Part shown: positions 1 to 64,000 of the stretch, one piece after another | Layout of the letters: every line of letters starts with the position of its first letter | Numbering within the stretch: the stretch's first letter is position 1 | Source: a virus | DNA length: 64,000 nucleotides | Reading direction: 5' to 3' (one strand) | IMG/VR virus record: IMGVR_UViG_3300027971_000047 | Location: 6,639-70,638 of that record | Made by a program: the position numbers and the translations under genes | The notes under the pieces: model-generated | Told to the model about the DNA's origin: nothing | Databases searched by the model: none | What the model saw: the letters and a program-made list of their open reading frames with translations, nothing else

Positions 1-1166
1 TGGAAGGCGTTGGTCCTTCACTACAAGATTTAGAAAATGCTCTGACCCCTGCGGAACAGGCTGATATGTCAGATTTAGAACTCATGGTTAATAACGATTC
101 AGGGTTATATGCCCAAGCAACTGATGGGATTCGAGAGCGGGTTGATGAGGCTTTGGGTGAAGTTAAATATAATTACGAGGACCCAATTACTAATACTAAA
201 GCAAATCAAGATTTGAAAGATAGATTATACGAAAAAATCCAAGATGAGATGATTCAAGAATTTATTGAATCGGATGACGGCACTCTTGCAGCATTGTGGC
301 AAGAACAAAATACTGAAGAATTTAACCCCGAAGAGTTGCATCCCTTCTTTGACGAGGTTTATGCCATGACTTACGATGTTAAAAATGCTCAGGGTGAGGT
401 TGCCACCACTCTTAGTTCATCAACAAATAACATTTATCTTGATGGTGAGAGGCTAGTTGTAACTGGTGAAATTACCGATGATGCTGGTAACTATGCTGGA
501 GAGTTCCAACGCGGCTTTTACAAAAGTCAGGACAAAGAAGGCAACGAAATTTGGGCTGTGGAGCATGACTTATTCAAAATGGAGGATGAGTACGCAGGTG
601 TTGGCTTTGGCTCAAAGTTTATAGCCCGACAAGAGGCTTGGTATACCGCCGTAGGAATAGGCAGAATTGATGTAGGCACCGCATGGGATGGCGCTCGCCA
701 TTGGGCTAAATCAGGGTTTGACTTTGACGAAAGAAATACGGGTCACAATGTAAACGAGTTGATAAAGGGAAGAGCATTTAATTCTAATGAATTTGCTGAG
801 GGTTCAGCAAACCGCATTGAATTTGATTCTTTAATTTCAAATATGGTTACTGGATACAACCCATCAACAAGAGAATTTGATACAACCAAAAAGATTACAT
901 CTGATGATTTTCCTATCCCAAATGATTTCTTGATGATTGGCTACAAAGATAGAGTCCAAACAGGCACTAATCGCATTACAGGAAAACCCGTTTATTCGTG
1001 GGCTGGGGCAAGATTGCTGAACAATCTGAACATGAAGTATCAAAAGGGCTTGAGCAAAGAGGGACGCTCAATCAATCAGGGTCCAATTGACCGCGATGGC
1101 GATGGATTGGTTTATGACGGCACGGCTCGCGAAAAGCCCGCTCCTACGGTAAACTCATCTCCATGA
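1..1166 (+). CDS. GNAT-like effector protein, 5'-truncated (allele of the C-terminal part of 57761..59629)
   Basis: Frame is open from the window start (EGVGPSLQDL matches DKVGPSIDEL of the other allele); YAGVGFGSKF and GARHWAKSGF resemble GNAT motifs; ends DRDGDGLVYDGTAREKP. Confidence 0.6.
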   Translation, partial: EGVGPSLQDLENALTPAEQADMSDLELMVNNDSGLYAQATDGIRERVDEALGEVKYNYEDPITNTKANQDLKDRLYEKIQDEMIQEFIESDDGTLAALWQEQNTEEFNPEELHPFFDEVYAMTYDVKNAQGEVATTLSSSTNNIYLDGERLVVTGEITDDAGNYAGEFQRGFYKSQDKEGNEIWAVEHDLFKMEDEYAGVGFGSKFIARQEAWYTAVGIGRIDVGTAWDGARHWAKSGFDFDERNTGHNVNELIKGRAFNSNEFAEGSANRIEFDSLISNMVTGYNPSTREFDTTKKITSDDFPIPNDFLMIGYKDRVQTGTNRITGKPVYSWAGARLLNNLNMKYQKGLSKEGRSINQGPIDRDGDGLVYDGTAREKPAPTVNSSP

Positions 1167-1309
1167 AGAGACAAGAAAGACTAAACGCCTTATCGAGACT
1201 CCATGCCTCTATGCCTGTTGAGATGGAAGGTTTGCCTGACGATAACGAGGTCGCTTTCTTGGATAAGGTAGTAGAACAAAAACTAACCTTGGTTCAGGAA
1301 ACTAAATAG
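1163..1309 (+). CDS. Small 48-aa protein, candidate immunity/partner of the upstream effector
   Basis: MKRQERLNAL...QETK, ATGA overlap with upstream stop, TAAACT 7 nt before ATG; positional equivalent at 59649. Confidence 0.55.
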   Translation: MKRQERLNALSRLHASMPVEMEGLPDDNEVAFLDKVVEQKLTLVQETK

Positions 1310-1340
1310 CAGTTGTAAATCTATCCGCTATCATTGCCAC

Positions 1341-3542
1341 ATGGCGGATATAGCCCCAAAGTTAATTTCTTTAAGCGCTGAGAAACTACTCGCGCTTCAT
1401 GAGCGTATCCACAAGTCTCAAGCCTCTCCAGCAACAATTGAAGTCCATCACACAATCCTCAATGAGTTGGCTCGTCGCAAGATGGAGGCACCAAAAGATG
1501 ATTGGGACGACTTCGAGATTCTTGTTGATTCAATTAACGATGTAGACCTGACATCCCTTGGCTCATCATTACCAGCCGATATGGTTGCAGAGGTTATTAA
1601 ATCTAGCGGTAGCAATGTTGGCAATGTGCAGACTTTCCTCACCTCCCAAGGTTATGAAATGCGAATTGAGCCGATTGAACTAGACCCTATTGAGAAGATG
1701 ATTCGCGAAGAAGATGGCGAGTTCACGGTTTACGATTCAACAGGACGACGCAGATTTGGAACTTATCCATCAAAGAAAAAGGCTGAAGAGCGCCTTGCAC
1801 AAATTGAAAGATTCTCAAAGGCAGATAACACTCCGCCCAAGGCAGTTCGCTCCGCGGCTCGTCGTGCGTTGGATTGGATTGGCGAAGGCAAGGCTGGTGG
1901 AGGGTTTACCTCAGTTGGTCGCGCCCGTGCATCGCAGTTGGCTTCAGGTGAATCTGTCTCATTAGAAACTCTCAAACGAATGAAATCTTTCTTCTCACGC
2001 CACGAAGTAGATAAAAACGCACTTGGATTTAGTCAGGGAGAAAAGGGTTATCCATCTCCAGGTCGAGTTTCTTGGGATGCTTGGGGCGGAGATGCAGGAT
2101 TTGCATGGGCTGAGTCCATGGTTGCTCGCTCCGAACGAGACGAGGAAGTTGCTAAACATAATCCTGGCAAACACGACCAAAAAACCCACGGCAGGTGGGC
2201 TGATGGCATTGCAGATGCGATTAACAATGGCGAACACCCAATGGTTGAAAAAGAAAATGTTTCTGCATTTCTACTTAAAGCATCAACCCGCACAGACCAC
2301 CCTGACTTAACTGAATTGAGCATTGAAGGAACATTGCTCTACGGAGATGAAGGTATGGGAATTGCCCGCAAGGATATGCCACAGATTCCTGGAAAAGAAC
2401 GCGCTCGCTTTTTAGAAGAGATTGAAAAGAGCGACGGCATTACAGTTGAAAAAGAAAAAGTAGACCCAACAACTTTGAAGCCAATCCAAAAAGAAATCTC
2501 TGCCGCTCGTTCGGGTGCTATCTATAAGAAATTTCAAGAAGATGGCGAAATTCCAAAGAATGAACGCATCCTGATTTCCAAAGATGGTTATGTAGTTGAT
2601 GGACACCACACATGGGGAGCCGCGGTTGCCTTTGCTTTTGATAATCCTGGAACTGAGTTGCCTGTCTATCGTCTTTCAGTAACAGCAAAAGAAGCATTAG
2701 ACATTTCATTAAAGTGGTCAAAAGATAATGGTTTTGAAGGTCAAGCAATTGATGCACCTGCCAAGAAATCACTCCTATGGGAGCCTCTTGAAAAACATGG
2801 CGAGCATGACCAACGCACACATGGTTCATGGGCAAACAATATGGTTGCAGACAAAGAACCTGAGCAGGGGCAATCAAAAGAGGCAATCGCACTTGCTCGC
2901 ACAGTTCGTGAGAGAGCAGTTGCCGCTGAACCTGCAATTACAAAATTAGTTCAAGCGGTTGCCGACCAGTCAGGTGCAAGACTTGAAGGCTTATCACAGC
3001 GAATCAAATCAACTGATTCTCTTTCAAGAAAAATTGACCAAGATGCAGAGAAGGAATTTCAGGGCAATAGAAATAAGGCAGCAGAAGAAATCTCAGATGC
3101 TAACCGCTACACAATTTCTGTAAATGATAATGATTACGCAGATACTTTGAAGTCCACAGTTTCAGCGTTTGAAGAAACTGGGTGGAAAGTTCGTGTTAAG
3201 AATTTTTGGCAATCGGGCGACCCCTATGATGGAGTCAATCTAAAGGCAGAGCGCGACGGCATTAGAGTTGAGGTTCAAGTACACACTCCAAAGTCATACC
3301 AAATTAAGGAAAAGGCTTTGCATGATGTTTATGAGGTTTATCGAAAGTCCAAAGATGACTCAGTTCGAGAGTCCACTTGGAACAAGATGGTGGGTATTGC
3401 CAAGCGAGTCCCACGCCCTTCTAACTATGCAACAGTCCTTGGGGTTGGGACACTCATATTGCAACAGTTCGAGACAGCACAACAGGCGGGCTTGATTAAA
3501 TCAACCCCAGTTGGTAAACTATCCCCTGAGAGGAGGGCTTAA
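1341..3542 (+). CDS. Head-module polyprotein: unknown domains + ParB-like domain + RelA/SpoT-like nucleotidyltransferase domain
   Basis: ILISKDGYVVDGHHTW (ParB/Srx-like); RIKSTDSLSRK, DANRY, YDGVN, EVQVHT (small alarmone synthetase motifs); two KH..HDQ..HG.W motifs. Confidence 0.75.
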   Translation: MADIAPKLISLSAEKLLALHERIHKSQASPATIEVHHTILNELARRKMEAPKDDWDDFEILVDSINDVDLTSLGSSLPADMVAEVIKSSGSNVGNVQTFLTSQGYEMRIEPIELDPIEKMIREEDGEFTVYDSTGRRRFGTYPSKKKAEERLAQIERFSKADNTPPKAVRSAARRALDWIGEGKAGGGFTSVGRARASQLASGESVSLETLKRMKSFFSRHEVDKNALGFSQGEKGYPSPGRVSWDAWGGDAGFAWAESMVARSERDEEVAKHNPGKHDQKTHGRWADGIADAINNGEHPMVEKENVSAFLLKASTRTDHPDLTELSIEGTLLYGDEGMGIARKDMPQIPGKERARFLEEIEKSDGITVEKEKVDPTTLKPIQKEISAARSGAIYKKFQEDGEIPKNERILISKDGYVVDGHHTWGAAVAFAFDNPGTELPVYRLSVTAKEALDISLKWSKDNGFEGQAIDAPAKKSLLWEPLEKHGEHDQRTHGSWANNMVADKEPEQGQSKEAIALARTVRERAVAAEPAITKLVQAVADQSGARLEGLSQRIKSTDSLSRKIDQDAEKEFQGNRNKAAEEISDANRYTISVNDNDYADTLKSTVSAFEETGWKVRVKNFWQSGDPYDGVNLKAERDGIRVEVQVHTPKSYQIKEKALHDVYEVYRKSKDDSVRESTWNKMVGIAKRVPRPSNYATVLGVGTLILQQFETAQQAGLIKSTPVGKLSPERRA

Positions 3543-3546
3543 TAAA

Positions 3547-4260
3547 TTGCGATACTTTGTAAACTTTTACCGTAATAACCCACATACTCTTTGGCACTTT
3601 GAGGTACAGCCAAACAAGATTCTTGAGGAGCGCTGGGATGCGCCTAATTGGACGCCATCTGATGTGATTGCCGAATACCTCGTTCTTGGCGAGGGCAATT
3701 TTGAAGAGATAACTCCTGAGTTGGCTGAAAAGACCTTCCCTGATGCTTTTGAAACAATGGCTAAATCAATCGGTTCCTACGAGGTCTCCAAGGCTGAAGG
3801 CGATAAGCGATACACCCTTGGAGCCATGTATATCCCTGACAGATTAGATGCTCATAATGAGTGGACAGATGCCGAAGAGTTGCAACGAGCAGTTTGGGAT
3901 TATGTCCGAAGCAATGACCGCCGTATTCGATTGCAACATAATCGTGAAACCATTGCGGGTGAATGGGTCGAAGTTATGTCATTCCCATACGAACTAACAG
4001 TTCCTATTACAACCCCAAGTGGAATTATGGTCAATCATACTTATCCTGCAAACACAGTATTTCTTGGAGTTATTTGGGAAGAGTGGGCATGGGAGAAGAT
4101 TCAAAACGGAGAAATCCTTGGTTATTCAATTGGTGGACGAGCAGAACGCTTATATGTAGATATGGAAGCAGTTGAAAAAGATGACGGTCCCACAGTCAAT
4201 TCTGTCCATGTTGATACAATTATGAATCCGAAGAAAAAGAAGCCAAAGGAAACCAAATGA
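3547..4260 (+). CDS. XkdF-like prohead protease with an N-terminal extra domain
   Basis: DAHNEW, LQHN, GYSIGG motifs; TTG start after GAGAGGAGG aligns with MRYF start of the allele at 61326. Confidence 0.75.
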   Translation: MRYFVNFYRNNPHTLWHFEVQPNKILEERWDAPNWTPSDVIAEYLVLGEGNFEEITPELAEKTFPDAFETMAKSIGSYEVSKAEGDKRYTLGAMYIPDRLDAHNEWTDAEELQRAVWDYVRSNDRRIRLQHNRETIAGEWVEVMSFPYELTVPITTPSGIMVNHTYPANTVFLGVIWEEWAWEKIQNGEILGYSIGGRAERLYVDMEAVEKDDGPTVNSVHVDTIMNPKKKKPKETK

Positions 4261-4661
4261 AAGACATAAAGATTCTCAAAGAACTCCGCAATGGTCCTAT
4301 GAAGAGCATGAAGGACGACGAGTACGCCGTTATTGAAGGACAAGTCAATGAAAAGGGAATCGCAGGTCTTAGAGGCTATGCAAAGTCAATGGTTGAAAAG
4401 GCTATGCGCGAGATGGCTTACGCAATGAAAAAGGCTTCAGGATTAGCAGTTGGAGACATGGTTTCTTGGCAAGCATCAGGGGGAACAGCCCGAGGCAAGA
4501 TTGAACACATTATGCGTGATGGTGTTCTTGGAATTCCAAAGTCATCATTTAGCATTAAGGCTGAAAAAGATGACCCAGCGGTTCTTATCCGTATTTACAG
4601 AGACGGGGAAGAAACAGAAACTCTTGTTGGACATAAGGCTTCCACACTAAAAAAAGCCTGA
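4257..4661 (+). CDS. Head-associated protein with HVA1/DUF2945-like Tudor domain
   Basis: VGDMVSW..SGG.ARGKI...DDPA...VGHK.STL pattern; allele at 62054. Confidence 0.55.
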   Translation: MKDIKILKELRNGPMKSMKDDEYAVIEGQVNEKGIAGLRGYAKSMVEKAMREMAYAMKKASGLAVGDMVSWQASGGTARGKIEHIMRDGVLGIPKSSFSIKAEKDDPAVLIRIYRDGEETETLVGHKASTLKKA

Positions 4662-4894
4662 GCCTAGCCAAGCATCTAGGCACCGTACACGACCAAAAAA
4701 CGCACGGTGGTAAATACAACACCGATGACTCTGAGGGTGAAGATAGTTCTGAGCCAAAAAACTTTAGGGGTAAGAAACCTAAGATTAGTTATGACGAAAA
4801 CGATACCGATGGTGAGTTCGACAGTAACGCCGATGACCCAAAGTGGATGGATGACATGGACATTTTAAGATTACCTGCTAGAAACAAGCGATGA
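4649..4894 (+). other. -1 frame extension of 4257..4661 reached through A-run slippery site
   Basis: CTA AAA AAA GCC TGA; -1 frame open, KHLGTVHDQKTHGG...DDPKWMD, stop overlaps next ATG. Confidence 0.65.
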
Positions 4895-5154
4895 AATCAA
4901 TCATCGATAGCACAATTGAGATTCTGAGTTCAATGAATCTCAAGGCAAACAAGGTCACTACGCCCCCTGGATATGCAGGGATTCAAATTGATTTACCCAA
5001 TGACTCCCAAGCCTTTTTTGTGTGGAGCAAAATGGACGATGATGACTTCCATTTCAGAACAGCGCGTTTTTGGGCTAACGACAATCCCTTTTCAATGTGG
5101 ATTTGTCCAAACTTGCCCGAGGCTCTAGCCCAAACGAGGGTTTTAATAAAGTAA
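4891..5154 (+). CDS. Hypothetical protein (allele at 62697)
   Basis: TPPGYAGIQ.DLPNDSQAFFVW conserved in both copies. Confidence 0.8.
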   Translation: MKSIIDSTIEILSSMNLKANKVTTPPGYAGIQIDLPNDSQAFFVWSKMDDDDFHFRTARFWANDNPFSMWICPNLPEALAQTRVLIK

Positions 5155-5257
5155 CAAAAGGGTCAAATTACGCTTATGGTATTCTTCGTATGTTTATACT
5201 CGATTTAGTTTTTTAGCGCGTTGCTAAAGGGCTTTTTCTATTTCGTTAGGAGTCAAA

Positions 5258-6085
5258 TTGGCTGGTCGTACTCGCAAAATGGTGAATTTAGCCATTGAGG
5301 AAACTAGCGGGGTAGACCATCCCGCTCATCTACACGAAGGCTGGCTTGTAATGAAGTCTGCCGAAGAATCTGAAGTTCAGAGGGTATTAGACGAATCGCT
5401 CACCGAGGAGGACTCCAATATGGAGGATACATCTACCACGGCTACTGAAGAGCAGGTTGTAAATCCTACTGAGGAACTAACCATCGCTAAGGCTCGCATC
5501 TCTGCACTTGAAGAGGAATTAGCCAAGGCTTATCACACTAAAGACAAGAAAATGTCAAAAAAAGATGACGAAGAAATGTCTGAAGAAGATAAGAAAAAGA
5601 AAAAGATGGAAGAAGAAGCCTCAATGGAAATGGACTTTATGAAGTCCGCACCTGAGTCAGTCGTCAAAATGATTGAAAACTTCCGCAAGCAAGCAGAAGA
5701 AGCAACCGCAGAACTACAAAAGGAACGCGATGCTCATGCTGATGCAGAAGCAGTTGAAAAGGCAAAGGGTTGGGCAAACCTCAATCTCGATGCAGAAAAA
5801 GTTGGTCCAGCACTACGCCGTCTATCAAATGTAGACGCAGACCTTGCAAAGTCAGTTGAAGAACTACTTGCATCTGTCAATGCACAGGCTGAATCAGCAG
5901 CAATTTTTGCAGAAATTGGGAAATCTGCGGACTTCAAATCAGGTAATGCTTATGAGCGTATGACTACGCTCGCTAAGTCTGCCGTTCAAGATGGAGTTGC
6001 AAAGTCTTTTGAGCAAGCGCTCTCAGATGTAGCAATGAAAAATCCTGACTTATACAGCCAATACCTATCCGAGAAAGGTGCCTAG
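5258..6085 (+). CDS. Capsid scaffolding protein (with protease-like N-terminal peptide)
   Basis: Charged coiled-coil-like protein directly upstream of capsid genes; NLAIEETSGVDHPA N-terminus; AGGAG RBS before TTG. Confidence 0.7.
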   Translation: MAGRTRKMVNLAIEETSGVDHPAHLHEGWLVMKSAEESEVQRVLDESLTEEDSNMEDTSTTATEEQVVNPTEELTIAKARISALEEELAKAYHTKDKKMSKKDDEEMSEEDKKKKKMEEEASMEMDFMKSAPESVVKMIENFRKQAEEATAELQKERDAHADAEAVEKAKGWANLNLDAEKVGPALRRLSNVDADLAKSVEELLASVNAQAESAAIFAEIGKSADFKSGNAYERMTTLAKSAVQDGVAKSFEQALSDVAMKNPDLYSQYLSEKGA

Positions 6086-6088
6086 ACC

Positions 6089-6478
6089 ATGGCATTTGAA
6101 TTTAGTAATTATTCAGTAAAAATTACAAGAGTTGCTGGCGCTGACTTATCAGCCCTTCAATACACTTTTGTAAAATTAAGTACAACTGACACAGTTGTTA
6201 CTTGTTCAGCCGCAACCGATATTCCAATCGGTGTGTTGCAGAACGCCCCAACATCAGGACAAGAAGCCGAAGTTTTAATCGTCGGTGGAACTAAATTAGT
6301 CGCTGGTGCAACTGTCGCTATTGGCGACCTACTAGGCGTAACATCAGCCGCAAAAGCAAGCGTTGTTACAACAACAGATACAACTAAGTATGTTCTTGGT
6401 AGTGCCATCTCAGGTGGTGCAAGTTCTGATGTAATTACCGCAGTTGTGAACTGTGCTAACCCAACTAGAGCAAACTAA
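6089..6478 (+). CDS. Capsid cement/decoration protein (DUF2190-like)
   Basis: Small Ala/Gly/Thr/Val-rich protein, PIGVLQN.P motif, between scaffold and MCP. Confidence 0.7.
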   Translation: MAFEFSNYSVKITRVAGADLSALQYTFVKLSTTDTVVTCSAATDIPIGVLQNAPTSGQEAEVLIVGGTKLVAGATVAIGDLLGVTSAAKASVVTTTDTTKYVLGSAISGGASSDVITAVVNCANPTRAN

Positions 6479-6491
6479 GGAGATATAACTC

Positions 6492-7469
6492 ATGCCACAA
6501 CCAAGTATTAACTCAGTCCATGTTGATGCGATTCTGACAAACATTTCAGTAGCGTATCTTCAAAATCAGGACAACTTTATCGCTGACAAGGTATTCCCAG
6601 TAATTCCTGTCGATAAGAAGAGCGATAAATTCTTTACCTACACCAAGAACGATTGGTTCCGTGACGAGGCTCAACGCCGCGCTGGTGGAACTGAATCTGC
6701 TGGTGGAGGTTACGGTCTTTCAACTGGTTCTTATAGCGCAGATGTATTTGCGTTCCATAAGGATGTAGATGACCAAACTCTTTACAACGCAGATGCACCT
6801 CTAAACCCTCTTCGTGAGGCAACAGAGTTTGTAACTCGTCGTTTAATGCTTCGCAAGGAAATCCAATGGAACACAGATTTCTTCGCTGGTTCTATTTGGG
6901 CTAATGATTACGACGGTGTTTCAGGAACTCCTTCAACAAACGAAGTAAAGCAATGGTCAGATTATGCCGCTTCAGACCCAATTGATGATATTGAAGATGC
7001 GAAAGCAGGAATTCTTTCAACAACTGGTATGGAACCAAACACTTTAGTATTGGGATACGATGTATTCCGTGCGCTAAAGAATCACCCTGACATCGTAGAC
7101 CGTATCAAGTACACATCTTCACAGACTGTTACTGCCGATATGTTAGCCGCAATGTTTGATGTTCCTCGCGTTATCATTTCAAAGGCTGTTAAGGCTACAA
7201 ACAATGAAGGTGCAAGTGCCGCGTATTCATTTACATCAGGTAAGAAAGCACTTCTTTGCTATGTTGCTCCAACCCCAGGCTTATTGACTCCTTCTGCTGG
7301 ATACTCTTTCTCATGGACAGGTGTATCAGGCGGTCTAGGCGCAACAGTAGGTACTTCACAGTTCCGTATGGAATCACTTAAAGCAGACCGAATTGAAGCA
7401 GAAATGGCTTTTGATAATAAAGTTATTGCTTCTGACCTTGGTTGGTTTTGGGATTCAGTAGTCGCTTAA
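6492..7469 (+). CDS. Major capsid protein
   Basis: 325 aa, HVDAILTNISVAY, IADKVFP, PNTLVLG, LKNHPDI patterns; position; GGAG RBS. Confidence 0.88.
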   Translation: MPQPSINSVHVDAILTNISVAYLQNQDNFIADKVFPVIPVDKKSDKFFTYTKNDWFRDEAQRRAGGTESAGGGYGLSTGSYSADVFAFHKDVDDQTLYNADAPLNPLREATEFVTRRLMLRKEIQWNTDFFAGSIWANDYDGVSGTPSTNEVKQWSDYAASDPIDDIEDAKAGILSTTGMEPNTLVLGYDVFRALKNHPDIVDRIKYTSSQTVTADMLAAMFDVPRVIISKAVKATNNEGASAAYSFTSGKKALLCYVAPTPGLLTPSAGYSFSWTGVSGGLGATVGTSQFRMESLKADRIEAEMAFDNKVIASDLGWFWDSVVA

Positions 7470-7480
7470 TTAAATTGAGT

Positions 7481-7508
7481 AGGGAGGGGGACTAAAAACC
7501 CTCTCCCT
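7481..7508 (+). terminator. Hairpin after MCP (possible terminator/stabiliser)
   Basis: AGGGAGGGGG...CCCTCTCCCT inverted repeat; no U-tract. Confidence 0.4.
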
Positions 7509-7527
7509 CTCCAAAACAAGGAGAAAT

Positions 7528-7926
7528 ATGTTTAATAGAATTACGCGAGGCAACGCAGTTGTTGGTGGACTTACCGTAACTGGTCAATTGCAACAGATTC
7601 GTTCAGTAACAAATATCGCTGATGGTGCCTCAATGGTACATACGGTAGCGGGTATGCAAGGTGGTATTACTACTGCGACCCTTACGACAGCAAGAACTAT
7701 TACTACACCGACTGCGGCTGCGATTATTGCAGCAACAGGTTCAGTTGTAGGAACAAGTTTTAAGTTTAGTTACATCAACTTAGCAGCCTATGTTGCTACT
7801 TTGGCTGGTGGAACTGGTGTAACAATCGTAGGACTTGCAACAACCGCCGCGACTGCTGGACAAGCATCTCGTTGGCAAGTAGTTGTAACCGCTCCAACAA
7901 CAGTATCAATTTACCGAATAGCATAA
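7528..7926 (+). CDS. Putative virion structural protein
   Basis: Thr/Ala/Gly-rich, follows MCP, AGGAG RBS. Confidence 0.55.
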   Translation: MFNRITRGNAVVGGLTVTGQLQQIRSVTNIADGASMVHTVAGMQGGITTATLTTARTITTPTAAAIIAATGSVVGTSFKFSYINLAAYVATLAGGTGVTIVGLATTAATAGQASRWQVVVTAPTTVSIYRIA

Positions 7927-8087
7927 TGCAAAAACTTGTTCTCAAGACAATGATTGCTGACGGAAAGCAATTAAATTACGGGGATATAGTAGATGTTTCA
8001 GGCTGGAAGTATGTTGAGAAGTTGGTAGAACAGCGTTACTTAACTGACGCCCCTCAAGTCAAAATTAAAGAAAAAGCCACCAAATAA
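7926..8087 (+). CDS. Small hypothetical protein
   Basis: TAATG coupling to upstream gene; GDIVDV..W...KLVEQRYL. Confidence 0.55.
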   Translation: MQKLVLKTMIADGKQLNYGDIVDVSGWKYVEKLVEQRYLTDAPQVKIKEKATK

Positions 8088-8093
8088 TTATAG

Positions 8094-8129
8094 GGGTGGT
8101 AATTCAGAGATGAGTTGCCACCCTTTTTT
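8094..8129 (+). terminator. Intrinsic terminator
   Basis: GGGTGGTAATTCA-GAGA-TGAGTTGCCACCC followed by T-run. Confidence 0.7.
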
Positions 8130-8143
8130 AATAAGGAGTTCAA

Positions 8144-8422
8144 ATGGCAATTAACCATGCAATAGTAAGCGTTGGAAGTACCGCAACCCTTTTAACTGTC
8201 GCCGCTTCAGGTGGCGGTAAAGATGGTTCTACTATTTTAATTCAAAATCCCGCAGGTGGTCAGGCAGTATTTTTAGGTGGCGCAGGAGTTACTTCATCAT
8301 CTTATGGCTACAAACTTGCTATTGATTCAAATATCTCTATTGAATTAAACCAAGATGAAGCCGTTTATGGAGTTGTTGCCTCATCAACTCAGTCGGTAGC
8401 AGTCCTTCGACAAGGGGTTTAA
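8144..8422 (+). CDS. Putative virion protein
   Basis: AAGGAG RBS; small beta-rich protein in structural operon. Confidence 0.6.
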   Translation: MAINHAIVSVGSTATLLTVAASGGGKDGSTILIQNPAGGQAVFLGGAGVTSSSYGYKLAIDSNISIELNQDEAVYGVVASSTQSVAVLRQGV

Positions 8423-8425
8423 CCC

Positions 8426-8971
8426 ATGGCGTTGCCAGCCTCCCTTTCAACTTGTACAGTTGAGGCAACTTATGTAAATTTAATTGGCAACCCTATTAGT
8501 GGGTCAGTTACTTTTACGCCACAAACCATTCTTAAAGAAACAACTCTTAATGTTATTTTAATGCCCACCGCTATTGTCAAAACTTTAGATGCAACAGGTT
8601 CATTAAGTTTAACCCTACCTTGCACAAGTGATACAGATGTGACACCACAACCTTTTATTTACACCATAGTTGAGAACTTTACTGGTGGTAGAACCACTCA
8701 GATTGCCTTACCACTATCGGTTGCTAATACCACCCAAAACCTTGCAGACCTGCTCCCTGCCGTTACAACAGCAGAATCCGCATCTTATATCACCCTTGAC
8801 CAATATCAAGCGCTCCTAGCGCGTTATACAACCGATGAGTTAAGACGCACAATTGTTGTTGATGCCGAGGATTATGATGAAGATTCTGCGACTTATGCAG
8901 CAACGGCATCAACCGCCGCCGCACTAATCCAAAACAATACCCCTAATCAGTTGATGTTGATGGGACTATAA
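8426..8971 (+). CDS. Putative fibre-base/virion protein (paralog of 9164..9838)
   Basis: MALPASLST.../G.VTFT/LP.T.D.D..P.P..YT.VE.F.GGRT shared with 9164 gene. Confidence 0.6.
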   Translation: MALPASLSTCTVEATYVNLIGNPISGSVTFTPQTILKETTLNVILMPTAIVKTLDATGSLSLTLPCTSDTDVTPQPFIYTIVENFTGGRTTQIALPLSVANTTQNLADLLPAVTTAESASYITLDQYQALLARYTTDELRRTIVVDAEDYDEDSATYAATASTAAALIQNNTPNQLMLMGL

Positions 8972-8972
8972 A

Positions 8973-9164
8973 ATGGCTGAACCGTATGTACCTATTGCTG
9001 ATTATACAACTTACAATACTCTTTTAACACTTCTTGAAATTACAACTAACGCGACAAGCGCTAACACTACCGCTTTAGTAGCGGCAAAAGCCTCGGCTCT
9101 TGCTTCAAAAAATGCTGTTCTAAATTTAAGTAATACAAATCTATTCTTTTTGGCTGGTGCATAA
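8973..9164 (+). CDS. Small virion-associated protein
   Basis: Tightly packed in operon; C-terminal LFFLAGA. Confidence 0.55.
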   Translation: MAEPYVPIADYTTYNTLLTLLEITTNATSANTTALVAAKASALASKNAVLNLSNTNLFFLAGA

Positions 9165-9838
9165 TGGCATTACCAACAAATTTAAGCACAATAACAATAA
9201 CTGGCGCTTATGTTGATTATTCAGGGACGGCTATTACGGGTCAGATTACTTTTACGCTTGGTGATATTTTGCGTTCAGGAATTGATAATGTAATGGTTGC
9301 TCCATCTACCGTAGTGGTTCCTTTGGTTGCAGGTGCTTTTTCAGTAACGCTACCAGCCACCAATGACCCCGATATAATTCCAAACCCCTATACATATACA
9401 GTTGTTGAGTCTTTTGTTGGAGGAAGAACTTACACAATTAGTGTGCCGTATAACGGAGGCTCTTTGGATTTAGCAGATATAAGCCCACTTCCAACTATTG
9501 CAACTACTTATGTTCAATTAGTAGACGATACAACTTGGACATCGTTAGAGGTTCTAATAGATGCCCTTGATACAAATATCAACCAAACAACCTCAACAAT
9601 AATTGCATCAGGTAAATACTGGTACATACCAGCGACCTATGCTACCTATACAGCGGTTGATACTGCATTTTCCACATATACTGCTTTAACATCAGCAACT
9701 CATTACCTTGATTATTCTGATATTTCTGCATTTGTAACAACGGCTCAAGCATCGGCTAGTTCTGCAACAGCCAGCCTAGCAACAGCCACCACAAACGCAT
9801 CCGCTACAATAAGCCCATTACTTTTAATAGGAGGATAA
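9164..9838 (+). CDS. Putative fibre-base/virion protein (paralog of 8426..8971)
   Basis: N-terminal similarity to 8426 gene; C-terminal PLLLIGG. Confidence 0.6.
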   Translation: MALPTNLSTITITGAYVDYSGTAITGQITFTLGDILRSGIDNVMVAPSTVVVPLVAGAFSVTLPATNDPDIIPNPYTYTVVESFVGGRTYTISVPYNGGSLDLADISPLPTIATTYVQLVDDTTWTSLEVLIDALDTNINQTTSTIIASGKYWYIPATYATYTAVDTAFSTYTALTSATHYLDYSDISAFVTTAQASASSATASLATATTNASATISPLLLIGG

Positions 9839-10165
9839 ATGGCAACATCATATAAGGTGCTTGCACAACAAGCGACTACCACATCTTTAGCGAGCATGTA
9901 CACAGTTCCAGCCTCGACTGAAACTATTATTTCAAGCATAGTAGTTGCCAATGTAAGTGCCAGCGATAGAACTTACAGGATTACTATTCAGCCTAATAAC
10001 GCAACTTTGGCGCAAAAACACTATATTGCCTACGATGTAACCAGTAAAGCCAATTCAACTACCGCCTACACTCTAGGAATTACACTAGACGCCGCTGACC
10101 AAGTTTATATTTATGGCTCAACAACCGACCTTTCTATTTCTCTATTCGGAAGCGAGATATCATAA
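9839..10165 (+). CDS. Putative virion (fibre-associated) protein
   Basis: MATSYKVLAQ...YTVPAST...LGITL...FGSEI; GGAGG RBS. Confidence 0.6.
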   Translation: MATSYKVLAQQATTTSLASMYTVPASTETIISSIVVANVSASDRTYRITIQPNNATLAQKHYIAYDVTSKANSTTAYTLGITLDAADQVYIYGSTTDLSISLFGSEIS

Positions 10166-10166
10166 T

Positions 10167-11141
10167 ATGGCAATAACTACCAATGGTTCCGCTGGAACCG
10201 TACTTGCAGTATCAGCAGATTTAGCACTAGCAATTTCTGATGAATCAGGAACAGGCGTAGTTGTATTTAATACAAGCCCAACTCTTGTAACTCCTGCCCT
10301 TGGAACACCTGCATCAGGAACTCTTACTAACACAACTGGATTACCAGTCAGCGGAATTACAGCCTCAACCTCTACTGCTTTAGGTGTTGGAAGTGTTGAA
10401 TTAGGTCACGCAACCGATACAACTTTAGCCCGTGCTTCTGCTGGTAGATTATCTGTTGAAGGCGTTAATGTTGTTACTGTTTCTTCCACAGATACGCTTA
10501 CTAATAAAACTTTAACATCTCCTACTATTGGTAGTGGTGCTACACATACTGGTTCATCAAGCGGTTCAACAGTATTACAAGCCTCAGCCGCCGCTTCAGG
10601 AACTTTAACATTACCCGCCGCAACCGATACTCTTGTAGGTAAGGCAACAACAGATACCCTTACAAATAAAACTCTAACAAGTCCTGCAATCAATACAGCA
10701 GTTAATAATGGTCTTAATGCTTCTAATGTTGCGACTGGAACTATCGCCGATAACATAGTCAAGGGCTTAAACGAAGATATAAATGTTGTGGCTTCTGCGG
10801 CAACTGGAACAATTAACTTTGATGTAACTACTGCTTCAATTTGGTATTACACTTCAAACGCAACAGCCAACCATACTTTGAACTTTAGATACTCAAGTAG
10901 TGTTTCACTAAATACTTTTATGAACACAGGTGATTCACTTACTGTTGTTTGGCTCAATACAAATGGCTCAACTGCTTACTACCCAAGCGCAATTACTATC
11001 GATGGCAACGCAGTAACTCCAAAAGTTCCTGCTGCTATTACCGCTGGTAATGCTTCATCTATTGATGCGTACTCTTTCACAATTATTAAGACCGCCTCTG
11101 CTACATTTACTGTCCTAGAAACACAAACCAAGTTCGCCTAA
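10167..11141 (+). CDS. Tail/neck fibre-like protein
   Basis: Repeated TDTLTNKTLTSP, Thr/Ser-rich. Confidence 0.65.
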   Translation: MAITTNGSAGTVLAVSADLALAISDESGTGVVVFNTSPTLVTPALGTPASGTLTNTTGLPVSGITASTSTALGVGSVELGHATDTTLARASAGRLSVEGVNVVTVSSTDTLTNKTLTSPTIGSGATHTGSSSGSTVLQASAAASGTLTLPAATDTLVGKATTDTLTNKTLTSPAINTAVNNGLNASNVATGTIADNIVKGLNEDINVVASAATGTINFDVTTASIWYYTSNATANHTLNFRYSSSVSLNTFMNTGDSLTVVWLNTNGSTAYYPSAITIDGNAVTPKVPAAITAGNASSIDAYSFTIIKTASATFTVLETQTKFA

Positions 11142-11154
11142 AGGAGATTCAATT

Positions 11155-12882
11155 ATGCCGTTAATTGCTTCTCGCGCAGGTGGCTCTGTTAGTGGTTTTG
11201 GAGGACTCCGCAGTTTAGGTGGTGGATTTCCGTCTGCTTTTAATTACCTTGTTGTTGCTGGAGGCGGTGGCGGTGGCGGTTCAGATGGTACTGTAGGTGG
11301 TGCTGGTGGTGCTGGAGGACTTCGTTCCACAGTAACCGCAACAGGTGGTGGCGGTGCTTTAGAAACTGCTTTGTCTTTATCACCAAGCACAAGTTACACA
11401 GTTACCGTTGGTGCTGGCGGCGCTCCTAGTCATGCTGCGGGTGCTGGCGGACTAGGAAGTGATTCTGTATTTTCCACAATCACTAGCACAGGTGGCGGAA
11501 ACGGTGCTATTCAAGGCGGTACTGGTGGTAATGGTGGAAGTGCTGGTTCTGGTGGTTGGACTGGTAGTCCAGGAACTCGAACAGCCTCACCAGTTCAAGG
11601 AAATGCGGCTGGTACTTCTGGACCTGGAGGTACAGCATTTGACTCATCAGGTGGTGGTGGTGGTGCTGGAGGTGCTGGAGGTAACCATACATCTAAGTTT
11701 GGTGGTGCTGGTGGTGCTGCTCTTGCAGTTTCAATTACTGGTTCATCTGTAAATTATGCTGGAGGCGGTGCTGGTGCTGGAACTAGCGGTGCTGGAACGC
11801 AATCATCTCCTGGAGGCGCTGGTGGCTTAAATAGTAATGGTGGTTCAGGAACCGTAAATACTGGTGGCGGTGGCGGTGGCACCTGGACAAGTTCAGGTAC
11901 TTACATTGGTGGTGCTGGTGGTAGCGGTGTTGTTATAGTTTCTTATGGAGGTTCTCAAATTGCTTCAGGTGGAACAGTAACAACATCAGGTGGCAATACA
12001 ATTCACACATTTACAGGTTCAGGAACATTTAATACAACTTTAAGTTATCTCGCTAAAGCAAAGGGTGGAACAGTAAATACAGATGGTACTTATTGGTATC
12101 ACACATTTACTGGTTCAGGAACATTTACCCCTGCTCAATCATTAACTGCTGATATGTTAGTAATTGCTGGCGGTGGTGGCTCTGTTGCTACTGCTACTGG
12201 TAGTGGTGCTACAGGTGGAGGCGGAGCAGGTGGATTACAATATACTCCTTCTCAATCTTTAACTGCTTCAGATTACACAGTTACCGTAGGTGCTGGTGGA
12301 GTTAGACTTGCTGGTAATAATTCAAATGTAACTGGTACTGGTATATCTTTAACTGCCGCAGTAGGTGGCGGTTTTGGTGGTGCTAGCGATGCTACTGGTG
12401 GTAGTGGTGGTTCAAGTGGTGGTTCGGGTATGCGTTTTCTAACAAATTCAGGTACCGCAACTAGCGGTCAAGGAAATGTTGGTGGAGTTGGTAGCGGTGG
12501 TTCTACTTACTCTTCAGCAGGTGGTGGTGGAGCAGGTGGAGTTGGTGCAAATGGTGGTTCTAATGCTGGTGGTAATGGTGGTGTAGGTAGTTCTACTTAT
12601 TCCAGTTGGGGTGCTGCAACAAACACAGGTCAAAATGTATCAGGTACTTATTACTACGCTGGTGGTGGTGGTGGAAATTCTTGGGCTCCAGGTACTGAAG
12701 GTGTTGGTGGTTATGGTGGTGGTGGTTCAGGTTATTATATCGGTGGTTACGCTCCTGATAGGGCTGGTACAAATGGAACAGCCAATACAGGTGGCGGAGC
12801 AGGTGGAGGAAATGTTGTAGGAAGTGCGCCTTATCAAGGTATAGGCGGTAGCGGTATTGTTATCATTCGATACGCAGTCTAA
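11155..12882 (+). CDS. Glycine-rich fibre/receptor-binding-like protein with two internal repeats
   Basis: Two LV(V/I)AGGGG...YTVTVGAGG...NTGGG.GG...GGSG.VI..Y units and HTFTGSGTF repeats. Confidence 0.7.
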   Translation: MPLIASRAGGSVSGFGGLRSLGGGFPSAFNYLVVAGGGGGGGSDGTVGGAGGAGGLRSTVTATGGGGALETALSLSPSTSYTVTVGAGGAPSHAAGAGGLGSDSVFSTITSTGGGNGAIQGGTGGNGGSAGSGGWTGSPGTRTASPVQGNAAGTSGPGGTAFDSSGGGGGAGGAGGNHTSKFGGAGGAALAVSITGSSVNYAGGGAGAGTSGAGTQSSPGGAGGLNSNGGSGTVNTGGGGGGTWTSSGTYIGGAGGSGVVIVSYGGSQIASGGTVTTSGGNTIHTFTGSGTFNTTLSYLAKAKGGTVNTDGTYWYHTFTGSGTFTPAQSLTADMLVIAGGGGSVATATGSGATGGGGAGGLQYTPSQSLTASDYTVTVGAGGVRLAGNNSNVTGTGISLTAAVGGGFGGASDATGGSGGSSGGSGMRFLTNSGTATSGQGNVGGVGSGGSTYSSAGGGGAGGVGANGGSNAGGNGGVGSSTYSSWGAATNTGQNVSGTYYYAGGGGGNSWAPGTEGVGGYGGGGSGYYIGGYAPDRAGTNGTANTGGGAGGGNVVGSAPYQGIGGSGIVIIRYAV

Positions 12883-12894
12883 CGAGAGGGTAAT

Positions 12895-13089
12895 ATGAAA
12901 AATGTAAACAAGATTAAAGAAACTAAACCAACTCAATGTTTTAGTTTTGAAGTGATTATGTTAGTCCACATTATTGCCGATAATGAAGCAACTGCTAAAA
13001 CTCAACTTGATGATAAAGGTGGAATCGTCACAAAGCGTGAGGTAAAATTAGTTAATACACAAACTCTCTACGGAGAGGAAAAGGAGTAG
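12895..13089 (+). CDS. Hypothetical protein
   Basis: ORF with GAGAGG RBS. Confidence 0.55.
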   Translation: MKNVNKIKETKPTQCFSFEVIMLVHIIADNEATAKTQLDDKGGIVTKREVKLVNTQTLYGEEKE

Positions 13090-13091
13090 AT

Positions 13092-13427
13092 ATGGGTCAC
13101 TATGCAAAAGTAGAAAACGGAATTGTTACGCAAGTTATTGTTGCCGACGGTCCCGATTGGTGTGAGCAAAACTTAGGTGGGGAATGGGTTCAAACCTCTT
13201 ACAACACATTTGGTGGAGTTCATTCAGAGGGAAAGTTCCCTATCCACAAAAACTATGCAGGTATTGGATATACATTTGACGGCATTGGTTTTTCTGCACC
13301 ACAGCCATATCCATCTTGGATAAAAGATGAAGAAACTTATCTATGGAACGCTCCAACTCCTATGCCAACAGATGACAAGCGTTACTCATGGGACGAAGAT
13401 ACCCTCGCTTGGGTAGAACAAGAATAA
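13092..13427 (+). CDS. Fibre-associated small protein
   Basis: MGHYAKV...WVQTSYN...KNYAGIGY...PQPYPSW...W.APTPMP, follows Gly-rich gene. Confidence 0.6.
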   Translation: MGHYAKVENGIVTQVIVADGPDWCEQNLGGEWVQTSYNTFGGVHSEGKFPIHKNYAGIGYTFDGIGFSAPQPYPSWIKDEETYLWNAPTPMPTDDKRYSWDEDTLAWVEQE

Positions 13428-13441
13428 CTAAGGAGTAAATC

Positions 13442-13792
13442 ATGGCAGGTACAACAACTAAGGGGTTTAGATACCCAACGGCGGGTGATAACCCTGCCAT
13501 TCATACTGACTTCCTTAATTTAGCAACAGATATTGATAACTACTTTAACGCGCCACAAGTCACAACAAGCCTTGTATTTGAGGGTGCTACCGCAGATGCT
13601 TTTGAAACTACACTTACAGTTGTAGACCCAACGGCAGATAGAACTATTACTTTGCCAAATGTAACTGGAACAGTAGTTACAACAGGAGATACTGGAACGG
13701 TAACAAATACTATGTTAGCCAGTACATACGCAACAGATATTTCTGCTTTAGACCGTGCTAGACAAACTGCATTTATGCTTGGTGGAATGTAA
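13442..13792 (+). CDS. Fibre-like virion protein
   Basis: FEGATADAFETTLTVVDPTADRTITLP motif; C-terminal AFMLGGM. Confidence 0.6.
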   Translation: MAGTTTKGFRYPTAGDNPAIHTDFLNLATDIDNYFNAPQVTTSLVFEGATADAFETTLTVVDPTADRTITLPNVTGTVVTTGDTGTVTNTMLASTYATDISALDRARQTAFMLGGM

Positions 13793-14235
13793 TGACTTTT
13801 ACCTACTCAAGTGACCCGTCTACCTCAACCCGTAATAAAGTTCGGTTTCTTATCAACGATGTTGATTCTACCGATGCTCTTTTTAATGACGCTGAGTTAG
13901 ATTATTTAATTGCCGAGTGGGTAGATGTATATGAAATTTGTCGTGCCGCGTGTGAAACTCTTGCTTCTCGTTTCAATCGTTTAGCAGATTCAACTTCAAA
14001 GAGTGTAGGAGACATTTCGGTATCTGAGTCGTACTCCGCTAAATCACAACAATACCAAGACCTTGCTGATAATTTTCTTAAGCGCCGTATGCGTAAAACT
14101 CCTCCTCGTCCATTTGCCAACGCCGATTCTCTTAAATCTACAAATGACAGACTTGTTACGGATTACAATACTGATGCTTATGCTGGAATTCACGACAACC
14201 CTAACAATGTCTATGACCGCCGTATAGTTGAATAG
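13792..14235 (+). CDS. Head-tail adaptor (connector) protein
   Basis: KVRFLI.D.D...LF.D.EL, SKSVGDISVS pattern; position. Confidence 0.65.
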   Translation: MTFTYSSDPSTSTRNKVRFLINDVDSTDALFNDAELDYLIAEWVDVYEICRAACETLASRFNRLADSTSKSVGDISVSESYSAKSQQYQDLADNFLKRRMRKTPPRPFANADSLKSTNDRLVTDYNTDAYAGIHDNPNNVYDRRIVE

Positions 14236-14244
14236 GGGTAGCCA

Positions 14245-14571
14245 ATGGATGCTATCTATACCAAAGTTGCAGAGTTCCTTACCGACTCTGTTGTTTTTAC
14301 CGCCAAAGCCTCTGTTGATAAATATAACAAACCTACTTTTAGTGGAGACACCACCGTAACTGGTCGTTTAATTTACGGACAAACAAAATCTAAAGATGTT
14401 CAAGGTCAAGAAGTTGTAGATATTGGGAGATTTATTACTAATGGTCCTGCCGCAACAATTACGGTAGGTCATAAAATGGTTGTCGGGGCGGACACCTTTA
14501 CAATAAATGCAATAGACAAAATCAAAGACGAAAACGGAGCGCATCACGCCGTCATCAGATTTGGGCGTTAG
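14245..14571 (+). CDS. Head closure/stopper protein
   Basis: D.YNKP motif, size and position between adaptor and gp10-like gene. Confidence 0.55.
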   Translation: MDAIYTKVAEFLTDSVVFTAKASVDKYNKPTFSGDTTVTGRLIYGQTKSKDVQGQEVVDIGRFITNGPAATITVGHKMVVGADTFTINAIDKIKDENGAHHAVIRFGR

Positions 14572-14573
14572 AC

Positions 14574-14984
14574 ATGGCAAAGTCGTCTTTTACACTCGAC
14601 TTATTCGGCGACCAAGAGTTAGTTAATGCTCTCAAGGCTGGAGCAGAAGATACTCCTCAAGCAATAGCCCAAGCAATTTATGAAGAAGCCAATGTTATTT
14701 TTGCTAAGTCACAAGTTCTTGTTCCAGTAGATACTGGAGTTCTTCGTGGTTCAGGTGGAGTCTCTGCGCCACAAATGGGAAACACAGGCTATTTTGTAGA
14801 TATTTTCTATGGTGGTCCCGCCGCTTCTTATGCTCTTTATGTCCATGAGATTATTGGCAACTATCACAATCCACCAACTCAGGCTAAATACCTTGAGCAA
14901 CCAGTCATGGAAGCGATGTCTACAATCCAAGAAAACATAAAGGGTAGAATTATCGACATCATACAGAAAGGGCATAGAAACTAA
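14574..14984 (+). CDS. HK97 gp10-like neck/tail-completion protein
   Basis: VPVDTGVLR.S, YALYVHE, AKYLEQP. Confidence 0.75.
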   Translation: MAKSSFTLDLFGDQELVNALKAGAEDTPQAIAQAIYEEANVIFAKSQVLVPVDTGVLRGSGGVSAPQMGNTGYFVDIFYGGPAASYALYVHEIIGNYHNPPTQAKYLEQPVMEAMSTIQENIKGRIIDIIQKGHRN

Positions 14985-15385
14985 TGGCAACTATTCTTGA
15001 ATCAGTAGGTGACTATTTAGTTACTAATAGCCAAGGAACTCTTGGAACTAACATCTTTTTAGGAACTCTTCCTGAAACACCTGACGCTTGCGTAGCAGTT
15101 TATGAGAACGCTGGAAGTTCCCCAACATTTACTATGGGGTCAGGCGGTATCAGAATTGACTACCCAATGCTTCAAATTATCTGCCGAGCAGGTAGAGAAG
15201 ATTATCCAACGGCTAGAGACAAAGCAGAAACAATTCGCGTTTTACTCGCGTCGGTGCTTGAACAATCGGTCTCAGGGGTGCATATTATGAGGATTGAACC
15301 GATGGGTTCAGTAAACATGTTAGGAGTAGACCCGAAGTACCGCCCACTAATCTCGGTGAATTTCCGATGCTTAGTGAGAATGTAA
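14984..15385 (+). CDS. Tail terminator / minor capsid-type protein
   Basis: IFLG.LPETPD, P.LQI..R, G.D...RP..SVNF. Confidence 0.65.
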   Translation: MATILESVGDYLVTNSQGTLGTNIFLGTLPETPDACVAVYENAGSSPTFTMGSGGIRIDYPMLQIICRAGREDYPTARDKAETIRVLLASVLEQSVSGVHIMRIEPMGSVNMLGVDPKYRPLISVNFRCLVRM

Positions 15386-15555
15386 ACGAGGAGCCAACGG
15401 CTCCGCAAGAGAGAGTGGTAGACCCGTATGGCAGAAACGCAACAACCGATGAGTTCCAACGATGCTGGAAATGTGACAGGCTCCTCTTCGAAAGTGCAAC
15501 GCGTCCATGGAGTATCCGATGCCCAAGGTGTAAATCCAAAAATAAATCAGGATGA
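15367..15555 (+). CDS. Zinc-ribbon protein, Mu Com-like
   Basis: RCWKCDRLLF...IRCPRCK..N; start uncertain. Confidence 0.55.
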   Translation: MLSENVNEEPTAPQERVVDPYGRNATTDEFQRCWKCDRLLFESATRPWSIRCPRCKSKNKSG

Positions 15556-15814
15556 TTTTTTTAAGGATTTAGATTCTTTAGTTGGTTCAGGTAGAGGACA
15601 GAGCGGTTGTTCAATTGGTAAGTTAGTCGCAGATTTAGATGAACCTTTGCGTTCTAAACTAAATGAAATTATGCGAAATGAAAAAGTAAACTCATCTCGT
15701 CTTGGCGAGGTTATGTTAGCCTACGGACTTCAAGTATCTTCCAGCGATGTTCTTAGAAGGCATCGACGAAGGCTTATAGGCAAAGATGGGTGTAAGTGTC
15801 CGAATGAGTCTTGA
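15428..15814 (+). CDS. Hypothetical protein (start uncertain)
   Basis: CSIG...RRHRR..GCKC pattern upstream of phosphoesterase. Confidence 0.45.
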   Translation: MAETQQPMSSNDAGNVTGSSSKVQRVHGVSDAQGVNPKINQDDFFKDLDSLVGSGRGQSGCSIGKLVADLDEPLRSKLNEIMRNEKVNSSRLGEVMLAYGLQVSSSDVLRRHRRRLIGKDGCKCPNES

Positions 15815-16997
15815 TGATGCTTTAGATAATTTACTTAAGACTAGCGAGATAAATTCAGTTCAAAAAACTGAACCTCGTCAAAGACAAGCAGAGTGGTTGC
15901 CTGGAGTAACTTGGCAAGGTGAAGAGGGAACGGTAACCACTCAGCCCATGGAGGGCGATAACTCTCCTGATTGGTCGGGAGTTCTTAGGATGTGGGGATT
16001 AGACCCCGAACATTTTCAAGTAGTAGAACCAGTTCTTTTTAATGTGTGGGGCGATACTTTAGGAGTTCTTAACCGCCAATGGAAAGGTAAAGTAGTTCGC
16101 AAAGGCAAACAAGAAGTTGCCGATATTGAAGCCTTAATTGCAGAAATTAAAAAACATAAACCCCGCGAGCGCAAAGAAATGACAGGTGGAGCAAGCCTTG
16201 TCGTATGTGCCTCGGACTGGCAGGTAGGTAAAAGAGATGGTGATGGTCTAAAAGGTTTAGTTGGTAGATGGCTCCAAGCAGTTGATGATGTTGAGTTCAG
16301 AATTAAAGAATTAAAAAAGATAGGTCGCCCAATTGATTCAATCACCGTTTTATGTCTAGGTGATTTAGTTGAAGGATGCGATGGTCACTATGACATTCAA
16401 ACCTTTACAGTTGAGGTTGATAGAAGAGACCAAGTAAAGATTGCTCGTCGTCTCCTAAGAGATGCTCTTATCCGTTGGTCAAAGGTTGTCCCTAATATCA
16501 CCGTCATGGCAATTGGTGGAAACCATGGTGAGAACCGTAAGAATGGAAAAGCCTTTACTACTCTTAATGATAATGATGATGTAGCCCTAGTTGAGTCCGT
16601 TGCTGAAATCTTCCAAGCCAACCCTGAAGCCTATGGTCACATTCGTTTTGCTATCCCAACGGAGGAGTTGAGTCTTACTCTTGAAGTTAATGGAAAGATT
16701 ATTGGAATTACTCATGGACACCTTGCTCGTAGCGCAGGAAGTCCTGAAGCAAAACTTCGCAGATGGATTGCTGACCAAACTCTAGGACGCCAATCAATTG
16801 GCGATTGTGACATTTTAGTTTCAGGTCACTATCATTCATTTCGTCTAGCAGATTGGGGAGGAGTTAAATGGCTACAAGCACCAGCCCTCGACGGGGGAAG
16901 CGTTTGGTGGAGACAATCCAAGGGGGAGGTTGCGGCTGTGGGAGTTCTGACATTCCTAGTAACGAGCGAGGGAGTCTCGGACATCCAAGTATTATGA
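15804..16997 (+). CDS. Calcineurin-like metallophosphoesterase
   Basis: SDWQ.G, GDLVEG, GNHG, THGH, GHYH motifs. Confidence 0.8.
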
Positions 16998-17278
16998 ACG
17001 ACCCTAGAGACATTGCTTTATATGCCGCTGAATTGGTCTCAGGAGAGCGTCAGGAGGCTTACGGGCATCCGCTTGATAACTTTACCCGTGCCTCAAAGAT
17101 ATGGTCTGTAATCCTCGGCTGTGAGGTTTCTGCCGAGCAAGTTGCCCTCTGTATGGTCGGCATGAAAATAGCCCGTGAAGTAAATCAATCTAAGCCCGAT
17201 ACCGCAGTAGATGGCATTGGTTATTTCTTAACTCTTGGAATGATTCAAGAAGAACGCTTAAGAAGAGATAATATCTAA
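16994..17278 (+). CDS. DUF6378-like (nucleotide pyrophosphohydrolase-like) protein
   Basis: [13 protein letters not shown]..., QVALCM..MK.AR, D..GY; ATGA overlap. Confidence 0.6.
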
Positions 17279-17303
17279 CTAAAAGTAAAAATCTTCATAC
17301 GCT

Positions 17304-17412
17304 ATACTAAACTCAATGTGCGCTTAGTCGCCTGAGTTTTTCGTCTCTTCCGTGTCCGAGTGACCTTGACGGTCACTCGGGTTTTCTATGTGCCGTCACG
17401 GAGGAGGTTTTA
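17304..17412 (+). promoter_or_regulatory. Promoter (TATACT) and structured 5' leader of the tail operon
   Basis: Perfect hairpin 17356-17380; 17344-17354 can pair with the GGAGG RBS region. Confidence 0.5.
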
Positions 17413-17724
17413 ATGGCTCGTTATAGAGTCTTACAGGGTATTGATTACCCACCTAATAAACGCGCTGAAGTTGGGGATGTTGTTGAAGATATTCCAGCCC
17501 AGTCAGTTAAATGGCTTTTAGATTCAGGAATTATTGAAGATACAGATAAGCCAGCAAAGAAAATCGAAAAGTCTGTTGTTGAAGAACCTAAAGCCGAACC
17601 AGTTGCAGAGGTTGTAGAAGAACCTGTTGTTGCAGATGGTTTTGACGCCGATGCCACAGATGGTGATGGCGATGGATTCCTACAAGATGGAACCCCACAT
17701 CAACGCCCAGTTGAGGAGAAATAA
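17413..17724 (+). CDS. Small acidic virion-associated protein with DGDGDG..DGT tail
   Basis: GGAGG RBS; directly precedes tail tube genes. Confidence 0.65.
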   Translation: MARYRVLQGIDYPPNKRAEVGDVVEDIPAQSVKWLLDSGIIEDTDKPAKKIEKSVVEEPKAEPVAEVVEEPVVADGFDADATDGDGDGFLQDGTPHQRPVEEK

Positions 17725-18455
17725 TGCCTACATTCGCCCATGGTAAAAATGTCAATGTATTTCTAAATGAGTTTGATTTTTCTACCTATTTTAATGATGT
17801 TAGCGCTTCAACAAGTGTTGATACCGCTGAGACAAGTGCCTTCGGTACAAGCGCTAAGACCTACATTGTCGGTCACCGAGACGGAACAATCTCTCTTTCA
17901 GGAATGTTTGAAGGAACCGCCTCCGTAGGAACAGATGTTTTTTTTGCAACCGCTCTTGGCTCCGCTACAAAAAATAAAATAATTGTTGCTCCCCAAGGTA
18001 ATTCAGTTGCCGCAGGAGCAATTATGTTAGTTGCCGACGATACATCTTATGAGGTCTCAAGTGCCATCGCAGATGTTGTCCAAGCAAGCGCAGAATTCCA
18101 ATCAACAGATGCAGTTGAACACGGGAAGATTCTTTCCTCGGGTTCGGCTATTTCTGCGACTGGAAATGGAACAGGCGTAGATAACACCACTTCTTCCTTA
18201 AATGGCGGAGCGGGATTCTTGTCAGTTCCAGTTAATACCCGTAACGGAACAATCGGTGTAAAGGTTCAACACTCAGCAGATAACTCAACTTTTGCTGACC
18301 TTGTTTCTTTCACAACCGTTACAAGCACTCAAAAAACCTCAGAAAGAGTTGAGGTTGCAAGCGGAACAACAATCAATCGATACCTACGAGTTGTATACAC
18401 AGTCGCAGGTTCAACAGGCTCGGCTACCCCTGTGGTGGCTTTTACTAGGAGGTAA
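17724..18455 (+). CDS. Tail tube-like protein with C-terminal extra domain
   Basis: VDTAETSAFG.SAK.Y.VG..D.TIS.SG.F shared with next gene. Confidence 0.65.
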   Translation: MPTFAHGKNVNVFLNEFDFSTYFNDVSASTSVDTAETSAFGTSAKTYIVGHRDGTISLSGMFEGTASVGTDVFFATALGSATKNKIIVAPQGNSVAAGAIMLVADDTSYEVSSAIADVVQASAEFQSTDAVEHGKILSSGSAISATGNGTGVDNTTSSLNGGAGFLSVPVNTRNGTIGVKVQHSADNSTFADLVSFTTVTSTQKTSERVEVASGTTINRYLRVVYTVAGSTGSATPVVAFTRR

Positions 18456-18459
18456 AAAA

Positions 18460-18876
18460 ATGCCAACATTTAGACATGGTAAATCCACCGTATTCAAGGT
18501 AGACAACAACGCTGGAACCCTTACCGATATTAGCAATACCCTTACAGATGTTTCATTCCCACAATCAGTAGACACAGCCGAGACCAGCGCTTTTGGTTCA
18601 TCAGCAAAGTCTTATGTAGTTGGGCTAACAGATGCAACGATTTCAGTATCAGGTAACTTTGATGCAACAGTTGATGCTCACCTAGCGGCTATCGTAGGAA
18701 AAGCAGATTCAGTTTCATTCGAGTACGGTCCTGAAGGTTCAACTGCTACTTACACAAAGTACACAGGAGAAGCACTTCTAACCTCTTACGAGAAGAGTGG
18801 TGCTATCGGAGATGTAGTGACATACTCAGCCGAGTTCCAAGTAACAGGCGCCGTAACACGCGGTACCTACGCTTAA
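18460..18876 (+). CDS. Major tail tube protein
   Basis: MPTFRHGK start after AGGAGG; ends SAEFQVTGAV; precedes chaperone and tape measure. Confidence 0.72.
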   Translation: MPTFRHGKSTVFKVDNNAGTLTDISNTLTDVSFPQSVDTAETSAFGSSAKSYVVGLTDATISVSGNFDATVDAHLAAIVGKADSVSFEYGPEGSTATYTKYTGEALLTSYEKSGAIGDVVTYSAEFQVTGAVTRGTYA

Positions 18877-18943
18877 TAGGAATTGTTTCAAAAAAACTAA
18901 ATAATTTATCGTGACCAACCTAGTGTCCCAAGGAGAAAAAGAA

Positions 18944-19306
18944 ATGACAGATTTACGCGGAAAGATATTTGAAGCAGACGACATTACGAAGGAGTTACTG
19001 CAAGTCCCTGAGTGGGGCGTTTCAGTAGAAATTCGTTCTATGACGGCTGGACAGAGAGCAACACTTACTGAGGGGGCAACCTCGGCAGATAAAGTGGACA
19101 TTTCTAATATGTACGCAAAGACTGTTATCGCAACTGTGTTTGACCCTACAACGGGTTTACCAGTCTTTACAGAACAAGACCGTGAAGCAATTCTTTCTAA
19201 GAATGGCGCAGTCATTGAGCGTTTGGCAACAAAGGCTCTTGGCAGTTCAGGTCTAGGTGATAAGGCGGTAGACCAAGCACAGGCTCGATTTCCTAAAGAA
19301 TCCTGA
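18944..19306 (+). CDS. Tail assembly chaperone (G)
   Basis: AAGGAG RBS; VPEWG..V.IRSMT; between tube and tape measure. Confidence 0.75.
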   Translation: MTDLRGKIFEADDITKELLQVPEWGVSVEIRSMTAGQRATLTEGATSADKVDISNMYAKTVIATVFDPTTGLPVFTEQDREAILSKNGAVIERLATKALGSSGLGDKAVDQAQARFPKES

Positions 19307-19484
19307 GAGACGGTTTCTTTTTGAACTAGCAGAAAAGTTAGGTAGGACGGTGGGGGAACTTCTTTACGGAAGTAAATCCCACCGCCCACTTAGCAGTATG
19401 GAATTGACCGAATGGAACGCTTTCTATCTTGTAAAAGAAAAGGAACGCGAGAAAGCCGAGAGAAGAGCAAAGGCTAGGAGATAA
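19290..19484 (+). other. Tail assembly chaperone frameshift extension (GT), +1 frame
   Basis: FLFELAEKLGRTVGEL...LSSMELTEWNAFY, no good own start, ends just before tape measure ATG. Confidence 0.65.
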
Positions 19485-22400
19485 ATGGCTGATTCACCAA
19501 CCATGGAAGTCCGCGCTCGCCTCACCGCTGATTCTGCTCAATTCACAAAAGGTTTACAAGAAGCATCAAAAAGTGCTGAAAATTTTCAAGTAGCGGCTGG
19601 CAGATTAAATGGAAGTTTAACAGCGCTTGGTGCCGTTGCCGCAACCGCGGCTATTGGTTTAATTGTTTTTGCTACTAAGTCATTCAAAGCCGCCGCTGAA
19701 GTTCAAGAGTTAGATATTGCTTTACAGGCTATTGGTCAGTCCACTCGCTACGGATATGAGCAACTTGCTATTGCGGTTGAAGAAATCAAAAAAATTGGAA
19801 TATCTGCGGTGGGCGCCCAGCGAGCAGTTATTAAACTTGCTCAATCAAATGTTGATTTAGGTGATGCAACTCAATTAGCCACCATCGCTCAAAACTTATC
19901 TGTTACAGCAAGTGTAAATTCTGCTGACGCTTTACAAACTTTAATTTTTGCTATCACAACTGGGCAAACAAGAATGTTACGCCAAATTGGTATTACGACT
20001 GGGGCTACCGAGGCTTTTGCCATCTATGGTCGGACAATAGGTAAGAGCGCTAGTGAGTTAAATATGGCTGAAAGACGCCAAGCAGTAATGAATTTTATTC
20101 TAAAAGAAGGAGCAAAAGTTCAAAATGCTTATACCCTTGCAATACAAAGCCCTTCTCGAGCCTTAAAAGAAATGGGTGACCAAACTAGAAGATTGCAAGA
20201 AGCAGTTGGCTCAAGATTATTAACTGCCTTCAGCAAAATAATTTTATCCACTCTTGCGTTGTCTACTAAATTTACAAAAGCCTCAGAAGGAAGTGGAACT
20301 TTTTCTAAATTCCTTGATGCTATGGAAAAAGTATTAACTAAATTGTCAGACCCAATTGCAAAACTAGCAACAAACCTAGGTAACTTTATTGAAAAAGTGG
20401 ATAAAAGTAAATTAAGTATTGATGGAATTGCCTCGGCTATGGAAAAAATACTACCTATTGCATTAGCATTTACTACTTATTTTGGTATTACAGCAGGTAA
20501 ATCTTTGTCCCAAGCGGCGCCTTTTTTCCAAGGTTTCTTTAATGCCTTAAATGGATACAAGGTAATTTTTACACTTTTTGCTCTTGCCGTGTCATCTCCC
20601 CAAATACGAGGGGCGCTAGGGCAATTGATTTCTGCTTTTGCTCCTTTATTACCAATACTTAAAAAAGTTGGAGCAGTATTTACAGAGGTGTCTGCTTTAG
20701 CAATTGGTGTTTTTGCAAAGGCTATACAACTGGTTGCCAACATAGTCAAAGCAACTATAAGTTTTATTCAAAGGTTTGCTGAAGTATTTAAGGTTTTAGG
20801 AGTTGCTATTGCGGCAGTTGCTCTAGGGTATGGCGCATATAGAGCAGTCATATTACTTACCACAGCGGCGACAGCAATTATGGGAACCGTAACGGCGGGA
20901 GTCACAATAGTAATAAATGCTTTAAGAAGTGCGGTGGCTATATTAAATATGACCATAGCCTTAAACCCTATTCCGCTCTTTATTGGAGTAGTTGTTGCCC
21001 TATTAGTGGCTCTTGGTTATTTAATTAAAACAAATAAAACCGTAGGTGATGTTTTTAAGACAGTCTTTAACTTTATTGCTAAAGTTGTAATCAGCGTCTT
21101 TGCATACATTGTAAAGGCTATTGGCTATGTAATAAAAGCCTTTGCTTCCATTATGCGAGTTCTTGGTTTCTTTGCAGAAGTTATTGCTATGGTCTTTGAG
21201 TTTGTAATTGACATTATTCTTACTTGGTATAAGTTTTTACTTAAGGCTATTAAGTTCGTTGTCGATGCTTTTATTATGTTTATGGAATCCCAAGGAACTC
21301 TTTACGATGTAGTTAAAACTATATTCAATGCAATTATCAAGGTAATTTCTTTAGTCGTAGAAGGCATTGTTAGAGTCTTTGCATTTATCATTGGTGCCGT
21401 TGCTGACCTAGTGGGGGCATTTAATGATTTGTTTGGCGGAGTTAAAAACATATTCCTAAAGATTCTATCGGCTATTGGAAATGTAGGCGAAGGAATTTTT
21501 GGTATTTTAGATGATATAGCCCAAGGAGTAGGTAAATTTCTTGGTTTTGTTTTTGACAAATTAACTGGATGGATTAAATCGCTTGCGGCATTATTTGAAA
21601 AAATTCCTTTAGTCGGCGCTCAAATTTCAAACGGTATAAAAAGCGGTCTTGCCGCTGGTCAAGCATTAGTTACAGGTTTTGCATCCACGCTTGTAGGGTT
21701 TGGTAAAACAGCATTTGATGGAATCCTTAGCGGGGTAACAAAAACAGTTAATGGTATATCTACTGTTGGAAATGCAGTTGAAAAAGGATTAAGGGCAACA
21801 GAGAAAACTCTTACTAATTTTGCGGTTAAAGTTCAGGAGTTTGGAAATAAAGATAATGGTGCCAAACTTATTGAAGGTTTAGTTGGTGGAGCAAAGACAG
21901 CATCAGCCGCTTTAGGAACAATGATTGACGCCCTTGGCGAAGCAGTTAAGTTTGATTTTGCAGGAACAGTAGGAAAATTTATTGATAGCGTGGCTGATAA
22001 GGCTGACGCGGCTGGTGATTATTTAATTGCCCTTTCAACTCAGATGTTGGCGTTTGCAGATACAACAGATTTTGCTGGCAATGTTGCAGACGGCATTGGC
22101 GACTTTATTGGAAAAATTCAAGATAGTCTTAAAGAAGGTCTTGGCTTTGGAGACATTCTTAAAAAAGAAAAAGAAAAAGCCGATAAAGCAGGTACAGGTA
22201 CTACCGATGATGCTTTAGGTTCTATTCAAGACCAAGCAGATTTAATGAAAAAAATTCGTGAAGCAATGAAGGCTGGCATTGAGTCAATAAGTGATGTTCT
22301 ATCAGACCTACAACAAGCGGCTAAAGATTTTGCAGATTCCCTCAAAGACACCATTATGGGTTTTGCTGGACTCAAAGGTGTAGAACTTCCTGATGGATTT

Positions 22401-22892
22401 ATTCCTAAAGCAAAATCTCTTATTGAAAATATGCGGACTCGGCTTAATAAGAGCCAACAGTTTGCTAGTCAGATAACTCAACTACAAGCCCTTGGTTTAG
22501 ATGCAACTGCAATTAAAGATTTAGTTGAATCAGGACCAATCAAGGGCGCTCAAATTGCGGCGTCAATTCTTGGTGGAGGCGCTGAGGCAATTGCACAAAT
22601 CAATGAGATTCAAAAGTCAATTGCATTTACTGGTGCGGCAATTGGTAAGTTCGGTTCAGAGGCGGCGTTTGGTCAAAAGATTGCAAGCGCTCAGGCTGGT
22701 ATTGCTCAAATCACCGATGCAGAGGCAAGTTTTAGAGGAGTCGGTGGAAACAATATAGTTATTGAGCAGGGCGCGTTTGTAGTTAATGTTGATACAACAG
22801 GTGCCGCAGACCAAGGTGAAAAGGCTGACATAATCACTAAGAGAATTCAAGAAACATTCGCTATCTTGGCAAAAGAATTGGCTAACAAATAA
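19485..22892 (+). CDS. Tape measure protein
   Basis: 1135 aa, Ala/Gly/Ile-rich helical repeats and hydrophobic stretches; position. Confidence 0.9.
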   Translation: MADSPTMEVRARLTADSAQFTKGLQEASKSAENFQVAAGRLNGSLTALGAVAATAAIGLIVFATKSFKAAAEVQELDIALQAIGQSTRYGYEQLAIAVEEIKKIGISAVGAQRAVIKLAQSNVDLGDATQLATIAQNLSVTASVNSADALQTLIFAITTGQTRMLRQIGITTGATEAFAIYGRTIGKSASELNMAERRQAVMNFILKEGAKVQNAYTLAIQSPSRALKEMGDQTRRLQEAVGSRLLTAFSKIILSTLALSTKFTKASEGSGTFSKFLDAMEKVLTKLSDPIAKLATNLGNFIEKVDKSKLSIDGIASAMEKILPIALAFTTYFGITAGKSLSQAAPFFQGFFNALNGYKVIFTLFALAVSSPQIRGALGQLISAFAPLLPILKKVGAVFTEVSALAIGVFAKAIQLVANIVKATISFIQRFAEVFKVLGVAIAAVALGYGAYRAVILLTTAATAIMGTVTAGVTIVINALRSAVAILNMTIALNPIPLFIGVVVALLVALGYLIKTNKTVGDVFKTVFNFIAKVVISVFAYIVKAIGYVIKAFASIMRVLGFFAEVIAMVFEFVIDIILTWYKFLLKAIKFVVDAFIMFMESQGTLYDVVKTIFNAIIKVISLVVEGIVRVFAFIIGAVADLVGAFNDLFGGVKNIFLKILSAIGNVGEGIFGILDDIAQGVGKFLGFVFDKLTGWIKSLAALFEKIPLVGAQISNGIKSGLAAGQALVTGFASTLVGFGKTAFDGILSGVTKTVNGISTVGNAVEKGLRATEKTLTNFAVKVQEFGNKDNGAKLIEGLVGGAKTASAALGTMIDALGEAVKFDFAGTVGKFIDSVADKADAAGDYLIALSTQMLAFADTTDFAGNVADGIGDFIGKIQDSLKEGLGFGDILKKEKEKADKAGTGTTDDALGSIQDQADLMKKIREAMKAGIESISDVLSDLQQAAKDFADSLKDTIMGFAGLKGVELPDGFIPKAKSLIENMRTRLNKSQQFASQITQLQALGLDATAIKDLVESGPIKGAQIAASILGGGAEAIAQINEIQKSIAFTGAAIGKFGSEAAFGQKIASAQAGIAQITDAEASFRGVGGNNIVIEQGAFVVNVDTTGAADQGEKADIITKRIQETFAILAKELANK

Positions 22893-24463
22893 TGGCTACC
22901 TATGTACTTCGCCCTAACGCAAACTGGAATAACGCCGCTTCTTTTACTATCTCAGGTGGGTCTGCTTCAGTTCATGCGGCGCTCGCTGATTCAAGCGATA
23001 ACACATTTGTTAAGCGCACTAGCACAACAGTTCCCATTTCTTATGAAGCAGAGTTTGGAACAACAACTTTAGCCGCTACGGAAAAAGTTGCCTATGTTAA
23101 TCTTCGCGCCCGTGCCACGATAGGAACTACTGGCAGTATCCAATTGAGTCTTGGAGTTATTACAGACCGAAATGGTAGAGAGGTTTACTACTCAGTTCCA
23201 TTTACTAAAGCAAACACTTTGACAATTACAACCCTTGATACAGCCTTAAAACTTACAACCGCTCCAAATGGTGAGGCTTGGACTCAGACTTTAATTGATA
23301 ACTTAGTTGTTAAATTTACAGACAACTCAATAATAAGCGGTGACCGTGCTGAACTTGTTGCTCTTTTTATTGATGTAGAAACTACAACTCAACCAACCGT
23401 TACAGTCACAGCGCCGAGTGGAACTATCACAGATACTACTTTTCCTTCAGTCACTTGGACTTATGCTGATGTAGATGGAGACCCACAAAGCGCGTATGAA
23501 GTAAAAATTTTTGACGCCGCTACATACGGTGGCTCAGGTTTTGACCCTGCAACAACAACCCCATCAGTAGAGACTGGAGTTGTAACTTCAGGTAACGACG
23601 GGCAAACGCTTGAGGCTGACTTAGCCGATAGCACAACTTATAGAGCCTATGTGCGAGTTGCTCAATTATTAAACGGTGCTGATTACTTTAGTGATTATGC
23701 TTATAGTCAATTTACTATTGATGTTGATGCTCCCGCTACACCACTTATTACTGCTTTCTACGATACCAACATTGAGGCAGTAACCCTTACAGTTTTTGGT
23801 AGAACAAATGTTCTAAGCGCTAACCAAGCCTCCCTTGAAACCAATACAACTGGTTGGATTGCAGTAACAAATTCTTCAATTGCTCGTTCAACTGCTCAAT
23901 TCTCTGATGGCACAGCCTCACTTGCAATAACAGCAACAGCATCAGGAGATGCCACGGCATCAACAACTACTGGTACAAAATTTATAGTTTCAGCAAACCA
24001 AGAATTTTCTGCTATTGCAGATTTTAAGGCAGGGAGTACAACCCGTGATTGTGCAGTTGGTATTCGCTATTTGACTTCAGCGGGTGCAACAATAAGCACG
24101 ACTTTTGGAACATCAGTCAGCGCAACCAGTTCTGCTTGGGCAACAGCGAGTGCAACAGTTTTAGCACCCCCAACCGCTACCCATGCTCAGGTTTTTGTAA
24201 AAGTTGTTAGCGCAAGTGCAAGCGGAGTTCACTATGTAGACAAGATTGGCTTTCACTCAGGTGATGAGCCTGTTTTTACCCGCGGTGGTTTTTCAGAATT
24301 CAAATTTGATGTAGAGCGTTCAGATGATGGAGGAACTGTATTTACCGCTATCCGCAACAGTCCAGTATCGGCTGATACTTCACAGATTGCTCAAATTGAC
24401 GACTATGAAGTTCCCCTTGATACAACAATCCAATACAGAGCGAAAGCGAGGGCTGATATTTAA
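22892..24463 (+). CDS. Minor tail protein with carbohydrate-binding-like domains
   Basis: Follows tape measure; Thr/Ser-rich, N.SLET.TTGW pattern. Confidence 0.65.
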   Translation: MATYVLRPNANWNNAASFTISGGSASVHAALADSSDNTFVKRTSTTVPISYEAEFGTTTLAATEKVAYVNLRARATIGTTGSIQLSLGVITDRNGREVYYSVPFTKANTLTITTLDTALKLTTAPNGEAWTQTLIDNLVVKFTDNSIISGDRAELVALFIDVETTTQPTVTVTAPSGTITDTTFPSVTWTYADVDGDPQSAYEVKIFDAATYGGSGFDPATTTPSVETGVVTSGNDGQTLEADLADSTTYRAYVRVAQLLNGADYFSDYAYSQFTIDVDAPATPLITAFYDTNIEAVTLTVFGRTNVLSANQASLETNTTGWIAVTNSSIARSTAQFSDGTASLAITATASGDATASTTTGTKFIVSANQEFSAIADFKAGSTTRDCAVGIRYLTSAGATISTTFGTSVSATSSAWATASATVLAPPTATHAQVFVKVVSASASGVHYVDKIGFHSGDEPVFTRGGFSEFKFDVERSDDGGTVFTAIRNSPVSADTSQIAQIDDYEVPLDTTIQYRAKARADI

Positions 24464-24888
24464 TGGCTACTATTTCTTCAGGTTACACATCCTCTTCTCC
24501 TATTCTTGTTAATAATCCTCTAAGTTGGTCTTTTGTCGCCCCCGATGATGATGATATAAAAGTTGTAGGAGTTAGTGTTCAACAACCTTTGAGTCAAACT
24601 ATTGTTGAAGCCTATGGAGTATTCAAACCCCTCGGTGCCTCTAAGTCAGTTGTTGTAGCCCAATCTATTTATGGCATTGATGGCACCTATGAAATTACAG
24701 TTCAAGGAGAAGATGATTGGGATGAGTTGTATCCAGTTCTTGTTTACCAAGGAACTTTATTAGTACGCGACCCGCTTGCTCGTCTGAAGTATGTTCGTTT
24801 TGTAGATAGAAACTGGGTTGAGTCAGGCAACATCGATAGTTTAATCAGAGTTGTAAAAGTTACTTACTTTGAAGTTGATGCCCCATAA
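24463..24888 (+). CDS. Minor tail protein (distal tail-like)
   Basis: Position; ends FEVDAP. Confidence 0.55.
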   Translation: MATISSGYTSSSPILVNNPLSWSFVAPDDDDIKVVGVSVQQPLSQTIVEAYGVFKPLGASKSVVVAQSIYGIDGTYEITVQGEDDWDELYPVLVYQGTLLVRDPLARLKYVRFVDRNWVESGNIDSLIRVVKVTYFEVDAP

Positions 24889-26006
24889 TGTATCCAGTCT
24901 CGGCTTCATTCAAAGAGACCGTAAAAAAATCTCATGTAACTAAAGTAAAGGTTGAAGTCTTTGATGTTTCAAACGGAACTATTATTAGTACCGCTCAACC
25001 AATTTCAGGAAGCGTAAGTATTGATAACCGCCGTTCAGTTCGGCGCGAATGTTCCCTTGAGTTCATAGATAAAGATGGAACCTTAGTTCCACAAAACAAT
25101 AGGTCGGCAATCTTTCTGCCATATAACCGAGAAATAAAAATTTACCGCGGGGTTGTCTTTCCTGACGGCACCGAGGAATTAGTTCCTCTTGGAGTATTTG
25201 TAATTACGGGTGTAGAAATTACAGATACAGCCCAAGGTGTAAAAATTGCAGTCAAAGGCTCTGACCGAAGTTTGCTTCTTGCTCGGGCTAAATTTACAAA
25301 TCATGAGTTCTATATTGCCGATGGCACAGCCAAAGAAACTGCTATTGAACAAATTTTGAAATTTAGATACCCACAAGTTAAAACAATTTTCCCTGCTACT
25401 GGACAAGTTACAACTTTGCTTTACCCAACCCTTGACCAAAGTTCTGACCCGTGGCGTGAGGCTTTGAAGATTGCCGAGTCCGCTTCTATGGATTTATATT
25501 TTGATGAGAATGGTACAGCCCGTATGCGACCAATCCCCGACCCTGACTTGGGGTCACCAGTTGCAACATATACCGACGGCGCTGATTCAATCTTAATTCA
25601 AATCAATCGTTCTCTTAGTATTGATGAGTCCTATAATGGGGTTATATTTACAGGAGAGGGAACAAACTTATCTATTGGTGTAATTGGTGAAGCCTTTGAC
25701 GATAACCCAAGTTCACCTACCTACCGCAAAACTTATGGTGAGGTTGTAAAGTTTATGAGCAGTCCAACGGTGCTTACAGTTGCCGAGGCAACTGAGGCGG
25801 CTAAGGCTGAGTTAAAGAAAGTCATAGGCTCAACTGAGAAAATTACATGGGACCAAATAGTGAACCCTGCTCATGATGTTTATGACCTAGTAAAAATTAC
25901 CCGTACTCCAGTTGGCGTAGACAAAATTTTGACCCTAGACTCAATCACGATACCCCTAGATGCCAAGGGTACGATGAACGCAATTGGTAGAAGTAGGAGA
26001 TTCTGA
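24888..26006 (+). CDS. Minor tail / baseplate hub-like protein
   Basis: GSVSID..RSVRR, ELVPLGVF, LYFD.NG. Confidence 0.7.
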   Translation: MYPVSASFKETVKKSHVTKVKVEVFDVSNGTIISTAQPISGSVSIDNRRSVRRECSLEFIDKDGTLVPQNNRSAIFLPYNREIKIYRGVVFPDGTEELVPLGVFVITGVEITDTAQGVKIAVKGSDRSLLLARAKFTNHEFYIADGTAKETAIEQILKFRYPQVKTIFPATGQVTTLLYPTLDQSSDPWREALKIAESASMDLYFDENGTARMRPIPDPDLGSPVATYTDGADSILIQINRSLSIDESYNGVIFTGEGTNLSIGVIGEAFDDNPSSPTYRKTYGEVVKFMSSPTVLTVAEATEAAKAELKKVIGSTEKITWDQIVNPAHDVYDLVKITRTPVGVDKILTLDSITIPLDAKGTMNAIGRSRRF

Positions 26007-26248
26007 TGGACTTGGCTTACCTTGTAAATCAAATAAAAGGCGATGTCAGTTTGCCAAATCTAAGACTTCGCCAAGCAAAAGTTGTGACTGTAAATGTCAG
26101 TCCCGCTACTCTTGATGTTCAAATTGCTGGAGGCACAAACACCTTGCCTAAAGTTAAGTATTTGAGCAGTTATAGCCCAACGCAAAATGACACAGTTTGG
26201 TTAATATCATTTGGCGCAGATTTGTTAGTCATTGGGAAACAAGCATAA
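26006..26248 (+). CDS. Small tail tip/spike-like protein
   Basis: YLSSYSP..NDTVW....G.DLLVIG; follows hub gene. Confidence 0.55.
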   Translation: MDLAYLVNQIKGDVSLPNLRLRQAKVVTVNVSPATLDVQIAGGTNTLPKVKYLSSYSPTQNDTVWLISFGADLLVIGKQA

Positions 26249-26306
26249 TAACCGTGGTTCATAAACCATAGGTTAGAATTTATCCACCTACTCTTAGGAG
26301 AATATA

Positions 26307-26564
26307 ATGGACAGTAAAATTAAAGCAATGCTCGCTTCGTATGGACGCTCATTCCTAGCGGCAGTAACAACAGCCTTCATGATTACAGGCGGGGACATCC
26401 TTGCTCTTGACGGCGATGCACTCAAAGCAATTCTAGCGGCTGGCGTTTCTGCCGTTCTCCCCGTTGCCATCAGAGCGGCTAATCCTAAAGACCCTGCGTT
26501 TGGCAAGATTGCCGACGGAGTAACTGAGGCAGTCGTAAAAAAAATTAAAGCAAAGAAAAAATAA
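26307..26564 (+). CDS. Holin
   Basis: SYGRSFLAA...LPV..RA.NP.D.AFG, hydrophobic segments, basic C-terminus, next to endolysin. Confidence 0.7.
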   Translation: MDSKIKAMLASYGRSFLAAVTTAFMITGGDILALDGDALKAILAAGVSAVLPVAIRAANPKDPAFGKIADGVTEAVVKKIKAKKK

Positions 26565-27047
26565 ATGTCAGTCCAAAAAGTCTTGACCTCCGCGAAAGCG
26601 GAGGTTGATGCTGGTTACAAAGAAACTGGCGAAAACGACACAAAATTTGGCAAGTGGTATGGACTCAATAACCAACCTTGGTGCGCTATGTATGTCTCAT
26701 GGTGTTTCAAGGAGGCAGGTCTATCCCCTCTAGTCGCGGCTCAATCTGCAAAAGGTTTTGCCTCATGCGATGCTGGTTTGAAATGGTTTGCAAGTAAAGG
26801 TCAATTAGTTCCAGTAGGACAAGCAAGGGCTGGAGATATTGCATTTTTTCAGTTTGATGAAGATGCACAGCCTGACCATGTTGGTATTGTAAAATGGAAC
26901 AACACAACCTTAAAGTATTTACAAGTTTACGAAGGCAATACAAGTGGTGATGGAAAGGGAAGTCAATCAAACGGAGATGGCACTTTCTTAAAGAAAAGAC
27001 CTTACAAACTAATCATGGGTATTGCTCGCCCAAAGTACGAGGCATAA
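26565..27047 (+). CDS. Endolysin, CHAP domain
   Basis: PWCAMYVSW, HVGIV, EGNT. Confidence 0.85.
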   Translation: MSVQKVLTSAKAEVDAGYKETGENDTKFGKWYGLNNQPWCAMYVSWCFKEAGLSPLVAAQSAKGFASCDAGLKWFASKGQLVPVGQARAGDIAFFQFDEDAQPDHVGIVKWNNTTLKYLQVYEGNTSGDGKGSQSNGDGTFLKKRPYKLIMGIARPKYEA

Positions 27048-27050
27048 AAA

Positions 27051-27332
27051 ATGAGCGAAGAGGTGAAACCGAGTTTAGGAGAGATTATGCGTCGGCTTGA
27101 TGACTTGACCATGGAAGTCAAGCAGATGAATCTCAATGTTGGTCAGACCTATCTTCGCAAAGATGTTTATGATTCTGACTCCGAAAGATTTGCTCAAGCC
27201 ATGACACACATTACAGACCGTCTTGAGAAGATGGAGTCCCGCTCTGAGTGGGTAGTCAGGACAGTCGGCGCTCTCATGATTTCAACCATTGTCGGTGCCT
27301 CCGTGTATGTTGGACAAGTAATCGGGTTGTAG
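27051..27332 (+). CDS. Membrane protein of lysis module
   Basis: Coiled-coil followed by C-terminal hydrophobic helix. Confidence 0.55.
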   Translation: MSEEVKPSLGEIMRRLDDLTMEVKQMNLNVGQTYLRKDVYDSDSERFAQAMTHITDRLEKMESRSEWVVRTVGALMISTIVGASVYVGQVIGL

Positions 27333-27336
27333 GTAC

Positions 27337-27366
27337 TTGACAAACTAAACTAGGGTTTAGTATCCT
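27337..27366 (+). promoter_or_regulatory. Sigma70-type promoter with AAC-N4-GTT box in the spacer
   Basis: TTGACA 27337, AACTAGGGTT 27348, TATCCT 27361. Confidence 0.65.
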
Positions 27367-27389
27367 CTCCCATAACGAGAGGAGTCCAC

Positions 27390-27932
27390 ATGGACAACGC
27401 ATTAGAAGTAACACCAGTCGATGATTTTGAAATCATTGAAGAGCCAGCCCGTGAACCGTTTATTGTTGATGACGATTCAAAAGCAGATTGGGCAATGAGA
27501 AAACTTGCCTCCATTCGACGCAAGCAATCAGATAACACCGCCATCTTTGACCGAGAAGTACAGAGGGTCACAGAATGGCTTCAGAGGGTCAATACAGCCC
27601 TTGAGAGAGATGCTGAATGGTTTGAGGCGAACCTACGCCCATACGCCCTTCAGGAGCGCTCTAAAGACCGTAAAAGCATAGTCCTGCCCCACGGCACCAT
27701 CAAAACTATCTCAGGTCGAGTTAAGTTCGATATTGAGGATGAATCCAAGTTCCTTGAATGGGCTGAGACAAATGCCCCTGAATTAGTCAGAGTTAAAAAA
27801 GAAATTGATAAAAAAGCCCTAGGTGCTTTGAATCAGTCTGAAGATAAAGTAATATCAACCCAAGGCGAAATTGTTCCTTCAGTCAAAGTTGTACCCGCTG
27901 AAGTTTCAGTCTCGTTCTTAATAGCAGAGTAG
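27390..27932 (+). CDS. Gam-like host-nuclease inhibitor
   Basis: ADWAMRKL, KSIVLPHGTI, VRVKKEIDK. Confidence 0.7.
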   Translation: MDNALEVTPVDDFEIIEEPAREPFIVDDDSKADWAMRKLASIRRKQSDNTAIFDREVQRVTEWLQRVNTALERDAEWFEANLRPYALQERSKDRKSIVLPHGTIKTISGRVKFDIEDESKFLEWAETNAPELVRVKKEIDKKALGALNQSEDKVISTQGEIVPSVKVVPAEVSVSFLIAE

Positions 27933-27943
27933 AGAGAGGGAAC

Positions 27944-28606
27944 ATGGAAAACAAATTACCAATCGCTCAAGCCCTGAGTGAGATTATGAAAGCAGTTGGA
28001 GCAATTGCAAAGAAGGACAAGAACACAGCCCAAGGATTTAACTTCCGAGGAATTGATTCTGTTGTCAATGCAGTATCTCCAGCACTTCAAAAGTTCGGTG
28101 TAATCGTTGTGCCTTCAGTTGAAGAGTATGACTATCAAACAGTTGAGATTGGAAAGAACCGAACCGCTATGGGTCATGTCAGAGTCAAAGTGACTTATAC
28201 ATTTATTGGAGCAAACGGTGACACAATCAAAGCAACAGTAGTTGGCGAAGCAATGGACTCAGGCGATAAGGCAACAGCCAAAGCCATGTCAGTTGCTTTC
28301 CGTACTGCCTTACTTCAATCGCTATCACTTCCAACCGATGAGGTAGACCCTGATGCAACTTCTTATGAACGCTCAAGTGAGAAAGATGTTTTACCATCTG
28401 AGGCAGTCATCGTGAGAATTAGTCAATCAACCGATATGGAATCTTTATCTTTAATCGGTCAGTACATAACCTTGAACAAGGACGCTTACCCAGTCGCACT
28501 TCTTGACCAATTCCGTGCCAAGTTCAAAGAACAACAATCAAAAATAAATCCGCCTAAATTGGAAGAGGACGCCAATGACAAACAACTCGGAGGAGTTACC
28601 GTTTGA
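27944..28606 (+). CDS. ERF-family ssDNA annealing protein
   Basis: FNFRGID.V, GEAMDSGDKATAKAMS.AFR. Confidence 0.82.
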   Translation: MENKLPIAQALSEIMKAVGAIAKKDKNTAQGFNFRGIDSVVNAVSPALQKFGVIVVPSVEEYDYQTVEIGKNRTAMGHVRVKVTYTFIGANGDTIKATVVGEAMDSGDKATAKAMSVAFRTALLQSLSLPTDEVDPDATSYERSSEKDVLPSEAVIVRISQSTDMESLSLIGQYITLNKDAYPVALLDQFRAKFKEQQSKINPPKLEEDANDKQLGGVTV

Positions 28607-28964
28607 GCCTGAGTTACCTTATGGGGGAACTTCAGGTCACAGCGGTAGTGAAACCAGTAAAGAGCGAGCGCTAGATTCGGACAGGTCAGGACAGACTGCT
28701 CGGCGTCAAGCGCAAGCCTTGAAATTATTAGATGAGCAAAAATCATTTGGAATAACTTGGAAAGAGTTATCTGATATGACTGGATTACACCATGGAAACT
28801 CTTCGGGTGTATTGTCGGTACTTCACAAAACTGGGCGCATTGCAAGGTTGAGAGAACAACGAAATCGTTGCAAGGTCTATGTTAATTTAGATAGTATTCA
28901 AGGTAGAGCGATTGAGTTACAGGGACGCAAAAAGTGTTGTCCCCATTGTGGAGGTAATTTGTGA
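28575..28964 (+). CDS. Winged HTH protein
   Basis: GITWKELS...GLHHG..SG.LS.LHK.G; C-terminal CPHC. Confidence 0.55.
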   Translation: MTNNSEELPFEPELPYGGTSGHSGSETSKERALDSDRSGQTARRQAQALKLLDEQKSFGITWKELSDMTGLHHGNSSGVLSVLHKTGRIARLREQRNRCKVYVNLDSIQGRAIELQGRKKCCPHCGGNL

Positions 28965-29677
28965 GCATCAGGTGGATAACAAAAGTTTGGGCGGATTCGC
29001 CCTACGACGGAACCCGTCTACTTATCCACCTAGCGCTCGCAGATATTTCTCATGATGATGGTCGCTTCTTTGCATCTCAAACTAATCTCTCAACCAAAGG
29101 TCGATGCTCTGTTGAGTATGTCCGAAAGGTTATTAACGAGATGATTGCTGAAGGACATTTGAAGATTATTACCAAGGGAAACTCAAGGGGTAATGCAACC
29201 GTCTACCAGTTGCTATGGAAGAAACTCCCCAACTCTCTTGGGGAGGAACAAAGTTTAGGGGATGTAGAACTCCCCAACTCAGATACCCCCAACTCCCCAA
29301 CTCTAGTGGTTCAACTCCCCAACGCCACTCCGTACCATCCGTCCTATACATCCGTCCTATCTACAACAAAGAGCGATGAAACTGCTATCGCAGTTATCCC
29401 GCTCTCGGAAGCAGTTGCTAGAAAATGGTGGGAGAAGCAAAGAGTTAAACCTTTAGGCAAAAGTGCATGGCACTCATTACTGGCAATATGCCAAGCGGCA
29501 GATAAGCGTGGCTATACAAGTGAACAAATTGAACAGGCGTTAGATTACATTGGCACAGTTCCATCAATGAGACAAATGGATTTAGTCCTTAGAGGAGTAG
29601 GAGTTAAAACAAAACATGAACAATCAGCAATCAGAGCAATTGACCTTGCAGAAAAGTTCCGCAATGAATCTATCTGA
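28961..29677 (+). CDS. Replication initiator (HTH) protein
   Basis: RLL.HLALAD..HDDG..F.S N-terminal HTH; internal iteron-like repeats. Confidence 0.7.
   Translation: MSIRWITKVWADSPYDGTRLLIHLALADISHDDGRFFASQTNLSTKGRCSVEYVRKVINEMIAEGHLKIITKGNSRGNATVYQLLWKKLPNSLGEEQSLGDVELPNSDTPNSPTLVVQLPNATPYHPSYTSVLSTTKSDETAIAVIPLSEAVARKWWEKQRVKPLGKSAWHSLLAICQAADKRGYTSEQIEQALDYIGTVPSMRQMDLVLRGVGVKTKHEQSAIRAIDLAEKFRNESI
29223..29361 (+). repeat. Iteron-like direct repeats, probable replication origin
   Basis: AACTCCCCAAC at 29223, 29268, 29291, 29313; CATCCGTCCTAT twice from 29336. Confidence 0.7.
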
Positions 29678-30062
29678 CATAGCAGTTCTTGTCGGGTTTA
29701 TTGGAATTTATGACTTGCGTATTCAAGTCGATGAGTTGAAGGTAAGAGCATGGGCAGAATCTCTTGATAGAGATTTAACCTTAGAAGAAGCCAAAACAAT
29801 AGTTTCTTGGCACTACGCTAATTTTGACACAGCGATTACCCCCTCACATATAAACAAAGAGTTGCGTCGTAGAATGGCGGATTCAAGGGAGCAAGAAAAA
29901 AGTAGATTGATGTCTTTGGAGTGGGAGCAAAGAGAAAAAGAAAAAGCATCTCCCGAAGTTATTGCAAAATGGAAAAAAGAATTTCTTGATTACATGAATA
30001 GAAACAGGGTAGAGGATGCTCCGTTGGAAAATGATAGCGACACGGTGGCACCTAACCCATGA
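29664..30062 (+). CDS. Helicase loader/inhibitor-like protein
   Basis: D.R.....V.AW...L, HY......I.P.HI; follows initiator. Confidence 0.45.
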   Translation: MNLSDIAVLVGFIGIYDLRIQVDELKVRAWAESLDRDLTLEEAKTIVSWHYANFDTAITPSHINKELRRRMADSREQEKSRLMSLEWEQREKEKASPEVIAKWKKEFLDYMNRNRVEDAPLENDSDTVAPNP

Positions 30063-30161
30063 GGATATTCCTATTTGTAACTTGGTTCAGGCAATGGAAA
30101 TTCAAACGGAGTCAAAAGTATGCCCTGCTTGCTTGGACGCCCTCGCGGATGAAAGACTCCA

Positions 30162-30551
30162 ATGGCAAAACCTAAACCTAACCGAGTATCTGAAGAAACC
30201 CGATGGACAGTCTTAGCCCGTGCTTTCTATAAATGCGAAAGATGTAATCGAGATTTTCTAGGTTATCCAATGTCAGTTCATCACAGGCGCCCTCGGATGA
30301 TGGGTGGTTCAAAGAATGAAATGCTTCATGAACCAGCGAATCTTATTATTCTTTGCGGTACTGGAACTAGCGGATGTCATGGATGGGTTGAGTCCAATAG
30401 AGATAAAGCCCGAGAGAGTGGATACTTAATTCAAAAGATTGAATCGGCAGAAGAGATTCCTTTTCGAGATGAAAATGGTTCTTGGTGGAGCATTGACAAT
30501 TATGGACAGAAAACCCAACTGGACATGATTAGGAGTACCCCTCATGCTTGA
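30162..30551 (+). CDS. HNH endonuclease
   Basis: CERC, HHRRPR, NLIILCG...GCHGWVE. Confidence 0.8.
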   Translation: MAKPKPNRVSEETRWTVLARAFYKCERCNRDFLGYPMSVHHRRPRMMGGSKNEMLHEPANLIILCGTGTSGCHGWVESNRDKARESGYLIQKIESAEEIPFRDENGSWWSIDNYGQKTQLDMIRSTPHA

Positions 30552-30554
30552 GCC

Positions 30555-30962
30555 ATGGAATGTATGTGTCAGGTTGATGAGAGCGAGCAGACGATTTATC
30601 GTCTCGAGTTTAATCAACGACCTTGGCTCACAAATGCCGAACGCGCTGGTAACCGATGGGAGCAAGCAAAACAGACAAAGGCTTGGCGAGCGGGTTTTCA
30701 ACTCTTGGCTAAATATGAGAAGATACCACCTATGGCGTGGATTACCGTTACGGTGGAACCACATCAGAAGGGTGGTCGTCCACAAGATGTAGGGGCATGT
30801 AACCCCTCAGTCAAAGCGGCGATTGACGGACTTGTAGATGCAGGAGTTCTTCCTGATGATTCTGCAAAGTTTGTTAAGTCGCTAACTTTTCTGCCAGCAA
30901 AGATGGATAAAAATTCGTTAGTTATTTACATCCGAGGAGTAAAGAAAGAGAGGACATATTGA
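30555..30962 (+). CDS. RusA-like Holliday junction resolvase
   Basis: D.....P.VKAAIDGLVDAGVLPDDS. Confidence 0.75.
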   Translation: MECMCQVDESEQTIYRLEFNQRPWLTNAERAGNRWEQAKQTKAWRAGFQLLAKYEKIPPMAWITVTVEPHQKGGRPQDVGACNPSVKAAIDGLVDAGVLPDDSAKFVKSLTFLPAKMDKNSLVIYIRGVKKERTY

Positions 30963-31165
30963 ACTGGAATTTAATATGGACAGTTGTTGGATTAGCAGTC
31001 GTTAGTTTTTTTATACTGCCAATTTATATTGCAATGGCAATTGCTTATAGTAAAACCATTATGAAAACGGAATTGGAATTTATCGCAACCGCTGGACAGA
31101 TTCAAAAGAAAGTTAAATTTGATGATGCAGTCGAACGCCTGTTCGAAGATGGAGAAGCAATATGA
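30959..31165 (+). CDS. Small membrane protein
   Basis: N-terminal hydrophobic helix; GAGAGGA RBS. Confidence 0.55.
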   Translation: MNWNLIWTVVGLAVVSFFILPIYIAMAIAYSKTIMKTELEFIATAGQIQKKVKFDDAVERLFEDGEAI

Positions 31166-31461
31166 GTACAGTAATGGAAGCAACAGAGTTAGACGGCAAA
31201 GGATTAGATGAGGTAAAACTTCTCACCGATGCAATCCGTACTCATCAAGTACAGATTCAAGATTTAGGCAAACGCCGTAAGCAGTTGATTCTTCGATTGC
31301 GTAAACAGCGCATCACCTATCGAGAGATTGCTGAAGCCATGGGAGTATCCGAGCAGTTGATTTACAAAATCATCCGCAATGATATTTCTCGCACCCCTGA
31401 GTACGATGCTCAAGGTAACTTAGTTCGCAGACGAGGACGACCAGCGAAACAACTTGCTTAA
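31162..31461 (+). CDS. HTH DNA-binding protein
   Basis: ITYREIAEAMGVSEQLIYKI; C-terminal RRRGRP. Confidence 0.75.
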   Translation: MSTVMEATELDGKGLDEVKLLTDAIRTHQVQIQDLGKRRKQLILRLRKQRITYREIAEAMGVSEQLIYKIIRNDISRTPEYDAQGNLVRRRGRPAKQLA

Positions 31462-32552
31462 TGAAATTTATAGAGTTGTTCGCAGGAGTTGGTGCGTTCA
31501 GACTTGGACTTGAAAGAACTGGTCATGAGTGTGTATGGGCTAACGAATGGTTAGAGAGACCGAGGAAAATTTATGCACGAAATTTCGGAGAACAACCTGA
31601 CGGACGAGATATTCGAAATGTTTCCGTTGGAGACATTCCTGATGCCGACCTCCTCGTTGGAGGATTCCCTTGTGCGACTTTTTCAATTGCAGGAAAGCGA
31701 ACTGGATTCTCCTTGGATGACACCCGAGGGACACTTGCTTTTGAAATGTTTAGACTCGCTAGTGAAAAAAGAATACCTTACATACTTTTTGAGAATGTCA
31801 AAGGACTCCTCAACCACGACCAAGGAAGAACATTTGAAGTCATCCTCGAAGTCTTGGATGGCTTGGGGTATGACTGTCAATGGGAATTGCTTGACAGCCA
31901 AAATTTCGGAGTCCCGCAACACCGAGAAAGGATTTTCCTTATCGGAAATCTTAGAGGAAAACCCCGACCAAAAGTATTTCCTATCGGAATCTCAAGTGCA
32001 GAGAATGATGAGTCGAACGAAAAAGAACAAGGAAGAAGGGAGGGGCTTCTCTCCAACATTTCTCCAACGCTCGATGCCCACTATTACAAAGGGGGAGCAT
32101 CTCGACCTTATGTAATGGAAGATTTTCCCGAGTTAGAAGTTGCTCAATGGAGAAGAGGATATTTTCGACAATATAAAAGTGAAGGAGTTCCTACTTTAAC
32201 GGCAAACATGGGAACTGGAGGACATAATGTTCCTTTTGTAAAAGCGATTCTTGATGTAGCAAGAGTCAATAAATCGCCAAACGGAAGGATGATTAAAGAA
32301 GATAACGAACCAATGTACACAGTTACTTCTCAAGATAGGCACGGCGTTGTAGTTGGAGATGAAAATTCAGTTGCAATTAGAAAATTAACACCGCTTGAAT
32401 GTGAAAGACTTCAAGGATTACCTGATGGATGGACGGAGTTTTACGATGATGGACGACGAGTTTCAGATGCCGAAAGATATGAACGGTGCGGAAGAACAAT
32501 TACGATTCCAGTCGTGGAAGCAATTGGTAGAAGGCTTCATGAGTTCTACTGA
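31461..32552 (+). CDS. DNA cytosine-C5 methyltransferase family protein (candidate carboxymethyltransferase)
   Basis: ELFAGVG, GGFPC, ENVKG, Q.RER, RKLTPLECERLQG; motif X reads CGRT. Confidence 0.9.
   Translation: MKFIELFAGVGAFRLGLERTGHECVWANEWLERPRKIYARNFGEQPDGRDIRNVSVGDIPDADLLVGGFPCATFSIAGKRTGFSLDDTRGTLAFEMFRLASEKRIPYILFENVKGLLNHDQGRTFEVILEVLDGLGYDCQWELLDSQNFGVPQHRERIFLIGNLRGKPRPKVFPIGISSAENDESNEKEQGRREGLLSNISPTLDAHYYKGGASRPYVMEDFPELEVAQWRRGYFRQYKSEGVPTLTANMGTGGHNVPFVKAILDVARVNKSPNGRMIKEDNEPMYTVTSQDRHGVVVGDENSVAIRKLTPLECERLQGLPDGWTEFYDDGRRVSDAERYERCGRTITIPVVEAIGRRLHEFY
31573..32115 (+). CDS. Overlapping alternative-frame ORF inside the methyltransferase
   Basis: 180 open codons; SWMAWGMT.NG.CLT...SE....GFSLSEILE...KYFLS. 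Confidence 0.45.
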   Translation: MHEISENNLTDEIFEMFPLETFLMPTSSLEDSLVRLFQLQESELDSPWMTPEGHLLLKCLDSLVKKEYLTYFLRMSKDSSTTTKEEHLKSSSKSWMAWGMTVNGNCLTAKISESRNTEKGFSLSEILEENPDQKYFLSESQVQRMMSRTKKNKEEGRGFSPTFLQRSMPTITKGEHLDLM

Positions 32553-33186
32553 GCCATTTTCGTTTGAAACCATAGGAAACTTTGACGAGCATATTGCTCA
32601 GTCAATTCCAAACTATCACACGCTAACTGAAGCAATCTGTGACTTGAGTACATACTTCATGACCGAAGATACTCAGGTGATTGACCTTGGATGTTCTACT
32701 GGCAAACTTTTAGAAAGACTCCCTCACCGTGGTAAGAAAGTTGGAATTGATATAGCCGATAATCTTTTGCCTGAGTCCCATGATGAAACTCTATATGTTC
32801 GCAAAGACCTCAGAGCCTTTACTGCCCTTGGTAAATCCAGTCTGATTCTTTCAAACTTCACACTTCAATTTCTTCCATACGAGGACAGACCAAACATCCT
32901 AAGCATCATCTATGAATCTCTAATTGAGGGCGGGGCATTTATATGGGCTGAGAAAGTCCGAGAAGAATCAGGTGAACTCGAGCAAGTAATCCACGGCGCC
33001 CATTATGACTTCAAGCGCAAAGCCTTTAGTGCCGACGAGATACTAAACAAAGAGCGCGACCTCCGACCTATTATGAAGATAAACACCTCAATCCGAAATC
33101 AGATATTGGCAGAGAACGCAGGGTTTACAGTTGGCACAATGTTTTGGAAGTTCTTTAACTTTGAAGCATGGATATACATAAAGTGA
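32539..33186 (+). CDS. CmoA-like (carboxy-SAM synthase-like) SAM-dependent enzyme
   Basis: FDEHIAQSIPNY, DLGCSTG, NFTLQF, AEK, FNF. Confidence 0.75.
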   Translation: MSSTEPFSFETIGNFDEHIAQSIPNYHTLTEAICDLSTYFMTEDTQVIDLGCSTGKLLERLPHRGKKVGIDIADNLLPESHDETLYVRKDLRAFTALGKSSLILSNFTLQFLPYEDRPNILSIIYESLIEGGAFIWAEKVREESGELEQVIHGAHYDFKRKAFSADEILNKERDLRPIMKINTSIRNQILAENAGFTVGTMFWKFFNFEAWIYIK

Positions 33187-34370
33187 AAGCGAACATAAAA
33201 GTTGGACAAGTTGCTTCAGTTGCGCTTAACACGCTCGAGAGTTACCCAACAAATCCACGCAGAGGTGATGTTGAGGCGATTGCTCAGTCACTCAAAGCCC
33301 ATGGGCAATATCGTCCAATTGTTGTTCAGTACGGAACGAATTTCATTTTGGCTGGTAACCACACCTACAAAGCGGCAAAGAAACTTGGCTGGAAGAAAAT
33401 CAAGATTACTTATGTAGATGTAAATGAAGAGAGCGCTCGCAAGATTGTCTTGGCTGATAACCGCATAACTGACCTTGCAACATATAACGAACCGTTACTT
33501 AAGAGTTTATTGACCACACTCCCTGAACTCGAGGGAACAGGATTCACTCAAGCCGAGGTTGAGATTTTAGATAGGCTTATGAATGGCAAGGAAAAAGATA
33601 ATGTGGGCGGTTCTAAGTCTTTACCTAGCGACCCTGAAGTAAAGATTAGCGCTTGGAAGTTTACGGTTGAGAGTACCGTCTATAAGGCTTGGCGAGAACA
33701 ACTATATGAAGAGTTCACAACAAAACAAAAAGCCTTGAAAGAAATCAAATCAAGATTAGGATTACCTGAACGCAAACCCGTTGAGCCTGAACCAAGTGGC
33801 GAGCGCTCCGAGGTAACCGCTTCAGATATAGAGACAGTTGAGATTAACGAGATAAAGATTCACCCGCTAAATCCAAGAGAGGGCGACATCGGTTCAATCA
33901 TTGAGTCCCTTACCTACATGGGTCAATACCGACCTATCGTAGTTAATAAAAGAACAAAACATATTCTCTCAGGCAATCACACCTACCAAGGTGCGCTTCA
34001 ATTGGGCTGGGAGAAAATTGCCGTTCATTGGGTTGATGTCGATGATATAGAGGAAATCAAAATCCTTATCGTTGATAATCGAACCTCTGACTTGGCAACT
34101 TATGACCCACAGGAGTTGAACAAACTTCTAACCAGTACGGGCTTGCAGGGAACAGGCTTTAGTTCTGAAGAGGTGGCTGAAATTCTCGCGGGAGGGAAAT
34201 CCAAGCCTGGGCATATTCCCGTGGGTCGTACAACAATTAAAGTCGGTGACCATAATATGAGAGTTCACAGCGAGGACTTAAACCAATGGGCTAACACTAT
34301 AAATGGTTGGAAAGACATTGCTGAGTTATTATTTATCCCCATAGAAGCGTGTGAAGTTGAGGAGAATTAA
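33183..34370 (+). CDS. Protein with tandem ParB-like domains
   Basis: Two NPR.GD...GQYRPIVV...IL.GNHT...DNR units. Confidence 0.8.
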   Translation: MKANIKVGQVASVALNTLESYPTNPRRGDVEAIAQSLKAHGQYRPIVVQYGTNFILAGNHTYKAAKKLGWKKIKITYVDVNEESARKIVLADNRITDLATYNEPLLKSLLTTLPELEGTGFTQAEVEILDRLMNGKEKDNVGGSKSLPSDPEVKISAWKFTVESTVYKAWREQLYEEFTTKQKALKEIKSRLGLPERKPVEPEPSGERSEVTASDIETVEINEIKIHPLNPREGDIGSIIESLTYMGQYRPIVVNKRTKHILSGNHTYQGALQLGWEKIAVHWVDVDDIEEIKILIVDNRTSDLATYDPQELNKLLTSTGLQGTGFSSEEVAEILAGGKSKPGHIPVGRTTIKVGDHNMRVHSEDLNQWANTINGWKDIAELLFIPIEACEVEEN

Positions 34371-34508
34371 ATGAAATTACTAGGGTTTGAGATAACCAAA
34401 CTAGAGGACAAGTCTGAGAAAAAGACTGTTAATTGTTACCATTGCGGAAAACAATTTGAAACTGGTGTTAATAACATCCGAGCCTACAACTACTGCTCCA
34501 GTTGTTAA
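34371..34508 (+). CDS. Small zinc-finger protein
   Basis: CYHC...CSSC; GAGGAG RBS. Confidence 0.5.
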   Translation: MKLLGFEITKLEDKSEKKTVNCYHCGKQFETGVNNIRAYNYCSSC

Positions 34509-34525
34509 GAGGGTAGAATAAACCC

Positions 34526-34654
34526 ATGGAGAAAAAGATAGGCAAGTATTGGTTCAATTGGGGACGAACAAGCGGATTCGCTTTAGGCTTCAACATCTCT
34601 AAATACAACTGGGGAATTGAATTAGGATTTTGGTATGTAGGGATGGAGTTTTAG
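34526..34654 (+). CDS. Small aromatic-rich protein
   Basis: TAGAAT 6 nt before ATG; stop overlaps GTG of terminase small subunit. Confidence 0.4.
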   Translation: MEKKIGKYWFNWGRTSGFALGFNISKYNWGIELGFWYVGMEF

Positions 34655-35172
34655 TGACAACAGCGGTAGTAAAGAAGAGCGCTAAACCTAAACCTAAAAC
34701 TGGTGGGCGAGCGCTGATGCTTCTTGATGAGGTAAAGCGAGAAGAGTTAATCAATCTTATTGTCCTTGGTATGCCAGTAAACAAAGCGGTAGCCATGGTA
34801 AATGTTTCTGAGTCCAGTTTCTATAACTGGATGAGCCGAGGAATGGTAGAACGAGATAGGTTGGCAACGATTTCCGATGCTAAACCTAAACCCGAGGAGA
34901 AAATCTACTTGGAGTTTTTGGAGTCTCTCACACGGGCGCGAGCGGAGGCAATCGCTAAAAAGGTTGCAGTTATATCCAGCGCCGCTAGTCAAGGAGATTG
35001 GAAAGCATCGGCTTGGTGGTTAGAGCGTCAAGTCCCTGAAGATTTTGGTCGCATCGATAAGCAAGAAGTCTTGAGTCATTCCGTGTCAGAGGTTAGAGTT
35101 ACAGTCACCATGGGAGAACTACAAGAGAAGATAGCCAAGGTTTTAGAGTCCCGTAAAACAAAGAGCGCTTAA
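34654..35172 (+). CDS. Terminase small subunit
   Basis: HTH, DWKASAWWLER motif, precedes TerL. Confidence 0.75.
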   Translation: MTTAVVKKSAKPKPKTGGRALMLLDEVKREELINLIVLGMPVNKAVAMVNVSESSFYNWMSRGMVERDRLATISDAKPKPEEKIYLEFLESLTRARAEAIAKKVAVISSAASQGDWKASAWWLERQVPEDFGRIDKQEVLSHSVSEVRVTVTMGELQEKIAKVLESRKTKSA

Positions 35173-35175
35173 ATT

Positions 35176-36777
35176 ATGACCGAGAGACTTCTCGATAAGT
35201 TCCTCGAAACAGATTCCAATAAACAGGCTGAGTTACTTGCCATGCTCACACCTGAAGAGCGTCATGCCCTATTAGTAATCCTTAATGCAGAATTAGAGAA
35301 CCCTTGGGCTAGATGGCAAAACGACCCTGTTGGTTTTATTGAGCAAGGGCTAGGTGAAACCCTATGGAGCAAACAAAAAGAAATTCTAACTTCATTAACA
35401 TTAAATAAAAGAACGGTAGTTCCTGCTTGTCATGCGCCTGGGAAATCTCACTTAGCGGCGCGAGCAGTTGCTTGGTGGCTATCAACACATGCGCCTGGGA
35501 CAGCGGTAGCAATTACAACAGCGACTACACATAGACAAGTTAGAAACATTATGTGGGCGCAGATTAGAAGAGTTCACGCTAGACATAACCTTCCTGGGGA
35601 AGCCGATACGGTTCAATGGAAAATAAATGGCACCGTAGTTGGATATGGATTTAGTCCCGCGGCGCATGATGAGACAGCGATTCAGGGTATCCACGCTCCT
35701 AATCTTCTTGTCGTAGTTGATGAGGCTGGAGGTTTATCTGACACAATCGGTACAGCCCTTGAGTCTCTAATGACGGGTGGTAATACGAAACTACTTGTCC
35801 TTGGTAATCCTCCAACAGATACAGAGCAAACATGGTTTGAGCGAATCTGCTCGAGTCCGCTCTACAATGTAATTTCAATCAGCGCTTATGACACTCCAAA
35901 CTTTACAGGTGAGGCAACAGGTAGGTGTAAGGCTTGCCCTGAGTACATAGAAGCCCATGAGGTTAAAACGCACTTAGTAGATAAAACTTGGGTCGATGAT
36001 GTGATGTCTGAGTTCGGTGAGGATTCTCCATTCGTTGAAGCCCGTGTCATGGCGCAATTTCCTAAGTCAAGTACAGGCAAGGTAATTCCGTTCGCATGGG
36101 CTGAGTTAGCAACAGAAAATGAAACACCAATTGAATCTAAGATAATTAAACTAGGAGTTGATATTGCATCAGATGGCGGAGATGAATTTGTTATTGCTAG
36201 ATTAGATGGCGGAGCAGTAAGCATTGTTCATCGCTCATCAGGTAAGCAAAATGCTAACGCAGTTGATGTGGCTGGTGTAGTTATGCGAGAGATTGAAGTT
36301 TGCATCAAGATTCATCAAGATAGAGAAGTTAAAGACAGGATTCGAGTCAAGGTCGATACCATCGGATTAGGTTGGGGTGTTGTCTCCATGCTGGATAGAT
36401 GGTGCAAAGAGCGCTCGCTACCCGCTGACATCATTGCAGTCAATGTAGCGGAGAAGCCTAAAGACCAAGCCAAGTTTAAGAATCAAAGAGCAGAGATGTG
36501 GTGGAACGCTAGGCAGATGGTTCAACCTAAAGATGGCAAACAAGATATTAGATTAAATGTAGATAGGTTCGTGCTATCTCAAATGGCAGGTCCAACATAT
36601 ACATCGGATGCTTCAGGTCGAGTTGTTATTGAATCCAAGATAGACATGAAGAAGCGAGGAGTTGCATCCCCTGACAGAGCCGAGGCAGTTTTGTTAGCCC
36701 TCTATGAAAATCGTTCAGTTATTCAAAGCATCGCGCCAATATCTATTGGGCAATCAAATCAATGGGGAACCTTGTAA
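35176..36777 (+). CDS. Terminase large subunit
   Basis: HAPGKS (Walker A-like), VVVDEAG, GNP, LGVDIA, SPDRAEA. Confidence 0.9.
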   Translation: MTERLLDKFLETDSNKQAELLAMLTPEERHALLVILNAELENPWARWQNDPVGFIEQGLGETLWSKQKEILTSLTLNKRTVVPACHAPGKSHLAARAVAWWLSTHAPGTAVAITTATTHRQVRNIMWAQIRRVHARHNLPGEADTVQWKINGTVVGYGFSPAAHDETAIQGIHAPNLLVVVDEAGGLSDTIGTALESLMTGGNTKLLVLGNPPTDTEQTWFERICSSPLYNVISISAYDTPNFTGEATGRCKACPEYIEAHEVKTHLVDKTWVDDVMSEFGEDSPFVEARVMAQFPKSSTGKVIPFAWAELATENETPIESKIIKLGVDIASDGGDEFVIARLDGGAVSIVHRSSGKQNANAVDVAGVVMREIEVCIKIHQDREVKDRIRVKVDTIGLGWGVVSMLDRWCKERSLPADIIAVNVAEKPKDQAKFKNQRAEMWWNARQMVQPKDGKQDIRLNVDRFVLSQMAGPTYTSDASGRVVIESKIDMKKRGVASPDRAEAVLLALYENRSVIQSIAPISIGQSNQWGTL

Positions 36778-36948
36778 GTTATTCCTCATCCTTAAAATGC
36801 CAGTCAATCTCAATCCACTTGGAATCGTAATAAGCCTTCAAAGAAAAGCCTAGGGCAATAAAACTAACCGCGAGCGCGAGCCAATCCAACATTCAGAGTC
36901 CTAACTCTTGAGAGTCGAATCGTCCCACGCTTACGATAGATAAACCAA

Positions 36949-37350
36949 TTACGCATTAGCCAATACATTCTCAGGCTGGATGTCGTAAACAGATTCATAG
37001 AGCAGTTGTCCGCTCTCCCAATCTGTCCACTTGCCATCGCTTTTAATGCTGATGTCAGCACCAAAGATTTTCTTAGCGAGAATAAGTGAGGCAGTTACCA
37101 CCATGTCGTATGGCTTCTCCGCAGTCTTGCAGAATCCATCATCATAACTTGGTAGTTCGATATAGAAAGTCTCATGCGCTCCAGTTCCTACGCCATTGAA
37201 ACTTACATAATCTGATTCATACTTTTGCTCACCGATTTCGATTCCTGCCTCTTCAGCAGTAGCGACAATCTGCTTCACGCCTTCTAGGAACTCAGCAAAC
37301 TTTTCTTTCGTTGGCTGTTCCTGAAAAGCCCAGTAGTGTGTGTAACCCAT
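36949..37350 (-). CDS. Conserved phage hypothetical protein
   Basis: MGYTHYW...FNG...HETF...FCKT..KPYD. Confidence 0.7.
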   Translation of the reverse strand: MGYTHYWAFQEQPTKEKFAEFLEGVKQIVATAEEAGIEIGEQKYESDYVSFNGVGTGAHETFYIELPSYDDGFCKTAEKPYDMVVTASLILAKKIFGADISIKSDGKWTDWESGQLLYESVYDIQPENVLANA

Positions 37351-37351
37351 T

Positions 37352-37720
37352 TTATGCGTTCTCCTTTTCTAAGTATTTTTCTAAACATCTGTTTCTCCAC
37401 CAAGCGCCACCATAAGTTGATGCTGGAGTTAAAACATCGATGAATGATTTAGGAGCCTCGTAGTAAAGAGGTTCCTCTGATTCGCCTATGACCTTGCTAA
37501 ACACCTGACCATTCTTGCGCTGAGTCAAAATCACACAGGCAAAGACTGAGTTGTCCTCAAGTTTCTTTAGGGCTACATAGAAAGCCTTTTGACCGTTCTC
37601 GTTCTTGCCCTCGAAAATCTTGACGCTCTCATAGATTCCGTCATAAGTGCGACGGATGTAGTAATTGATAAATGCGTAAGTCGTGATATTAGAACCAACC
37701 TGAGTTACATCCCACCCCAT
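37352..37720 (-). CDS. Hypothetical protein (DUF6927-like)
   Basis: MGW..., K...E...P.YY.AP, WR.RC. Confidence 0.55.
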   Translation of the reverse strand: MGWDVTQVGSNITTYAFINYYIRRTYDGIYESVKIFEGKNENGQKAFYVALKKLEDNSVFACVILTQRKNGQVFSKVIGESEEPLYYEAPKSFIDVLTPASTYGGAWWRNRCLEKYLEKENA

Positions 37721-37889
37721 TATTGAACCTCCCGTGATAAGTTAGTTGAAAAGCCCCACTCAAGTTTTCTTTCGTGTTCTTTGATGTGTCTATCGGATGC
37801 TTGGCAAGCCTTGTTGAAAATCAAGAACTTACCGCGTTTGCCACAATCGCAAGTCCATCGAAAGTATTCGATTTCAAATGTAAGAGCCA

Positions 37890-38102
37890 TTAGTTGCTCA
37901 CCCCAATTCCAAATTCTTCTCTCATTGCTTGTTGGAAACTTCTTTTGATTTCTGCAACAGCCCATGAGAAATTTTCTTTCTCAGAGATGTTTTCTACATG
38001 AACGCCACTTTCTTTAGTGCCGTAATAAATCTCGTAGATGCCGTAGCCCTCTACTTTGTAAAGCCTGTACTGACCGATTTTCTTAAGTGCTTTCTGAGCC
38101 AT
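37890..38102 (-). CDS. Hypothetical early protein
   Basis: Preceded by AAC-N4-GTT, TATACT and GAGAGGAG RBS. Confidence 0.65.
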   Translation of the reverse strand: MAQKALKKIGQYRLYKVEGYGIYEIYYGTKESGVHVENISEKENFSWAVAEIKRSFQQAMREEFGIGVSN

Positions 38103-38579
38103 TTTGTTCTCCTCTCTAAGAACAACTCCAGTATATCACAACTCGGGTTGGTTATTCACCTTTTCGATAATGATTTCCTTAATTTTGTCGGTGTCCTCTT
38201 TGGATACCCCGACGCCTATAACCACGATTTTGTCTGACCAGTTACTCAATTTCCTGCCTCCTTTTTTAAGTCTTGGGCTATGTTCCAAGCCTGACGCTTT
38301 TGTGAAGGCAATTCTGCTTCACATTTTGAATTAGCAAACTGTTCTAATAAACCCGCAATAGTGTGCGCTCGCACCCCTGCGATTGTGATTTCGTCTTTCA
38401 TTATTCCTCCTCCTTCTCAATTTTGCCTTTGAACTCGATGCTTCTGATGTAAGCCCTGTTGTAAGCCAAGAAATGCTCAATCTCGCCAATGGTCTCGAAC
38501 TCGACATTGAATTCTTCAATCTGACCGTATGGGTCGTTTGGACTTCTACGCTCGATTTCTTTTTTAACTTTTGCTGTTA

Positions 38580-38825
38580 TCACTTAGCCACCTCACATTC
38601 AGCATTTTGTTCCAAGATGATGTCTCGGACAAACTCTCTATCGACGCTATCGCCACCACCCCAAGTTGTCTCTTCGACAATTTGACCGATGTAAGTTTTG
38701 ATGGCTTCTGTAATTACTTTAATGGTGGCGCCCTTAATTGGGAACACGCCATTTACAGGATTGTAGAAAGTATCTACATATTCAACGAAATCTAATATCT
38801 CGTTATTCTTAATTTGAATCGTCAT
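38580..38825 (-). CDS. Hypothetical early protein
   Basis: MTIQIKN start after GAGAGGAGG RBS and TATACT promoter. Confidence 0.65.
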   Translation of the reverse strand: MTIQIKNNEILDFVEYVDTFYNPVNGVFPIKGATIKVITEAIKTYIGQIVEETTWGGGDSVDREFVRDIILEQNAECEVAK

Positions 38826-39021
38826 CTTCTGTCCTCCTCTCAGGACTACACCAGTATAACACAACTGGGGTTAATAATCATCCCGAAACACAAAGAATCT
38901 TTATAGGTACAAATCGGACATGCCTCCTCCTGATACGCTTGGCTCATGTCTCTTACACCAGCAGTCTCCGCACTTTTGAAGGCATTATGCCCAACCGCGA
39001 CTCAGGATGTAAGAGCCACCT

Positions 39022-39672
39022 TTGCCTGAGTTAAACGCCAATATCCCTCCCATAGAGTGTTATGTGAGAGGGAACTTTCTACGCAATCAACAGGACAGCC
39101 ATGACCAGTATTTTCCATGCGTTATTTTTGGGGTAGCAACAGTTCAGAACAGAAGCCCTTTGTTTCATTTTCTGATGGAGGATGGCGGGATTTGGTGGCG
39201 GATGCCGATTAACGCTTTTTGCACCAAGCCCAATGTTCCCGAAGAGGACTTACACAACTTGGTTCTTTGGAATTCTTTCAGTCCCTATGTCTCGGTCACA
39301 AAGTTTGCCAACTTAGCCAATATGAAAATGTCTTATAGGGATAGGAAAAAAGAAAAAGTATTAGGTAAGTATTTATTCACCCTAGATTGGCATAACCCTG
39401 AATCCAACATTTTAGACCAAGGGTATTCTGAAAATCCTGGGCAACATAAATGCGGTCATGTAATTGAACGCGATGATGGGAACTTTGCTATTCAACCAAA
39501 CAATCGGGTATTGCTTTACGAGCCATCTTTTACTACTAAAGATAAAATTGTTATTGATAGGTTAATCAATACTCATATTTGGGATGTTGAAGATGCTAGT
39601 AAATGGGTAGCCGAAGATTCTAACCGTTACAATTATGACATTAAAACTACTGATTCGAAAAAGGAAAAGTAA
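39022..39672 (+). CDS. Conserved phage hypothetical protein
   Basis: LNANIP...GKYLFTLDW...HKCGH...GNFAIQPNNR. Confidence 0.7.
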   Translation: MPELNANIPPIECYVRGNFLRNQQDSHDQYFPCVIFGVATVQNRSPLFHFLMEDGGIWWRMPINAFCTKPNVPEEDLHNLVLWNSFSPYVSVTKFANLANMKMSYRDRKKEKVLGKYLFTLDWHNPESNILDQGYSENPGQHKCGHVIERDDGNFAIQPNNRVLLYEPSFTTKDKIVIDRLINTHIWDVEDASKWVAEDSNRYNYDIKTTDSKKEK

Positions 39673-40067
39673 TGTACGAGTATCGAGTTAAACAAGTTCT
39701 AAAAATTGTAGACGGTGACACGATTGATGTGGTCATCGATTTAGGCTTTGACATTTCTTTTACCTCTCGAGTTCGCCTTGCTGGGATTGATACCCCTGAG
39801 TCTCGGACGACAGACGCTAGAGAAAAAATCCTAGGGGTAGAAGTCAAAGAGTATTTGAAGAAGGCTTTAGAAGGAGCCACCGATATTGTCATCCGTACCG
39901 AGAAGGTAGACAGTTCAGAGAAGTACGGCAGAATCCTTGGATGGCTATTTGTTAATAAACAAACAGGCTCCCTTAATATGGAATTAGTAAACAAGGGATA
40001 TGCTTGGTCTTATGATGGCGGAACTAAGAAGAAAGATTTTGAAGAGTTATTAAAGAGGAGGGGCTAA
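39672..40067 (+). CDS. Thermonuclease (SNase-like)
   Basis: VDGDTID, RLAGIDTPE, KYGRIL, LV.KGYA. Confidence 0.88.
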   Translation: MYEYRVKQVLKIVDGDTIDVVIDLGFDISFTSRVRLAGIDTPESRTTDAREKILGVEVKEYLKKALEGATDIVIRTEKVDSSEKYGRILGWLFVNKQTGSLNMELVNKGYAWSYDGGTKKKDFEELLKRRG

Positions 40068-40656
40068 TGCCAGCCTCATATAAAAGATGCGATTCATTTA
40101 ATCCAATACAAATTAAAGATGGCTGGATAGTTCGAATGGGCAAAGACGGAAACATCAGACAGCGCATAGAAAAATATCCACCTGAGTCAAAGCGAAAGAA
40201 ATGACCGCGATGGTTCGGACACCTATTGAGGTGTTTGAGATTTGTGATAGATGCGGAGCCAAGGCAAAAGTTGGAGCCTCGTTTCTAAACGGTGAATTAT
40301 ATTTTTGCGGACATCATGCAAAAACTTTACAACCACACTTAATATCAAAGGCGATAACTATTTATGACCCTGAGCGATACATCGAAAAACAGGAACCACT
40401 CGGCTGATTGCTACCGAGTAATTCCTGTTCCGAATCCAACATACTTCGAGTCCCGAGTAATCTGCATTTGTGGATTACAGGGCTTCGATAATCGTAGTAA
40501 TTACCGCACTAAGGATAACCAAGGCAAAACTTCCGATTAAAGTAATACCCCATAGGTATCGCAGTTCAGGAAACTTTGCTGGTTCCTTTTTTTGTTTGAC
40601 AACCTGTGGCTTTACCAAGTTGTCAAACTTTTCGTTCACTTCTTGCTCGTTCATAT

Positions 40657-41034
40657 TTACCTCTCCGTATGTGATAATTTATCGGCTAAGTCAAATACGA
40701 ACTTAGGTATAACATTTGTCTCTTTAGTTACCAACACACCATTTTTATAGGTGTCGTCAAGATGACGGTCTGAGTTGTATTTGGCTTCGTAGTCGTTGAT
40801 GAACCAATCCCAAGTTGTGTCTTTATCTTGCCCACCGCCCGATGATTTGATAATTTTGCCATCAAAGTAAAAACTATCAGAGACATCATCAGCAAACTCT
40901 AAGGCTAATCTTTGCCTTATATCTGCTGGCGCTTCTTTAATTAGTTCTACCCGATTATCCGAAAGATTCTTCACAATGAATAAGTCTTTCGCATCTCCTA
41001 CTTGTCCATCTTTAGTTATGTATATTGATTTCAA
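40657..41034 (-). CDS. Hypothetical protein
   Basis: ORF with GAGGAGAGG RBS and upstream AAC-N4-GTT box. Confidence 0.6.
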   Translation of the reverse strand: MKSIYITKDGQVGDAKDLFIVKNLSDNRVELIKEAPADIRQRLALEFADDVSDSFYFDGKIIKSSGGGQDKDTTWDWFINDYEAKYNSDRHLDDTYKNGVLVTKETNVIPKFVFDLADKLSHTER

Positions 41035-41104
41035 TTAGTACCTCTCCTCTAGTCGCATCCGTCCAGCAGTATCTCTGCCTTCTTATACAACTGGGGTTAG
41101 GATA

Positions 41105-41668
41105 CTACTTCTTAGGTCGAGTTGCAACCTTCTGACGCTTTTGTTGCGTGTGGTAAATAAATGGTGGAGATGTAAAGGCATCGTTATCTGAGGCAATCTT
41201 TAGAGCCTCTTTGAGAGTTGCTCCAGCGCTGAGTGCGCCTATTGCAAAATCTGAACCTGAACCTACTCCGTAGTAACCTTTTCCATCTAGGCAAACAGAA
41301 AAGTCATCTGCAATCTCAAATATCTCTCCGCCAATAATCATCAGAAAAGCGAATTTAGTTTCATCATCTTCTACATCCCATTTGTATTCGTTCTCTTTGA
41401 AGCAAGCCTTAAGAGATGGAACAACCTTTGCAATCATAAAATGATAAAGATTATTCCAGTCTTTTGCGGCTGGTACTGGAGGAACCCAAATATGTTGAGC
41501 AATATCGCAAGGCGCACATTCACCTGAACCAGCAACAATAAAATCACCACGCTGAGTCACTTTAACCATTTGTGCGTGAGAGGCTTTGCGCCCTGTTGCA
41601 CCAGTTGTTTGTGAGTCTGCTCCGATTACTGCCTTGTCATCATATTGAACAGCAATGATTGTTGTCAT
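41105..41668 (-). CDS. Ntn-hydrolase, proteasome beta/HslV-like peptidase
   Basis: N-terminal MTTIIAV, GADSQ, GSG..FA.GAL. Confidence 0.8.
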   Translation of the reverse strand: MTTIIAVQYDDKAVIGADSQTTGATGRKASHAQMVKVTQRGDFIVAGSGECAPCDIAQHIWVPPVPAAKDWNNLYHFMIAKVVPSLKACFKENEYKWDVEDDETKFAFLMIIGGEIFEIADDFSVCLDGKGYYGVGSGSDFAIGALSAGATLKEALKIASDNDAFTSPPFIYHTQQKRQKVATRPKK

Positions 41669-42045
41669 ACCGTGTGGGTTTCTAAGATGTTAAAACCGTT
41701 GCGTCTTTCCATAACCATGTACCAGTAATTTTTAAGCCCCATAAAATCATCAAGGCTTTTGATTACTGTTTGTACTGGCAGAGTTGAACAGGTGTATAAA
41801 TCAAATTGCAATAGAGCGGGTTGTTGTTCATCCCAAACATGAAGAGCAATATGCGAGGTCTCAATCATTACCGTAGCGGTAAGTCCACGATTGCCTTCTT
41901 TAGATACATAAGAAGAGAAGGGTCCCTGAAGGATTTTCATATCAATATCTAAAACAAGTTTCTTCATCCACTCAATAGTTTGTTCTTCACTTTGAGGTGG
42001 ATTGTTTACATATCCGTTCAGCAAAATATGATTGTGAAGTGCCAT
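41665..42045 (-). CDS. speD: S-adenosylmethionine decarboxylase proenzyme-like
   Basis: IETSHIALHVW, FDLYTC. Confidence 0.75.
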   Translation of the reverse strand: MALHNHILLNGYVNNPPQSEEQTIEWMKKLVLDIDMKILQGPFSSYVSKEGNRGLTATVMIETSHIALHVWDEQQPALLQFDLYTCSTLPVQTVIKSLDDFMGLKNYWYMVMERRNGFNILETHTV

Positions 42046-42094
42046 CGGTTTTAGCCCCAATTTTTGAGTAGACTTAAGGCTCCAAGCGTAATGC

Positions 42095-43018
42095 CTAGGG
42101 TTTTACAACCTCGGTTTGAACCGCCATAAGTCCAAGCGCAACTGTCGCCCATAGGTCAGGGGTTTCCGTGTCAGGCTGGTAGCCACCTGCTCCACCTAGC
42201 AGAATTGGATGGTCAAAGTATTGCTCTCTAATCATTCGCATGGATTCAAAATAACCCTCTTTGGTGAACTCAAGGGATGAGAGTGGGTCATTCTTTAGAG
42301 CATCGGCACCACACGCAACGAAAATCATCGTAGGTTGAAATTCATCGCAAGCCTTTAGAAATCCCTCAGTAGCAGATAGCAAGGCGTCATTGCCCGACTT
42401 GGATGCAAGCGGGAAGTTATAGGCGCGATGTTTCCAATCGCTCATCAAACCCGTGCCTGGAAAAATTCCATACTCATGAACTGAATAAGTCATAACATTC
42501 TTATTCTTCTTCAACAGCATTTCAGTACCGTCACCATGGTGAGCATCGCAATCAAAGATGGCTACGCGCTGGTCATACTCTTCAGTCGCCTTCGTAGCGG
42601 CAATAGCAAAGTCATTGAAGATACAGAATCCGCTTGAGTAGTCACGCATCGCATGATGCTTTGCACCAGCAAAGTGAACAGCCAATCTAGTTTTGTAATC
42701 AATCAAAGAATCTAGGGCAGTCAAAGTTCCACCAGCGAATAACTTGGCTAACTCGCCTAAGTCGTGGCGTTGTCCATTCCACTCTGATGATTCTCCTCGA
42801 ACAGTTACATCAAAAACATAATCCATATTGTGAACAGAATGAAGGTCATCGGTGTGTGGCATCTGCGGTTCAATCTCATATACATTGAGATGGCGTTCTT
42901 GCGCTCGCAACATCAATTGATTTCGGGCATGGAGGAACCTACGCCCTTGAGTTGGATGCGTCGGGTCAAAGACCCAATTCGCATACTCAGGCGAATGAAC
43001 AAGAATTGCATGTTCCAT
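42095..43018 (-). CDS. Histone deacetylase family protein (AcuC/acetylpolyamine amidohydrolase-like)
   Basis: G.KHHA, GFCIFND, DAHHGDGT, SVH, GADAL..DPL, GGY. Confidence 0.88.
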   Translation of the reverse strand: MEHAILVHSPEYANWVFDPTHPTQGRRFLHARNQLMLRAQERHLNVYEIEPQMPHTDDLHSVHNMDYVFDVTVRGESSEWNGQRHDLGELAKLFAGGTLTALDSLIDYKTRLAVHFAGAKHHAMRDYSSGFCIFNDFAIAATKATEEYDQRVAIFDCDAHHGDGTEMLLKKNKNVMTYSVHEYGIFPGTGLMSDWKHRAYNFPLASKSGNDALLSATEGFLKACDEFQPTMIFVACGADALKNDPLSSLEFTKEGYFESMRMIREQYFDHPILLGGAGGYQPDTETPDLWATVALGLMAVQTEVVKP

Positions 43019-43293
43019 TTTTTCCTCCCTCTTTATATTAAACCCCAGTATAAACTACTTTTGCTGATAAGGACAATTTGCTATTAGTTGAGCAAGGAGA
43101 GCGTTGCGACTCTCTCTCATTCCCATCAATGCTTTTGAGCCATCGGCAGACCATTCTTTGTAGAGGTTTTCAAAGTCCTCGGTGTTTGGTGCTGGATGAT
43201 AAACAAGACACTTGCAGGGAGATTGACTCATTCTCTTTGCGCTATCTTTTTGTTTTTCTAATTGTGATTGAGAATAGTTCCAATTACTCATTT

Positions 43294-43608
43294 TTACAAC
43301 CTCTCGCTCTTGAAGAAATATCCATCGTCATGCAATTTGTAGCCCAAAGAGTTCACGACATGGAAGCACATATCCATTCCTCCGCCACTAACTCTTAGAG
43401 CATTTGTCTTTGAGTCCTGCTTGTAATCGAGAATGTCTCGAATCGCTGGAGTTATCCATATCGGCTTGTTATTGGCGATAACATAGAAGTCAATAGTTCT
43501 TGATAGCCCACTAGCAGACACGGTACGAATTATCGAATAAATCTCTGTGTTCCTAGGCAGTTCCTCGAGAACCTTTTGACCATAAGTTTTTTCTTTTATT
43601 TTACTCAT
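43294..43608 (-). CDS. Hypothetical phage protein
   Basis: R.VS.SG.SR.I...V.GGGMDMCFH.V. Confidence 0.65.
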   Translation of the reverse strand: MSKIKEKTYGQKVLEELPRNTEIYSIIRTVSASGLSRTIDFYVIANNKPIWITPAIRDILDYKQDSKTNALRVSGGGMDMCFHVVNSLGYKLHDDGYFFKSERL

Positions 43609-43611
43609 AGT

Positions 43612-43878
43612 TTATTCCTCCTCATATTTGATGAATGAATCTAGGTGTAAACCTTCGATAATTCCACCAACAGTTTTGACCTTGCCATTAGGCAAAGTAA
43701 TCTCAGTTGTAAAGTCACCTTCGTTTGCCAGTTCAATAGCCTTCTTAGCGGGTACTAAAAAATCGATATGAATTGGCGGATAGTGATTACCTCGTAGATG
43801 CCATGTCAGCGCTTGGTCGAGTTGTATTGCACCCTCCTCGACTAAGTTAGAAAACTCTGATGCTTGAAGTGACCCCAT
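43612..43878 (-). CDS. Hypothetical phage protein
   Basis: HLRGNHYPP; coupled operon. Confidence 0.6.
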   Translation of the reverse strand: MGSLQASEFSNLVEEGAIQLDQALTWHLRGNHYPPIHIDFLVPAKKAIELANEGDFTTEITLPNGKVKTVGGIIEGLHLDSFIKYEEE

Positions 43879-44210
43879 TATGCAACCGCCTTTCCGAATT
43901 CAACATTTCTAAAGCAAGATGCTTGGTAAACAACCTCGCCGATTTCTTCGCAGTAGATACCATCGACGGTACCTTTGTCAGTCACAACGCCTTTTCTTAC
44001 AAACTGGCGACTAACAATGTAAGTGTCATTCCAATCTAACTTGATTGAAACTCTGTAACCATAACCAACTGGCAATTCAACTTCAACAGTTTCGCCTTGG
44101 TTATTTTTGGTGATATTGACTCGACCACCTGAAACCGCAAAGATGTTCATGCGACCAATTTGGTCAATCAATTCATCCTCGTTAAATGGACGACCTTCTT
44201 GCTTTGTCAT
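43878..44210 (-). CDS. Hypothetical phage protein
   Basis: QIG.MN.FAVSGG; RBS present. Confidence 0.6.
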   Translation of the reverse strand: MTKQEGRPFNEDELIDQIGRMNIFAVSGGRVNITKNNQGETVEVELPVGYGYRVSIKLDWNDTYIVSRQFVRKGVVTDKGTVDGIYCEEIGEVVYQASCFRNVEFGKAVA

Positions 44211-44590
44211 TTTTTCCTCTCCCTTACTTAGTTGTAAATCGTTCGCCAGTTACTACATTGACAAGTTTGACCCCACTACCAAAAGCGGCAGTTCTTTCAA
44301 AATCTTCCTCAGCCTCTAACATTTTTAGAAACTCAGGATTTTGCATTAACTTTTTTTGGTAAGCCAATCTTTCTTGCTTTTCCTTTTCTTGCTTATCCAT
44401 TTTGCCCCCTCTCGGACAATCTGAGTATATCATAACTAGGGTTAGTTATTCTTCACTATGAAGGGAAAGTGCTGTCGCGCCGAGTTGGTTTGCATATATG
44501 TCAATCCACTCTTGGTCACCATCTTTGATGGCTTTCTCAATCCAAACTACTTGGCGTCTAATATCTTTAAGGATGGCTCTTTGAGCCTTC

Positions 44591-44935
44591 TTAGTTACTT
44601 TGAGCATTGACAATTTCCTCCGTTTTCTTGAACTTAACTTGGGAAACTTTAAGCCCGTTAGCCTTGGCATATTCCTTCTTGAATTTCTTTAAGGCTTCTC
44701 CAGCCAAAAACTCAGCGGCGTTTATGTAGCATTGACCCTGCTCTACATCATCGCCCCACTCATAACTTAATAACCAGTCAATAGCCTGAGCCAAATCGCT
44801 CCAGTCGGCTTTCTTTGGCTTTGCCCATTCGTTACCACCAGCGGCGCCAAAACCACCGTTATCAACACCGTCCATTGCGGCGCAAATGGCTTCTAACTGT
44901 TTTAAGTTAGCGCCTTTAATCATGTTTTTAGACAT
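44591..44935 (-). CDS. Hypothetical protein
   Basis: ORF in coupled minus-strand operon. Confidence 0.55.
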   Translation of the reverse strand: MSKNMIKGANLKQLEAICAAMDGVDNGGFGAAGGNEWAKPKKADWSDLAQAIDWLLSYEWGDDVEQGQCYINAAEFLAGEALKKFKKEYAKANGLKVSQVKFKKTEEIVNAQSN

Positions 44936-45434
44936 TACTTTTCCACCCCTCTATTTGGTTTATCCATTGAACTGCTCCTTTTAATGTGTTGTCCCAAGTA
45001 GTGTGTTCAGGATAAAATTGGCTACTTCTTACCAACCACGCACCGTCTATTTTTTCAATAGACCATTTTCCGTACTTGTATGAGCCAGCGCCCCATTTTT
45101 GTAATTTCATTACTTCAACCTCGCTATCTTCAACGCACTTTGGAATTCCTTTTCAAACTCCTCGGCATAGCATTTCAAGCAGACGCCACTTTGAAAGACT
45201 TCCATCTTCCCGACGGCAACTCCGCACTTCACGCACTTCATATCTGTCCTCCTCTCGGACTCCACCAGTATACCAAACTGGGGTTAATAATGCCAATCAA
45301 GAAAGGCAGTTTTAGGCACCTAATCGGCTGAACCCGTGGCGTGTCGGGTCAAAGTTGAGCCTAGCCGACTCAAGTTTGGTTTATTACTAAACCCCCATTT
45401 GATATAATGGGTCTTAACTACGAAAGGAGTAGGT

Positions 45435-46004
45435 ATGAAAAAGAGAGACCAAGCAGGAAAGGTCTATAAGGCTGAGGGTCTTGCCATGGGTGTCTATGCT
45501 GGTGGAAACCGCAAAGAGGAAATGACTCTGCAAGAAGCCCAAAAGTTTGTGGATGCCGTAATGAAAAGAAGTTATGTTCGAAGAAACTATTTCTTCAAAT
45601 ACCCAATCAAGGTTTTAGATGGTCGGGGTCGTCGCTCGGCTTGTGCCACTTTCCGAGATGGAGAGTTTGCAATCTGTTTGCCAAAACGGATGAGAAATAA
45701 ATATGTGATTTTGCATGAGATTGCCCATCACATAAACAGGGGTCATGGACACCATGCGTGGTTCACCTCATGCCTTCTTGATTTAGTCAGGAATGTTTTA
45801 GGTAAAGAACAAGCCGATGCGCTCCAAGGTGCATTTCACTTTACTGGCGTCAAGGTCAGAGGTAAGAATGGCGATGTCAAAGCCCGACTACCAAAGTCTC
45901 GAGTTCAATGGTTGCAGGAAACCAAAGAGCGTTTCAAAAAAATTGAGACAGGTAAGGTAAAGGTCTATGAAGGTTTTGATGAATTAGTTGAGAGAAGTGC
46001 GTAG
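45435..46004 (+). CDS. Zincin-like metallopeptidase (HExxH)
   Basis: VILHEIAHH...H...F; TATAAT promoter and AAGGAG RBS. Confidence 0.7.
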   Translation: MKKRDQAGKVYKAEGLAMGVYAGGNRKEEMTLQEAQKFVDAVMKRSYVRRNYFFKYPIKVLDGRGRRSACATFRDGEFAICLPKRMRNKYVILHEIAHHINRGHGHHAWFTSCLLDLVRNVLGKEQADALQGAFHFTGVKVRGKNGDVKARLPKSRVQWLQETKERFKKIETGKVKVYEGFDELVERSA

Positions 46005-46018
46005 GCTAGACTTGGGGC

Positions 46019-46315
46019 ATGAAAAAACTCCAAGACATTTTAAGTCGCATGGTTGCGGTCTTTACTGTCGGCGCTCTCGGCACTCTAGGTGCTGGAGCAA
46101 TCATGGGAGTTGAAACTTGGATTGCCTTATCGATGGCTGGATTGTTAGCAGTTGCATCCGTGGCAGAAAGATTAGCCCGTGAATATCTTGATGACGGAAA
46201 ACTAACAATCGAAGAAATTAACGATGCCTTTAATCCGTTAAGCAAAAATCAAGATTATCTATCTAGTCCTTTGGACGACGAAGAGGATAAGTCAAAACCC
46301 AAACGCCAAAAGTAA
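46019..46315 (+). CDS. Small membrane protein
   Basis: Two hydrophobic segments, DDGKLT.EEI; leaderless TAGACT-6nt-ATG. Confidence 0.6.
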   Translation: MKKLQDILSRMVAVFTVGALGTLGAGAIMGVETWIALSMAGLLAVASVAERLAREYLDDGKLTIEEINDAFNPLSKNQDYLSSPLDDEEDKSKPKRQK

Positions 46316-46426
46316 TTAAGATTGAATAACCCACGATATTTTTAGCAACACCATCAACAAGAATCCAAGCAACAAACATTCCAAGCATTGTCCATATTTG
46401 ACCAATAAGGTCATTTAAGAAGTCTT

Positions 46427-48064
46427 TCATTTTTGTCTCCTATATCCAACACTACCGATTGCGGTAGCCATTGTAGTCGTAGCGATATTGCCAACGATTG
46501 TCGCGGCAATAATTGTTTCACTTGCTTCTTTGCGTTCTTCAGGAGACATGTCTGCTCCAAGGTTTCCGATAGCAAAAAGTAATTGTGCGGGGCTTTCAAA
46601 AATTGCTGAAACAATATCTCCAGCCGAGGTAAGTAATTCTAAAGCAACGGCAACTTCGGCTGTAATAACAACTTCATTGCCATTCTCATCTTGTCGAACT
46701 TCAACAGGTTGAGCAGGAGGTAAATCTTGTAAGGTGATTCCAGCCTCGGCTATTGCCTCAACAGTTACCGCTTGACCTTCAGCGGATTCAATAAGTGCCT
46801 CGGCAACAAGTTCTCTTTCTGCTTCAGTAAATTGCCCATCTTTAGAAAGAGTCTCGGAAAGATTGTTTACTTCAGTTTGAGTAATCTCACCATCGGCTGA
46901 AAGAGCATCAAGGATTAAATCTTCTTCGGCTCCAGTTAAAGCACTACCTTCTAAAAGAGTTTCAATTAAGGTAGTCATTTCTGCCTCGGTAACTACACCA
47001 TCCAACATCAATGAATCAACTACCGCTTCAGCATCAGCGGGTGTAATCTGTCCATCAGTTAAAACATCGTCAATAATCTCGGAGGTAGTTTGTGATTCAA
47101 AAGGTTCTTCTATCGTTGGTAATTCTTCTTGCGGTATGGGTTGCTCTTCAACTAGGTCAGGTATAACTTCTAATGGTGGTTGTTCAGGTGTGGGATTTAT
47201 CAGGTCAGTTTCCGTTAGGATTTCATCGGGTCGAGTTACAGGTTCTTCAACGGGCGGAACAATTGGCAAAGGCTCAGGGTCGGAGTAGGGTGGCACTTCA
47301 AGATTTGGATTTGGCACAGGTTGAGGATTCGGGTTTGGATTGGGAGTCTCTCCAGTTGGAGTCGGCTCGGTGGAAGGGGTAGCAGATGGCGAAGGTGTGG
47401 GTTCAGTTGTGGACGGCGAAGGTTGCGGGGTCGGTTCAGGTTGAGCAGTCGGAATTGGCGAAGGTTGAGGGCTTGGAGAACTTGAGGGCGTTGGTTCCGA
47501 TGTTGGTTGAGGTGTCGGAGAAGGAGTGGCAGGTTGTTCCGTCGGTGTTGGTGAAGGACTCTCCGTTGGTTGAGGCTGAGGCGTTAGTTGATTACTTGGA
47601 GCCGTGGAAGGACTAGGTGTTGGTTCAACAACAATTAAATTGCTATTAACTGTATAAGTTCCAACAGGTCTTTGTTGAGCAACAACATAATCGTATGATG
47701 TAGCACGGATTATGTAAGTACCCGCTGGGATAGTTCCAGTAATTCGAGAGGCAAAATAATTAGTTTGGGCATTGTGGTTCCCGTCATCGTCGGCTCTTAA
47801 TACTAAATCGTTTTGGCGAAGTTCAATCCAAGAATCAACCCAAGCCAATCTTTCAACAGTTTGATTATTTACTACCTCAAATCGGGCGCCTGTTTGAGTC
47901 GTAATTGAATAAACGGTGCTGGTATCTACCGAGACAGGAATATCGACAAATGCAGTTTGAGCATCAAGATTGACCGTAACCTCATCGGCGGAGGCAGAAT
48001 CTACGGGTAGAAGAGTCCACCAAAATACTAGGAGGCAGACGGCGAGAATACGAAACAAGCGCAA
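46427..48064 (-). CDS. Secreted/surface protein with Pro/Thr-rich stalk and acidic repeats
   Basis: Signal peptide ending ASA-D, PTPSP repeats, DG.IT..E repeats, hydrophobic C-terminus then RRQK. Confidence 0.75.
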   Translation of the reverse strand: MRLFRILAVCLLVFWWTLLPVDSASADEVTVNLDAQTAFVDIPVSVDTSTVYSITTQTGARFEVVNNQTVERLAWVDSWIELRQNDLVLRADDDGNHNAQTNYFASRITGTIPAGTYIIRATSYDYVVAQQRPVGTYTVNSNLIVVEPTPSPSTAPSNQLTPQPQPTESPSPTPTEQPATPSPTPQPTSEPTPSSSPSPQPSPIPTAQPEPTPQPSPSTTEPTPSPSATPSTEPTPTGETPNPNPNPQPVPNPNLEVPPYSDPEPLPIVPPVEEPVTRPDEILTETDLINPTPEQPPLEVIPDLVEEQPIPQEELPTIEEPFESQTTSEIIDDVLTDGQITPADAEAVVDSLMLDGVVTEAEMTTLIETLLEGSALTGAEEDLILDALSADGEITQTEVNNLSETLSKDGQFTEAERELVAEALIESAEGQAVTVEAIAEAGITLQDLPPAQPVEVRQDENGNEVVITAEVAVALELLTSAGDIVSAIFESPAQLLFAIGNLGADMSPEERKEASETIIAATIVGNIATTTMATAIGSVGYRRQK

Positions 48065-48167
48065 TTTTGACCCTTTGAACAGGGGTCACGCGGACACGGG
48101 GGAAGTCCTATTGTACCAATACCTAAATCCATGCTAAACTGGGGTTGTAAATACGAGAGGAGTTCCA

Positions 48168-49010
48168 ATGAGTGTGACAAAAGAGTTCGCGGTCAAGATT
48201 GATACCGAGTTATCTTCTTGGGACGACAAATGGTGGTTAGTCAATAGCAAAATTTTAGATGCTGAAGATTCTATTGAGTTTTATGCAAAGAATTACCCAA
48301 GCCGTGTTGCAGAAATCCAAAAGAGGATTGCAGAGTTAAAAGAGCAAAAGGCAAAGATTCAAGCAGAGATAAATAAATTAGATGCAATCTATAAGCAAGA
48401 CCCATGGACAAGAGCGTTCTTGGTAATCAACAGCAATGGACATGTTCACAGTTCCATGGATTGCAATACTTGTTTTGATACAACCCGTTACAACTGGTTA
48501 GTTCAGTACAGCAATGACGATGAGAACACAATCGTTGAAGATGCTGGTCAGGATGCTTGCACAATCTGTTACCCAAGCGCTCCAGCCGAGGTCTTAAATC
48601 GTCCTTCAAGAATTGTTACAGCCGACAAGATTGCTAAGGCTCAAGCCAAGGCAGAGAGAGATGCAAAGCGTGAGGCAAAGTTAGCCAAGGAAAGAGCAAA
48701 CGCTCCAACAAAGAGCGGTGAGTTCCTTTACTTCAAAGAGGGTAAGTACACACACTCAATTAACACAGAGCGTTCTGCGGTTTCAAAATGGTTTGAGTTG
48801 CAATGGAGAATCAAGGAAAAAGTTACAACTCACTACTACGACGGAACAGCACACAGCGCTGAATCAATCATTGAGCAAGAGCAAAAGATTGCTCGGAACA
48901 AAGAGATAGCAGACATAATCTGCCAAAATCTTGCAGAGAAGCACGGCGTTTCATTTGACCAGCAGTTGAAAATACTGGAAAATAAGTACAAGAAGAGGGG
49001 GAACCAATGA
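48168..49010 (+). CDS. Hypothetical protein with Cys/His metal-binding motif
   Basis: GHVHSSMDCNTC...ACTICYPSAP. Confidence 0.65.
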   Translation: MSVTKEFAVKIDTELSSWDDKWWLVNSKILDAEDSIEFYAKNYPSRVAEIQKRIAELKEQKAKIQAEINKLDAIYKQDPWTRAFLVINSNGHVHSSMDCNTCFDTTRYNWLVQYSNDDENTIVEDAGQDACTICYPSAPAEVLNRPSRIVTADKIAKAQAKAERDAKREAKLAKERANAPTKSGEFLYFKEGKYTHSINTERSAVSKWFELQWRIKEKVTTHYYDGTAHSAESIIEQEQKIARNKEIADIICQNLAEKHGVSFDQQLKILENKYKKRGNQ

Positions 49011-49660
49011 ATCAAGTAAATGATTTAGTAGCGAAGATGCTTGCTGAGTACAGCGAGCCACTTAACGCTGACCTAGTTCCATACCTAGAAACCAGCGACG
49101 CTGGTTGGGCAATGTTGCGCCATCCTCTTGTTTATCAGGTGCCATTCTTTTCTAACGGGAGTGCTAATGCTTATTACCAGCAGAAAAAAACAGCAGTTGA
49201 GCAAGCACTAGAGAAAAAGAACTACAAACAATTTGTTTGGTTATTCGAGCGTCCTTACCGCGTCGAGGCTTTCATCAAGATTGCTGACAAGTTAAGCGAT
49301 ACCGATTACTGGAAACTTCTTAGTGATATTTGGGTAGATACAGAAAACCAACACGCATACATCAAGGAGTGGAAGAAGTTGCTTGGCTCAAAGCGCTCTA
49401 ATCGCCATTACATGATGGGCGAAGAAGAGGACAACATTTTGCGCTCGCTTGCCGATGAGGTAAGTATCTATCGCGGATGCCAAAAAGGTTTGAACGAAGA
49501 TGGATTGTCTTGGACACTAGATAAATCCAAAGCAAAGTTTTTTGCCAATCGTTTTGGCAAGAAAGGAATCATCTTGGAGAGGAAGATTCCTAAGTCTGAC
49601 ATCGTGGCAGTTCTTTTAAGTCGCGGTGAATCCGAGGTTATATGGGAGGAGAAAAAATGA
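49007..49660 (+). CDS. ADP-ribosyltransferase-fold-like protein
   Basis: IYRG...GLSWT...A..FA...ESEVI (R-S-E pattern). Confidence 0.5.
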   Translation: MNQVNDLVAKMLAEYSEPLNADLVPYLETSDAGWAMLRHPLVYQVPFFSNGSANAYYQQKKTAVEQALEKKNYKQFVWLFERPYRVEAFIKIADKLSDTDYWKLLSDIWVDTENQHAYIKEWKKLLGSKRSNRHYMMGEEEDNILRSLADEVSIYRGCQKGLNEDGLSWTLDKSKAKFFANRFGKKGIILERKIPKSDIVAVLLSRGESEVIWEEKK

Positions 49661-50163
49661 AATGCTTTACTTGCGGTAGCGAGTTAAGACTGACAGTAGT
49701 TAAAGGAAAAACCTATTGCTTTAGGTGCGAGGCTGATGCTTCAATGGAGCAGTACGGAATAGTTCGAACAATCAAAGAGAGGACAGCATGAAAACTATCA
49801 ATGATGAAATCGGTTACATAGAAGGTCGATTGCTCAAGAAGGGAATCCGATTGAGTCCCAAGGGACGCAGTTGGGCAGAGAATCTTGAGGCAATGGTTTT
49901 CCTAGGTGGAATCCTGTTGATTTTCGGCATTGTAGGGTCAATAGAGACTGGCAGGTGGTTCTGATGATACTTCTATCATGGCTAAGGGGTAATAAGCCTC
50001 TACGGGTCTCTGAAGGCTCATTAAGGGCTATTCGTAGGGCGCAGTTGGATAAAACCCTCGCTGAAGAGGCTGATAAGCGACGCGCTCGAAAGATGGCTCG
50101 CTTTAGTTTGATTTCCAAACCCCAGTAGGATATACTTTGAATTGTCCGAGAGGAGGACATTAA

Positions 50164-50577
50164 ATGACAACTTCAGTCATCGAGAAGAAAAAGGCTCTTA
50201 CAAAAACTCAATGTAAGCGCATTTATGTTGAAGCATACGAGGCTGGTCTTTTGGCTGGCAAAGATGCAGACACTCCAAAGTTTGTAGTTGGTTCACCAAC
50301 TACTGCACTTGGTAGTGATATTGATTTTAGTAAAAAAACTTACATCCTTGACGGTCTTTGCGGATTTGCTTGGGTAAACATTTCACCAGCGCGAGGTGCG
50401 TTTGTGAATTGGTTAAAGGCTCAAGGCATCGGTAGCAAGGGTTATTACGGTGGATACGAGATTTGGGTTCGTGAATTCGGACAGAGCGTAGACCGTAAAT
50501 ATGCTTTTGCTCAAGCCTTCGCTCAGGTTCTTGGAAAATACGGAATCGAAGCGAGCGCTGGCAGTCGCCTTGACTAA
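50164..50577 (+). CDS. Conserved phage hypothetical protein
   Basis: GLCGFAWV...QS.DRK.A.A.AFA.VL; promoter and RBS hairpin upstream. Confidence 0.7.
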   Translation: MTTSVIEKKKALTKTQCKRIYVEAYEAGLLAGKDADTPKFVVGSPTTALGSDIDFSKKTYILDGLCGFAWVNISPARGAFVNWLKAQGIGSKGYYGGYEIWVREFGQSVDRKYAFAQAFAQVLGKYGIEASAGSRLD

Positions 50578-50592
50578 GTAACAAAACTGGAA

Positions 50593-50770
50593 TTCATCCC
50601 GTCGGTCTCTTCTTAGATTGGCGGGATGAACCACATAACCACCTTTTTCCTTTCATGGTTATGTGTGGGGTATCATTTACGCGGGTACCCAATAGTTCGG
50701 TGGCGTAGTAGCGCCTGTTACGCGTCCGTCCTCTCTCTAGCGTAACTTTCATCGCTCCGCCACCGAGCGC
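50593..50770. ncRNA. Structured non-coding region with three stem-loop elements
   Basis: TTCATCCCG..CGGGATGAA; CACATAACCA..TGGTTATGTG; TCGGTGGCG..CGCCACCGA enclosing GTTACGC..GCGTAAC. Confidence 0.4.
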
Positions 50771-50919
50771 CCATCCTTGACACTCATTCATCTTGATGAT
50801 GTACCCTTTAACAAGGTTCGCAAAACACCTACTAGCCAAAGTGAGGTCAGTCCAATACTGACAACATAGAAGCGTTACAACCAGTAACGAAAAATGTTCA
50901 CCCCTAACAACGGAGGAAT

Positions 50920-51375
50920 ATGCGATTCTATGAAAAAGTTATTACGAAACCAATTCCAGTCGCACTTTTTATTCTTGGATTCATACTTCTAAATCCATTC
51001 CACATCCCACCTGACCCTCAAGCAAAAGCGTCTGAGGTGGTTGTGAAACCAATACTGGTTGAACGCAATCCCGAAGCATCAATGGCTTATGCCCAAAAAC
51101 AATTAAGCACAATGGGTTGGGATACACCCGCTCAATGGGAATGTTTGCTATCGCTTTGGACCAAAGAATCAAATTGGCGTCCTGATGCCTACAATAAAAC
51201 TGTCGTATATCAAGATGGAGAAAAACTTCATGCTGGCGGAATTCCACAGATACTTGGACTTGACCCTGACTTAACAGTTGAGGAACAAGTAAGTCGTGGA
51301 TTCATTTATATTGAACACAGATATAAAAATCCCTGTTCGGCGTGGCGCTTTTGGAGTTCTAACTTTTGGTATTAG
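50920..51375 (+). CDS. Secreted lytic transglycosylase (actinobacterial SLT-like)
   Basis: N-terminal TM; W.CL..LW.KESNW, GIPQ, YI..RY..PC.AW. Confidence 0.8.
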   Translation: MRFYEKVITKPIPVALFILGFILLNPFHIPPDPQAKASEVVVKPILVERNPEASMAYAQKQLSTMGWDTPAQWECLLSLWTKESNWRPDAYNKTVVYQDGEKLHAGGIPQILGLDPDLTVEEQVSRGFIYIEHRYKNPCSAWRFWSSNFWY

Positions 51376-51384
51376 CCTTCCTAA

Positions 51385-51639
51385 ATGGGAAGTAATGAAC
51401 AGAAAAGACCTTCAGCAATAGACGATGCGCTCGCCGAAATCGGGCGCATCGCTTTTGTTGAACCAGCAATCTGTACAGGATGGGTTCTTGTATCTGAATG
51501 GATGGGCGAAGGCGATAAGGATTACTGGACGCTTACACTTGCCGATGACCAAAATCCTGATTGGCGACATCTTGGTTTAGTTCACCACGGATTAAAAAAT
51601 TGGGAAGGTGACGATGATGTCGGACTCAGAGACAAATAG
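51385..51639 (+). CDS. Hypothetical protein
   Basis: CTGWVLVSEW...P.W...GL; leaderless-type start. Confidence 0.6.
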   Translation: MGSNEQKRPSAIDDALAEIGRIAFVEPAICTGWVLVSEWMGEGDKDYWTLTLADDQNPDWRHLGLVHHGLKNWEGDDDVGLRDK

Positions 51640-51766
51640 ACCACTTGATGAAAAACAAAGAATTGAATTATTAAATAAATTGATTACAGAACGCTATGGT
51701 GAGTGGGCGACACGCAAGACTCCCGAGATAAATAACGATGATGAAGCCAAGCGCTAAAATTACAAC

Positions 51767-52099
51767 ATGGGTTCATTCACTTCTAAAGCGCCGTGCCGTG
51801 ATGCTGACCCATGGCTTTTTGACCAATACAATTTAGATTTAGTACAACCAGCGCTTAACTATTGTTCTCGATGTATTTTTTGGCAAGAGTGTGACTCTCT
51901 AGTAAAGCCTAAAGTTAATTTTTATGATGGAGTTGTTGCTGGCAAAGTATGGCGTAATGGCAGAATTTTGGCTAAGTTAGATGCCTCTTCCCCGTACCGC
52001 CTAATTGTTGGAGAGGAAAACATTGCAGAAAATTATGATGCCTTGGAAGTTTCAGGGAGCGAGTTGCTTGGGGGTACCGACGGAGTTCTTCTTCCCTGA
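51767..52099 (+). CDS. WhiB-like protein
   Basis: C..ADP.LF, C..C...C, GVVAG. Confidence 0.6.
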   Translation: MGSFTSKAPCRDADPWLFDQYNLDLVQPALNYCSRCIFWQECDSLVKPKVNFYDGVVAGKVWRNGRILAKLDASSPYRLIVGEENIAENYDALEVSGSELLGGTDGVLLP

Positions 52100-52301
52100 A
52101 GGTTCAGGAATTACAGATGAAAACCGAACAGCAAAAAAGATTTGTAACGGGTGCGTATTAAAAACAGAATGTCTGACCTATGCGCTACATTACAAAGTAA
52201 CGGGTATTTGGGGTGGAACATCACTAAATGAACGCGACAACATAAGAAAAAAACTAAACATAATCGCCAAACCAATAACTAACGAAAGGCACACAGCATG
52301 A
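52035..52301 (+). CDS. whiB: WhiB family transcriptional regulator
   Basis: C...TEFFFP, AKKICNGC....ECL.YAL, GIWGGTS..ER. Confidence 0.88.
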   Translation: MMPWKFQGASCLGVPTEFFFPEGSGITDENRTAKKICNGCVLKTECLTYALHYKVTGIWGGTSLNERDNIRKKLNIIAKPITNERHTA

Positions 52302-52726
52302 GCGCACCAATAACAATTACAGGAAATATAGTTAATGACCCTGAATTAAAATTTACTCCCAACGGTAAAGCCTTAGCAATCTTTACAGTTGTTACATCTA
52401 AGTCCAGTAAGAAACCTGACGGAACTTGGGACAATGTAGATACAACTTTTTGGGATGTAAAAGCATGGGGCAAGACTGCTGAAAATTGTGCAGACTCTTT
52501 AGGCAAGGGAATGTCAGTAATTGTTGTAGGCACCGCAGTTCAAGAAAACTGGGATGACAAAGTAACAGGGGCTAAACGCTCAAAGATTGTAGTTACCGCT
52601 TGGAACTTAGGCATTGACATGAAGCGCCATACAGTTGCTCAAGTAAGTACAACCACTCGCACAGATACACCTAAGACGCCTTCAGATGCTTGGAGTATGC
52701 CAATATCTGACATTGCACCTTTCTAA
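52298..52726 (+). CDS. ssb: Single-stranded DNA-binding protein
   Basis: ITGN...DPELKFTPNG, AW.K.AEN, C-terminal DIAPF. Confidence 0.9.
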   Translation: MSAPITITGNIVNDPELKFTPNGKALAIFTVVTSKSSKKPDGTWDNVDTTFWDVKAWGKTAENCADSLGKGMSVIVVGTAVQENWDDKVTGAKRSKIVVTAWNLGIDMKRHTVAQVSTTTRTDTPKTPSDAWSMPISDIAPF

Positions 52727-52775
52727 CCCTTATGTAGTATAATCGGGGTTGAAAAACTCTCGAAAGGGGTTGTAA

Positions 52776-53075
52776 ATGGCTTGGACTGATTTCTTCACAA
52801 AGGAATTAGCAGGTTCAAAAGTTGTTGTTGATTCGAATGGTAAACCATTTGTATCTCAAGAAATTGCTCTAAAAGAGTATGTTGAGATTGAGTTAAACAT
52901 CCAACGGGATGCTTTGCCTTACAACATCTACTTCCGACGCTTTGATGCAATTGGTGGCGAATTAGAAAATCGTCTCTTTGCTCAAGTTGGCGACAGAGAT
53001 TTGGCTTTGAAATCTGCTCTAGGAATAACTAACAAAAGAATTAACTCTTTTGAACTTGTTTCAGACGGAGAATAA
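52776..53075 (+). CDS. Hypothetical protein
   Basis: ORF with TATAAT promoter and RBS. Confidence 0.6.
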   Translation: MAWTDFFTKELAGSKVVVDSNGKPFVSQEIALKEYVEIELNIQRDALPYNIYFRRFDAIGGELENRLFAQVGDRDLALKSALGITNKRINSFELVSDGE

Positions 53076-53109
53076 AAAGGCTAAATCCGCTTAACGGTAT
53101 AATCGACAG

Positions 53110-53265
53110 GTGTACGATAACCTTTCACCCAATCGTGAGGCTGTCGTGTCTGTTTTACGGGCTTTCGCAATTCAAACTCACGAAGTATTTTCGGAGTTGA
53201 TAAATGCGGGATTCAATGAGCAACAGGCAATCGCAATTGTCGTAGGATTAGCAACCAAAGAGTAG
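53110..53265 (+). CDS. Small hypothetical protein
   Basis: TATAAT 6 nt before GTG; HE.F..L..AGFNEQQA..I. Confidence 0.55.
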   Translation: MYDNLSPNREAVVSVLRAFAIQTHEVFSELINAGFNEQQAIAIVVGLATKE

Positions 53266-53273
53266 AGGGTTAA

Positions 53274-54704
53274 ATGGCTGAGAAAATAACGCCCGATTTA
53301 CAAGAGTTAGGTTCTACTGGTTTACGCCGTTCAGGTGGAACGGTCTTTGAAGAATTTTTAGTTAATCTGCGTGGACAACGCGGAGCAAGAATCTATCGAG
53401 AGATGGCGGACAACGACCCGACCATCGGCTCAATGTTGTATGCAATAGAAAAAGTTATTACTCGTCTTGAATGGCGTGTAGACCCTTTCTCAGATGATTC
53501 TCAAGACGGAGATATTTCTAAGCAAGATAAAGAAGTAGCAGTATTCGTAGAATCTTGTATACATGATATGAGCGAGTCTTGGGACTCTGCTTTATCTCAA
53601 ATACTTTCAATGCTTGTCTTTGGTTTTTCATATCATGAGATTGTTTACAAAATCCGTGAAGGCGATAGCAAAAACCCACAGCGTAAATCTAAATATAATG
53701 ATGGTCGTATTGGTTGGCGCAAAATGCCTATTCGCGCCCAAGAAACTTTATTCCGTTGGGAAATGGATGACGATGGCGGTATTCAAGCCATGGTTCAAGT
53801 AGACCCATCAGCGGGTGGTATCCATACAATTCCAATTGAGAAGGCTTTGTTATTCCGTACCCATACACAAAAGAATAACCCTGAAGGTCGTTCTATTCTT
53901 CGTAACGCTTATCGCTCTTGGTACTTCAAGCGTCGTATTGAAGAGATTGAAGCAATCGGTATTGAGCGTGACTTAGCAGGTCTACCAGTTGCTTATGTAC
54001 CACCTGAGTTCCTTTCATCATCAGCAACAGCCGAGCAAGCCTCAGTTCTTGCATCAATCCAAAGCATCGTTACTTCTATTAAGCGTAATGAGCAAGAGGG
54101 AATCATTATGCCCTCGATGTATGACGACCAAGGACACAAAGTATTTGATTTAGTTCTTTTATCTTCAGGCGGTTCTCGTCAGTTTGATACAGACAAAGTT
54201 ATCCAGCGCTATGACCAAAGAATTGCAATGTCAATCCTTTCTGACTTTATTCTCCTTGGCTCTGACCGAGTTGGTTCCTACGCCCTTGGAACTTCCAAGA
54301 TGGATTTGTGGTCGATGTCAGTTGATGCAATTGCTAAAAGTATTGCTGAAGTAATTAACCAACATGCTATTCCTCGTTTATTAAAACTAAATGGCATGGA
54401 TGTTGCTCGCGCTCCTTATCTAACTTATGGTGAAGTAAGCCATGTTGATTTGAATGAGATTGCTGGATTTGTTGGCAACTTGGTACAAACAGGTGCAATA
54501 GTTCCTGACCCTAAGTTGGAAGAGTATCTACGCGACCTCGCTGGATTACCACCTGCCGAACATGATGGACAGAATTTTGGTATGCCACCTATGCCTGAAG
54601 CGGCAGGGATGCCTCCCATGCCTGAAGAACCAGCAACATCAGGTGAAGAAGAATTACCACCTGCTCCAACTACGGAGGCTCCGCAACCCCCTGAAGTTGG
54701 TTAG
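53274..54704 (+). CDS. Portal protein (DUF935/Mu gp29-like)
   Basis: GFS.HEIV, NPEGRSILR.AY, IGIERD..G.P; precedes MuF. Confidence 0.85.
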   Translation: MAEKITPDLQELGSTGLRRSGGTVFEEFLVNLRGQRGARIYREMADNDPTIGSMLYAIEKVITRLEWRVDPFSDDSQDGDISKQDKEVAVFVESCIHDMSESWDSALSQILSMLVFGFSYHEIVYKIREGDSKNPQRKSKYNDGRIGWRKMPIRAQETLFRWEMDDDGGIQAMVQVDPSAGGIHTIPIEKALLFRTHTQKNNPEGRSILRNAYRSWYFKRRIEEIEAIGIERDLAGLPVAYVPPEFLSSSATAEQASVLASIQSIVTSIKRNEQEGIIMPSMYDDQGHKVFDLVLLSSGGSRQFDTDKVIQRYDQRIAMSILSDFILLGSDRVGSYALGTSKMDLWSMSVDAIAKSIAEVINQHAIPRLLKLNGMDVARAPYLTYGEVSHVDLNEIAGFVGNLVQTGAIVPDPKLEEYLRDLAGLPPAEHDGQNFGMPPMPEAAGMPPMPEEPATSGEEELPPAPTTEAPQPPEVG

Positions 54705-54706
54705 AG

Positions 54707-55723
54707 ATGGCACTACATTTTGTACATCCCTTTGAAAAGGCGCGTAACAAAAGAGTTCCACTAACACCTCAAGAACAAGAACTTGCTCGTACTTTGTATC
54801 AATCAATTCAGCGAGCCACAGATAAAATCTCGATGAGACAACTTGAGTCCCTGCTTCGTAACATGAACCCTGAAACCTTAGAGCGTTTATTATCAACCAT
54901 AACTATTGCTAATCAAAAGAGCATTAGAGATTCACTTCTAAATTCAATTGATATTGGTGGCAAGGATGCCATTAAACAAATTCAAAAGATTGCTCCTAAA
55001 TTAGCCCTCCCTGCCTTCTCACCTTCTAAAGTAAAGATAGAAAATAGACCAGCATTGGCTAACCTTGAGTTCACAAAAATTCCTATATGGGCGCAACCAA
55101 AACCACCTAAAGTTGAATTCACTATGTCCTTTAATAAAACAAACCCAAACTCTTTAGCCTTTGCTCAACGCCGTGCTGGAGAACTTGTAACCTCGATTGA
55201 TGCACTAACTCGTCTGTCAGTTCGCAAAGCAATCATCGATGCTTTCAATGAGGGCTTAGATTACAGAGCAACAGCCCGAAGAATTAAAAGTGTTGTAGGG
55301 CTACATCCAAGATTCGCTGATGCAGTAACTAACTTTGAGAAAAAAGAGTATGCCCGATTAGTTAAAAGCGGAATAAAAGAAGAAGCCGCTCGCGCTAAAG
55401 CAATCGAACGCTCTACCCGTTATTCAGATTCTCTTAAGAGCAAGAGAGCCACCATGATTGCTCGAACAGAGATTCAGATTGCTCAAAACGAAGGACGCCA
55501 AGAGGGATGGAACCAAGCGGCTAAAGAAGGTTATGTAGATGTTGAATCACAAAAGATGTGGATTATTGCTCAAGATGAACGCACCTGCGAAATATGTTTA
55601 GAATTAGATGGCGAGATAGTTCCTTGGGACGGAGCATTTTCTAGCGGAGATGAAACTCCAGGCAGAGTTCACCCTAATTGTCGTTGCACCATGGTAATCA
55701 TTCCACCTGAGAGACGCTCATGA
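54707..55723 (+). CDS. MuF-family minor head protein
   Basis: RATMIARTE, DERTC..C..LDG, HPNCRC. Confidence 0.88.
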   Translation: MALHFVHPFEKARNKRVPLTPQEQELARTLYQSIQRATDKISMRQLESLLRNMNPETLERLLSTITIANQKSIRDSLLNSIDIGGKDAIKQIQKIAPKLALPAFSPSKVKIENRPALANLEFTKIPIWAQPKPPKVEFTMSFNKTNPNSLAFAQRRAGELVTSIDALTRLSVRKAIIDAFNEGLDYRATARRIKSVVGLHPRFADAVTNFEKKEYARLVKSGIKEEAARAKAIERSTRYSDSLKSKRATMIARTEIQIAQNEGRQEGWNQAAKEGYVDVESQKMWIIAQDERTCEICLELDGEIVPWDGAFSSGDETPGRVHPNCRCTMVIIPPERRS

Positions 55724-56979
55724 GTATCACAATCGCATTTCCTCTTGGATATAAGCCAGTCCTTAAACATGGTGACCATGACCAAACTGACCACGGCGCT
55801 TGGGCAACCCAAGGTTCTGAAAAAGAAAAAGAAATTCACGAACGGATTACTGATATTAAAACAGGTGATTACGAGAGAGACAAATACGATGAGGAAGATA
55901 AAAACCTCTATCAAAAAATAGAAGCAAAATATAAAACGAAAGATGATAAAACTTATTTGTTGTGGCAAGAAAACATTAAAACACCTGAAGGAAATAACAT
56001 AATTGAAGTTAGAGCCTACGAGCCAAAAACATTAAGAAGCGGTAAAGAAGGTAGAAAACAAATCGGTTCATTGGCTACCGAAGGTAGAACAAGTTCAATA
56101 ATAGATGGTGTTTATGTTGATGAACAATATCAACGCCAAGGTATTGCTACCGCCATGTTAAATATGGCTAGAACCTATGCTCCTGATAATATGAAAATCA
56201 GCCATTCTTATTCTTTGTCAGACGATGCAAAAGGCTGGAGTAGTGTTGTAAAACACGGCGACCACGACCAATCAACGCACGGTAGTTGGGCTTCAGGTAA
56301 CTTTAATGAAATCTACGATGGCGAAAAAGCACAAAACACTTACTTTGATACTTACGGGATTAAAACTGATGGAAGTAAAGACCCTGTTGGAATCTCCCGT
56401 GAAGAAATAAGAAGTTTGAACACTTACACAGCAGATGGTTATGCAGAAATAAATGGATATTTACGAAGATTTAATAGAGAGCCTGATGAAAACGATTCGA
56501 TTGATGCCAAACAATACCGTCAAATGCAAGAATATAGAGTTGGCGATTTGGATAAACTCATAGAAGAAGCGCCTGAATTTTTTGGAGACAAAAATTTATA
56601 CCGAGTGTTTGATAAAAGTATTACAGATACTCTTGAAGTAGGAGATGTATTGACAGATAAAGGCTTTATGTCTACAACTAGAGTTGATATAACTAGGCAA
56701 GAAGGCTTAGAAGTATTGCAAAATTTACAAATGATTAGAACCACAGATGACACACCATCAATTCTTTTGCCAAGTGAATCTAAAAAAGGCAAAGGTCTAG
56801 CAGTTGATTATCTAAAAAATGCTGTTGTAGATTTGTTTGACAATGTTTCCGCCGCTAACAACGAAAGAGAAATTTTATTACCAAGAAATACATCTTTGAA
56901 ATTTATGGGATATAAAACTGTTAGTGTTGGGAGTGGCGACCCAATGAAAGTAGGAGTTTTTCAAAGGATGGACAAATGA
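55720..56979 (+). CDS. Polyprotein: GNAT acetyltransferase domain + VIP2-like ADP-ribosyltransferase domain
   Basis: VYVDEQYQRQGIATAML; YT..GY..IN..LR, LYR, GFMSTT, EREILLPR; two KHGDHDQ motifs. Confidence 0.8.
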   Translation: MSITIAFPLGYKPVLKHGDHDQTDHGAWATQGSEKEKEIHERITDIKTGDYERDKYDEEDKNLYQKIEAKYKTKDDKTYLLWQENIKTPEGNNIIEVRAYEPKTLRSGKEGRKQIGSLATEGRTSSIIDGVYVDEQYQRQGIATAMLNMARTYAPDNMKISHSYSLSDDAKGWSSVVKHGDHDQSTHGSWASGNFNEIYDGEKAQNTYFDTYGIKTDGSKDPVGISREEIRSLNTYTADGYAEINGYLRRFNREPDENDSIDAKQYRQMQEYRVGDLDKLIEEAPEFFGDKNLYRVFDKSITDTLEVGDVLTDKGFMSTTRVDITRQEGLEVLQNLQMIRTTDDTPSILLPSESKKGKGLAVDYLKNAVVDLFDNVSAANNEREILLPRNTSLKFMGYKTVSVGSGDPMKVGVFQRMDK

Positions 56980-57761
56980 GTAGATTCATAACCACGCTTG
57001 AGGATGTTGAGATAACCCGAGCCAAAGATGTAAAAAAACACGGAGACCACGACCAGTCAAGCCACGGCTCATGGGCTACGGGTGGCGCATCGGGAGTTTC
57101 CGCTTCGGAATTAGAAAGAGCGCATGAAGGATTTACATTCAGCGAAGAATCTTCTCAATCTGCTCTTTATTCCTATACTCATAACGGATATAAACTTATT
57201 AACGAGTATCAAAGAAGTGGAGATACTTATGAGTTAATTATGTCTGAGAAAGATGAATTCTTAGATAGAATCCCAGGTGTTTTAATTGATGCCGCTGAAA
57301 TTGATACAGATGATGCTAGGGGAGATGACGCAGACTTAGCGGTTAAAACAGTAGAAAAACTTATTGAAAAAACTACCGAGGCATTAGATTTAGCAATAGA
57401 TGAGGCGCCTCAAGTTTTGAAAGATAAACTTGTTTTTCGAGTAGTATCAGTTGATACCTTAAGAAATTTGAAAGAGGGAGATAGTTTTTCTGAAAAAGGA
57501 TTTGTGAGTACAACATCAGTCGATTTGAGAACAGATTCAAAATTACGAGAAAATCTTGGAAATATCGACAAGAAAACAGATGATGTTGTTGCCATCATAT
57601 ACAACGGGGAATTTGGCAAAGGTCTTGCCGTCAATTACAATCAAGAAGCGGCGGCTAATAAAAATGCTTTTGAGAATGAAATAATTTTACCAAGAAATAC
57701 AGAATTTAAGTTTGTGGGAAAAGATAAAGATGGAAACTATTTATTAGAAAGAAAAAACTAA
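56976..57761 (+). CDS. VIP2-like ADP-ribosyltransferase with KHGDHDQ leader
   Basis: YT..GY..IN, VFR, GFVSTT, ENEIILPRNT. Confidence 0.8.
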   Translation: MSRFITTLEDVEITRAKDVKKHGDHDQSSHGSWATGGASGVSASELERAHEGFTFSEESSQSALYSYTHNGYKLINEYQRSGDTYELIMSEKDEFLDRIPGVLIDAAEIDTDDARGDDADLAVKTVEKLIEKTTEALDLAIDEAPQVLKDKLVFRVVSVDTLRNLKEGDSFSEKGFVSTTSVDLRTDSKLRENLGNIDKKTDDVVAIIYNGEFGKGLAVNYNQEAAANKNAFENEIILPRNTEFKFVGKDKDGNYLLERKN

Positions 57762-59629
57762 TGATAGATAATAAATTTAGATTAAAATTAGAAAATATAG
57801 AATTGGTTATAGCCAAGCACGGAGACCACGACCAAAGTTCTCATGGCTCATGGGCGCAAGGGCTTCAGGTAGCCCCTGAGATAGTCCGCTCGACCCTTGA
57901 GAGCGTCAAAGCCAATGGAGGGCTAACCGTTGATATGAAGGACGGCTCCAGCCCTAAAGACGGCTTTATGGTGGCTAAGGGCAAGAAGTTCGCGGCGATA
58001 GTCAAGGCTGATGACTTTTTTAATGAGGCTAAAGGCGCTGAGATTCTTTCCTCCTACATGAAACAGCATAAATCTGAGTTCAATAATTCGAATAACTACC
58101 TAGGGTTATGGCACAATACGGATGATGGACAGGTCTACCTTGATGTATCAGAAAACATTAAGGACGAGGGAGAGGCTATCTCTCGGGGTCGTGAACGCGA
58201 CCAAATCTCAATATGGGATGTAGCGAACTTAAAAGAAATAGAAACAGGAGGAACAGGTGGCATCAAAAAAACTCGAAGCGGTACAACTGCCCGATATGTC
58301 GAACATGACGGACGAGCAGATAGACGCTTACGCCAAAGAGATTTGGGCAAAGTTAGCAAAACCCTCAAAGTAATTTACTTTGATTATGGTTTGAAACCCG
58401 TACTAAAACACGGTGAGCATGACCAGTCCGAACACGGTAACTGGGCTAGAGGCTATACGGCTGATGAAATATCTCGTATTGAAGCAATGGATAAAGTTGG
58501 TCCATCAATCGATGAATTAAATACTTTATTAAAAGGCAAAAAAGAATATACCGACGAAGATAAAACTCTTGTCGTAGAAAACGATTCTGACCTTTATGCG
58601 GATGCGACTTCAGGTATTGATGAATTAGTTGCATATCGTCTAAAAAACCTTCAAGAAGAATTTCCTAATCACGAATACACAGAACAAGAAAAAACAACTA
58701 TCTATGAAAATGTACAAAATGAAATGGTTGCTACCTATGTAGAGTCTAATAGTGAAACCCTAGACGAATACCTTCAAGCAAGCGATGGAGATGTTCCCGA
58801 CACCGAATCAGCGATGTACGCATTGCAGGATGTTTTTGGTGTGAGCCATACTGGAACAAGTATCAACGGAGAAGAAATAACTCTTAGTGCGAATGTTAAT
58901 GATGTTAGTGCCGACGGCTACAACATTTACATTAGAGGAGATGTTATCAACCAAGAAGGAAATTTGGCTGGAGAATTTGAACGCCGATTTTTTCAAAAAG
59001 ATGGAGTTTGGAATGTTGAACACTCAGTCTTGCGCTTAGACGAGGACCATATAGGTACAGGTTTTGGCAAAGCATTTATTGAACAATCAGAGGCTTGGTA
59101 TACCGCTAAAGGCTTTGGCTATATCGAAGTTGGAACTGCATGGGATGGCGCTCGCCATTGGGCAAGAGCAGGTTACGACTGGAAGCCTGACAGAGTGCAA
59201 GAAAACTTAGATAACATCTCTCAAAAAGTTGCCTCTATGGTTGATGACGATAGTGGTTGGTTTGCTGAAGGCTCCCCTGAAAGAGCCGAGTTTGATACTT
59301 TAATGTCAAGAGCAACAAATGATTATTCTCCTTATTTTGAGGATGAAAGTGGATATAAATATCCTGCTTTTGGCTCAGTCAAAGATTTGAAAGAAGATGA
59401 TTTTCCACTACCCGCTCATTTTGCAAACATAGGATATTCAAAAGAAAAAGCAGAGGCGACTGGAACTTGGGCTGGAAAAGAATTGATGTATGACTTAAGA
59501 ATGAAATATACAAAGTCATTGACTGCTGAAGGTCAAAAACTTCTTCGAGGACCTATTGACCTTGATGGAGATGGCTTAATTTATGACGGAACAGCCCGTG
59601 AAAAACCAGCACCTACAAAAAAGAACTAA
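57761..59629 (+). CDS. Polyprotein: unknown domain + GNAT-like domain
   Basis: YLGLW...G.VYLDVS...Q.SIWD domain; HIGTGFGKAF...GARHWARAGY; two KHG.HDQ motifs; DLDGDG tail. Confidence 0.7.
   Translation: MIDNKFRLKLENIELVIAKHGDHDQSSHGSWAQGLQVAPEIVRSTLESVKANGGLTVDMKDGSSPKDGFMVAKGKKFAAIVKADDFFNEAKGAEILSSYMKQHKSEFNNSNNYLGLWHNTDDGQVYLDVSENIKDEGEAISRGRERDQISIWDVANLKEIETGGTGGIKKTRSGTTARYVEHDGRADRRLRQRDLGKVSKTLKVIYFDYGLKPVLKHGEHDQSEHGNWARGYTADEISRIEAMDKVGPSIDELNTLLKGKKEYTDEDKTLVVENDSDLYADATSGIDELVAYRLKNLQEEFPNHEYTEQEKTTIYENVQNEMVATYVESNSETLDEYLQASDGDVPDTESAMYALQDVFGVSHTGTSINGEEITLSANVNDVSADGYNIYIRGDVINQEGNLAGEFERRFFQKDGVWNVEHSVLRLDEDHIGTGFGKAFIEQSEAWYTAKGFGYIEVGTAWDGARHWARAGYDWKPDRVQENLDNISQKVASMVDDDSGWFAEGSPERAEFDTLMSRATNDYSPYFEDESGYKYPAFGSVKDLKEDDFPLPAHFANIGYSKEKAEATGTWAGKELMYDLRMKYTKSLTAEGQKLLRGPIDLDGDGLIYDGTAREKPAPTKKN
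58257..58373 (+). CDS. Overprinted 38-aa ORF (+1 frame), candidate immunity peptide
   Basis: AGGAGG 5 nt before GTG; ...MSNMTDEQIDAYAKEIWAKL. Confidence 0.5.
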   Translation: MASKKLEAVQLPDMSNMTDEQIDAYAKEIWAKLAKPSK

Positions 59630-59648
59630 ACTAGGGTATAATTAGGTT

Positions 59649-59804
59649 ATGAGCAGACGAGAGACACAAAAGGCTATCCAAGAGGCTTATTCCAAATGGT
59701 CCGAAAAGGTTGAGTTCACCTCTGATACTGGTGCATCTAACGAGGACGAATTAAAGATTATGGATGAAATTTCAACCATACTTCAAGGAAATAAACCCGA
59801 GTAG
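59649..59804 (+). CDS. Small 51-aa protein, candidate immunity/partner
   Basis: TATAAT 6 nt before ATG; same position as 1163..1309. Confidence 0.55.
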   Translation: MSRRETQKAIQEAYSKWSEKVEFTSDTGASNEDELKIMDEISTILQGNKPE

Positions 59805-59829
59805 TAATACCATCCGCTACTCTTAGAAC

Positions 59830-61347
59830 ATGGCGGATATTGCACCCAAACTAATTCATCTAAGCGTTGAGGAACTACTCGCGCTCCACACGAATGTCCA
59901 TAAATCAGCGTCTCCAACCTCGGCTGAAATCGAGGTTCACCATACTGTTCTTAACGAGATGGCTAGACGCAAGATGGAACGCCCAAAGGATGACTGGGAT
60001 AGATACGAAATTCTTATTGATTCAATCGATGATGTAGACCTAACGACAATGGCTGGATTGCCAGCCGAGACAGTCCTAGATGTCATTAAAGCCACGGGCG
60101 ACACCGTGGGTAACATCAAAACTTTCTTTACAGTCAATGGCTATCAAATGCGAATTGAATCAGTTGAAAAAGCCGAGGATAGTTTTACGCCTCCTCAATC
60201 AGTAAGAGATGCGGCGCAACGAGCAATTGAATGGATTGATAAAGGTTTTGCTGGTGATGGATTTACTTCAGTCGGTAGAACTAGAGCGGGTCAATTAGCC
60301 CGTGGTGAAAGTGTTTCTATCCAAACCTTAAAGCGTATGAAATCTTTTCTTTCTCGACACAAAGTTGATGGACAAGCCCTTGGATTTAATCGTGGTGAAA
60401 AAGGATTCCCTAGCGCTGGTCGAGTGTCATGGGACGCTTGGGGCGGAGACGCTGGATTCGCTTGGGCAGAATCGATGGTGGATAGATATGAAAACGCAAT
60501 GGAAAAGCACGGAGACCATGACCAATCAAGTCATGGAAGTTGGTCTACTGGAACTGGTGGTGGAGAAGATAAGGGTTCGACTGGTCGCCCCGCTATGGCT
60601 TCAGATAAACCTGCATCCTCAGAGCGAAGCCCTGAAGCAGTTAAACAAGCCGAACGAATCAGAAGAGACGCTGAAGCAGTTGAGCCAGTAGTCACCTCTT
60701 TGATGGAGGGTATTGCTAAAAGTATCGATGCTGATTTTGCTGAATTAAATGGCAAAAATTCTCTTGTACAAAGATTAAAGTCCACAGATTCTCTTGCTCG
60801 CAAGATTGACCAAGATGCCGAGAAAGACCACGGCGGAGATAGAGAGAAAGCGGCTAACTCAATTTCTGATGCTGTTCGCTATACACTTAATGTTGATGAA
60901 AATAATTACACGGATGGTGTAGAAAAAACAGTTAAGGCTGTTGAGCAAACTGGTTGGAAAGTTGATTCAGTTAAAAACTTTTGGCAAGCAGGTGACCCTT
61001 ATGACGGCACTAACATTAAAATTAGTAAAGAGGGAGTTAAAGTTGAACTACAACTACACACACCGTCATCTCACAAAATTAAAGAAGTAGATTTACATGA
61101 TTCTTATGAGAAATACCGTGTATCCAAAGACAACACAGAGCGTAAATCTTTATGGGATGGAATGGTTGAAAAGGCTCGAGCAATCCCTAGACCAGCCAAT
61201 ATGGGCAAACTATTGACCATTGGAACGCTAGTGACACAGACTTTTGAGACCGCTCAACAAGCAGGTTTGGTAAAATCAACGGGGGTTGATATAATGTGGA
61301 GAATAACGAGAGGAGGTATAGCCGTATGCGGTATTTCGCAAAATTAG
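59830..61347 (+). CDS. Head-module polyprotein with RelA/SpoT-like domain (shorter allele of 1341..3542)
   Basis: RLKSTDSLARK, DAVRY, YDGTN, ELQLHT; lacks the ParB-like module. Confidence 0.78.
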   Translation: MADIAPKLIHLSVEELLALHTNVHKSASPTSAEIEVHHTVLNEMARRKMERPKDDWDRYEILIDSIDDVDLTTMAGLPAETVLDVIKATGDTVGNIKTFFTVNGYQMRIESVEKAEDSFTPPQSVRDAAQRAIEWIDKGFAGDGFTSVGRTRAGQLARGESVSIQTLKRMKSFLSRHKVDGQALGFNRGEKGFPSAGRVSWDAWGGDAGFAWAESMVDRYENAMEKHGDHDQSSHGSWSTGTGGGEDKGSTGRPAMASDKPASSERSPEAVKQAERIRRDAEAVEPVVTSLMEGIAKSIDADFAELNGKNSLVQRLKSTDSLARKIDQDAEKDHGGDREKAANSISDAVRYTLNVDENNYTDGVEKTVKAVEQTGWKVDSVKNFWQAGDPYDGTNIKISKEGVKVELQLHTPSSHKIKEVDLHDSYEKYRVSKDNTERKSLWDGMVEKARAIPRPANMGKLLTIGTLVTQTFETAQQAGLVKSTGVDIMWRITRGGIAVCGISQN

Positions 61348-62057
61348 GCGCAAACAACGAAGCGATAAACATTTATCGTTTTGAGGTAGGCGAGACGACC
61401 ATTACTGAGGACAGATGGGACATTCGAAGCAAGGCTTGGGTGGATAACCCTGATAGCGATGTTGTCGGCTATCTAACTCAAGGCGAGGGAGAATTCCAAG
61501 AAGTTACCGAGGATGTAGCCCGTCAAATTTTTCCTGATGTGTTTACCGAAGATGCTACAAAGTCTTTAGGTAAGTTTGATTTACAGAAAGCCGAAGGGGA
61601 GAAGCGTTACACACTTGGCGCAATGTATATCCCTGATATGGAAGATGCTCATGGAGAGTGGACAGATTCAGATGAATTACAAAAAGCAGTTTGGGATTAT
61701 GTAAAAAGTAATGACCGTCGTATTCGTTTACAACACAATAGAGATGTAGTTGCTGGAGAATGGGTAGAAGTTATGGCTTTCCCATATTCATTAACAGTTC
61801 CAATTAAAACACCTGAAGGTCAAGATTTAGAACACACATATCCACCTAATACAGTTTTCCTTGGTGTCATTTGGGAGCCTTGGGCATGGAACATGGTTAC
61901 CGAAGGAAAGATTCGTGGCTATTCAATTGGTGGTAAAGCAGAGCGTTTATTCGTTGATATAGACTTAGAAAAGAACGAGCCAACTGTGTCCGATGTACAT
62001 GTTGATACAATAATGTCACCGTCAAAGAAAAAACCAAAGAAAGTAGAAACCGTATGA
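61326..62057 (+). CDS. XkdF-like prohead protease with N-terminal extra domain (allele of 3547..4260)
   Basis: DAHGEW, LQHN, GYSIGG; GAGAGGAGG RBS. Confidence 0.75.
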   Translation: MRYFAKLGANNEAINIYRFEVGETTITEDRWDIRSKAWVDNPDSDVVGYLTQGEGEFQEVTEDVARQIFPDVFTEDATKSLGKFDLQKAEGEKRYTLGAMYIPDMEDAHGEWTDSDELQKAVWDYVKSNDRRIRLQHNRDVVAGEWVEVMAFPYSLTVPIKTPEGQDLEHTYPPNTVFLGVIWEPWAWNMVTEGKIRGYSIGGKAERLFVDIDLEKNEPTVSDVHVDTIMSPSKKKPKKVETV

Positions 62058-62488
62058 AAAAAGATTCACGGATGTTAGCGGAACTTCGCAAAGGACCTTT
62101 GGCTGGTATGGACGAGGACGAGTTCAAGATGATTGAAGAAGATGTAAAAAAGTTTGGTTTCAAAGGACTTAGTGGTTACGCAAAATCAACAGTTCAACGG
62201 GCAATACGCCTAATGGGTGGAGAGATTAACAAAGCAATAAAAAGCAAACTATTAGCATTTGAAAAAAATGTTTCAGTTGGAGATAGAGTTTCATGGAACG
62301 CATCAGGTGGAACAGCCGAAGGTAAAGTTTTAAGAATTGAACGCTCAGGAAAAATCAATGTTCCTGATTCATCATTTGAAATTGAAGGCTCAGAAGATGA
62401 CCCAGCCGCGTTAATTGTTTTATACCGTGATGGTAAACCAACTGATACTAAAGTTGGACATAAAGTTTCAACACTAAAAAAAAAGTAA
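62054..62488 (+). CDS. HVA1/DUF2945-like Tudor domain protein
   Basis: Allele of 4257..4661; ends in A AAA AAG TAA. Confidence 0.55.
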   Translation: MKKDSRMLAELRKGPLAGMDEDEFKMIEEDVKKFGFKGLSGYAKSTVQRAIRLMGGEINKAIKSKLLAFEKNVSVGDRVSWNASGGTAEGKVLRIERSGKINVPDSSFEIEGSEDDPAALIVLYRDGKPTDTKVGHKVSTLKKK

Positions 62489-62697
62489 TTCTTGAGAAGC
62501 ACGGCGACCATGACCAGTCGAGTCATGGTTCTTGGCGTAATGGAGATGACTCTGAGGGTGAAGATTCATCTGAACCAAAAAATCCAAAACAAAACTTTGT
62601 TCCTTACAAAGATGATTCTGAAGAAGAGTTTGAAGAATTAGATGCTGATGACCCTAGATGGATGGACACAATGGATTATCCAAGGAAAAAGAAGTAA
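62482..62697 (+). other. -1 frame extension with KHGDHDQSSHGSW motif
   Basis: A AAA AAG slippery heptamer; open -1 frame homologous to 4649..4894. Confidence 0.7.
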
Positions 62698-62963
62698 TGC
62701 CAAGCGTTATTGATGACACAATACAAGTTCTTAAATCTATGGGCATTTCTTCTTATCGAGTTTCAACCCCGCCTGGGTATGCAGGAATCCAAGTAAATCT
62801 ACCTAATGATTCTCAAGCATTTTTTGTTTGGACAAAAATAGACCAAACTGATTTTCATTTTAGGTTGGCTCGGTTTTGGGCTAATGAGAACCCTTTTTCA
62901 ATGTGGGTTTCACCTAATTTAATCGAAGCCCTAACCAAGACAAGGGTTTTAGCAAACCAATAA
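62697..62963 (+). CDS. Hypothetical protein (allele of 4891..5154)
   Basis: TAATG coupling; conserved sequence. Confidence 0.8.
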   Translation: MPSVIDDTIQVLKSMGISSYRVSTPPGYAGIQVNLPNDSQAFFVWTKIDQTDFHFRLARFWANENPFSMWVSPNLIEALTKTRVLANQ

Positions 62964-63068
62964 ATAGGCTCGAATTACACCTATGGTATTCTTTGTCTGT
63001 CAAGACCCGAGGTTAGTTTTATTAGCCCTATGCTAAAAAGACTCACCTCTAGTTTGTTAGGAGCATAA

Positions 63069-63878
63069 ATGTCAAAACCCCGTACCCGCAAAATGGTGAA
63101 TTTAGCCATCGAAGAAACGAGTGGAGTAGACCATCCAGCGCACTTACATGAAGGTTGGCTTGTAATGAAGTCAGCATCCGAATCTGAAGTTCAGAGGGTT
63201 CTCGACAAATCGCTGACCAAGGAGGACTCCAACATGGAGGATATGAAAACTACCGAGGCAACTGAAGTTAAGGTTGAAAAAACCGTTGAGGAACAATTAG
63301 CGGCGGCAGATGCCCGTATCGCTGAACTCGAGGCACAACTCGCCGAAAAAAACCAAAAGCCTGAAATAGAAGAATTAAAGATGGCGATGAACGAGGACTC
63401 AATGAAACCTAAAGTGGATGAGGAATATATGAAATCCGCTCCCGAATCAGTTGTTAAAATGATTACAGACTTGAAAAAGCAAGCAGAGGAGGCAACCGCT
63501 GAACTTCGTAAAGAGCGTGAAGCCCGTGCCGATGCTCAATCAGTTGAAAAAGCAAAGGGTTGGGCTAATCTCAATCTTAATGCTGAAAAAGTTGGACCAG
63601 CGCTTCGTCGTTTGTCTGAGACAGATTCAGAACTAGCAAAGAGTGTTGAAGAGATTCTTTCTTCAGTCAATGCTCAGGCTGAGTCAGCATCAATTTTTGC
63701 AGAAATCGGCAAATCTGCGGACTTCAAATCAGGTAATGCTTATGAGCGTATGACTACGCTTGCTAAGTCTGCCGTTGATGAGGGTGCATCAAAGTCAATG
63801 GCTCAAGCCATTGCCGATGTTGCGTTAAACAACCCTGACCTTTACAGCCAATATCTAACCGAGAAGGGTGCTAAGTAA
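63069..63878 (+). CDS. Capsid scaffolding protein (allele of 5258..6085)
   Basis: Near-identical N- and C-terminal parts, variable middle. Confidence 0.7.
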   Translation: MSKPRTRKMVNLAIEETSGVDHPAHLHEGWLVMKSASESEVQRVLDKSLTKEDSNMEDMKTTEATEVKVEKTVEEQLAAADARIAELEAQLAEKNQKPEIEELKMAMNEDSMKPKVDEEYMKSAPESVVKMITDLKKQAEEATAELRKEREARADAQSVEKAKGWANLNLNAEKVGPALRRLSETDSELAKSVEEILSSVNAQAESASIFAEIGKSADFKSGNAYERMTTLAKSAVDEGASKSMAQAIADVALNNPDLYSQYLTEKGAK

Positions 63879-63879
63879 A

Positions 63880-64000
63880 ATGGCATTTGAATTTAGTAAT
63901 TATTCAGTAAAAATTACAAGAGTTGCTGGCGCTGACTTATCAGCCCTTCAATACACTTTTGTAAAATTAAGTACAACTGACACAGTTGTTACTTGTTCAG
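63880..64000 (+). repeat. Exact repeat of 6089..6209 (start of decoration gene, truncated by window end)
   Basis: 121 nt identical by direct comparison. Confidence 0.95.

Follow-up and report, generated by a model that had tools for sequence, protein, structure and literature searches.

A His-rich peptide of 13 residues, KHGxHDQxxHGxW, introduces the modules of an array encoded between the MuF and scaffold genes of an uncultured tailed phage whose host probably belongs to the freshwater actinobacteria. We propose that this tag acts on virion cargo as a cut-and-handle signal, in a variation on polyvalent proteins and on the capsid-targeting logic of T4, and that the MuF-to-scaffold stretch is a cargo (ejection-protein) module of translationally coupled genes for polyvalent-type proteins; to this reading as a whole we give a probability of about 0.5. 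The DNA analysed (the window, 64,000 nucleotides) corresponds to bases 6639-70638 of a single 70,638-bp contig, in which the region is present in two versions, alleles A and B, that differ by whole modules. All features given below are on the + strand. Allele B follows the gene of a 338-residue MuF-family head morphogenesis protein (54707..55723; Pfam Phage_Mu_F, E 4.9e-18; phrog_3517, head morphogenesis, E 2.3e-59), whose stop overlaps the start of cargo gene 1 in the sequence ATGA. The downstream limit of the tagged region is the gene of a scaffold-like coiled-coil protein (63069..63878; phrog_13547, E 2.6e-87).

A six-frame regex scan found 10 copies of the tag in the window, at exactly the positions listed in the preliminary description, and 16 in the 70.6-kb contig. 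Seven canonical copies belong to allele B (tag copies 1 to 7, at 55765..55803, 56251..56289, 57036..57074, 57815..57853, 58406..58444, 60505..60543 and 62497..62535), the first of which reads KHGDHDQTDHGAW. Within the window, allele A has a canonical tag at 2793 and variant tags at 2154 and 4670, and six further copies lie in the part of the contig upstream of the window. All 16 copies are on the + strand and lie in the stretch from MuF to the scaffold gene; none was detected past the scaffold-like gene in the six-frame scan of the window or in relatives. The HDQ..HG pattern matched in 0 of 200 shuffles of the contig, compared to 16 matches observed. Synonymous codons vary among the copies: over the 16, CAT/CAC are used 10/6 and 8/8 for His, GGA/GGT/GGC 3/7/6 for Gly and CAA/CAG 12/4 for Gln, while AAA/AAG are used 6/6 for Lys among tag copies and both codon families occur for Ser. 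Pairwise nucleotide identity averages 65% over 42 nt. Selection acts on the tag as a peptide, and the earlier view that the peptide rather than the DNA is kept was borne out.

The tag is part of a junction unit of about 30 residues, in which a hydrophobic residue, any residue and an invariant Lys are followed by H-G-[DE]-H-D-Q-x-x-H-G-x-W-A-x-G. The tag was recovered in 805 protein clusters and is almost absent from cellular genomes; its confinement to the MuF-scaffold stretch, noted earlier for this phage, extends to relatives. Relatives were chosen by portal similarity alone (the best 80 of 514 matches); the unit was present in 46/46 of these loci that extend 2.5 kb or more past the portal gene, with 4-9 units per locus in the 14 that extend 8 kb or more. 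The tag is universal in this lineage. In the 10 relatives with both MuF and scaffold genes, 50/50 copies lie between them, and in the 58 relatives with MuF, 232/232 lie downstream of it. Conservation over 173 unique units was K.99, H.99, G.90, H.97, D.99, Q 1.0, H 1.0, G.99 and W.93, the residue two positions before Lys being V (.78), L (.09) or M (.05). These units come from portal-selected loci chosen without reference to the motif, though they were located with a profile; this sample is fairer than the first viral scan, whose pattern fixed K, H, H, D, Q, H and G, making the conservation figures from that scan partly circular. No published description of the tag was found in a literature search.

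Comparing allele A with allele B, and the relatives with one another, shows modules gained and lost at the tags; the 504 modules between tags form 134 clusters and are shuffled at the tags. This would suit a passive inter-domain linker with no recognition role, kept as a recombination joint for module swaps between phages. Such a joint, however, needs DNA identity, yet the copies have just 65% DNA identity while the peptide is kept; moreover, a linker is needless at the N-terminus of single-module genes, and 9 near-invariant residues over 173 units are unexpected for a spacer. We consider this explanation very unlikely.

Separate modules were read after every tag copy, in agreement with the earlier claim that each copy opens a distinct one: GNAT, two R-S-ExE ADP-ribosyltransferases (ARTs), an unknown domain, a GNAT-fold module, a ParB/Srx-like domain, a small-alarmone-synthetase (SAS)/Apk-like domain and an acidic peptide. 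A junction unit stands in front of nearly all enzyme modules, the sole exception being the untagged N-domain that opens cargo gene 4. Cargo gene 1 (55720..56979, 419 aa) encodes a 15-aa leader, tag copy 1, a GNAT (Pfam Acetyltransf_1, residues 125-159), tag copy 2 and an ART (ADPrib_exo_Tox, residues 225-401, 43.5 bits; cut-off 23.4); the R / S-T-T / E-x-E residues are visible in its translation, and its best PHROG match is phrog_802, the T4 Alt-like family. Cargo gene 2 (56976..57761, 261 aa) encodes a 20-aa leader, tag copy 3 and the second ART (31.3 bits, same cut-off). The GNAT and ART modules pass the Pfam cut-offs. The product of cargo gene 3 (57761..59629, 622 aa) consists of an 18-aa leader, tag copy 4, an alpha/beta domain (37-167), tag copy 5 after an I.F..GLKPVLK-type leader, and a C-module (231-593). 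The alpha/beta domain keeps its earlier label of unknown domain. The C-module is GNAT-like at the level of fold only, as the top Foldseek matches are almost all GNAT acetyltransferases (best E 2.5e-3) and profile matches to GNATs in the PDB are weak (E 0.02). Cargo gene 4 (59830..61347, 505 aa; phrog_2859, E 2.8e-206) encodes the untagged N-domain, tag copy 6 and the SAS/Apk-like domain, which matches PDB 8vx3 by profile (E 4.8e-24).

Allele A contributes the C-terminal GNAT-fold module (3..1166, 40% identical to its allele B counterpart) of an 882-aa cargo protein whose start lies upstream of the window, followed by a 733-aa cargo gene (1341..3542) with an N-domain, a variant tag (2154-2198), a ParB/Srx-like domain, a tag (2793-2831) and an SAS/Apk-like domain. 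The 733-aa protein reached a VIA Z of 17.6 to 8vx3, and the RelA/SpoT-like assignment made earlier is confirmed; its residues 350-459 gave Z 5.9-6.3 to three chains, modest support for the ParB-like module. In the AF2 models, pLDDT falls below 50 at residues 271-283 and 468-500 of this protein and at residues 1-36 and 168-230 of cargo gene 3, whose domains are confident, and the 4/4 modelled tag copies lie inside such segments (pLDDT<50) between confident domains. The tags are thus situated in predicted disordered linkers at module boundaries, and the modules are shuffled enzyme domains of kinds known from MuF toxins and polyvalent proteins.

The last tag of each allele lies at the end of a gene for a Tudor-like (Hva1_TUDOR) head-module protein. 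In allele B this gene (62054..62488; Pfam E 1.1e-07) ends in a run of nine A (62476-62484), and a -1 frame extension without a start codon (62476..62697) carries tag copy 7 and then the acidic peptide, whose reported acidity was verified (18 D/E versus 9 K/R in 53 residues). In allele A (4257..4894) the Tudor-like gene runs to 4661, and the -1 frame extension after an A7 run carries a degenerate tag (4670-4711) and the acidic peptide. In correction of the preliminary description, the tags at 62497 and 4670 lack a start codon of their own and would be reached by a -1 shift from the Tudor gene. Of the 40 distinct junctions compared, taken from relatives and from both alleles of the window, 25 place the tag behind an A7-A9 run in the -1 frame, and in 7 the fusion is in frame. 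Judging from the sequence, a conserved -1 frameshift gives access to the acidic peptide.

ART genes in 24 freshwater phages have been interpreted as 'Trojan horse' toxins against eukaryotic grazers (Kavagutti et al. 2019, excerpts of PMC6802176), and the tag would then serve secretion or translocation and have nothing to do with the capsid. This appears extremely improbable here, as the ARTs are located between MuF and the head protease, the tag is common to the ARTs, the protease, the Tudor protein and the internal acidic peptide, enzyme types with bacterial targets such as the Apk/SAS-like domain stand alongside the ARTs, and the first cargo protein has the T4 Alt-like family as its best PHROG match.

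The same stretch encodes an XkdF-type head maturation protease (Peptidase_S78_2) in allele B (61296..62057; Pfam E 2.1e-11) and in allele A (3511..4260; 59% identical to allele B and included in the protease alignment); His147 and Ser210 are invariant in this alignment of 32 sequences. A hydrophobic-x-Lys is conserved before the protease C-terminal tail in 33 distinct sequences, and this tail resembles the capsid protein N-terminus. The protease lies inside tag-joined polyproteins in 6 ORFs among 52 relative loci with an XkdF-like ORF; in P0041 and P0061 a tag directly follows the protease domain, and the divergent lineage L005 combines an XkdF protease with a MuF fusion that carries 5 tags. 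Cleavage after Lys is consistent with the sequence, given that Lys is 99% conserved with Val (78%) two positions before, that the protease tail shows the same pattern and that the protease occurs in tag-joined polyproteins. Cutting after Lys by this protease family is our presumption from HK97; a literature search found no published XkdF cleavage site. It should be noted that hydrophobic-x-Lys is a common tripeptide and that, if the protease is indeed cut at the one before its tail, the His-rich part is not required there, so that the two parts may be independent. Leaders of at most 40 aa precede 99 of 198 first-in-ORF tags (median 16, interquartile range 15-20) and leaders under 8 aa just 2, a constraint that fits a removable propeptide supplying residues upstream of the cut. 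A six-frame regex scan of the contig found no tag in the capsid protein, scaffold, portal or MuF of this phage, and the tag is therefore not the general maturation site of this head.

Cutting alone does not explain the motif, because at least 13 near-invariant residues lie C-terminal to the presumed cut, far beyond the usual need of a protease site. The tag might instead be a docking or loading handle only, never cut, which binds the scaffold, capsid interior, portal, MuF or protease, the polyproteins being packaged and ejected whole like the N4 vRNAP, which is packaged unprocessed (excerpts of PMC5512222). All cargo modules share the tag and no other element, the tag exceeds known protease sites in length and conservation, and it is found at the N-terminus of single-module genes, where separation is needless. 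Yet a pure handle could sit at the very N-terminus, whereas leaders under 8 aa are scarce, and one per polypeptide would be enough, whereas one 7,059-residue protein carries 20 copies; the invariant Lys with its hydrophobic residue two positions earlier, and the joining of the protease itself to other modules, are also left unexplained. We find this reading rather doubtful. Less probable still is a metal-binding (Zn/Ni/Cu) hinge, with or without cleavage, that might hold the toxic enzymes in an inactive or condensed state before ejection, or link cargo molecules to one another: three to four His, an Asp and a Gln are nearly invariant within 10 residues, and the segment is disordered in AF2 models without a partner, but the equally conserved Trp-Ala-x-Gly and the upstream Lys would have no role, the first His of HDQ is replaced by Gly in tags throughout the 7,059-aa protein, and other variants have R-R-K for N-W-A.

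The cut-and-handle reading has several precedents. In T4, acidic internal peptides also exist and the gp21 processing site is a Glu. T4 IPI-III and Alt are likewise diverse anti-host proteins, including a packaged ART, which have only a capsid-targeting sequence in common, a short N-terminal peptide directing them to the prohead core (excerpts of PMC3012670). Here, by contrast, the protease family is different, the presumed cut site is Lys, the signal is repeated inside polyproteins, and the conserved peptide is C-terminal to the presumed cut, so that it would stay on the mature protein. In SPN3US, gp245 strips short (20-24 residue) or long N-terminal propeptides from head cargo and trims its own C-terminal propeptide (excerpts of PMC10052503); its sites, unlike the predicted ones here, were measured and have a short motif with no long conserved peptide after the cut, and its protease lineage is T4-like.

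MuF polymorphic toxins were reportedly treated by Jamet et al. in 2017. The C-module of cargo gene 4 shares homology with the C-terminal domains of MuF proteins from pneumococcal, Pasteurella and Mannheimia prophages, with 35-37% identity to Streptococcus MuF among the matches listed. These MuF proteins are the group, including Apk2, that was shown to make (p)ppApp, in a paper whose available excerpts make no mention of the junction tag (PMC12226406). Unlike those toxins, the phage encodes several effectors instead of one and no MuF fusion: the earlier statement that MuF has no toxin holds for this phage, since a Pfam search found no effector domain in the 338-aa protein, but not for the system, since MuF is fused directly to the first tag in relatives (cluster 16, 5 loci, and L005).

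Polyvalent proteins likewise string together unrelated enzyme domains (ART, ParB-like and others) and are encoded next to MuF and portal genes, with proposed packaging and delivery with the DNA and a discussion of in-head processing (Iyer, Burroughs, Anand, de Souza, Aravind 2017, excerpts of PMC5512222). Their likely processing enzyme is an in-chain zincin metallopeptidase, and the main text, where 'linker' occurs 0 times, was not found to describe such a junction motif in the portions available. In this phage the chain is divided among four coupled genes and MuF is separate, nearly every module has one conserved His-rich junction peptide, and the XkdF-type head protease probably does the processing.

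Taken together, we propose that the junction unit is a bipartite short linear signal. The hydrophobic-x-Lys would be cut inside the procapsid by the phage's own XkdF-type serine head protease, separating the modules and stripping the leader of about 16 residues from single-module genes, and the His-rich part, at the new N-terminus, would act as a handle for recruiting the cargo to, or retaining it at, the protease or procapsid interior. On ejection, the enzymes so released and the acidic internal peptide would accompany the DNA and modify host targets; these enzymes comprise two ARTs, GNATs, a ParB/Srx-like domain and a probable (p)ppApp/(p)ppGpp-type pyrophosphokinase.

The His-rich peptide KHGxHDQxxHGxW, called here the tag, was searched for in all six frames with a regular expression. 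Ten copies were found in the window and none elsewhere in it, and the whole contig holds 16; all of them lie between the end of the MuF gene and the scaffold gene, and matches of the HDQ..HG type appeared in 0 of 200 shuffles of the contig. The six-frame search and the whole-contig scan agree with the preliminary description, which had counted ten copies restricted to this stretch. His, Gly, Lys, Gln and Ser are encoded by differing codons among the copies and the DNA identity of the 42-nt core averages 65%, so that selection acts on the peptide and not on the DNA, as had been noticed earlier. Pfam searches with six tag-centred fragments (E up to 10) returned no meaningful family for the tag.

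The single 70,638-bp contig spans about 1.2 copies of a 57.8-kb genome, window bases 6089-6209 being identical to 63880-64000 (121/121), and the head/cargo module is present as two diverged alleles, allele A (window 1-6088 and the 6.6 kb upstream of the window) and allele B (about 52776-63879). Proteins common to the two alleles are 40-72% identical and the module content differs, whole modules being gained or lost at the tags. Two strains occurring together may have been joined in the assembly, or the contig may be a genuine concatemer of variants. The regions concerned are window 1-6209 and 58480-64000. The genome carries a Mu-type portal, a lambda gpE-type capsid protein, a cement protein, MuF and an XkdF-type (Peptidase_S78_2) head protease, in the gene order portal, MuF and cargo genes. 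Two small conserved genes of the cargo/head block (59649-59804, 51 aa, and 62658-62963, 101 aa) are untagged.

Four cargo genes of 419, 261, 622 and 505 aa (genes 1 to 4) lie between MuF and the protease in allele B. Gene 1 encodes a GNAT followed by an ADP-ribosyltransferase (ART) and gene 2 an ART, all above the Pfam cut-offs; the two ARTs score 43.5 and 31.3 bits with PF03496, for a gathering cut-off of 23.4. The catalytic residues of ARTs are R, S-T-S and E-x-E, and residues of this type were read in the translations, without structural alignment, as Y-R, S-T-T and E-R-E in gene 1 and F-R, S-T-T and E-N-E in gene 2. Gene 3 opens with an unknown alpha/beta domain without Pfam match; neither this domain nor the extra domain of allele A matched a PDB profile under E 0.25. 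Its C-terminal module, which also has no Pfam match, is putatively assigned a GNAT fold, as the top Foldseek matches are almost all GNATs (best E 2.5e-3) and weak GNAT matches to PDB profiles (E 0.02-0.6) cover the motif A region. The module of gene 4 is a small-alarmone-synthetase/Apk-like (SAS/Apk-like) domain (profile E 4.8e-24 with 8vx3 and 0.01 with Tas1; Foldseek E 2.2e-8, TM 0.76; VIA Z 17.6, 194 aligned, rmsd 3.6), with homologues at the C-termini of MuF proteins from streptococcal, Pasteurella and Mannheimia prophages. In that prophage MuF group the C-terminal domain makes (p)ppApp (PMC12226406). It is homology to these Apk2-type prophage domains that suggests a (p)ppApp/(p)ppGpp pyrophosphokinase role for the gene 4 domain.

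A putative ParB/Srx-like domain is present in allele A only, at residues 350-459 of the 733-aa counterpart protein. It gave VIA Z scores of 6.3 (5x0b), 6.1 (6ky4, a sulfiredoxin) and 5.9 (5ujd), 5x0b and 5ujd being likewise of the ParB/sulfiredoxin fold; the Protein Atlas labels ParBc_2 (0.86) and ParB_N (0.85) are leads only, and its profile matched no PDB or Pfam sequence. Among the module identities put forward previously, the GNAT, the two ARTs (by Pfam) and the RelA/SpoT-like domain were thus borne out; for the GNAT-like C-module there are weak fold-level matches and for the ParB-like domain a VIA Z of about 6. The 622-aa and 733-aa proteins were modelled with AF2 (mean pLDDT 75.8 and 75.9, respectively); each of their four tag copies lies in a stretch of pLDDT below 50 between confident domains. 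The tag is hence predicted to be a linear motif within a linker, at domain boundaries as first described.

To sample relatives, a degenerate DNA pattern fixing seven residues was used, which gave at least 120 viral contig stretches; among the matches listed, 117 of 120 loci hold 377 HDQ..HG matches, up to 11 per locus. Because this pattern fixes seven residues, a second sample was drawn by portal similarity alone (the best 80 of 514 matches, 81-98% identity). Among these best 80 matches, the unit, that is, the tag with the hydrophobic-x-Lys part at its upstream end, occurs in 46/46 loci whose sequence extends 2.5 kb or more past the portal gene; 14 loci reach 8 kb or more past it and hold 4-9 units each. 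In the 173 unique units of this sample, conservation is 97-100% for K, H, D, Q, H and G and 93% for W, and Val, Leu or Met stands two positions before Lys in 92%. A profile search run exhaustively over 1.84 billion cluster representatives yielded 805 proteins at E ≤1e-3, 27 of them at E ≤1e-30. The top match (P0121), 7,059 residues long, has 20 matched tag stretches between repeated paralogous modules; most of its copies read G-D-Q instead of H-D-Q, so that the first His of HDQ appears not to be essential. Among 8,000 candidates scored in a word-seeded search of 5.8 billion proteins, 687 matched, with precomputed Pfam labels that include ART, DRAT, GNAT, SprT-like, DUF5872 and XkdF protease.

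When a 37-aa unit was compared by tblastn (E up to 10, low-complexity filter on) with 50,697 GenBank phage records, a set that possibly does not cover records near the window's own genome, no match was found, and the 622-aa protein had one weak match among cultured phage records. A DNA pattern scan of the cellular genomes of 185,579 species returned at least 120 matches. In two of the 120 listed the extended motif is complete, each time in an Actinomycetota MAG; the others look like chance, about 70 chance matches being expected by our own arithmetic. The pattern is therefore at chance level in cellular genomes except for two actinobacterial MAG contigs. The window also encodes a WhiB-family transcription factor (52005-52301; PF02467, E 1e-14) next to the SSB gene, overlapped by an ORF (51767-52099) with a Cys pattern and no Pfam match. 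As a WhiB gene is present and both convincing cellular matches come from Actinomycetota, the host is suggested to be an actinobacterium.

Split at the tags, the ORFs gave 504 modules (median 231 aa) in 134 clusters, and most of these clusters have no known function. Among 198 first-in-ORF tags, 99 stand behind a leader of at most 40 aa (median 16, interquartile range 15-20) and only 2 behind one of fewer than 8 aa; 121 other tags lie inside ORFs and 32 lack an upstream start codon. In the 58 loci that hold MuF, 232/232 tags are downstream of it, in line with the initial proposal. The window MuF (338 aa) contains only the Phage_Mu_F domain, and the statement that MuF has no toxin stands for this phage; it does not hold for the relatives, where MuF is fused directly to the first tag in 5 loci, and where one locus (L005) encodes a 1,879-aa MuF protein with five tags.

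The last tag copy has no start codon and lies in the -1 frame directly after an A9 run (A7 in allele A) that ends the Tudor-domain gene; an acidic peptide comes after it. A -1 shift in this region (62476-62697 and 4650-4894) would join the Tudor-domain head protein to the tag and the acidic peptide. Since 25 of 40 distinct junctions (38 relatives and the two window alleles) keep the -1 arrangement and 7 are fused in frame, the tag being found by our script in all but the other 8, the shifted product is very likely real. Slippage at the A-run could be either ribosomal or transcriptional.

The window protease scores 44.3 bits with Peptidase_S78_2 (cut-off 24). Its His147 and Ser210 are invariant in 32 sequences and are the inferred catalytic residues. 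The first ~95 residues of its ORF (61296-61580) make up a conserved additional domain without Pfam match, which immediately follows the SAS/Apk-like toxin-type module. An XkdF-like ORF was found in 52 of the 120 listed motif-selected loci, many of the others being incomplete, and in 6 of these ORFs protease and tag share one reading frame. In relatives, in-frame fusions of the protease with cargo modules occur at L032:6744-8645, L084:7418-9181, L092:1173-3674 and L101:1311-2795 and in the proteins P0041 and P0061. The fused modules (N-domain, ParB-like, Tudor, SAS-like and P-loop domains) are mostly joined through the tag; in P0041 and P0061 the tag follows within about 10 residues of the protease domain and precedes Tudor-like modules, and in L092 an open frame of 834 residues combines the N-domain with ParB-like, protease and Tudor domains and further modules. 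That a protease lies within its own chain is the hallmark of self-processing viral polyproteins.

In the window protease, a conserved hydrophobic-x-Lys site stands at the matching distance after the G-Y-S-I-G-G segment and is followed by a tail, not by a tag. This tail (..V-H-V-D-T-I-M.., with a Lys-rich end; 61950-62057 and 4160-4260) is similar to the N-terminal sequence of the major capsid protein (..S-V-H-V-D-A-I-L..; 6492-6560), and may be the route of the protease into the procapsid. Because hydrophobic-x-Lys recurs here without the tag where a cut is expected, the His-rich peptide is taken as an element separate from it.

We propose a signal in two parts, a hydrophobic-x-Lys cut site for the XkdF-type protease and a His-rich handle that would be retained. 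In HK97, a protease of this family cuts after Lys. Such a signal would explain why the Lys is invariant and has a hydrophobic residue two places ahead of it, why N-termini need a leader, why the signal is repeated within polyproteins, why the protease occurs in fusions and why the long conserved part lies after the cut; what the handle binds falls outside what it explains. A complex prediction with the protease alignment and a 45-residue tag unit scored 0.00 without controls, which speaks neither for nor against binding. At variable positions after Lys, tags are identical in 0.51 of cases within a locus and 0.33 between loci (0.20 and 0.15 for residues before Lys); this homogeneity is compatible with co-adaptation to one partner and equally with recent duplication, and is not counted as evidence. 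An ATCUN-type copper site and a Lys-Gln isopeptide role were considered for the tag and set aside. The scaffold N-terminus V-D-H-P-A-H-L-H-E-G-W (63069-63180 and 5258-5370), identical in both alleles and with the D-H, H and W spacing of the tag, was dropped as a cryptic tag, as only these residues are common to both. XkdF-type scaffolds usually begin V-D-x-P-A, and this sequence is probably such a start.

Taken together, these results confirm the observation of a repeated peptide opening distinct modules and partly support its reading as a tag that would serve capsid loading and be cut after Lys. We see in it a system of putative virion cargo polyproteins with a widespread, undescribed junction tag. 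In the fullest form of this reading, to which we give a probability of about 0.3, hydrophobic-x-Lys and the His-rich peptide would be a self-contained, transferable address label conferring procapsid entry via the XkdF-type protease or the scaffold, cutting after Lys, retention by the new H-G-x-H-D-Q-x-x-H-G-x-W N-terminus (perhaps through metal- or DNA-mediated contacts) and ejection, one label wiring the protease, the Tudor protein, the acidic internal peptide and more than 100 effector families in an abundant freshwater actinophage lineage. The tag may also belong to a broader, so far undescribed class of labels made of a cut site plus a His/Gly-rich tag.

In content, the system equals polyvalent proteins (PMC5512222) together with MuF toxins. 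Polyvalent proteins join 2 to 15 unrelated domains on a single phage or conjugative-element polypeptide (Iyer et al. 2017, PMC5512222); likewise, each of cargo genes 1, 3 and 4, as well as the 733-aa allele, encodes 2-3 distinct domains, relatives have up to 20 tagged modules, and the genes are linked to MuF/portal head genes. Packaging in the virion and delivery to the host, proposed for polyvalent proteins, would be the fate of the present ones as well. In MuF polymorphic toxins an N-terminal MuF is fused to a C-terminal toxin, an arrangement absent from the window MuF, though fused MuF proteins do occur in relatives. Such toxins also have a cognate immunity gene downstream; here the gene after the SAS/Apk-like module is that of the protease. 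The capsid-targeting sequence of T4 is a short N-terminal peptide common to otherwise unrelated head-internal proteins, as are leader and tag on modules of 134 clusters. By contrast, T4 processing relies on a gp21-type (S77) protease with an L/I-x-E site, while a Peptidase_S78_2 (XkdF) enzyme and a Lys conserved before the tag are found here. The loading and cutting proposed here would work like T4 targeting with gp21 processing (PMC3012670) and would resemble the propeptide removal measured in SPN3US (PMC10052503). The tag was not found in the texts searched (motif strings across the literature and passages of the polyvalent-protein paper, PMC5512222), and a search on the cleavage site of the XkdF prohead protease returned nothing naming XkdF.

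Earlier freshwater studies read ART genes as toxins against grazers (PMC6802176). The head-module setting of the ARTs favours delivery into the bacterial host, a testable alternative to replace the 'Trojan horse' reading of freshwater actinophage ART genes. If the tag is a loading-and-cutting label, it would provide a sequence rule to find injected effectors in uncultured phages, and a short portable peptide with which foreign proteins could be loaded into HK97/lambda-type phage capsids, as the capsid-targeting sequence does for T4. It would also be the first substrate rule for the XkdF protease family, which to our knowledge is poorly studied.
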